DNA from: the human T2T-CHM13v2.0 reference genome, Homo sapiens
Assembly: GCA_009914755.4 (NCBI GenBank)
Contig: CP068257.2
Span: forward strand, 6,112,001 to 6,176,000
DNA length: 64,000 bases
Direction of reading: 5' to 3'
Part shown: one piece after another, positions 1-64,000 of the stretch
Position numbering within the stretch: position 1 is the stretch's first letter
Layout of the letters: each line of letters opens with the position of its first letter
Position numbers and translations under genes: made by a program
The notes under the pieces: generated by a model
What the model saw: the letters and a program-made list of their open reading frames with translations, nothing else
Told to the model about the DNA's origin: nothing
Databases searched by the model: none

Positions 1-3000
1 GAGTTATGTCACAATGCCCCCTTTTGGTAAAGCGTAGACAAAGGTTACATCACCTGGGTGATCAGTGCAGAGATGTGTCACAAGCCCCCTGTAGCCAGAG
101 CGTAGACAAGAGTTACATCAGCTGTGTGATCAGTGCAGTGACATTTCACAATGTACTTGTAGCCATATACTTGAGAAAAGTGACATCAGCTGGGTGATCA
201 GTGCGGAGATATGTCACAAGGCCTGCAGTAGTCAGAGCCTATACAAGAGTTACATCACCTGGGTGATCAGGGCAGAGATATGTCACAATGCCCACTGTAA
301 GCAGATCCCAGACAAGAGTTGCATTACCTCGGTGATCAGTGCAGAGATATGTCTCAATGCCCCCTGTCTGCGAAGCCTATACAAGAGTTACATCATCTCG
401 GTAGTGAGTGCAGTGATATGTTAAAATGCCCCTGTAGGCAGAGCCTAGACAAGAGTTACATCACCTGGGTGATCAGTGCAGAGATATCTTACTATACCCC
501 GTGTAAGCAGAGCCAAGATAAGAGTTACATTACCTGGGTGATCAGTGCAGACATATGTCATAAATCCCACAGTAGGCAAAGCCTAGAGAAGTTTTACATC
601 ACCTCAGCGATCAGTGCAGAGATATGTCCCAATGTCCCTCTAGGCACAGCTTAGACAAGAGTAACGTCTCCTGGGTGATCAGTGCAGAGGTAAGTCACAG
701 TGCCCCCATAGGCAGAGCCTAGACAAGAGTTACATAACCCGAGTGATCCGTGCAGAGTGATGTCACATCGCCCTCTGTAGGCAGAGACTAGAAAAGAGTT
801 ACATCACCTGGGTGATCAGTGCAGAGATATGTCACAATGCCCCCTGTAGGCAGAGCAGAGAAGAGTTGCATCACCTGGGTGATCAGTGTAGAGATATGTC
901 ACAATGCCCCTGTAGGCAGAGCATACAGAAGAGTTGCATCACCTGGGTGATAAGTGCAGAGATATGTCACAATGTCCCCTGTAGGCAAAGCCTAGGCAAG
1001 AGTTACATCACCTTTGTCATCAGATCAGGGATATGTGTAAACACACCTGTAGGCCGAGCATAGAAAACAGTTACATCACCTAGCTGATCAGTGCAGAGAT
1101 ATTTCACAATATCCCCTGTAGGCAGATACTAGACAAGAGTTGAATCACCTCGGTGATCAGTGCAGAGATATTTCACAATGCCCCCTTTGGGCAGAGGGTA
1201 GACAAGATTTACATCACATAGGTGATCAGTGCAGAAGTTTGTCAACTTTCCCTGTAGGCAGTGCTTATAAAAATGTTACATCACATAAGTGATCAGTGCA
1301 GACATATCAGAAAGCTCCTGTAGGCAGAAGTTAGATGAGTTATATCACCTGGGTGATCAGTGCAAAGGTATGTCACAAAGCCCCCTGTAGGGAAAGCCTA
1401 GACAATAGTTATATCATTTGGATGATCAGTGGAGAGGTCTCTCACAATTTCCCTGTAGGCAGAGCTTATACAACAGTTGCATCACCTGGGTGATCAGTAC
1501 GGAGATATGTCACAATGCCCCCATACGCAGATCCAAGACAAGAGTCCGTCACATGGGTGATCAGTGCAGAAATATGTCACAATGCCCCCTTAGGCAGAGC
1601 CTAGACACAAGCCCAATCACCTGGATGATCAGTGCGGATTTATGTCACACAGTCCCTTTAGGCAGATCCTAGACAAGTGTTACATCGCTTGGATGATCAG
1701 TGAAGAGATATGTCACAATGCCACTGTAGGCAGAGCCTAGACAACAGTTACATGACCTAGGTGATCAGTGCAGAGATACTTCGCAATGCGGCTGTAGGCA
1801 GAGCATTGACAAGTGGTATATCACCTGTGTGATCGTTGCAGTGATATGTCACATAACACTCTGTAGGCAGATAGAAGAGAAGAGTTATATCACCTGGGTG
1901 ATCAGTGCAGAGATATGTCACAGGACCCCTGTAGGCAGAGCCTAGACAAGAGTTATATCACCTGGGTGATCAGAGTAGTGATATGTCACGATGCCTTGTA
2001 GCCAGAGCCAAGACTAAAGTTAAAGCACCTGGGAGATCTGTGCAGACATATGTCACAATGTCCCCAGTAGGCAGAGAGCAGGCAATAGTTGGATCACCTC
2101 GGTATCAGTGCAGAGATATGTCTGAATCCCCCTGTGGGCACAGCCTAGAAAAGAGTTACATCACCTCGGTTAACAGTGTAGAGATATGTCAAAATGCCCC
2201 TGTAGGCAGAGCCTACACAAGTGTTACATCACTTAGGTGATCAGTACAGAGATATGTCACAATACCCCCTTTAAGCAGAGCCTAGACAAGAGTTACATCA
2301 CCTGGGTGATCAGTGCAGAGATATGTGACAAGGCCCCTTTAATCAGAGCCTACACAATAGTTACATCACTTGAGTGATCAGTGCAGAGATCTGTCACAAT
2401 GCCCGTTTAGGCAGAGCTTAGACCAGAGTTACATCACCTGGGTGATCAGTGCAGAGATCTGTCACAATGCCCCTATTGGCAGAGGTTAGACCAGAGTTAC
2501 ATCACCTTGGTGATCAGTGCAGAAATATGACACAATGCCGCCAGTAGGCAGATATAGACAAGAGTTACATCAACTGCGTGATCACTGCAGAGAAATGTCA
2601 CAATGCCCCTCTAGGCAGAGCCTAGACAAGAGTCCCATCACCTGGGTGATCAATGCAGAGTTATGTCACAATGCCGCCTGTTGGCAGAGCCTACACAAGG
2701 GTTACATCACCTGGGTGATCAGTGCAGAGATGTGTCAGTAGACCCCTGAAGCCAGTGCCTAGACAAGAGTTACATCACCTGGGTGATCAGTGCAGTGACA
2801 TGTCACAATGTCCCTGTAGCCATATCCTTGACAAAAGTGACATCACCTGGGTGATCAGTGTGGAGATATGTCACAATATCTCCAGTAGGCAGAGCCTAGA
2901 CAAGAGTTACGTCACCTGGGTGATCAGGGCAGTGGTATGTCACAATGCCCCCTGTAACCAGATCCCAGACAAGAGTTGCATCACCTCGGTGATCAGTGCA

Positions 3001-3627
3001 GTGATATGTCTCAATGACCCCACTCGGTGAAGCCTATACAAGAGTTACATCATCTCGGTGATCAGTGCAGTGATATATTAAAATGCCCCTGTAGGCAGAG
3101 CCTAGACAAGTTTTATCACCTGCGTGATCAGTGCAGAGATATCTCACAATACCCCCTGTAAGCAGAGCCTAGACAAGAGTTACATCAGCTGGGTGATCAG
3201 TGCAGGAATATGACATAAATCCCACTATAGGCAAAGCCTACACAAGTTTTACATCACCTAAGTGATCAGTGCCGAGATATGTCACAAAGCTCCTGTTGAC
3301 AGAAGTCAGATGAGGTACATCACCTGGGTGATCTGTGCGAAGGTATGTCAAAAAGCCCCCTGTAGGCAAAGCCAAGACAATAGTTACATCACTTGGGTGA
3401 TCAGTGGCGAGTTCTCTCACAATTCCCCTGTAGGCAGAGCTTACACAACAGTTACATCACCAGGGTGATCAGTGTAGAGATATGTCACAATGTCCCCTGC
3501 AGGCGGAGCATAGAGAAGAGTTTCATCACCTGGGTGATCAGTACAGAGATATGTCACAATGTCCCCTGTAGGCAAAGCCTAGACAAGTGTTACATCACAT
3601 TGTTGATCAGTTCGGAGATGTGTCATG
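1..3627 (+). repeat. Beta-satellite array (68-bp Sau3A-family monomers, + orientation), about 53 monomers, truncated by window start
   Basis: Monomer consensus gttacatcacctgggtgatcagtgcagagatatgtcacaatgccccctgtaggcagagcctagacaagag repeats with a 68-bp period (e.g. acctgggtga at 7861 and 7929); GATC in each monomer; AT-richer than flanking units. Confidence 0.9.
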
Positions 3628-6411
<2,784 letters not shown>

Positions 6412-9400
6412 AATAGTTACATCTCCTGGATGATCAGTTCAGAAATGTGTCACAATGCCGACTCCCTGCAGAGCCTAGAGAAGATTTGCATCATTTCCGT
6501 GATCAGTGCAGAGATATATCACAATGTCCCCTGTACAAAAAGCCTGGAAATGATTTACATCACCTCGGTGATCAGTGCGTAGGTATGTCAGAAATCCCCA
6601 GTAGGCTGAACCTAGACAAGGGTTCCATCACTTAGGTGATCAGTGTAGAGATATGTGAAAATTCCCGTGTAGACAGAGCCTAGACAAGTGTTACATCACC
6701 TAGTGATCAGTGCAGGGATAAGTTGTAAAGCCTCCTGTAGGCGGAGTGTAGACAAGTGTTTCCTCCCTGGGGTGATCAGTGCAAAGTTATGTCACAAAGC
6801 CCCTATAAGCAGAACTTTGACAAGGGTTACATCACCTGTTTGATCAGTGGAAATCTACATCACAAAGCCCCCTGTAGGCAAAGCCCTGACAATTGTTGCA
6901 TCACCTGGGTGAGAAGTGGAGAGATCTGTCACAATGCCCCTGTAGGCAGAGCTTAGACAAGGGTTACATCACCTGGATGATCAGTGCAGAGATATGTCAA
7001 AACGCTACTGTAGGCTGAACCTAGGAATGAGTTACATCAACTGGGTGATCAGTGCAGAGATATGTGAGAATTCCCGTGTAGGCAGAGTCTAGACAAGTGT
7101 TACATCACCTAGGTTATCAGTGCAGGTATAAGTCATGAAGCATCCTGTAGGCAGAGCGTAGACAAGAGTTCCCTCCGCAGAGTGATCAGTGTACAGATGT
7201 GTCACAAAGCCCCTGTAGGCAGAACCTAGACAAGAGTTTCATCACTTGGTTGATCAGTTCAGAGACGTGTCACAATGTCCATGTAGGCAGATCTAAGACA
7301 AGAGTCCATCACCTGGGTGATCAGTGCAGAGATATGTACCAATGTCCCCTGTAGGCAGTGCCTAGACAAGAGTTGCATCACCTCAGAGATCAGTGCACAG
7401 ATATGTCACAAAGCCTTCTGTAGGCAAAGCCCGTACAAGGCTTACATCACCTAGGTGTTCAGTGCAGTGATATGTCACAAAAGTCCCTGTAGACAGAGCC
7501 TAGAAAGAGTTACATCACCTGGGTGATCAGTGGAGATATTTGCCACAATGCCCCCATTGACAGAGCCTAGAAAAAGACTTCCATCACCTGGTTGATCACT
7601 GCAGAGATATGTCATAAAACGCCCTTTTGGCAGAGTATAGAGAAGAGTCCCATTACCTGGGTGATCAGTGCAGAGATATTTCACAATGCCCCCTGTAGGC
7701 AGAGAGTGGACAAGAGTTACATAACCTAGGTGATCTGTGCAGAGCTATGTCAAAATGCACCTGTAGGCAGAGCCTAGATAAATGTTACATCACCTGGGTG
7801 ATCAGTGCAGAGATACGTCACAATACCCCCTGTAGGTGAAGCCTAGGCAAGAGTTACATCACCTGGGTGATCAGTGCAGAGGTATGTCACAAAGCCCCTG
7901 TAGGCAGAGCCTAGACAAGACTTACATCACCTGGGTGATCAGTGCAGAGGTATGTCACAAAGCCCCTGTAGGCAGAGCCTAGACAAGAGTTACATCACCT
8001 GGGTGATCAGTGCAGAGATATGTCACAAATACCCCTCTAGGCAGAGTATAGAGAAGAGTCCCATCACCAGGGTGATCAGTGCAGAGATATTTCACAATGC
8101 CCCCTGTAGGCAGAGAGTGAACAAGAGTTACATAACCTAGTGATCTGTGCAGAGCTATGTCAAAACGCCCCTGTAGGCAGAGCCTAGATAAATGTTAGAT
8201 CAACTGAGTGATCAGTGCAGAGATACGCCACAATACCCCTGAAGGTGGAGCCTAGACAAGAGTTACATCACCTGGGTGATCAGTGCAGAAATATGTCACA
8301 AATCCCATGTAGGCCGAGCCTAGACAAGAGTTATATCTCCTGGGTGATCAGTGCAAAGACATGTCAGAAAGCCCCCTGTAGACAAATCCCAGAAAATTGT
8401 TGCAACACCAGCGTGATCAGTGGAGATATCTGTCACAATTCCCCTTTAGGAGGAGCTTAGACAAGCGTTCCATCACATAAGTGATCAGTGCAGAGATATG
8501 TCACTATGGCCCCATAGGCAGGTCCAAGACAAGACTCCATCACGTGGGTGATCAGTGCAGAAATATGCCACAATGCCGCCAGTAGGCAGATATAGACAAG
8601 AGTTTCATCACCTGCGTGATCACTGCAGAGTTATGTCACAATGCCCCTGTAGGCAGAACCTAGACAAGAGTCCCATCACCTGGGTGATCAGTGCAGAGTT
8701 ATGTCAAAATGCCGCCTTTTGGCAGAGCCTAGACAATGGTTACATCACCTGGGTGATCAGTGCAGAGATGTGTCACAAACCCCCTGTAGCCAGAGTCTAG
8801 ACAAGTGTTACATCAACTGTGTGATCAGTGCAGTGACATGTCACAATATCCCTGTAGCCATATCCTTGACAAAAGTGACAACACCTGGGTGACCAGTGAG
8901 GAGATATGTCACAATGTCTCCAGTAGTCAGAGCCTAGACAAGAGTTACATCACCTGGATGATCAGGCAGCGATATGTCACAATGCCCCCTGTAAGCATAT
9001 CCCAGACAAGAGTTGCATCACCTCGGTGATCAGTGCAGACATATGTCTCAATGCCCCCTGTCGGCGATGCCTATACAAGAGTAACATCATCACGGTGATC
9101 AATGCAGTGATATGTGAAAATGCCTCTGTAGGCAGAGCTTATACAAGAGCTACATCACCTGGGTGATCAGTGCAGAGATATCTCACAATACCCCCTGTAA
9201 GCAGAGCCTAGAAAAGAGTTACATCACCAGGGTGATCAGTGCAGAGATATGTCATAAATCCCACTGTAGGCAAAGCCTAGACAAATTTTACAGCACCTCA
9301 GCGATCAGTGCAGAGATATGTCCCAATATCCCTCTAGGCAGAGCTTAGAGAAGAGTCACATCTCCTGGGTGATCAGTGCAGAGATAAGTCACAATGCCCC

Positions 9401-12400
9401 CGTAGGCAGATCTTAGACAAGAGTTACATAACCCAGGTGATCCGCGCAGAGTGATGTCACAACGCCCTCTGTAGGCAGAGACTAGAAAAGAGTTACATCA
9501 CCTGGGTGATCAGTGCAGAGACATGTGAAAAGTCCCCTTTAAGCAGAGCCAAGACAATAGTTACATCACCTGAGTGATCAGTGCAGAGATCTGTCACAAT
9601 GCCCCTTTAGGCAGAGCTTAGACCAGACTTACATCACCTGGGTGATCAGTGCAGAGATATGTCACAATGCCCCCATAGGCAAATCCAAGACAGGAGTCCG
9701 TCACCTGGGTCATCAGTGCAGAAATACGTGACAAGGCCCCCAGTAGGCAGAGGCTTAAGAAGACTCCCATCACCTGGGTGATCAGTGCAGAGATATTCAA
9801 TAATATATCTGACCTGCAGGCAGAGCATAAGCAAGAGTTACATCACCTACATCATCAGTGCAGAGATATGTCACAAGGCCCCCTACAGGCAGAGCCTGGA
9901 CAAGAGTTACATCACCTCAGTGATCAATGCAGTGATATGTCACTATGCCCCGTAGGCAGAGGCTAGTCAAGCGTTGCATCACCTGGTAGATCAGTGCAGA
10001 GATATTTCACAAATACCCCATACAAGGAGCCTAGACAAGAGTCCCATCACCTGGGTGATCAGTGTAGAAATATGTCACAATGCCCCCATAGGCAGATCCA
10101 ACACAAGAGTTACATCACCTGGGTGATCATTGTAGAGATATTTCACAATGCCCACATAGGCAGAGCCTAGACAAAACTCCCATCACCTGGGTGATCAGTG
10201 AAGAGATATGTCACAAGCCCCCTGTAGGCAGAGCCTAGAAAAGAGTTATATCACCTGGGTGATCAGTGCAGTGATATGTCACAATGCCGTGTAGCCATAG
10301 CCAAGAATAAAGCAATAGCACCTGGGAGATCAGTGCAGAGATACGTCACAATGTTCCCAGTGGGCAGAGACCAGACAAGAGTTAGAACACTTCGGGATCA
10401 GCGCAGAGATATATCTCAATCCCACAGTGGGCACAGCCTAGACAATAGTTACATCACCTCGGTTAACAGTGCAGAGATATGTCAAAATGCCCCTGTAAGC
10501 AGAGCCTACACAAGTGTTACATCACTTAGGTGATCAGTGCAGAGATATGTCACAATACCCCCTGTAAGCAGAGCCTAGACAAGAGTTACATCACGTGGGT
10601 GATCAGTGCAGAGATATGTGACAAGGCCCCTTTAAGCAGAGCCTAGACAATAGTTACATGACCTGAGTGATCAATGCAGAGATCTGTCACAATGTCATTT
10701 TAGGCAGAGCTTAGACCAGAGTTACAACACCTGGCTGATCAGTGCAGAGATATGTCACAATGCCCCCATAGGCAAATCCAAGACAAGAGTCCGTCACCTG
10801 GGTGATCAGTTCAGAAATATGTGAGAATGACACCAGTAGTCAGAACTTAGAGAAGAGTCCCTTCACCTGGGTGATCAGTGCAGAGATATTTCACAAAGCC
10901 CCCTTTGGGCAGAGGGTAGACAAGAGTTACTTCACCTAGATGATCAGTGCAGAGATATGTCACAATGTCCCCTGTAGGCAAAGCCTAGGCAAGAGTTACA
11001 TCACCTTTGTCATCAGTTCAGGGATATGTGAAAACGGCCCTGTAGGCAGAGGCTAGACAAGAGTTACATCACCTCGGTTAACAGTGAAGAGATATGTCAC
11101 AATACCCCCTGTAGGCAGATACTAGACAAGAGTTGAATCACCTGAATGATCAGTGCAGAGATATTTCACAATGCCACCTTTGGGCAGAGGGTAGATAAGA
11201 GTTACATCACCTAGGTGATCAGTGCAGAGATTTGTAAAATTTCCCTGTTTACAGTGCTTATAAAATTGTTACATCACCTAAGTGGTCAGTGCAGAGATAT
11301 GTCACAAAGCTCCTGTAGGCAGAACTTAAAAGAGTGACGTCAACTGGGTGATCATTGCAAAGGTATGTCACAAAGCCCCTGTAGGCAAAGCCTAGACAAT
11401 ACTTACATCACTTGGGTGATCAGTGGCGAGATCTCTCACAATTCCCCTGTAGGCAGAACTTATACAACAGTTACATCACCTAGGTGAACAATGCAGTGAT
11501 TTGTCAAAATTCCCTGTGGGCAGTGCTTATAAAACTGTTACATCATCTAAGAGATCTGTGCAGAGATATGTCACAAAGCTCCTGTAGGCAGAACTTAGAT
11601 GACTTACATCAGCTGTGTAATCAGTGCAAAGGTATGACACAAAGCCCCCTGTAGGCAAAGCCTAGACAATAGTTACATCACTTGGGTGATCAGTGGCAAC
11701 ATCTCTCACAATTCCCCTGTAGGCAGAGCTTATACAACAGTTACATCACCTGGGTGCTCAGTGCAGAGATATGTCACAATGCCCCCATAGGCAGACCCAA
11801 GACATGAGTCCGTTACCTGGGTGATCATTGCAGAAATGTATCACAATGCCCCCTTAGGCAGAGCCTAGACAAAAGCCACAACACCTGGATGATCAGTGCA
11901 GATTTATGTCACAAAGTCCCTTTAGGCAGATCCTAGACAAGAGTTACATCACTTGGATGATCAGTGCAGAGATATGTCACAATGCCATTGTAGGCAGAGC
12001 TTAGACAAGAGTTACATGACCTAGGTGATCAGTGCAGACATACATCACAATCTCCCTGTAGGCAGAGCCTTGGCAAGTGGTACATCACCTGTGTGATCAT
12101 TGCAGGGATATGTCACAAAGCACCATGTAGGCAGATCCTAGAAAAGAGTTACATCACCTGGTTGATCAGTGCAGAGATATGTCAAAATGCCACTGTAGGC
12201 AGAGCCTAGATAAGTTACATGACCTAGGTGATCAGTGCAGATATATATCACAATGCCCCTGTAGGCAGAGCCTTGACAAGTGTTATATCACCTGGGTGAT
12301 CATTGCAGGGATGTCACAAAGCACCGTGTAGGCAGATCCTTGAGAAGAGTTATATCACCTGGGTGATCAGTGCAGAGATATGTCACAAGCCCCCTATAGG

Positions 12401-13429
12401 CAGAGCATAGACAAGAGTTATATCACCTGGGTGATCAGTGCAGTGATATGTCACAATGCCGTGTAGCCAGATCATAGACTAAAGTTACAGCACATGGGAG
12501 ATCAGTGCAGAGATATGTCACAATGTCCCCAGTAGGCAGTGACCAGGCAATGTCCACCTGTGGGCACAGCCTAGACAAGAGATACGTCACCTCGGTTAAC
12601 AGTGCAGAGATATGTCAAAAAGCCCCTGTAGGCAGATCCTACACTACTGTTTCATCACTTAGGTGATCAGTGCAGAGATATGTCACAATACTCCCTGTAA
12701 ATAGAGCCTAGACAAGAGTTACATCACCTGGGTCATCAGTGCAGAGATCTGTCACAATGCCCCTTTCGGGAGAGCTTAGACCAGGGTTACATCACCTGGG
12801 TGATCAGTGCAGAGATATGTCACAATGCCCCCATAGGCAAATCCAAGACAGTAGTCCATCACGTGGGTGATCAGGGCAGACATGTGTGACAATGTCCCCA
12901 GTAAGCAAAGCCTAGAGAAGGGACACATCACCTGGGTGATCAGTGCAGAGATATTTCACAATGCCCCTGCTGGCAGAGCGTAAACAAGAGTTACATCACG
13001 TAGATCATCAGTGCAGAGATATGTCACAAGGCCCCCTATACGCAGAGCCTGGACAAGTGTTACATCACCTCAGTGATCAATGCAGTGATATGTCACTATA
13101 CCCCGTAGGCAGAGCATAGTCAAGCGTTACATCATCTGGGTGATCAGTGCAGAGATATGTCACACAGCCCCCATACACAGAGCCTAGAAGAGTCCCAACA
13201 CCTGGGTCATCAGTGCAGAAATATGTCACAATGCCCCCGTAGGCAGATCCAACACAACAGTTACATCACCTGGGTGATCAGTGTAGAGATATGTCACAGT
13301 GGCCCCATAGGCAGAACCTTGACAAAAGTCCCATCACCTGGGTGATCAGCGCAGAGATATGTCGCAAAGCCCCTGTAGGCAGAGCCTAGAGAAGAGTTAT
13401 ATAACTTTGTTGATCAGTTCGGAGATATG
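6412..13429 (+). repeat. Beta-satellite array (+), about 103 monomers, with local higher-order duplications
   Basis: Continuous 68-bp periodicity; near-identical adjacent monomers 7861-7928 and 7929-7996; a roughly 6-monomer block at 7680-7860 repeated at 8090-8270. Confidence 0.9.
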
Positions 13430-16176
<2,747 letters not shown>

Positions 16177-16675
16177 ATTTTTACATCTCCTGGATGATCG
16201 GTTCAGAAATATGTCACAATGCCCCCTCCCTGAGGAGCCTAGAGAAGATTTGCATCATTTGGTTGATCAGTGCAGAGATATATCACAATGTCCCTTGTAC
16301 AAAAATGCTGGAAATGATTTACATCACCTCGGTGATCAGTGCATAGGTATGTCAGAAATACCCAATAGGCTGAACCTAGAAAAGGGTTACATCACTTAGG
16401 TGATCAGTGTAGAGATTTATGAAAATTCCCGTGGAGACAGAGCCTAGAGAAGTGTTACATCACCTAGTGATCAGTGCAGGGATATGTTGTAAAGCCTCCT
16501 GTAGGCAGAGTGTAGACAAGTGTTTCCTCCCTGGGGGGATCAGTGCAGAGTTATGTCACAAAGCCCCTGTAAGCAGAACCTTGTCAAGGGTTACATCACC
16601 TGTTTGATCAGTGGAAATGTATATCACAAACCCCCTGTAGGCAAAGTGCAGACAATTGTTACATCACCCTGTAGG
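16177..16675 (+). repeat. Beta-satellite (+), about 7 monomers, ending at the orientation switch
   Basis: The same unit-proximal monomer series that follows unit 1. It terminates in …gacaattgttacatcac|cctgtaggggggtattgtgacat. Confidence 0.85.
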
Positions 16676-16690
16676 GGGGTATTGTGACAT
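16660..16690. other. Orientation-switch (inversion) junction of the satellite/composite array: + orientation to the left, - orientation to the right
   Basis: Left of about 16675 monomers read gttacatcacctgggtgatcagtgcagag…. Right of it they read the reverse complement …ggcattgtgacatatctctgcactgatcacccaggtgatgtaac…. The junction falls in the quasi-palindromic cctgtagg/cctacagg part of the monomer. All D4Z4-like units left of it are + and all units right of it are -. Confidence 0.85.
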
Positions 16691-18312
16691 ATCTCTGCAC
16701 TGATCGCTCAGTTGATCTAATATTTATCTAGGCTCTGCCTACAGGGGCGTTTTGACATAGCTCTGCACAGATCACTAGGTTATGTAACTCTTGTTCACTC
16801 TCTGCCTACAGGGGGCATTGTGAAATATCTCTGCACTGATCACCCAGGTGATGGGACTCTTCTCTATACTGTGCCTTGAGGGGTATTTGTGACATATCTC
16901 TGCACTGATCACCCAGGTGATGTAACATTTATCTAGGCTCTGCCTACAGGGGCGTTTTGACATAGCTCTGCACGGATCACCTAGGTTATGTAACTCTTGT
17001 CCACTCTCTGCCTACAGGGGGCATTGTGAAATATCTCTGCACTGATCACCCAGGTGATGGGACTCTTCTCTATACTCTGCCAAAAGGGCGATTTGTGACA
17101 TATCTCTGCACTGATCGCCCAGGTGATGGAAGTATTTTCTAGGCTCTGTCTATGGGGGCATTGTGTCAAATATCTCCACTGATCACCCAGGTGATGTAAC
17201 TCTTTCTAGGCTCTGTCTACAGGGATTTTTGTGACATATCACTGCACTGAACACCTAGGTGATGTAAGCCTTGTACGGGCTTTGCCTACAGAAGGCTTTG
17301 TGACATATCTGTGCACTGATCTCTGAGGTGATGCAACTCTTGTCTAGGCACTGCCTACAGGGGCTATTGGTACATATCTCTGCTCTGATCACCCAGGTGA
17401 TAGACTCTTGTCTTAGATCTGCCTACATGGACATTGTGACACATCTCTGAACTGATCAACCAAGTGATGAAACTATTGTCTAGTCTCTGCCTACAGGGGC
17501 TTTGTGACACATCTCTGCACTGATCACCCTTGGGAAGGAACTATTGTCTACGCTCTGCCTACAGGAGGCTTCATGACTTATACCTGCCCTGATAACCTAG
17601 GTGATGTAACAATTGTCTAGACTCTGCCTACACGGGAATTCTCACATATCTCTGCACTGATCACCCAGTTGATGTAACTCATTCCTAGGTTCAGCCTACA
17701 GGAGCGTTTTGACATATCTCTGCACTGATCACCCAGACGTTGTAACCCTTGTCTAAGCTCTGCCTACAGGGGCATTGTGACAGATCTCTCCACTGCTCAC
17801 CCAGGTGATGTAACAATTGTCTGGGCTTTGCCTACTGGGGGTTTGTGATATACATTTCCACTGATCAAACAGGTGATGTAACCCTTGTCAAGGTTCTGCT
17901 TACAGAGGCTTTGTGACATAACTCTGCACTGATCACCCCAGGGAGGAAACACTTTTCTACACTCTGCCTACAGGAGACTTTACAACTTATCCCTGCACTG
18001 ATCACTAGGTGATGTAACACTTGTCTAGGTTCTGTCTACACGGGAATTTTCACATATCTCTACACTGATCACCTAAGTGATTTAACCCTTGTCCATGTTC
18101 AGCTTACTGGGGATTTCTCACATACGTATGCACTGATCACCGAGGTGATGTAAATCATTTCCAGGCTTTTTGTACAGGGGACATTGTGATATATCTCTGC
18201 ACTGATCACCCAAATGATGCAAATCTTCTCTAGGCTCCGCAGGGAGGAGGCCTTGTGACACATTTCTGAACCGATCATCCAGGAGATGTAACTATTCTCC
18301 AGGCTTTGACTA
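16676..18312 (-). repeat. Beta-satellite array (- orientation), about 24 monomers
   Basis: Reverse-complement monomers. ORF-track entries 16775..16963(-) and 16981..17169(-) are near-identical in protein to 7952..8140(+), so this block is homologous to the satellite downstream of unit 1 but inverted. Confidence 0.9.
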
Positions 18313-21076
<2,764 letters not shown>

Positions 21077-23447
21077 ATGACACATCTCTGAACTGATCAA
21101 AAGTGATGTAACTCTTGTCTAGACTCTGCCTACAGGGGCTTTGTGACATATCTCTGCACTGGTCACCCAGGGGATGGGACTTATGTCTAGGCTCTGCCTA
21201 TGGGAGCATTGTGACATATCTCTACACTGATCACCCAGGTGATGTAACTGTTGTGGTGGATCTGCCTATGGGGCATAGTGACATATCACTGCAATGATCA
21301 CCGAGGTGATGTAACTCTTATCCAGGTTCTACCTATAGGGGGCCTTGTGACATATATCTGCACTGATCCCATAGGTTATGTAACACTTGCTTACGCTCTG
21401 CCAGCAGGGGCATTGTGAAATATGTCAGCACTGATCACCCAGGTGATGGGACTCTTCTCTAGGCTCTGCCTACTGGGGGCATTGTCAAATATTTCTGCAC
21501 TAATAACCCAGGTAACGGACTCTTGCCTTGGATTTGCCTATGGGGGCATTGTGACATATCTCTGCACTGATCACCCAGGTGATGTAACTCTGGTCTAAGC
21601 TTTGCCTAAAGGGGCATTGTGACAGATCTCTGCACTGATCACTCAGGTGATGTAACTATTGTCTAGGCTCTGCTTAAAGGGGGCTTGTAACATATCTCTG
21701 CACTGATCACCCAGGTGATGTAACACTTGCCTGGGCTCTGCTTCCAGGGGGTGTTGTGACATATCTCTGCACTGATAACCAAAGTGATGTAACACTTGTG
21801 TAGGCTCTGCCTACAGGGGCATTTTGACATATCTCTGCACTGTTAACCTTGGTGATGTAACCCTTGTCTACGCTGTGACCACAGGGGGATTGAGACATAT
21901 CTCTGCACTGATCCCGAGGTGATCCAACTCTTGCCTGGTCTCTGCCTACTGGGGAAATTGTGGCATATCTCTGCACTGATCTCCCAGGTGCTGTAACTTT
22001 AGTCTAGGCTCTGGCTACACGGCATTGTGACATATCACTGCACTGATCACCCAGGTGATATAACTCTTGTCTAGGCTCTGCCTACAGGGGGCTTGTGACA
22101 TATCTTTGCATTGATCACCCAGATGATATAACTCTTCTCTAGGATGTGCCTACAGGGTGCTTTGTGACATATCCCTGCAATGATCACCCAGGTGATATAC
22201 CACTTGTCAAGGCTCTGCCTACAGGGGCATTGTGATGTATCTCTGCACTGATCACCTAGGTCATGTAACTCTTGTTTAGGCTTTACCTACAGGGGCGTTG
22301 TGACATATCTCTGCAGTGATCACGCAGGTGATGTAACTCTTGTCTATATCTGCCTACTGGCGGCATTGTGACATATTTCTGCATTGATCACATAGGTGAT
22401 GCAATCTTGTCTAAGATCTGACTATGGGAGAATAGTGAAATATTTCTGCACTGATCACTCATGTTATGTAACGCTTGTCTGAGCTGCGCCTAAAGGGGAA
22501 TTGTGACAGATATCTCCACTGATTACCCAGGTGAAGTAACAGTTTTCTGTGATTTGTCTACAGGGGGCTTTGTGACATGTCTTTGCTCTGATCACCCAGG
22601 AGATGTAACTCTTGTCTAGGATCGGCCTACAGGGGCTTTGTGTCATGTTTCTGCACTGATCACCCTGGGGAGGGAACTCTTGTCTACTCTCTGCCTACAG
22701 GAGGCTCTTTGACTTATACCTGCACTGATAACCTAGGTGATGTAACACTTGTCTAGGCACTGCCTACACGGGAATTCTCACATATCTCTGCACTGATCAC
22801 ACAGGTGATGTAACTCCTGTCTAGGTTCAGCCTATAGGAGTGTTTTGACATATCTCTGCACTGATCACCCAGGTGATGTAACCCTTCTCTAAGCTCTGCC
22901 TACAGGGTCATTGTGACAAATCTCTCCACTGCTAACCCAGGTGATGTAACAATTGTCTGGGCTATGCCTACTGGGGGTTTGTGATATACATTTACACTGA
23001 TCAAACAGGTGATGTAACCCTTGTCAAGGTTCTGTCTACAGGGGCTTTGTGACATATCTCTGCACTGATCACCCCAGGGAGGAAACACTTGTCTACACTC
23101 TGCCTAAAGGAGGCTTTACGACTTATCCCTTCACTGATCACTAGGTGATGTAACACTTGTCAAGGCTCTGTCTACACGGGAATTTTCACATATCTCTGCC
23201 CTGATCACCTAAGTGATGTTACCCTTGGCTAGGTTCAGGTTACTGGGGATTTCTGACATACCTATGCACTGATCACCGAGGTGATGTAAATCATTTCCAG
23301 GTTTTTTGTATAGGGGACATTGGGATATATCTCTGCACTGATCACCCAAATGATGCAAATCTTTTCTACCCTCCACAGGGAGGGGGCATTGTGACATATT
23401 TCTGAACAGATCATCCAGGAGATGTAACTATTCTCCAGGCTTTGACT
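21077..23447 (-). repeat. Beta-satellite array (-), about 35 monomers
   Basis: 68-bp periodic reverse-complement monomers; begins with the invariant unit-distal monomer series ctgaactgatcaa…gtgatgtaactcttgtctag. Confidence 0.9.
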
Positions 23448-24317
23448 AAAGAGCGTCGGAAGGTGTTGGGAGAGCCTCAGCCAGAATTTCACGGACGGAC
23501 AAGGGTACAGAGAGGCCAGCGGGTTCCATTGCAGGTCAGCCGGGGATTGCAATGAGTGCACCTCTAGACAGGCGTCCAGCAAACAGAGCTAGAGGTCTGC
23601 GTTCCCCCGCCGGGCGCTCCATGGTTTCAGCTGGGAGGCTGCAGGGGCACGGGCGGGCCGGCGACGGTGGCTTGGAGGCACAGAGGAGGCGAGCCGCTGG
23701 AAGGGTGTCTGGCCTGGACGCTGGGCGCCCCGGTGTTTCACGGGACTGGGGTCTCCACCCAGCCCAGGGAAGAACGCATTTTCCGGGGGTGGGTAGTGAG
23801 GGTGGGGAAGGTGTGCAAAGGCGGGGGTGGGGTGGAGGAAAGGCATGAGAGCTTTGCCTGGGCTGCTCCCACAGCCCAGGCGGCTGTCCCCAAACCCGAA
23901 CGTGTGCAGTAGGTAGCCCACCTGCTGGTACCTAGGCCGGCTCTGGGATCCCCTGGATTCCCAGGAAAGAATGACAGTTCTCTGCTGTGTGGAGTCTCTC
24001 ACCGGGCCTAGAACTACAAGACAGGAATCCCAGGCCGGTCAGCCCAGTGGTCGTGGCGGGGGGAAGACACTCCCCTCCATAGAGAGCCAGGTGTTCCCCG
24101 CGAAAGAGAGGCCACCGCCCTGCCCCGACCCGACCTCCTCCCAACCACGCGTCCTAAAGCTCCTCCAGCATAGCCCGGTATTACTCCACGCTGAGGAGTG
24201 CTTCCACCGAGGCGGCCTCTTCCAAGGCCTCCAGCTCCCCCAGGGCCTCCGGTTCTAGGAAATGTTGCACCTGCTGCAGAAACTCCGGGCTCGCCAGTAG
24301 CTCATCCAGCAGCAGTG
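23448..24317 (-). repeat. Truncated D4Z4/LSau-like unit 4 (3' flank plus the last ~54 DUX4-like codons) fused directly to beta-satellite
   Basis: The unit's 3' boundary (…ctccaggctttgac|taaagagcgtcggaagg) is intact. Homology to full units stops at …ctcatccagcagca|gtgcatcctgcagtgatcctgcagtgcaacctccagtgatcacgcaggtgatgtaac (about 24317-24345). Confidence 0.8.
24154..24317 (-). pseudogene. DUX4L: DUX4-like C-terminal fragment (copy 4)
   Basis: Reverse-complement translation …[51 protein letters not shown]; the 5' part of the gene is absent. Confidence 0.75.
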
Positions 24318-26712
24318 CATCCTGCAGTGATCCTGCAGTGCAACCTCCAGTGATCACGCAGGTGATGTAACTCTTGTCTATATCTGCCTACTGGCAGCAT
24401 TGTGGCATATTTCTGCACTGATCACCCAGGTGATGGACTCTTTTCTTGGATCTGCCTATGGGGGCATAGTGAATTATCTCTGCACTGAAGATCACCCGGG
24501 TTACGTAACTCTTGTCTAGGCTCTGCCTATGGTGGCATTGTGACTTACCTCTGCATTGATCACCCAGGAGATGAGACTCTTGTCTAAGCTCTGCCTAGAG
24601 GGACATTGGGACATATCACTGCTCTGATCGCTGAGGTGATGTAAAACTTGTCTAGGCTTTGCCTACAGGTGGCTTTGTGACATACCTTTGCACTGATCAC
24701 CCAGGTGATGTAACTCATCTACCTTCTGCCTACAGGAGCATTGTGACATATCTCTGCACTGATCAGTTAGGTGATGTAACACCTTTATAAGCACTGCCTG
24801 CAGGGAATTTTGACAAATCTCTGCACTGATCACCTAGGTGTTGTAACTCTTATCTACCCTCTGCCCAAAGGGGGCATTGTGAAATATCTCTGCACTGATC
24901 ACCCAGGTGATTCAACTCTTGACTAGAATCTGCCTACAAGGGGTATTTTGAAATATCTCTGCACTGATCAACTAGGTGATGTAACTGTTGTCTAGGCTCT
25001 GCCTACAGGGGCGTTTTCACATATCCCTGAACTGATGACTTAGGTGATGTAACTCTTGCCAAGGCTTTGCCTACAGGGGACATTGTGACATTTCTCTGCA
25101 CTAATCATCCAGGTGATGCAACTCTTCTCTATGCTCTGCCTACATGGGACATTGTGACATATCTCTGCCCTGATCACCCAGGTGATGTAACTCTTTTCTA
25201 GTCTCTGCCTACAGAGTGCGTTGTGACATCACTCTGCAGGAATCACCCAGGTTATGCAACGCTTGTCTAGGCTCTGCCTATGGGGGCATTGGGACTTATA
25301 TCTGCACGGATCACCCGTTTTATGTAACTCTTGTCTAGGCTCTGCCAATGGTGGCATTGTGACTTATCTCTGCACTGATCACCGAGGAGATGTGACTATT
25401 GACTAAGCTCTGAATAGAGGTACATTGGGACATATCTCTGCACTGATCGCTGAGGTGATATAAAACTTGTCTAGGCTTTGCCTATGGTTTGATTTATGAC
25501 ATATCTCTGCACTGATCACCCAGGTGATGTAACTCTTGTCTAGGCTCTCCTTACAGGGGGTATTGTGAGATATCTCTGCATTGATCACCCAGGTGATGTA
25601 ACTCTTGTCTAGGCTCTGTCTACAGGGATTTTTGTGTCATATCACTGCACTGATCACCTAGGTGAGGTAAGCCTTGTATGGGCTTTGACTACAAAAGGCT
25701 ATGTGACATATCTTTGAACCGATCTCTGAGGTGATGCAACTCTTGTCTAGGCGCTGCCTACACGGGACATTGGTACATTTCTCTGCACTTTTCACCCAGG
25801 TGGTGGACCCTTGTCTTAGATCTGCCTACATGGACATTGTGACACATCTCTGAACTGATCAACCAAGTGATGAAACTCTTGTCTAGGCTCTGTCTACATG
25901 GGCTTTGTGACACATCTCTGCACTGGTCATCCTGGGGAGGGAACTTTTGTCTATGCTTTGCCTACAGGAGGCTTTATGACTTATACCTGCACTGATAACC
26001 TAGCTGATGTAACACTTGTCTAGGCTCTGCCTACATGGGACTTCTCACATATCTCTGCACTGATCACCCAGGTGATGTAACTCCTGTCTAGGTTCAGACT
26101 ACAGGAGGGTTTTGACATATCTCTACACTGATCACCCAGGTGATGTAACCCTTGTGTAAGCTCTGCCTACAGGGTCATTTTGACCTATCTCTCCACTGCT
26201 GATCCAGGTGATGGAACAATTGTATGGGCTTTGCCTACAGGGGGCTTTGTGATATATATTTCCACTGATCAAACAGCCGATGGAACCTTTTTCAAGGTTT
26301 TGCTTACAGGGGCTTTGTGACATATCTCTGTACTGATCACCCCAGAGAGGAAACACTTGTCTACACTCTGCCTATAGGAGGTTTTACGACTTATCCCTGC
26401 ACTGATCACTAGGTGATGTAACACTTTTCTAGGTTCTGTCTACACGGGAATTTTCATGTATCTCTACACTGATCAGCTAAGTATTCTGACCCTTGTCTAG
26501 GTTCAGTCTACTGGGGATTTCTGATATACCTATGCACTGATCACCGAGGTGATGTAAATCATTTCCAGGCTTTTTGTACAGCAGACTTTGTGATGTATCT
26601 CTGTACTGATCACCCAAATGATGCAAATCTTCTCTAGGCTCTGCAGGGAGGGGTCATTGTGACATAATTCTGAACTGATCATCCAGTAGATGTAACAATT
26701 CTCCAGGCTTTG
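24318..26712 (-). repeat. Beta-satellite array (-), about 35 monomers (including about 28 bp of junction filler)
   Basis: 68-bp periodicity; length almost identical to the preceding block 21077-23447. Confidence 0.9.
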
Positions 26713-29486
<2,774 letters not shown>

Positions 29487-32400
29487 TGACACATCTCTGA
29501 ACTGATCAACAAAGTGATGTAACTCTTGTCTAGGCTCTGCCTACAGGGGCTTTGTGACATATCTCTGCACTGATCACCCAGGTGATGGGACTTTTGTCTA
29601 GGCTCTGCCTATGGGGGCATTGTGACATATCTCTACACTGATCACCCAGGTGATGTAACCCTTGTGTTGGATCTGCCTATGGGGCCATTGAGACACATTT
29701 CTGCACTGATCACCCAGGTGATTGGACTCTTGTCTAGGCTCCGTATATGGGAGCTTTGTGATATATCTCTGCACTGATCAACCAGGTGATGTAACGCTTG
29801 ACTAGGTTCTGCCTACGGGGCATAGTGACATATTATTGCATTGATCACTGACGTGATGTAACTCTTGTCCAGGCTCTGCCTATAGGGGGCCTTGTGACAT
29901 ATCTCTGCACTGATGATCTACGTGATGTAACTATTGCTTGCGCTCTGCCTGCAGGGGCATTGTGAAATATCTCTGCACTGATTACCCAGGTGATGGGACT
30001 CTTCTCTAGGCTCTGCCTACTGGGGGCATAGTCACATATTTCTGCACTGATCACCCAGGTGACGGACTTTTGTCTTGGATTTGCCTATGGGGGCGTTGTG
30101 ACATAGCTCTGCACTGATCACCCAGGTGATGTAACTCTGGTCTAAGCTCTGCCAAAAGGGGCATTGTGAAAGATCTCTGCAATGATCACTCAGGTGGTGT
30201 AACTATTGTCTGGGCTCTGCTGAAAGGGGCCTTGTCACATATCTCGGCACTCATCACCCAGGTGATGTAACTCTTGTCTAGGCTCTGCTTACAAGGAGTA
30301 TTGTGATATATCTCTGCACCAATCATCTAAGTGATGTAACAATTGTGTAGGCTCTGCCTACAAGGGCATTTTGACATATCCCTGCACTGTTAACCCTGTT
30401 AACCGAAGTGATGTAACTCTGGTCTAGGCTGTGCCCACAGGGGAATTGAGACATATCTCTGCACTGATCCCGAGGTGATCCAAATCTTGCCTGTTCTCTG
30501 CCTACTGGGAACATTGTGACATATCTCTGCACTGATCTATCATAGTGGTGTAACTTTAGTCTAGGCTCTGGCTACACGGCATTGTGACATATCACTGCAC
30601 TGATCACCCAGGTGATATAACCTTTGTCTAGGCTCTGCCAACAGGGGGCTTGTGACATATCTCTGCAGTGATCACCCAGGTGATATAACTCTTCTCTAGT
30701 ATCTGCCTACAGGATGCTTTGTGACATATCCCCGCAATGATCACCCAGGTGATATACCTCTTGTCAAGGCTCTGCCTACAGGGGCATTGCGATGTATCTC
30801 TGCACTAATCACCTAGGTCATGTTACTCTTGTCTAGGCTCTGCCTACAGTGGCATTGTGACATATCTCTGCACTGATCACCCAGGTGATGTAACTCTTTT
30901 CCAGGATCTGCCTAAAGGGTGCATTGTGACATATCCCTTCAATGATCACCCAGGTGATGTACCACTTTTCAAGGCTCTGCCTACAGGGACATTCCGATGT
31001 ATTTCTGCACTGATCACCTAGGTCATGTAACACTTGTCTGGGCTCCACCTACAGTGGCATTGTGATGTATCTCTGCACTGATCACCCAGGTGATGTAACT
31101 CTTGTCTAGGCTCTGCCTACAGTGGCATTTTGACATATGACTGCACTGATCACTGAGATGATGTAACTGTTTTATAGTCTTCGCCGACAGGGGGCATTGA
31201 GACATATCTCTGCACTGATCACCGAGGTGATGCAACTCTTGTCTGGGATCTGCTTATTGGGGGCATTGTGACTTGTCTCTGCCGTGATCACCCAGGTGAT
31301 GTAACTCTTGTCTAGGCTCTGCCTTCTGGAGACATTGTGACATATCTCCACACTGATCACCCAGGTGATGTCACTTTTGTCAAGGATACGTCTACGGGGC
31401 ATTGTGACAAGTCACTGCACTGCTCACACACCTGATGTAAATCTTGTCTAGGCTCTGGCTACAGGGGACTTGTGAGATATCTCTGCACACATCACCCAGG
31501 TGATATAACCTTTGTCTAGGCTCTGCCAAAAGGGGGCATTGTGACATAATTCTGCACTGATCACCCAGGTGATGGGACTCTTGTCTAGGCTCTGCCTACA
31601 GGGGAATTGTGACATATCTCTGCTCTGATCATCCAAGTGATGTAACACTTGTCTAGGGACTGCCTAAAGAGACTTTGTGACATAACTCTGCACTGATCAT
31701 CCAGGTGATGGGGCTTTTGTCTAGGCTCTGCCTAAGGGGGCATTGTGACATATTTCTGCACTGATCACCCAAGTGACAGACTCTTGTCTTGGATCTGCCT
31801 ATGGCGGCATTGTGACATATCACTGCACTGATCACCCAGGTGATGTAACTGTTGTATAAGCTCTGCCTACTGGGGAATTGTGAGAGATCTCGCCACTGAT
31901 CACCCAAGTGATGTAACTATTGTCAAGGATTGGCCTATAGGGGGTTTTGTGACATACCTTTGCACTGATCACCCAGGTGATGGACTCTTGTCTTGGATCT
32001 GCCTATGGGGGCATAGTGACATATCTCTGCACTGATCACTCATGTGATGTAAGGCTTTTCTAAGCTGCGCCTAAAGGGGAATTGTGACAGATATCTCCAC
32101 TGATCACCCAGGTGATGTAACAATTTTCTGGGATTTGTCTAAAGGGGGCTTTGTGACATGTCTTTGCACCGATCACCCTGGAGATGTAACTCTCGTCTAG
32201 GATCGGCCTACAGGGGCTTTGTGACATATTCCTACACTGATCACACAGGTGTTGTAACTCTTGTTTAGGCTCCACCTACAGGGGGTATCGTGACGTATCT
32301 CTGCATTGATCATCCAGGTGATGTAACTCTTGTCTAGACTCCACCTACAGGGGGTATTGTGACGTATCTCTGCACTGATCACCCAGGTGATGTAACATTT

Positions 32401-33163
32401 ATGTAGGCTCTGCCTACAGGGGCGTTTTGACATAGCTCTGCACAGATCACCTAAATTATGTAACTCTTGCTCACTCTCTGCCTACAGGGGGCATTGTGAA
32501 ATATCTCGGCACTGGTCACCCAGGTGATGGGACTCCTCTCTATACTCTGCCTAGAGGGGGATTTTTGACATATCTCTGCACTGATCTCCCAGGTGATGGA
32601 AATCTTGTCTAGGCTCTGTCTATGGGGGCATTGTATCTAATATCTGCACTTATCACCCAGGTGATGTAACTCTTGTCTAGGCTCTGTCTACAGGGATTTT
32701 TGTGACATATCACTGCTCTAATCACCTAGGTGATGTAAGCTTTGTATGGGCTTTGCCTACAGAAGGCTTTGTGATATATCTCTGCACTGATGTCTGAGGT
32801 GATGCAACTCTTGTCTAGGCACGGCCTCCAGGGGACATTGGTACATATCTCTGCACTGATCACCCAGGTGATGGACTCTTGTCTTATATTTGCCTACATG
32901 GACATTGTGACACATCTCTGAACTGATCAACCAAGTGATGAAACTCTTGTCTAGGCTCTGCCTACAGGGGCTTTGTGACTCATCTCTGCACTGATCACCC
33001 TGGGGAGGGAACTCTTGTCTACGGTCTGCCTACAGGAGTTTTCATGACTCATACCTGCACTGATAACCTAGGTGATGCAAATCTTCTCTAGGCTCTACAG
33101 GGAGGGGGCATTGTGACATATTTCTGAACGGATCATCCAGGAGATGTAACTATTCTCCAGGCT
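29487..33163 (-). repeat. Beta-satellite array (-), about 54 monomers
   Basis: 68-bp periodicity throughout. Confidence 0.9.
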
Positions 33164-35935
<2,772 letters not shown>

Positions 35936-38900
35936 TGACACATCTCTGAACTGATCAACAAAATGATGTAACTCTTCTCTAGGCTCTGCCTACAGGGGTT
36001 TTGTGACATATCTCTGCACTGATGTCCCAGGTGATGGGACTTTTTTCCAGGCTCTGCCTATGTGGGCATTGTGACATATCTCTACACTGATCATCCAGGT
36101 GATGTAACTATTGTGTTGGATCTGCCTATGGGGGCATTGTGACATACTTCTTCACTGATCAACCAGGTGATGGGACACTTGTCTACGCTCTGTGTATGTG
36201 GGCTTTGTGACATATCTCTGCACTGATCACCCATGTGATGTAACGCTTGACTAGACTCTGCCTACGGGGCATAGTGACATATCGCCGCATTGATCACTGA
36301 GGTGATGTAACTCTTGTCCAGGCTCTGCCCATAGGGGGCCTTGTGACATATCTCTGCACTGATTATCTTGGTGATGCAACTCTTTCTTACGCTCTGCCTG
36401 CAGGGGCATTGTGAAATATCTCTGCACTGATCACCCCGGTGATGCGACTTTTCTCCAGGCTCTGCCTGCTGGGGGCATTGTCACATATTTCCGCATTGAT
36501 CACCCAGGTGACGGACTCTTTTCTTGGATTTGCCTATGGGGGCATTGTGACATATCTCTGCACTGATCACCCAGGTGATATAACTCTGCTCTAAGCTCTG
36601 CCTAAAGGGGAATTGTGACAGATCTGTGCACTGATCACTCAGGTGATGCAAGTATTGTCGAGGCTCTGCTTAAAGGGGCCTTGTCACATATCTCTGCACT
36701 CATCACCCAGGTGATGTAACTCTTGTCTAGGCTCTGCTAACAGGGGGTATTGTGACATATCCCTGCACTGATCACCAAAGTGATGTAACACTTGTGTAGG
36801 CTCTGCCTACAGGGGCATTTTGACATATCTCTACACTGTTAACCGAGGTGATGTAACTCTTGTCTACGCTGTGCCCACAGGGGGATTGAGACATATCTCT
36901 GCACTGATCCCGAGGTGATCCAACTCTTGCCTGGTCTCTGCCTACTGGGGACATTGTGACATATCTCTGCACTGATCTCCAAGGTGCTGTAACTTTAGTC
37001 TAGGCTCTGGCTACATGGCATTGTGATATATCACTGCACTGATCACCCAGGTGATATAACACTTTTCTAGGCTCTGGCTACAGGGGCCTTGTGACATATC
37101 TCTGCACTGATCACCCAGGTGATATAACTCTTCTCTACGATCTGCCAACAGTGTGCTTTGTGATATATCCCTGCAATGATCACCCAGGTGATATACCACT
37201 TGTCAAGGCTCTGCCTACAGGGGCATTGCGATGTATCTCTTCACTGATCACCTGGGTCATGTAACTCTTGCCTGGGCTCTGCCTACAGTGGCATTGTGAC
37301 ATATCTCTGCACTGATCACCCAGGTGATGTAACTCTTTTCTAGGATATGCCTAAAGGGTGTTTTGGGACATATCACTGCAATGATCACCCAGATGATATA
37401 ACACTTGTCAAGGCTCTGCCTACAGGGACATTGTGAGGTATCTCTGTCCTGATAACCTACGTCGTGTAACACTTGTCTAGGCTCTGCCTACAGTGGCATT
37501 GTGACATATCTCTGCACTGATCATCTAAGTGATGTAACTCTTGTCTAGGATCTGTCTAAAGGGACTTTGTGACATAACTCTGCACTGATCATCCAGGTGA
37601 TTGGGCTTTTGTCTAGGCTCTGCCTTAGGGGGCATTGTGACGTATTTCTGCACTGATCACCCAGGTGACAGACTCTTGTCTTGGATCTGCCTATGGGGGC
37701 ATTGTGACATATCTCTGCACTGATCATCCAGGTGATGTAACTGTTGTATAAGCTCTGCCAACAGGGGAATTCTGATAGATCTCGCTACTGATCACCCAAG
37801 TGATGTAACTATTGTCTAGGCTTTGCCTACAGGGGGCTTTGAGACATAACTTTGCCCTGATAACCCAGGTGACGTAACTCATCTAAGTTCTGCCTACAGG
37901 AGCTTGTGACATTTTTCTGCACTGATCACTTAGGTGATGAAACACTTTTATAAGCACTGCCTACAGGGAATTTCGACAAATCTCTGCACTGATTACCTAG
38001 GTGATGTAACTCTTGTCTACCCTCTGCCGAAAGGGGGCATAGTGAAATATCTCTGCACTCATCACCCAGGTCATTCAACTCTTGTCTAGGATCCGCCTGC
38101 AGGGATTATTGTGAAATATCTCTGCACTGATCAACTGGGTGATGTAACTCTTGTCTAGGCTCTGCCTACAGGGGCGTTTTTACATATCCCTGAACTGATG
38201 ACAAAGGTGATGTAACCCTTCTCTAGGCTCTGCCAAAAGGGGCGTTTTGACATATGCCTGAACTGATGAAAAATGTGATTTGGCTCTTGCCTAGTCTTTG
38301 CCTACAGGGAACATTGTGACATATCTCTGCACTGATCACCCAGGTGATGTAACTCTTTTCTATTCTCTGCCTACAGAGGGCGTTGTGACATCATTCTGCA
38401 CAGATCACCCGGGTTATGTAACTCTTATCTAGGCTCTGACTATGGGGGCTTTGTGACTTATCTCTGCACTGATCACGCAGGAGATGTGACTCTTGTCTAA
38501 GCTCTGCCTTGAGAGACTTTGGGACATATCTCTGCAGTGATCACTGAGGTGATGTAAAACTTGTCTAGGCTTTGCCTACAGTGGGATTTATGACATATCT
38601 CTGCACTGATGACCCAGGTGGTGTAACTCTTGTCTAGGCTCTGCCTACAGGGGCATTTTAACATATCACTGCACTGATCACCGAGATGATGTAACTCTTG
38701 TATAGGCTTCGCTGACAGGGGGCATTGACACATATCTCTTCACTGATCACTGAGGTGATGCAACTCTTGTCTGGGATCAGCATACAGGGGGCATTGTGGC
38801 ATATCTCTGTCCTGATCACCCAGGTGATGTAACTCTTGTCTAGGCTCTGCCTAATGGAGACATTGTGACATATCTCCGCACTGATCAACCAGGTGATGTC

Positions 38901-40961
38901 AGTATTGTCAAGGATATGGCTGCAGGGACACTGTGACATGTCACTGCACTCATCACCCAACTGATGTAACACTTGTCTAGGCTCTGGCTACAGGGGGCTT
39001 GTGACACATCTCTTCACTGATCACCAGGTGAAGTAACCCTTGTCTAGGCTCTGCCTACAGGGGTATTGTGACATATCTCTGCAGTGATCACGCAGGTGAT
39101 GAAACTCTTGTCTATATCTGCCTTCTGGCGCCATTGAGACTTACTTCTGCACTTATCACCCAGGTGATGTACTCTTGTCTTGGATCTACCCATGGGGGCA
39201 TAGTGACATATCTCTGCACTGATCACTCATGTGATGTAACGCTTGACTAAGCTGCGCCTAAAAGGGGAATTGTGTCAGATATCTCCACTGATCACCCAGG
39301 TGATGTAACAATTTTCTGGGATTTGTCTACCGGGGGCTTTGTGACATATCTTTTCACTGATCACCCAGGAGATGTAACCCTTTTCTAGGCTCAGCCTACA
39401 GGGGCTTTGTGACATATTTCTGCACTGATCACCCAGGAGATGTAACTCTTGTTTAGGCTATGTCTACAGGGGCTTTGTGACATATTTCTGTAGTGAACAC
39501 CCAGGTGATGTAACTGTTGTCTAGGCTCCACCTACAGGGGGTATTGTGACGTATCTCTGCACTGATCACCCAGGTGATGTAACATTTACCTAAGCTCTGC
39601 CTACAGGGGCGTTTTGACATTGCTCTGCACAGATCACCTATGTTATTTAACTCTTGTCCACTCTCTGACTACAGGGGACATTATGAAATATCTCTGCACT
39701 GATCATCCAGGTGATGGGACTCTTCTCTATACTCTGCCTAGAGGGGGATTTGTGACATATCTCTGCACTGATCACCCAGGTGATGGAAGTCTTGTCTAGG
39801 CTCTCTCTATGGGGATACTGTGTCAAATATCTGCACTGATCACCCAGGTGATGTAACTCTTTTCTAGGATTTGTCTACAGAGATTTTTGTGACATATCAC
39901 TGCACTGATCACCTAGGTGATGTAATCATTGTATGGGCTTTGCCTACAGAAGGCTTTGTGACATATCTATGCACTGATCTCTGAGGTGATGCAACTCTTG
40001 TCTAGGCACTGCCTACAGAGGACATTGGTACATATCTCTGCACAGATCACCCAGGTGATGGACTCTAGATCTGCCTACATGGACATTGTGACACATCTCT
40101 GAACTGATCAACTAAGTGATGAAACACTTGTCTAGGCTCTGCCTGCAGGGGCTTTGTGACACATCTCTGCACTGATCACCCTGGGGTGGGATCTCTTGTC
40201 TATGCTCTGCCTACAGGAGGCTTTATGACTTATACCTGCACTGATAACCTAGGTGATGTAACACTTGTCCAGACTCTGCCTACACGGGAATTCCCAGATA
40301 TCTCTTCACTGATCACCCAGGTGATGTAACTCCTGTCTAGGGTCAGCCTACAGGAGGGTTTTGACATATCCCTGCACTGATCACCCAGGTGATGTAACAC
40401 TTGTCTAAGCTCTACCTACAGGGGCATTGAGACAGATCTATCCACTGCTCACCCAGGTGATGCAACAATTGTCTGGGCTTTTCCTACAGGGGCTTTGTGA
40501 TATATATTTCCACTGATCAAACAGGTGATGTAACCCTTGTCAAGGTTCTGCTTACTGGGGATTTGTGACATATCTCCTCACTGATCACCCCAGGGAGGAA
40601 ACACTTGTCTACACTCTGCCTACAGGAGGCTTTATGACTTATCCCTGCACGGATCAGTAGGTGATGTAACACTTGTCTAGGCTCTGTCTTCATAGGAATT
40701 TTCACATATCTCTACACTGATCACCTAAGTGATGTAACCCCTGTCTAGGTTCAGCCTACTGGGGATTTCTGACATACCTATGCACTGACCACCGAGGTGA
40801 TGTAAATCATTTCCAGGCTTTTTGTACAGGGGACATTGTGATATATCTCTGCACTGATCACCCAAATGATGCAAATCTTCTCTAGGCTCCGCAGGGAGGG
40901 GCATTGTGACATATTTCTTATCCGATCATCCAGGAGATATAACAATTCTCCAGTCTCTGAC
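35936..40961 (-). repeat. Beta-satellite array (-), about 74 monomers
   Basis: 68-bp periodicity throughout; no foreign insertions seen. Confidence 0.9.
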
Positions 40962-43730
<2,769 letters not shown>

Positions 43731-46700
43731 AAACATCTCTGAACTGATCAACAAAGTGATGAAACACTTGTCTAGGCTCTGCCTACAGGGGCTTTTTGTC
43801 ATATCTCTGCACTGATCACCCTGGTGATGTAACTCTTTTCTTGGATCTGCCTATGGGGGCATTGTGACATATTTCTGCACTGATCACCCAGGTGATGAGA
43901 CTCTTGTCTAGGCTCTGTGTATGGGGGCATTGTGACATATCTCTGCACTGATCACACAGGTGAGGTAACGCTTCACTACGCTCTGCCTACGGGACCTAGT
44001 GATATATCGCTGCATTGATCACTGAGGTGATGTAACTCTTGTCCAGGCTCTGCCTATAGGGGGCCTTGTGACATATCTCTGCACTGATCATGTAGGTGAT
44101 GTAACACTTGCATATGCTCTGCCTGCAGGGGCATTGTGAAATATCTCTGCACTGATCACTCAGGTGATGGGACTCTTCTCTAGGCTCTGCCTACTCGGGA
44201 CATTGTCACATATTTCTGCACTGATCACCCAGGTGACCGACTCTTGTCTTGGATTTCCTATGGGGGCATTGTGACATATCTCTGCACTGATCACCCAGGT
44301 GATGTAACTCTGATGTAAGCTCTGCCTAAAGGGGCATTGTGACAGACCTCTGCACTGATCACTCAGGTGATGTAACTATTGTCTAGGCTCTGCTTAACGG
44401 GGCCTTCTCACATATCTCTGCACTGATCACCCAGGTGACATAACTCTTGTCTAGGCTTTGCTTACAGGGGGTATTGTGACATATCTCTGCACTGATCACC
44501 TAAGTGATGTAACACTTGTGTAGGCTCTGCCTACAGGGGCATTTTGACATATCTCTGCACTGGTAGCCGTGGTAATGTAACACTTGTCTAGCCCGTGCCC
44601 ACAGGGGGATTGAAACATATCTCTGCACAGATAATCCAAGAGATGTAACCCTTGTCTAGGATCTGCCAAAAGAGACTTTGTGACATAACTCTGCACTGAT
44701 CATCCAGGTGATGGGGCTTTTGTCTAGGCTCTGCCTAAGGGGACATTGTGACATATTTCTGCACTGATCACCCAGGTGACAGACTCTTGTCTTGGATCTG
44801 CCTATGGCGGCATTGTGACATATCTCTGCACTGATCACCCAGGTGATGTAACTGTTTTATAAGCTCTGCCTACAGGGGAATTGTGAGAGATCTCGCCACT
44901 GATCACCCAAGTGATGTAACTATTGTCTAGGCTTTGCCTACAGGGGGCTTTGGGACATACCTTTGCACTGATCACCCAGGTGATGTAGCTCATCTAAGTT
45001 CTGCCTACAGGAGCTTTGTGACATATGTCTGCACTGATCACTTAGGTGATGTAACACTTTTATAAGCACTGCCTACAGGGAATTTTGACAAATCTCCTCA
45101 CTGATCACCTAGGTGATGTAACTCTTGTCTACCCTCTGTCCAAAGGGGACACTGTGAAGTATCTCTGCACTGATCACCCAGGTGATTCAACTCTTGTCCA
45201 GGATCTGCCTAAAGGGGGTATTGTGAAATATCTCTGCACTGATAAACTAGGTGATGTAACTGTTTTCTGGGCTCTGCCTACAGGGGCGTGTTCACATATC
45301 CCTGAACTGACGACAAAGGTGATGTAACTCTTGCCTACGCTTTGCCTACGGGGGACATTGTGACATATCTCTGCACTGATCACCCAGGTGATGCAACTCT
45401 TCTCTATGCTCTCCCTAGAGGGGACATTGTGACATATCTCTGAACTGATCACCCAGGTGATGCCACTCTTCTCAATGTTCTGCCTACAGGGGGCATTGTG
45501 ACTAATCTCTGTACTGATCACCCAGGTGATGTAACTCTTTTATTGTCTCTGCCTACAGAGGGTGTTGTGACATCACTCTGCACGGATCACCCGGGTTATG
45601 TAACTCTTGTCTAGGCTCTGCCTATGGGGGCATTGTGACTTATCTCTGCACTGATCACCCGGGAGATGTGACTCTTGTCTAAGCTCTGCCTAGAGGGACA
45701 TTGGGACATATCTCTGCACTGATCGCTGTGGTGATGTAAAACATGTCTAGGCTTTCCCTTCAGTGGGATTTGTGACATATCTCTGCCCTGATCACCCAGG
45801 TGATGTAACTCTTGTCTAGGTTCTGCTCACAGGGGGTGTTGTGAGATATCTCTGCACTGATCACCCAGGTGATGTAACTCTTGTTAGGCTCTGCCTACAG
45901 GAGCATTTTAACATATCACTGCACCGATTACGGAGAAGATGTAACTCTTGTATAGGCTTCATCGACCAGGGTCATTGAGACATATCTCTCCACTGATCAC
46001 CGAGGTGATTCAACTCTTGTCTGGGATCTGCTTATAGGGGGCATTGTGACATATCTCTGTCCTGATCACCCAGGTGATGTAACTCTTGTCTAGGCTCTGC
46101 CTACTGGAGACATTGTGACATATCTCTGCACTGATCACCCAGGTGATGCATCTCTTGTCTAGGCTCTGCCTACTGGAGACATTGTGACATATCTCCGCAC
46201 TGATCACCCAGGTGATGTCACTTTTTTCAAGGATATGGCTACAGGGACACTGTGACATGTCACTGCACTGATCACACAGCTGATGTAACCCTTGTCTAGG
46301 CTCTGGCTACAGGGGGCTTGTGACACATCTCTGCACTGATCACCCAGGTGATGTAACCCTTGTCTAGGCTCTGCCAAAAGGGGGCTTTTTGACATAACTC
46401 TGCACTGATCACCCAGGTGATGGGACCCTTGTCTAGGCTCTGCCTACAGGGGCATTGTGACATATCTCTGCAGTGATCAAGCAGGTGATGTAACTCTTGT
46501 CTATATCTGCCTACTGGCGGCATTGTGGCATATTTCTGCACTGATCACCCAGGTGATGGACTGTTGTCTTGGATCTGCCTATGGGGGCATAGTGACATAT
46601 ATCTGCACTGTTCACTCATGTGACGTAACATTTGTCTATGCTGCACCTAAAGGGGAATTGTGACAGATATCACAACTGACCACCCAGGTGATGTAACAAT

Positions 46701-49096
46701 TTTCTGGGATTTGTCTACATTGGGCTTTGTGACATATCTTTTCACTGATCTCCCAGGAGATGTAGCTCTATTCTAGGCTCGGCCTACAGGGTCTTTGTGA
46801 CATATTTCTGCACTGATCACCTAAGTGATGTAACACTTGTGTAGGCTCTGCCTACAGGGGCATTTTGACATATCCCTGCACTGTTAACCGAGGTGATGTA
46901 ACTCTTGTCTAGGCTGTGCCCACAAGGGGATTGAGACATATCTCTTCCCTGATCCCGAGTTGATCCAACTCTTGCCTGCTCTCTGCCTACTGGGGACATT
47001 GTGACATGTCTCAGCACTGATTTCCCAGGTGCTGTAACTTTAATCTAGGCTCTGGCTACACGGCATTTTGACATATCACTGCACTGATCACCCAGGTGAT
47101 ATAACTCTTTTCTAGGCTCTGCCTACAGGGGACTTGTGACATATCTCTGCACTGATCACCCAGGTGATATAACTCTACTCTAGGATCTCCCTACAAGTTG
47201 CTTTGTGACATATCCCTGCAATGATCACCCAGGTGATATACCACTTGTCAATGCTCTGCCTACAGGGGCATTGCGATGTATCTCTGCACAGATCACCTAG
47301 GTCATGGAACTCTCGTCTAGGCTCTGCCTACAGTGGCATTGTGACATATCTCTGCACTGATCACCCAGGTGATGTAACCCTTTTCTAGTATCTGCCTACA
47401 GGGTGCTTTGTGACATAGCCCTGCAATGATCCCCTAGGTGATGTACCTCTTGTCAAAGCTCTGCCTGCATTGCGATGTATCTCTGCAATGATCACTTAGG
47501 TCATATAACCCTTGTCTAGGCTCAGCCTACAGTGGCATTGTGACATATTTTTGCACTGATCATCCAAGTGATGTAACTCTTGTCTAGGATCTGCCTAAAG
47601 GGACTTTGTGACATTACTCTGCACTGATCACCCAGGTGATGGGACTCTTGTCTAGGCTCAACCATCACGGGGTACTGTGATGTATCTCTGCACTGATCAC
47701 CCAGGTGATGTAACATTTATCTAGGCTCTGCCTACAGGGGCGTTTTGACATAGCTCTGCACAGATCACCTAGATTATGTAACTCTTGTCCACTCTCTGCC
47801 TACAGGGGGCATTGTGAAATATCCCCTCACTGATCACCCAGGTGATGGTACCCTTCTCTATAGTCTACCTAGAGAGGGATTTGTGACATTTCTCTGCACT
47901 GATCACCCAGGTGATGGAAGTCTTGTCTAGGCTCTGTCTATGGGAGCATTGTGTCAAATATCAGCAATGATCACCCAGGTGATGTAACTCTTTTCTAGGC
48001 TCTGTCTACAGGGATTTTTGGGACATATCACTTCACTGATAAGCTAGGTGATGTAAGCCTTGTATGGGCTTTGCCTACAGAAGGCTTTGTGACATACCTC
48101 TGCACTGATCTCTGAGGTGATGCAACTCTTGTCTAGGCACCGCCTACTGGGGACATTGGTACATAGCTCTGCACTGATCACCCAAGTGATGAACACTTGT
48201 CTTAGATCTGCCTACATGGACACTGTGACACATCTCTGAACTGATCAACCAAGTGATGAAACTCTTGTCTAGGCTCTGCCTACAGGGGCTTTGTGACACA
48301 TCTCTTCAATGATCACCCTGGGGAGGGAACTCTTGTCTACGCTCTGCCTGCAGGAGGCTTTATGACTTATACCTGCACTGATAACCTAGGTGATGTAACA
48401 CTTGTCTAGGCTCTGCCTACACGGGAATTCTCACATATCTCTGCACTGATCACCCGGGTGATGTATCTCCTGTCTAGGTTCAGCCTACAGGAGCGTTTTG
48501 ACATATCTCTGCACTGATCACCCAGTTGACGTAACACTTGTCTAAGCTCTGCCTACAGGGGCATTGTGACAGATCTCTCCACTGCTCACCCAGGTGATTT
48601 AACAATTGTCTTGGCTTTGCCTACAGGGGCCTTTGTGATACACATTTCCACTGATCAAGCAGGTGATGTAACCCATGTCAAGGTTCTGTTTACAGGGCTT
48701 TTGTGACATATCTCTGCACTGATCTGCCCAGGGAGGAAACACTTGTCTACACTCTACCTTCAGGACGCTTTACGACTTTTCCCTGCACTGATCACTAGGT
48801 GATGTAACACTTGTCTAGGCTCTGTCTACACGGGAATTGTCACATACTTCTACACTGATCACCTAAGTGATGTAACCCTTGTCTATGTTCAGCCTACTGG
48901 GGATTTCTGACATACCTATGCGCTGATCACCGAGGTGATGTAAATCATTTCCAGGCTTTTTGTACAGGGGACATTGTGATATATCTCTGCACTGATCACC
49001 CAAATGATGCAAATCTTCTCTGGGCTCCACAGGGAGGGGGCATTGTGACATATTTCTGAACTGATCATCCAGGAGATGTAACTATTCTCCACGCTT
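43731..49096 (-). repeat. Beta-satellite array (-), about 79 monomers
   Basis: 68-bp periodicity throughout. Confidence 0.9.
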
Positions 49097-51246
<2,150 letters not shown>

Positions 51247-53817
51247 ACACATCTCTGAACTGATCAACAAAGTGATGTAACAATTGTCTAGGCTGTTCCT
51301 GCAGGGGCTTTGTGACATATCTGTGAACTCATCGCCCAGGTGACGGGACTTTTGTCTAGGCTCTGCCTATGGGGGCATTGTGACATATCTCTACACTGAT
51401 CACCCAAGTGATGTAACTCTTGTGTTGTGTCTGCCTATGGGGTCATTGTGACATATTTCTGCAATGATCACCCAGGTGATGGGACACTTGTCTAGGCTCT
51501 GTGTATGGGGGCTTTGTGACATATCTCTGCACTGATCAGCAAGGAGATGTAACGCTTGACTAGGCTCTGCCTACGGGCATAGTGACATATCACTGCATTG
51601 ATCACTGAGCTGATGTAACTCTTGACCAGGCTCTGCCTATAGGGGGCTTGTGACATATCTCTGCACTGATCACCCAGGTGATATAACTCTTGTCTAGGGT
51701 CTGCCTACAGGGGGCTTGTGACATATCTCTGCACTGATCACCCAGGTGATATAACACTTCTCTAGGAACTGCCTACAGGATGCTTTGTGATATATCCCTG
51801 CAATGATCACCCAGGTGATATACCACTTGTCAAGGCTCTGCCTACAGGGGCATTGCGATGTATCTCTGCACTAATCACCTAGGTAATGTAACTCATGTCT
51901 AGGCTCTGCCTACAGTGCCATAGTGAAATATCTCTACACTGATCACCCAGGTGATGTAACTCTTTTCTAGTATCTGCCTACAGGTTGCTTTGTGACACGT
52001 CCCTGCAATGATCACCTACGTGATATACCACTTGTCAAGGACCTGCCTACAGGGACATTGCGATGTATCTCAACACTGATCACCAAGGTCATGTAACAGT
52101 TGTCTAGGCTCTGCCTACAGTGGCATTGTGACATATCTCTGCACTGATCACCCAGGTCATGTAACTCTTTTCTAGTATCTGCCTACAGGGTTTTTTGTGA
52201 CATATCCCTGCAATGATCAACCGGGTGATGGGGCTTTTGTCTAGGCTCTGCCTAAGGGGGCATTGTGACGTATTTCTGCACTCATCACCCAGGTGACGGA
52301 CTCTTGTCTTGGATCTGCCTATTGGGGTATTTTGAGATATCTCTGCACTGATCACCCAGGTGATGGGACTCTTGTCTAGGCTCTGCCAAAAGGGGGCATT
52401 GTGACATATCTCTGCACTGATCACCCAGGTGAAGGGACTCTTGTCTAGGCTATGCCTACAGGGGCTTTGTGATATATTTCTGCAGTGATCATGCAGGTGA
52501 TGTAACTCTTGTCTATACCTGCCTACTGGCGGCATTGCGGCATACTTCTGCACTGATCACCCAGGTGATGGACTCTTGTCTTTGATCTGCCTATGGGGCC
52601 ATAGTGACATATCTCTGCACTGATCACTCATGTGATGTAACGCTTGTATAAACTGTGCCTAAAGGGCAATTGTGACAGTTATCTCCACTGATCACCCAGG
52701 TGATGTAACAATTTTCTGGGATTTGTCTACAAGGGGCTTTGTGACATATCTTTGCACTGATCTACCAGAGATGTAACCCTTGTCTAGGCTCGGCCTACAT
52801 GGGCTTTGTGACATATTTCTGCACTGATCACCCAGGTGATGTAACTCTTGTTTAGGCTCTGCCTACAGGGGCTTTGTGACATATCCCTGCACTGATCACC
52901 CAGCTGATGTAACTCCTTTCTAGGCTCCACCTACAGGGGGTATTGTGACATATCTCTGCAGTGATCACCCAGGTGATGTAACATTTCTAGGCTCTGCCTG
53001 CAGGGGCGTTTTGACATAGCTCTGCACAGATCACCTAGGTTATGTAACTCTTGTCCACTCTCTGCCTACAGGGGCATTGTCAAATATCTCTGCACTGATC
53101 ACCCAGATGATGGGACTCTTCTCCATACTCTGCCTAGATGGGGTTTGTGACATATCTCTGCACTGATCACCCAAGTGATGGAAGTCTTGTCTAGGCTCTG
53201 TCTATGGGGGCATTGTGTCAAATATCTGCACTGATCACCCAGGTGATGTAACAATTTTCTAGGCTCGGTCTACAGGGATTTTTGTGACATATCACTGCAC
53301 TGATCACCTAGGTGATGTAAGCCTTGTATGGGCTTTGCCTACAGAAGGCTTTGTAACATATCTATGCACTGATCTCTGAGGTGATTCAACCCTTGTCTAG
53401 GCACTGCCTACAGGGGACATTGGTACATATCTCTGCACTGATCACCCAGGTGATGGACTCTTGTCTTAGATCTGCCTACATGGACATTGTGACATATCTC
53501 TGAACTGATCAGCCAAGTGATGAAACTCTTGTCTAGGCTTTGCCTACAGGGATTTTGTGACACATCTCTGCACTGATCACCCTGGGGAGGGTACTCTTGT
53601 CCATGCTCTGGCTACAGGAGGCTTTATGACTTATACCCACACTGATAACCTAGGTGATGTGACAGTTGTCTAGGCTTTGCCTACACGGGAATTCTCACAT
53701 ATCTCTGCACTGATCACCCGGGTGATGCAAATCTTCTCTAGGCTCCACAGGGAGGGGTCATTGTGACATATTTCTGAACTGATCATCCAGGAGATGTAAC
53801 TATTCTCCAGGCTTTCT
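51247..53817 (-). repeat. Beta-satellite array (-), about 38 monomers
   Basis: 68-bp periodicity throughout. Confidence 0.9.
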
Positions 53818-56513
<2,696 letters not shown>

Positions 56514-57110
56514 TGGCCACCCTTTCAGGGGCTGGAGAGACGTGAGCAACAGGCCGCCTTGCAGAGGCCAAAACCACGCGCGGAAACCAAAATCACGCCT
56601 CTGTCGTCCTGAGTGTGGCTCCTCCGTGGTCGAGGCTGTCGGCCTCGTGCTCCATTGCAGGGCTCAGCCTGGGGATGTTCGGTCTGTGAACCATTCAGGT
56701 GAAAACCCGAGGGCAACTGTAGTCCCAGTCTTTTGTCTCTGAGGAAACCGCCCATTCCCTGGGCCACGGAATCGGGGAGAATGAGTGCCCCGCCGGCCGA
56801 CGCAGCGGCTGTGGGCAGAGCCCTCAGCCCACGCCGGACACTTACCGTTTTCCCGGAGGGCGGGGGTCCCATTCTTCCCGGATGCCAAAGACCACTTTTC
56901 CTCTCTGCCTTCCTCCCTCTGTCCCGGGCTCCCTCCTGCCCGCACCCAGTCCCTGTGTCACTGTGTCTTTCCCTCCCTTCCTCCCTGCCTCCCTCCCTCC
57001 CTCCCTCCCTCCCTACTAATGTCCCTCCAACAACCTTCCGTCCCTCTAGGTCTCCTGTTCCTCTCTCCAGCTCTGCCCGCCTTCGCTCTCACCTGGAACG
57101 CTGAGCGTCC
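56514..57110. other. Unique GC-rich insert of about 600 bp, not beta-satellite, lying between D4Z4-like unit 9 and truncated unit 10; includes a (CCCT)n tract
   Basis: No 68-bp periodicity; sequence …ccaccctttcaggggctggagagacgtgagcaacaggccgcc… has no counterpart at the other unit/satellite junctions; CT-rich stretch with pure (CCCT)6 at about 56987-57010. Confidence 0.7.
56987..57010. repeat. Simple repeat (CCCT)n, about 6 units, inside a longer polypyrimidine tract
   Basis: cctccctccctccctccctccct read directly. Confidence 0.9.
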
Positions 57111-57855
57111 CCGGTGTGCCCTGGGCCTGGGGTCTGCGTTCCACCACCAGGTGCTCCTTGGTGGCAGCTGGGAGGCTGAAGGGGCACGGGCGGGTCCGCG
57201 ACGGTGGTGCGGAGGCACAGAGGAGGAGAGCCGCCAGAGTGTTGTCAGGCCTGGATGCTGTGTGGGCCCGGTGTTTAGCAGGACGGGGATCTCCACCCAG
57301 CCCAGGGGAGTACGCATTTTATGGAGGTGGGGATTGAGGGTGGGGAAGGTGTGCTCAGGCGGGGTGGGGTGGAGGAAAGGCAGGAGAGTGTTGCCCGGGC
57401 TGCTCCCACAGCCAAGGCGGCTGCCCACAAACCCGTACGTGCGCAGTAGGCGGCCCACATGCTGGTACCTGGGCCGGCTCAGGGATCCCCGGGATGCCCA
57501 GGAAAGAATGGCAGTTCTCCGCTGTTTGAGGTCTCTCACCGGGCATAGAACTAGAAGGCAGGAATCCCAGGCCAGTCAGCCCGGTGGAGGGGGCGGGGGA
57601 AGACACGCCCCTCCATAGCCAGCCAGGTGTTCCCCCCAAAAGAGAGGCCACCGCTCTGGCCCGAACCAACCCCTTCCCAACCCCGCGTCCTAAAGCTCCT
57701 CCAGCAGAGCCTGGTATTCCTCCACGCTGAGGGGTGCTTCCAGCGAGGCGGCCTCTTCCAAGGCCTCCATCTATCACCGGGCCTCCGTTTCTAGGAAATG
57801 TTGCACCTGCTGCAGAAACTCCGGGCTCCCCAGGAGCTCATCCAGCAGCAATGCA
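57111..57855 (-). repeat. Truncated D4Z4/LSau-like unit 10 (partial 3' flank plus the last ~55 DUX4-like codons) fused to beta-satellite at the same breakpoint as unit 4
   Basis: Homology to the 3' flank of other units starts about 150 bp inside the flank (…ggtctgcgttccaccaccaggtgctccttggtggcagctgggaggctg…). The 5' breakpoint is …ctcatccagcagcaatgcatcctgcagtgatcctgcagtgcatcctgcagtgatcacgcaggtgatg, the same as at 24303-24360. Confidence 0.8.
57690..57855 (-). pseudogene. DUX4L: DUX4-like C-terminal fragment (copy 10)
   Basis: Stop (cta on the + strand) at 57690-57692 followed in reverse complement by …EEYQALLEEL; the upstream gene body is absent. Confidence 0.7.
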
Positions 57856-60800
57856 TCCTGCAGTGATCCTGCAGTGCATCCTGCAGTGATCACGCAGGTG
57901 ATGAAACACTTGCCTATATCTGCCTACTGGCTGCATTGTGGCATATTTCTGCACTGATCACCCAAGTGAGGGACACTTGTCTTTGATCTGCCTATGGGAG
58001 CATAGTGACATATCTCTGCACTGATCACCTAGGTGATGTAACTATTTTCTTGGATCTGCCTACAGGGTGCTTTGGGTCATATCCCTGCAATGATTTCCCA
58101 GGTGATGTACCACTTGTCAAGGCTCTGCTTACGGGAACATTGCGAGGTATCTCTGCACTGATCACCTAGGTCATGTAACACTTGTCTAGGGTCTGCCTAC
58201 AATGGAATTGTAACATATCTCTGCACTAATCATCCTAGTGATGTAACTCTTGTCTAGGATCTGCCTAATCGAACTTTGTGACATAACTCTGAACTGATCT
58301 TCCAGGTGATGGGGCTTTTGTCTAGGCTCTGCCTAAGGGGGCATTGTGACATATTTCTGCACTGATCACCCAGGTGACGGACTCTTGTCTTGGATCTGCC
58401 TATGGGGGCATTGTGACATATCTCTGCACTGATAACACAGGTGATGTAACTGTTGTGTAAGCTCTGCCTACAGGGGAATTGTGAGAGATCTCGCCACTGA
58501 TCAACCAAGTGATGTAACCATTGTCTAAGCTTTGCCTACAGGGGGCTTTGTGACATAAGTTTGCACTGATTACCCTGGTGATGTAACTCATCTAAGTTCT
58601 GCCTACAGGAGATTTGTGACATAACTCTGCACTGATCACTTAAGTGATGTAACAGTTTTATAAGCACTGCCTACAGGGAATTTTGACAAATCTCTGCACT
58701 GATCACCTAGGTGATGGAACTCTTGTCTACCCTCTGTCCAAAGTGGGCATTGGGAAATATATCTGCACAGATCACCCAAGTGATTCAACTCTTGTCTAGG
58801 ATCTGCCAACAGGGGGTATTTTGAAATATCTCTGCACTGATCAACTAGGTGGTGTAACTCTTGTCTAGGCTCTGCCTACAGGGAGGTTTTCACATAACCC
58901 TGAACTGATGACAAAGGTGATGTAACTCTTGCCTAAGCTTTGCCTACAGGGGACATTGTGACATATATCTGCACTGATCACCCAGGTGATGCAACTCTTG
59001 CCTAGGCTTTGTCTACAGGGGACATTTTGACATATCTCTGCACTGATTACCCAGGTGATGCAACTCTTCTCTATGCTCTGCCTACAGGGGACATTGTGAC
59101 ATATCTCTGCACTGATCACCCAGGTGATGCAACTCTTCTCTATGATCTGCCTTCAGGGTACATTGTGACATATCCCTGCACTGATCACACAGGTGATGCA
59201 ACTCCTCTTTATGCTCTGCCTACAGGGGGCATTGTGACATATCTCTGCACTGATCACCCAGGTGATGTAACTCTTTTCTAGTCTCTGCCTACAGAGGACG
59301 TTGTGAAATCTCTCTGCACGGATCACCCGGGTTATGTAACTCTTTTCTAGGCTCTGCCTACGGGGGCATTGTGACTTATCTCTGCACTGATCACACAGGA
59401 GATGTGACACTTGTCTGAGATCTGCCTAGAGGGACGTTGGGACATCTCTCTGCACTGATCACTGAGGTGATGTAAAACTGATCTAGGCTTTGCCTACAGT
59501 GGGATTTGTGACATATCTCTTCACTGATCACCCAGGTGATGTAACTCTTGTCTAGGCTCTGCCTACAGGGGCGTTTTCACATATCCCTGAACTGATGACA
59601 AAGGTGATGTAACTCTTGCCTAGGCTTTGCCTACATGGGACATTGTGACATATCTCTGCACTGATCACCCAGGTGATGCAACTCTTCTCTATGCTCTGCC
59701 TACAGGGGACATTGTGACATATCTCTGCACTGATCACCCAGGTGGTGCAACTCTTCTCTATGTTCTGCCTACAGGGGCATTGTGACATATCTCTGCACTG
59801 ATCACCCAGGTGATGTAACTCTTTTCTAGTCTCTGCCTACAGAGGGCTTTGTGACATCACTCTGCAGGGATCACCCTGGTTATGTAACTCTTGTCTAGTC
59901 TCCGCCTATGGGGCATTGTGACTTATCTCTGCATTGATCACCCAGGAGGTGTGACTCATGTCTAAGCTCTGAATAGAGGGACACTGGGACATATCTCTGT
60001 TCTGATCGCTGAGGTGATGTTAAACTTGTCTACACTTTGCCTACAGTGGGATTTATGACTTATCTCTGCACTGATAACCCAGTTGATGTAACTCTTGTCT
60101 AGGCTCTGCTTACAGGGGGTATTATGAGATATCTCTGCACTAAACACCCAGGTGATGAAACTCTTGTCTAGGCTCTGCCTACAGGGGCATTTTAACATGT
60201 AACTGCACTGATCACCGAGATGATGTAACTCTTGTATAGGCTTCGCCGACAGGGGGCATTGAGACATATCTCTGCATTGATCACTGAGGTGATGCAACTC
60301 TTTTCTGGGATCTGCTTAAAGAGGGCATTGTTACATATCTCTGCCCTGATCACCCAGGTGATGTAACTCTTTTCTAGGCTCTGCCTACTGGAGACATTGT
60401 GACATATCTCCACACTGATCACCCATTTGATGTCACTTTTGTCAACGATATGGCTTCAGGGATATTGTGACATGTCACTGCACTGATCACACAGCTGATG
60501 TAACTCTTGTCTAGGCTCTGGCTACAGGGGGCTTGTGACCAATCTCTGCACTGATCACCCAGGTGATATAACCCTTGTATAGCCTCTGCCAAAATGGGGC
60601 ATTGTGACATAATTCTGCACTGATCACCCAGGTGATGGGACTCTTGTCTAGGCTCTGCCTACAGGGGCATTGTGACATATCTCTGCAGTGATCACGCAGG
60701 TGATGTAACTCTTGTCTACATCTGCCTACTGGTGGCATTGTGGCATATTTCTGCACTGATCACCCAGGTGATGGACTCTTGTCTTGGATCTGCCTATGGG

Positions 60801-63800
60801 GGCATAGTGACATGTCTCTGCCCTGATCACTCATGTGATGTAACGCTTGTCTAAGCTGTGCCTAAAGGGGAATTGTGAGAGATATCTCCACTGATCACCC
60901 TGGTGATGTAACAATTTTCTGGGATATGTCTACAGCGGGATTTGTGACATATCTTTGCACTGATCACCCAGGAGATGTAACTCTTTTCTAGGCTAGGCCC
61001 ACAGGGGCTTTGTGACATATTTCTGCAGTGGTCATCCAGGTGATGTAACTCTTGTTTAGGCTCTGCCTACATGGGCTTTGTGACATATTTCTGTACTGAT
61101 CACCGAGGTGATGTAACTCTTTTCTAAGCTCCAACTACAGGGGGTATTGTGACGTATCTCTGCAGTGATCACCCAGGTGATGTAACATTTATCTTGGCTC
61201 TGCCTACAGGGGTGTTTTGACATAGCTCTGCACAGATCACCTAGATTATGTAACTCTTGTCCAGTCTCTGCCTTCAGGGGGCTTTGGGATATATCTCTGC
61301 ACTGATCACCCAGATGATGGGACTCTTGTCTATGCTCTGCTTATAGGGGCATTGTGACTTATCTCTGCACTGATCACCCAGGAGATGTGACATTTGACTA
61401 AGCTCTGCCTAGAGGGACATTGGGACATCTCCCTGCACTGATCGCTGAGGTGATGTAAAACTTGTCTAGGCTTTGCCTACAGTGGGATGTATGACATATC
61501 TCTGCTCTGATCACCCAGGTGATGTAACCCTTGTCTGAGCTCTGCATACAGTGGCTTTGTGACATATTTCTGCACTGATCACCCAGGAGATGTAACTCTC
61601 CTTTAGGCTCTGCCTACATGGGCTTTGTGACATATTTCTGTACTGATCACCTAGGTGATGTAACTCTTGTCTAGGCTCCACCTACAGGGTGTATTGTGAC
61701 GTATCTCTGCACCAATCACCCATTTGATGTAATATTTATCTAGGCTCTGCCTACAGGGGCGTTTTGACATAGCTCTTCAAAGATCACCTAGGTTATGTAA
61801 CTCTTATCCGCTCTCTGCCAACAGGGGCATTGTGAAATATCTCTGCACTGATCACCCAGGTGATGGGACTCTTCTCTATACTCAGCGTAGAAGGGGGTTT
61901 GTGACATATCTCTGCACTGATCACCCAGGTGATGTAACTCTTGTGTAGGCTCTGCTTACAGTGGGTATTGGGACATATCTCTGAACTGATCACCTAAGTG
62001 ATGTAACACTTGTGTAGGCTCTGCCTACAGGGGCATTTTGATATATCTCTGCACTGTTACCCGAGGTGATGTAACTCATGTCCAGGCTGTGCCCACAGGG
62101 GTATTGAGACATATCTCTGCACTGATCCCGAAGTGATCCAACTCTTGCCTGGGCTGTGCCTACTGGGGTCATTGTGACATATCTCTGCACTGATCTCCCA
62201 GGTGCTGTAACTTTATTCTAGTCTCTGGTTACATGGCATTGTGACATATCACTCCACTGAACACACAGGTGATATAACTCTTGTCTAGGCTCTGCCTACA
62301 GGGGGCTTGTGACATATCTCTGCACTGATCACCCAGGTGATATAACTCTTTTCTAGGATCTCCCTACAGGGTGCTTTGTGACATATGCCTGCAATGATCA
62401 CCCAGGTGATGTACCGCTTGTCAAGGCTCTGCCTACAGGGACATTGCGATGTATCTCTGCACTGATCACCTGGGTCATGTAACTCTTGTCTAGGCTCTGC
62501 CTACAGTGGAATTGTGACATATCTCTGCACTGATCATCCAAGTGATGTAACTCTTGTCTAGGATCTGCCTAAAGGGACTTTGTGAAATAACTCTGCACTG
62601 ATCATGCAGGTGATTGGGCTTTTGTCTAGGCTCTGCCTAAGTGGGCATTGTGACATATTTCTGCACTGATCACCCAGGTGACGGACTCTTGTCTTGCATC
62701 TGCTTATGGGGGTATTGTGACATATTGATGCACTGATCACCCAGGTGATGTAAATGTTGTATAAGCCCTGCCTACAGGGGAATTGTGAGAGATCTCGCCA
62801 CTGATCACCCAACTGATGTAACTATTGTCTAGGCTTTGCCTACATAGGGCCTTGTGACATACCTTTGCACTGATCTCCCAGGTGATATAACTCATCTAAT
62901 TTATGCCTACAGGAGCTTTGTGACATATCTCTGCACTGATAACTTAGGTGATGTAACACTTTTATAAGCACTGCCTACAGGGAATTTTGACAAATCACTG
63001 CACTGATCACCCAGGTGATGTAACTCTTTTCTAGGATCTGACTACAGGGTGTTTTGTGACGTATCCCTGCAATGATAACCCATTTGGTGTACCACTCTTC
63101 AAGGTTCGGCCTACAGGGACATTGTGATGTATCTCTGCACTGATCACCTAGGTCATGTAACTCTTGTCTAGGCTCTGTCTACAGTGGCATTGTGACATAT
63201 CTCTGCACTGATCATCCAAGTGATGCAACTCTTGTCTAGGATCTGCCTAAAGGGACTTTGTGACATAACTCTGCACTGATCATCCAGGTGATGGGGCTTT
63301 TTTCTAGGTTCTGCCTAAGGGGGCATTGTGACATATATCTGCACTGATCACCCAGGTGACAATCTCTTGTCTTGAATCTGCCTATGGGGGCATTGTGATG
63401 TATCTCTGCACTGATCACCCAGGTGATGTAACTGTTGTATAAGCTCTGCCTACAGGGGAACTGTGAGAGATCTCGCCACTGATCACCCCAGTGAATTAAC
63501 TATTGTCTAGGCTTTGCCTCCAGGGGGCTTTGTGACATACATTTGCACTGATCACCCAGGTGATGTAACTCATCTAAGTTCTGCTTACAGGAGCTTTGTG
63601 ACATATCTCTGCACTGATCACTTAGGTTATATAACACTTTTATAAGCACTGCCTAAAGGGAATTTTGACAAATCTCTGCACTGATCACCTAGGTGATGTA
63701 AATCTTGTCCTCCCTCTGCCCAAAGGGTGCATTGTGAAATATCTCTGCACTGATCACCCTGGTGATTCAACTCTTGTCTAGGATCTGCCTACAGGGGGTA

Positions 63801-64000
63801 TTGTGACATATCTCTGCAATGGTCACACAGGTGATGTACCTGTTGTCTATATCTGCTTACTGGTGACATTGCAGCATATTTCTGAAGTGATCACCCAGCT
63901 GATGTACTCTTGTCTTGGATCAGCCTATGGGGTCATAGTGACATATCTCTGCACTTATCACTCCTGTGACGTGACGCTTGTCTAATCTGCGCCTAAAGGG
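57856..64000 (-). repeat. Beta-satellite array (-), at least 90 monomers, truncated by window end
   Basis: 68-bp periodicity to the end of the window. Confidence 0.9.

What the first reader, a model, noticed from the sequence alone, without database searches (positions are those of the whole stretch)
16600..16760. Head-on orientation switch of the whole composite array at about 16,675
Left of about 16,675 the beta-satellite monomers and both D4Z4-like units (1, 2) are in + orientation. Right of it, every monomer and all eight remaining units are in - orientation. The switch occurs inside a single monomer, in its cctgtagg/cctacagg quasi-palindrome. Both arms present the unit 3'-side facing the centre, so the junction is tail-to-tail. 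It is asymmetric: about 0.5 kb of satellite from unit 2 on the + arm versus about 1.64 kb from unit 3 on the - arm. The - arm next to the junction is homologous to satellite about 1.5 kb downstream of unit 1 (ORF-track entries 7952..8140+, 16775..16963- and 16981..17169- encode near-identical peptides on opposite strands). Units 2 and 3 carry different disabling mutations, so this is an old inverted-duplication or inversion breakpoint, not a young perfect palindrome. Inverted junctions of this kind are candidate fold-back or hairpin-forming sites and are typical rearrangement scars in acrocentric or pericentromeric satellite.
Basis: seen in the sequence. Interest (0 to 1): 0.6.

Follow-up and report, generated by a model that had tools for sequence, protein, structure and literature searches.

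The report
Old strand-switch scar in beta-satellite/D4Z4 array
At about position 16,675 a human-type array of beta-satellite DNA with decayed DUX4 (D4Z4-like) units flips orientation once; it is a real but ordinary old rearrangement scar, of a kind already counted in the hundreds in complete human genome assemblies.

Summary
All 165 beta-satellite monomers left of 16,671 are in + orientation. All 429 right of 16,697 are in - orientation. Two D4Z4-like units are + and eight are -.

The two sides meet tail-to-tail within 16,669-16,676, at a CCTGTAGG core followed by GGGGTATTG. The join is non-homologous. Position ~0.5 kb of one unit's 3' flank is fused to inverted position ~1.6-1.8 kb of another. 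This gives a ~3.6-kb imperfect inverted repeat (87% identical) with a 1,135-bp spacer.

The flanking units U2 and U3 are no closer to each other than any other pair (85-86%, a star phylogeny). Their disabling DUX4 mutations are all different. So this is neither a young palindrome nor a read or assembly fold-back artefact.

The most likely origin is an old microhomology or template-switch (fold-back type) inverted join. A two-break inversion is nearly as likely. It has no function. It gives only modest local hairpin potential and blocks in-register exchange between the arms.

[quoted passage not shown] Interest is low.

The parts
1..16675 (+). Plus arm of the composite array. It holds 165 beta-satellite monomers and units U1 and U2, and runs off the left end of the window.
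3626..6414 (+). U1, a D4Z4-like unit (DUX4 pseudogene with 1 premature stop)
6909..8239 (+). Distal 3' flank of U1. It is the closest relative, in inverted orientation, of the sequence just right of the junction (95.6-95.8%, with a 205-bp extra block at 7741-7944).
13433..16178 (+). U2, a D4Z4-like unit (DUX4 pseudogene: start codon lost, 4 frameshifts, stops at codons 96, 164 and 241)
16179..16668 (+). Proximal 3' flank of U2 (beta satellite). Homology to the other units' flanks ends at 16668 (..TTACATCACC).
16668..16679 (.). Junction core CCTGTAGGGGGG. CCTGTAGG is in + orientation but out of phase. GGGG begins the - arm. The breakpoint lies within 16669-16676.
16676..17803 (-). Spacer of the inverted repeat. 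This is the distal 3' flank of U3, which has no counterpart on the U2 side.
17804..18293 (-). Proximal 3' flank of U3, the inverted counterpart of 16179-16668 (93.3%)
18294..21077 (-). U3, a D4Z4-like unit (DUX4 pseudogene: 3 frameshifts, stops at codons 21, 30, 43, 77 and 85)
16676..64000 (-). Minus arm of the composite array. It holds 429 monomers and units U3-U10, and runs off the right end of the window.

Best explanation
**What it is.** This is a genuine, single, old rearrangement junction inside an LSau/beta-satellite composite array. The array consists of divergent D4Z4 units, which are DUX4 pseudogenes, interspersed with 68-bp beta satellite. The sequence is human or great-ape type, most likely from an acrocentric short arm or the chr1 pericentromere.

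**How it formed.** Two copies of the same composite (unit plus 3' flank) were fused tail-to-tail at non-equivalent positions. About 0.5 kb into one flank was joined to about 1.6-1.8 kb into the other, inverted. Homologous recombination therefore did not make it. I think the most likely route is a replication or repair template switch of the fold-back type. In that route a 3' end finishing in the monomer's CCTGTAGG core re-primed on the same-polarity strand about 1.1-1.3 kb away and copied back. The result is an inverted repeat with a 1,135-bp spacer.

**Shown.**
- The orientation switch.
- The breakpoint position, to within 8 nt.
- The non-homologous register of the join.
- The spacer.
- The age, or lack of sisterhood, of the two arms.

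**Inferred.**
- The template-switch route.
- The role of the quasi-palindrome.

**Function.** None. It is a scar. Its consequences are a modest local hairpin potential in single-stranded DNA, a convergent arrangement of dead DUX4 copies, and a barrier to in-register unequal exchange between the two arms.
For: **The switch is real and single.**
- Orientation is absolute: 165/165 monomers are + and 429/429 are -.
- All self-alignments break at 16668-16682.

**The ancestral state is an uninterrupted unit plus flank.**
- The left homology ends at 16668 and the right begins at 16672-16676. Five or more in-window paralogs continue unbroken past both points.
- One external human-derived contig (L001) also continues unbroken.

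**The join is out of register.** Left position 16668 corresponds to U1-flank position 6905. Right position 16676 corresponds to 8239.

**The CCTGTAGG at the junction is + arm material.** It occurs 46 times in the + arm and never in the 429 - monomers. The GGGG that follows matches the 4-G run of the closest right-hand parent.

**The anatomy resembles sequenced human fold-back inverted duplications.**
- The inverted repeat has arms ..16668 and 17804.. with 1,135 nt between them.
- That spacer lies inside the 766-70,466 bp range of those duplications. Their junctions carry 2-8 bp of microhomology or small insertions (PMC3907307).

**It is old and not a read artefact.**
- The arms are 87.3% identical.
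- The units form a star phylogeny at 85-86%.
- U2 and U3 share 3-6 derived sites, which is background level.
- Their disabling mutations are all private.

**The class is known.**
Against: - No reads are available, so a chimeric assembly join between two real loci cannot be formally excluded.
- A fold-back duplication predicts that U2 and U3 were identical sisters at the time of the event. They are no closer than any other pair. Either the event is as old as the amplification burst, or it was a two-break inversion or juxtaposition of units that had already diverged.
- The arms are not mirror images beyond the generic composite homology.
- The exact junction has two readings. One is a 34-nt deletion plus a blunt join at CCTGTAGG|GGGG. 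The other is a join at CATCACC|TAGG with 3 inserted nt. Usable microhomology is only 0-3 nt.
- The window shows only one junction, so there is no test of recurrence at the quasi-palindrome.
Confidence: 0.5

Rival explanations
1. This is a two-break rearrangement repaired by end joining. It could be a balanced inversion of a multi-unit segment of a once unidirectional array, or an ectopic insertion or translocation that placed two arrays head-on. One break fell about 0.5 kb into one unit's flank. The other fell about 1.6-1.8 kb into another unit's flank.
For: - U2 and U3 are not sisters and the arms are not mirrored. This model predicts that without any assumption about age.
- Three unassigned nucleotides (CTG) or 0-3 nt of microhomology at the joint suit end joining.
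- Beta-satellite arrays are reported to have a 'mosaic inversion structure'.
- Pericentromeric inversions are common and polymorphic.
Against: - No second junction is visible in 64 kb.
- The junction carries an exact + orientation CCTGTAGG that is out of phase. A short templated step explains that more easily than a plain blunt joint.
- U3's distal flank abuts the junction, and its nearest relative is on the opposite arm: U1's flank at 95.6-95.8%, against 94% or less for same-strand copies.
Confidence: 0.36
2. This is an assembly or library artefact. Candidates are a chimeric join, a missed-adapter or fold-back read, or an MDA-type inverted chimera.
For: - There is only one junction, and its 24-mer was not found in any other public sequence I could search.
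- No reads are available.
Against: - Fold-back, missed-adapter and MDA artefacts make arms that are about 100% identical. Here the arms are 87-93% identical with a 1,135-bp spacer, and U2 and U3 carry different indels, stops and frameshifts.
- U2 and U3 are only 2.1 kb apart and differ from every paralog by 4-15%. Any read longer than 3 kb would place them uniquely.
- The collections searched are prokaryotic or metagenomic, so the negative results carry almost no weight.
Confidence: 0.04
3. This is an inversion made by non-allelic homologous recombination between pre-existing inverted composite units, or by sister-chromatid U-type fusion (breakage-fusion-bridge).
For: The array is full of 2.8-kb units and kb-scale flanks at 85-95% identity that could serve as recombination substrates.
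Against: - NAHR joins homologous positions in register. Here flank position ~0.5 kb is joined to flank position ~1.6-1.8 kb, with no shared homology across the joint.
- U-type sister fusion gives no spacer. Here the spacer is 1,135 bp.
- A unidirectional array has no inverted partner for the first event.
Confidence: 0.02

Closest known systems
Strand switches ('inversion breakpoints', 'mosaic inversion structure') in human beta-satellite arrays of chr1 and the acrocentric short arms, as described for T2T-CHM13 (bioRxiv 10.1101/2021.07.12.452052; PMC9186530)
   Same: - It is a beta-satellite array interspersed with LSau/D4Z4-like units, with an abrupt change of monomer strand inside the array.
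- It is old and divergent: units are 83-87% identical and flanks 90-95%. That matches the 80-95% reported for pericentromeric LSau composites.
   Different: Nothing in kind. The nucleotide-level anatomy added here (breakpoint within 8 nt, out-of-register join, 1,135-bp spacer, CCTGTAGG core at the joint) is not given in the texts I could read. I could not place the window on a chromosome.
Fold-back inverted duplications with a disomic spacer (Hermetz et al. 2014, PMC3907307)
   Same: - Inverted arms are separated by a short single-copy spacer. Here it is 1,135 bp, and the reported range is 766-70,466 bp.
- There is little or no microhomology, or a few inserted bases, at the joint.
   Different: - The reported cases are recent, with identical arms, and lie next to terminal deletions.
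- Here the arms are 87% identical, are not demonstrably sister copies, and sit inside a satellite array with no visible terminal deletion.
The single inverted D4Z4 unit (DUX4c) proximal to the 4q35 array, and its chr22 paralog (PMC10620044)
   Same: A D4Z4-like unit lies in inverted orientation relative to neighbouring D4Z4-like units, in a D4Z4/beta-satellite landscape.
   Different: - At 4q35 one isolated inverted unit lies tens of kb from the array, in unique sequence near FRG2.
- Here whole multi-unit arms oppose each other and the joint is inside beta satellite.
Large near-perfect palindromes and cruciform-prone inverted repeats (Y-chromosome palindromes, the rDNA distal-junction palindrome, PATRRs)
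   Same: Inverted-repeat geometry.
   Different: - Those have arms above 99% identical or are AT-rich with no spacer. They are maintained by arm-to-arm gene conversion or are recurrently unstable.
- Here the arms are 87% identical, the sequence is GC-rich to neutral, and the spacer is 1.1 kb.

Membership tests
Beta satellite (68-bp Sau3A family) | Tandem head-to-tail monomers of about 68 bp | tested here: met
   TRF finds period 68 (with 137 and 205 multiples) across all AT-richer blocks. There are 594 nhmmer monomer hits.
Beta satellite (68-bp Sau3A family) | Conserved Sau3A (GATC) site per monomer, and identity to the published or Dfam BSAT consensus | tested here: inconclusive
   The consensus contains GGTGATCAGTGCA, which includes GATC. 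No Dfam or RepeatMasker library was available, so identity with the curated consensus rests on my own knowledge.
LSau-beta-satellite composite (LSAU-BSAT) / divergent D4Z4 | GC-rich ~3-kb unit carrying a DUX4 double-homeobox ORF | tested here: met
   - The consensus of 8 units gives an intact 422-aa ORF.
- It has two Pfam homeodomains, E = 8.6e-36.
- It matches PDB 5z6z 'Double homeobox protein 4' at E = 1.7e-92, identical at 148 of 152 residues.
LSau-beta-satellite composite (LSAU-BSAT) / divergent D4Z4 | Units interspersed with beta-satellite blocks, at 80-95% intra-array identity in pericentromeric arrays | tested here: met
   Ten units are separated by 0.6-7 kb of satellite. Units are 83-87% identical and flanks 90-95%.
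LSau-beta-satellite composite (LSAU-BSAT) / divergent D4Z4 | 5'-truncated ~3.1-kb form with reduced CpG density (~5.4%) | tested here: met
   All full units start at the same consensus position and are 2.7-2.8 kb long. CpG density is 5.1-6.1%.
LSau-beta-satellite composite (LSAU-BSAT) / divergent D4Z4 | Location on acrocentric short arms, the chr1 pericentromere or another known site | not testable with these tools
   No human or primate genome could be searched.
Fold-back inverted duplication | Inverted arms separated by a single-copy spacer of about 0.7-70 kb | tested here: met
   The arms end and start at 16668 and 17804, with 1,135 nt between them.
Fold-back inverted duplication | 2-8 bp of inverted microhomology, or a small insertion, at the spacer/inversion joint | tested here: inconclusive
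   There are 0-3 nt of possible microhomology (AGG/CCT), or 3 inserted nt (CTG). The arms have diverged about 5-7% since, so the original joint cannot be read exactly.
Fold-back inverted duplication | The two arms are copies of one another (sisters at the time of the event) | tested here: not met
   - U2-U3 identity is 86.4%, against 85-86% for all pairs.
- U2 and U3 share 3-6 derived sites, which is background. U1-U3 share 12 and U6-U9 share 43.
- This is compatible only with an event as old as the amplification burst.
NAHR inversion between inverted repeats | The joint lies in register within homologous sequence | tested here: not met
   The joined positions are 1.1-1.3 kb apart in flank coordinates. 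The parental sequences share no homology across the joint.
Near-perfect palindrome / cruciform-prone inverted repeat | Arms above 99% identical with a short or absent spacer | tested here: not met
   Arm identity is 87.3% and the spacer is 1,135 bp.

The most novel reading that the evidence does not exclude
The 8-nt quasi-palindromic core of the beta-satellite monomer (CCTGTAGG, whose reverse complement is CCTACAGG) may be a recurrent hot spot for snap-back or template-switch priming. If so, many of the more than 200 strand switches in the arrays that include human beta satellite would sit at the same monomer phase. The 'mosaic inversion structure' of these arrays would then have a sequence-encoded cause. 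This junction fits that idea. It has a + orientation CCTGTAGG followed directly by - orientation GGGGTATTG, and a flipped core (TGTA->TACA) occurs once elsewhere at 9880-9889. But it is a single case.
Probability: 0.15. Interest if true: 0.45.

Novelty: already known. Interest (0 to 1): 0.2.

Why it matters
It matters little on its own. It is one nucleotide-resolved example of the strand switches that the T2T papers counted in beta-satellite composite arrays. It shows that such a switch can be a primary, out-of-register, non-homologous joint and not a product of recombination between repeats. It also shows that the flanking DUX4-like units were already decaying, or decayed afterwards, independently.

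It has practical value in three ways.
- The unique 24-mer at the joint is a marker for the locus.
- Presence or absence of that 24-mer in other humans and apes would date the event.
- The joint provides a template for a genome-wide phase survey of beta-satellite strand switches.

Tried and rejected
1. **Exact junction 24-mer** in genome contigs and metagenome contigs: no hits. These collections are prokaryotic or metagenomic, so the result is uninformative.
2. **Generic 'switch at the core' pattern** CCTGTAGGGG-N(1-4)-TTGTGACATATC in both collections: no hits. I have no external evidence for recurrence.
3. **The only ORF crossing the junction** (16520-16687, 55 aa). It has no exact record. A homology search returned five proteins, all from unbroken paralogs of the flank and none with the junction-specific C-terminus.
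4. **My first reading was revised.** I first took the + arm to end at CATCACC (monomer phase 54) and the CCTGTAGG to be a purely chimeric string. The motif never occurs in the 429 - monomers, and the better-registered right-hand parent starts at GGGG, so I changed that reading.
5. **The first BLAST register was corrected.** It placed 16672 opposite 8039. The correct pairing is 16676 opposite 8239, with a 205-bp indel.
6. **Mirror symmetry of the arms beyond one composite:** not found.
7. **U2/U3 sisterhood:** rejected.
8. **Shared premature stops as evidence of common descent:** rejected. The recurrent stops at codons 21, 35 and 111 are CGA->TGA changes at CpG sites.
9. **The Science versions of the T2T centromere and repeat papers** were not held. 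I used the bioRxiv versions instead.
10. **One folding script timed out** and was rerun in a smaller form.
Full report
**What the window is.** The 64 kb alternate between two kinds of sequence.
- One is blocks of a 68-bp tandem repeat at 45-49% GC.
- The other is ten GC-rich units of up to 2.8 kb at about 65% GC.

The majority consensus of the eight longer units restores an intact 422-codon ORF. That ORF has two Pfam homeodomains (E = 8.6e-36). Its first 152 residues match solved human DUX4 (PDB 5z6z) at 148 positions (E = 1.7e-92). The units are therefore D4Z4-like, and the repeat is beta satellite.

This is the 'beta-composite' or LSAU-BSAT arrangement described for T2T-CHM13. Three measured values match the published ones.
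- The units are 5'-truncated and 2.7-2.8 kb long.
- Their CpG density is 5.1-6.1%. The reported value is about 5.4%.
- Intra-array identity is 83-87% for units and 90-95% for flanks. The reported range for pericentromeric LSau composites is 80-95%.

I could not place the window on a chromosome or confirm the species, because no primate genome is searchable here.

**The observation.** It is correct in every checkable detail.
- A profile search with the monomer consensus gives 165 '+' monomers, all within 1-16671, and 429 '-' monomers, all within 16697-64000. There is no exception.
- AT skew flips sign at the same place.
- Two units are + (U1 3626-6414, U2 13433-16178) and eight are - (U3 18294-21077 through U10).
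- The DUX4 ORF direction shows that U2 and U3 point their 3' ends at each other, so the junction is tail-to-tail.
- U2 is 497 bp from the joint and U3 is 1,618 bp from it.
- All self-alignments, direct or inverted, stop between 16668 and 16682.
- The 24-mer across the joint occurs once in the window, even with three mismatches.

**Anatomy of the joint.** Left of the joint the sequence follows the 3' flank that most units share. The flanks of U1, U3 and U7 were aligned explicitly. The sequence follows this flank up to ..TTGTTACATCACC at 16668. There the paralogs continue TGGGTGAG.., but the window reads CTGTAGGGGGGTATTG.

Right of the joint, the best relative is the reverse complement of U1's distal flank.
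- 16676-16970 matches 8239-7945 at 95.6%.
- 16971-17803 matches 7740-6909 at 95.8%.
- The two stretches are separated by a 205-bp (three-monomer) indel.

That parent reads ..CCACCTTCA|GGGGTATTGTG.., so clear - arm homology starts at the GGGG at 16676. The 8-mer CCTGTAGG at 16668-16675 is the + orientation of the monomer core. It occurs 46 times in the + arm and never in the 429 - monomers, which carry CCTACAGG 117 times. I therefore assign it to the + arm.

It is, however, out of phase with the last + monomer. Two readings are possible.
- About 34 nt (TGGGTGAG...AATGC) were lost between CATCACC and CCTGTAGG, followed by a blunt join of GG to GGGG. This reproduces the observed six Gs exactly.
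- The arms meet at CATCACC / TAGG.. with three unassigned bases (CTG) and further small changes.

Either way the breakpoint lies within 16669-16676, with at most about 3 nt of usable microhomology (AGG/CCT). A causal role for the quasi-palindrome is not shown.

**Geometry.** The left arm stops at flank position ~0.5 kb. The right arm stops at flank position ~1.6 kb in U3 coordinates, or ~1.8 kb in U1 coordinates. The true inverted repeat is therefore 13007-16668 against 17804-21367. Over 3,512 aligned positions it is 87.3% identical (93.3% in the satellite part). The spacer is 1,135 bp, at 16669-17803.

An independent copy of the composite exists in contig L001, a human-derived contig from an ENA gut-metagenome assembly. 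It is colinear with U1 plus flank through both breakpoint equivalents. Its alignments to the two arms of the window stop at 16668 and 16672. The ancestral state was therefore an uninterrupted unit plus at least 1.9 kb of flank, and the window's joint truncates two such copies at different places.

**Age and relationships.**
- The unit bodies form a star phylogeny. Every pair among the eight longer units is 84.6-86.6% identical.
- Each of U1, U2 and U3 has about 90-105 private changes at sites where the outgroup units agree. Shared derived sites are at background level (1-6) for nearly all pairs, including U2-U3 (3-6).
- Every unit carries its own stops and frameshifts. U2 has lost its start codon and has four frameshifts and stops at codons 96, 164 and 241. 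U3 has three frameshifts and stops at 21, 30, 43, 77 and 85. None is shared between them.
- Stops that recur among other units (codons 21, 35, 111) are CGA->TGA changes at CpG sites, so they do not indicate common descent.
- There is no mirror symmetry of the arms beyond the generic homology of composites.

One mild departure from the star is that U3's flank is closest to U1's flank, which lies on the opposite arm. The identity is 94-98%, against 89-94% for same-strand copies. U1 and U3 share 12 derived sites. Two explanations fit. The - arm segment next to the joint may have been copied from nearby + arm sequence. Or there may have been later gene conversion between the only nearby inverted partners. 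I cannot tell them apart.

**Mechanism.**
- Homologous recombination between inverted units is excluded for this joint, because the joined positions are out of register and share no homology.
- Sister-chromatid U-type fusion is excluded by the spacer.
- Read-level or MDA-type fold-back artefacts are excluded, because they give identical arms.

Two non-homologous routes remain.

Route (a) is a fold-back or template-switch event. A 3' end in the + arm ending in ..CCTGTAGG re-primes on the same-polarity strand about 1.1-1.3 kb away and copies back. The local anatomy matches sequenced human fold-back inverted duplications. Those have spacers of 766-70,466 bp and 2-8 bp of microhomology or small insertions (PMC3907307). 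The possible extra 34-nt skip would be a typical serial template switch.

Route (b) is a two-break inversion or juxtaposition repaired by end joining. In a composite array it produces exactly the same local picture. It also explains without further assumptions why U2 and U3 are not sisters.

I put route (a) at about 0.5, route (b) at about 0.36, an artefact at about 0.04, and NAHR or U-type fusion at about 0.02. The rest is unassigned. The discriminating observation is a reciprocal head-to-head joint elsewhere in the array, which is outside this window.

**Consequences.** Single-stranded 200-nt windows that span the joint fold to -33 to -37 kcal/mol. Fifty-five head-to-tail satellite windows average -19.9 +/- 3.5, with a minimum of -26.6. 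Against shuffles of the same sequence the z-score is -4.3. This is the expected result of placing inverted monomers of about 75% identity side by side. It is far from a cruciform-prone palindrome. I see no evidence of function. The published methylation data describe these divergent D4Z4 copies as uniformly hypermethylated.

[quoted passage not shown] The genome paper notes a 'mosaic inversion structure' in proximal BSat arrays. This finding is one such breakpoint. What is added here is its base-level anatomy. The kind is known, so the interest is low (0.2).

The only lead with some novelty is that the monomer's quasi-palindromic core might be a recurrent switch point. One junction cannot test that, and two pattern scans of the public collections found nothing.

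Noticed in passing
window 56514-57130 (with 57131-57850 and 53802-56513): A 617-bp GC-rich (63%) segment has no other copy in the window. It lies between the 5' end of unit U9 and a partial unit (consensus 1904-2624). It looks like the extra 5' part of a full-length D4Z4. If so, a directly tandem ~1.3-unit D4Z4-like stretch is embedded in the composite array.
   Followed up: partly
window 9880-9889: One '+' monomer carries CCCCTACAGG, with the core 4-mer flipped (TGTA->TACA). This is the only such case among 165 + monomers, and none of the 429 - monomers shows the converse. It may be a quasi-palindrome template-switch mutation or two adjacent transitions.
   Followed up: partly
all units (U1-U9), consensus built: The majority consensus of eight decayed units restores an intact 422-aa DUX4 ORF, and all unit pairs are about equally diverged (85-86%). 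This suggests one ancient amplification burst of a then-coding unit, followed by independent decay without homogenisation. Recurrent stops at codons 21, 35 and 111 are CGA->TGA changes.
   Followed up: yes
window 49084-51244 (U8): U8 has a 623-bp internal deletion that removes ORF nt 207-829 of the DUX4-like sequence.
   Followed up: partly
3' flanks of U6 (about 31500-33151) and U9 (about 52200-53801): These two flanks are 87-93% identical to each other but only 75-79% identical to the flanks of U1, U2, U3, U5, U7 and U8. At least two composite subfamilies are therefore interleaved in the - arm.
   Followed up: no
window 7741-7944 versus about 16970: A 205-bp (three-monomer) block is present in U1's flank and absent from U3's otherwise 95-98% identical flank. 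TRF also reports 137-, 205- and 480-bp periods, so there is local higher-order structure in the satellite.
   Followed up: partly
L001 (ENA ERZ982218, human gut metagenome contig k127_155370, 4241 bp) and L002 (JGI 3300032031): Public metagenome assemblies contain human-derived contigs of this composite (unit 3' half plus flank, about 87% identical to the window copies). Gene callers have turned their satellite ORFs into 'proteins' of 55-88 aa.
   Followed up: partly
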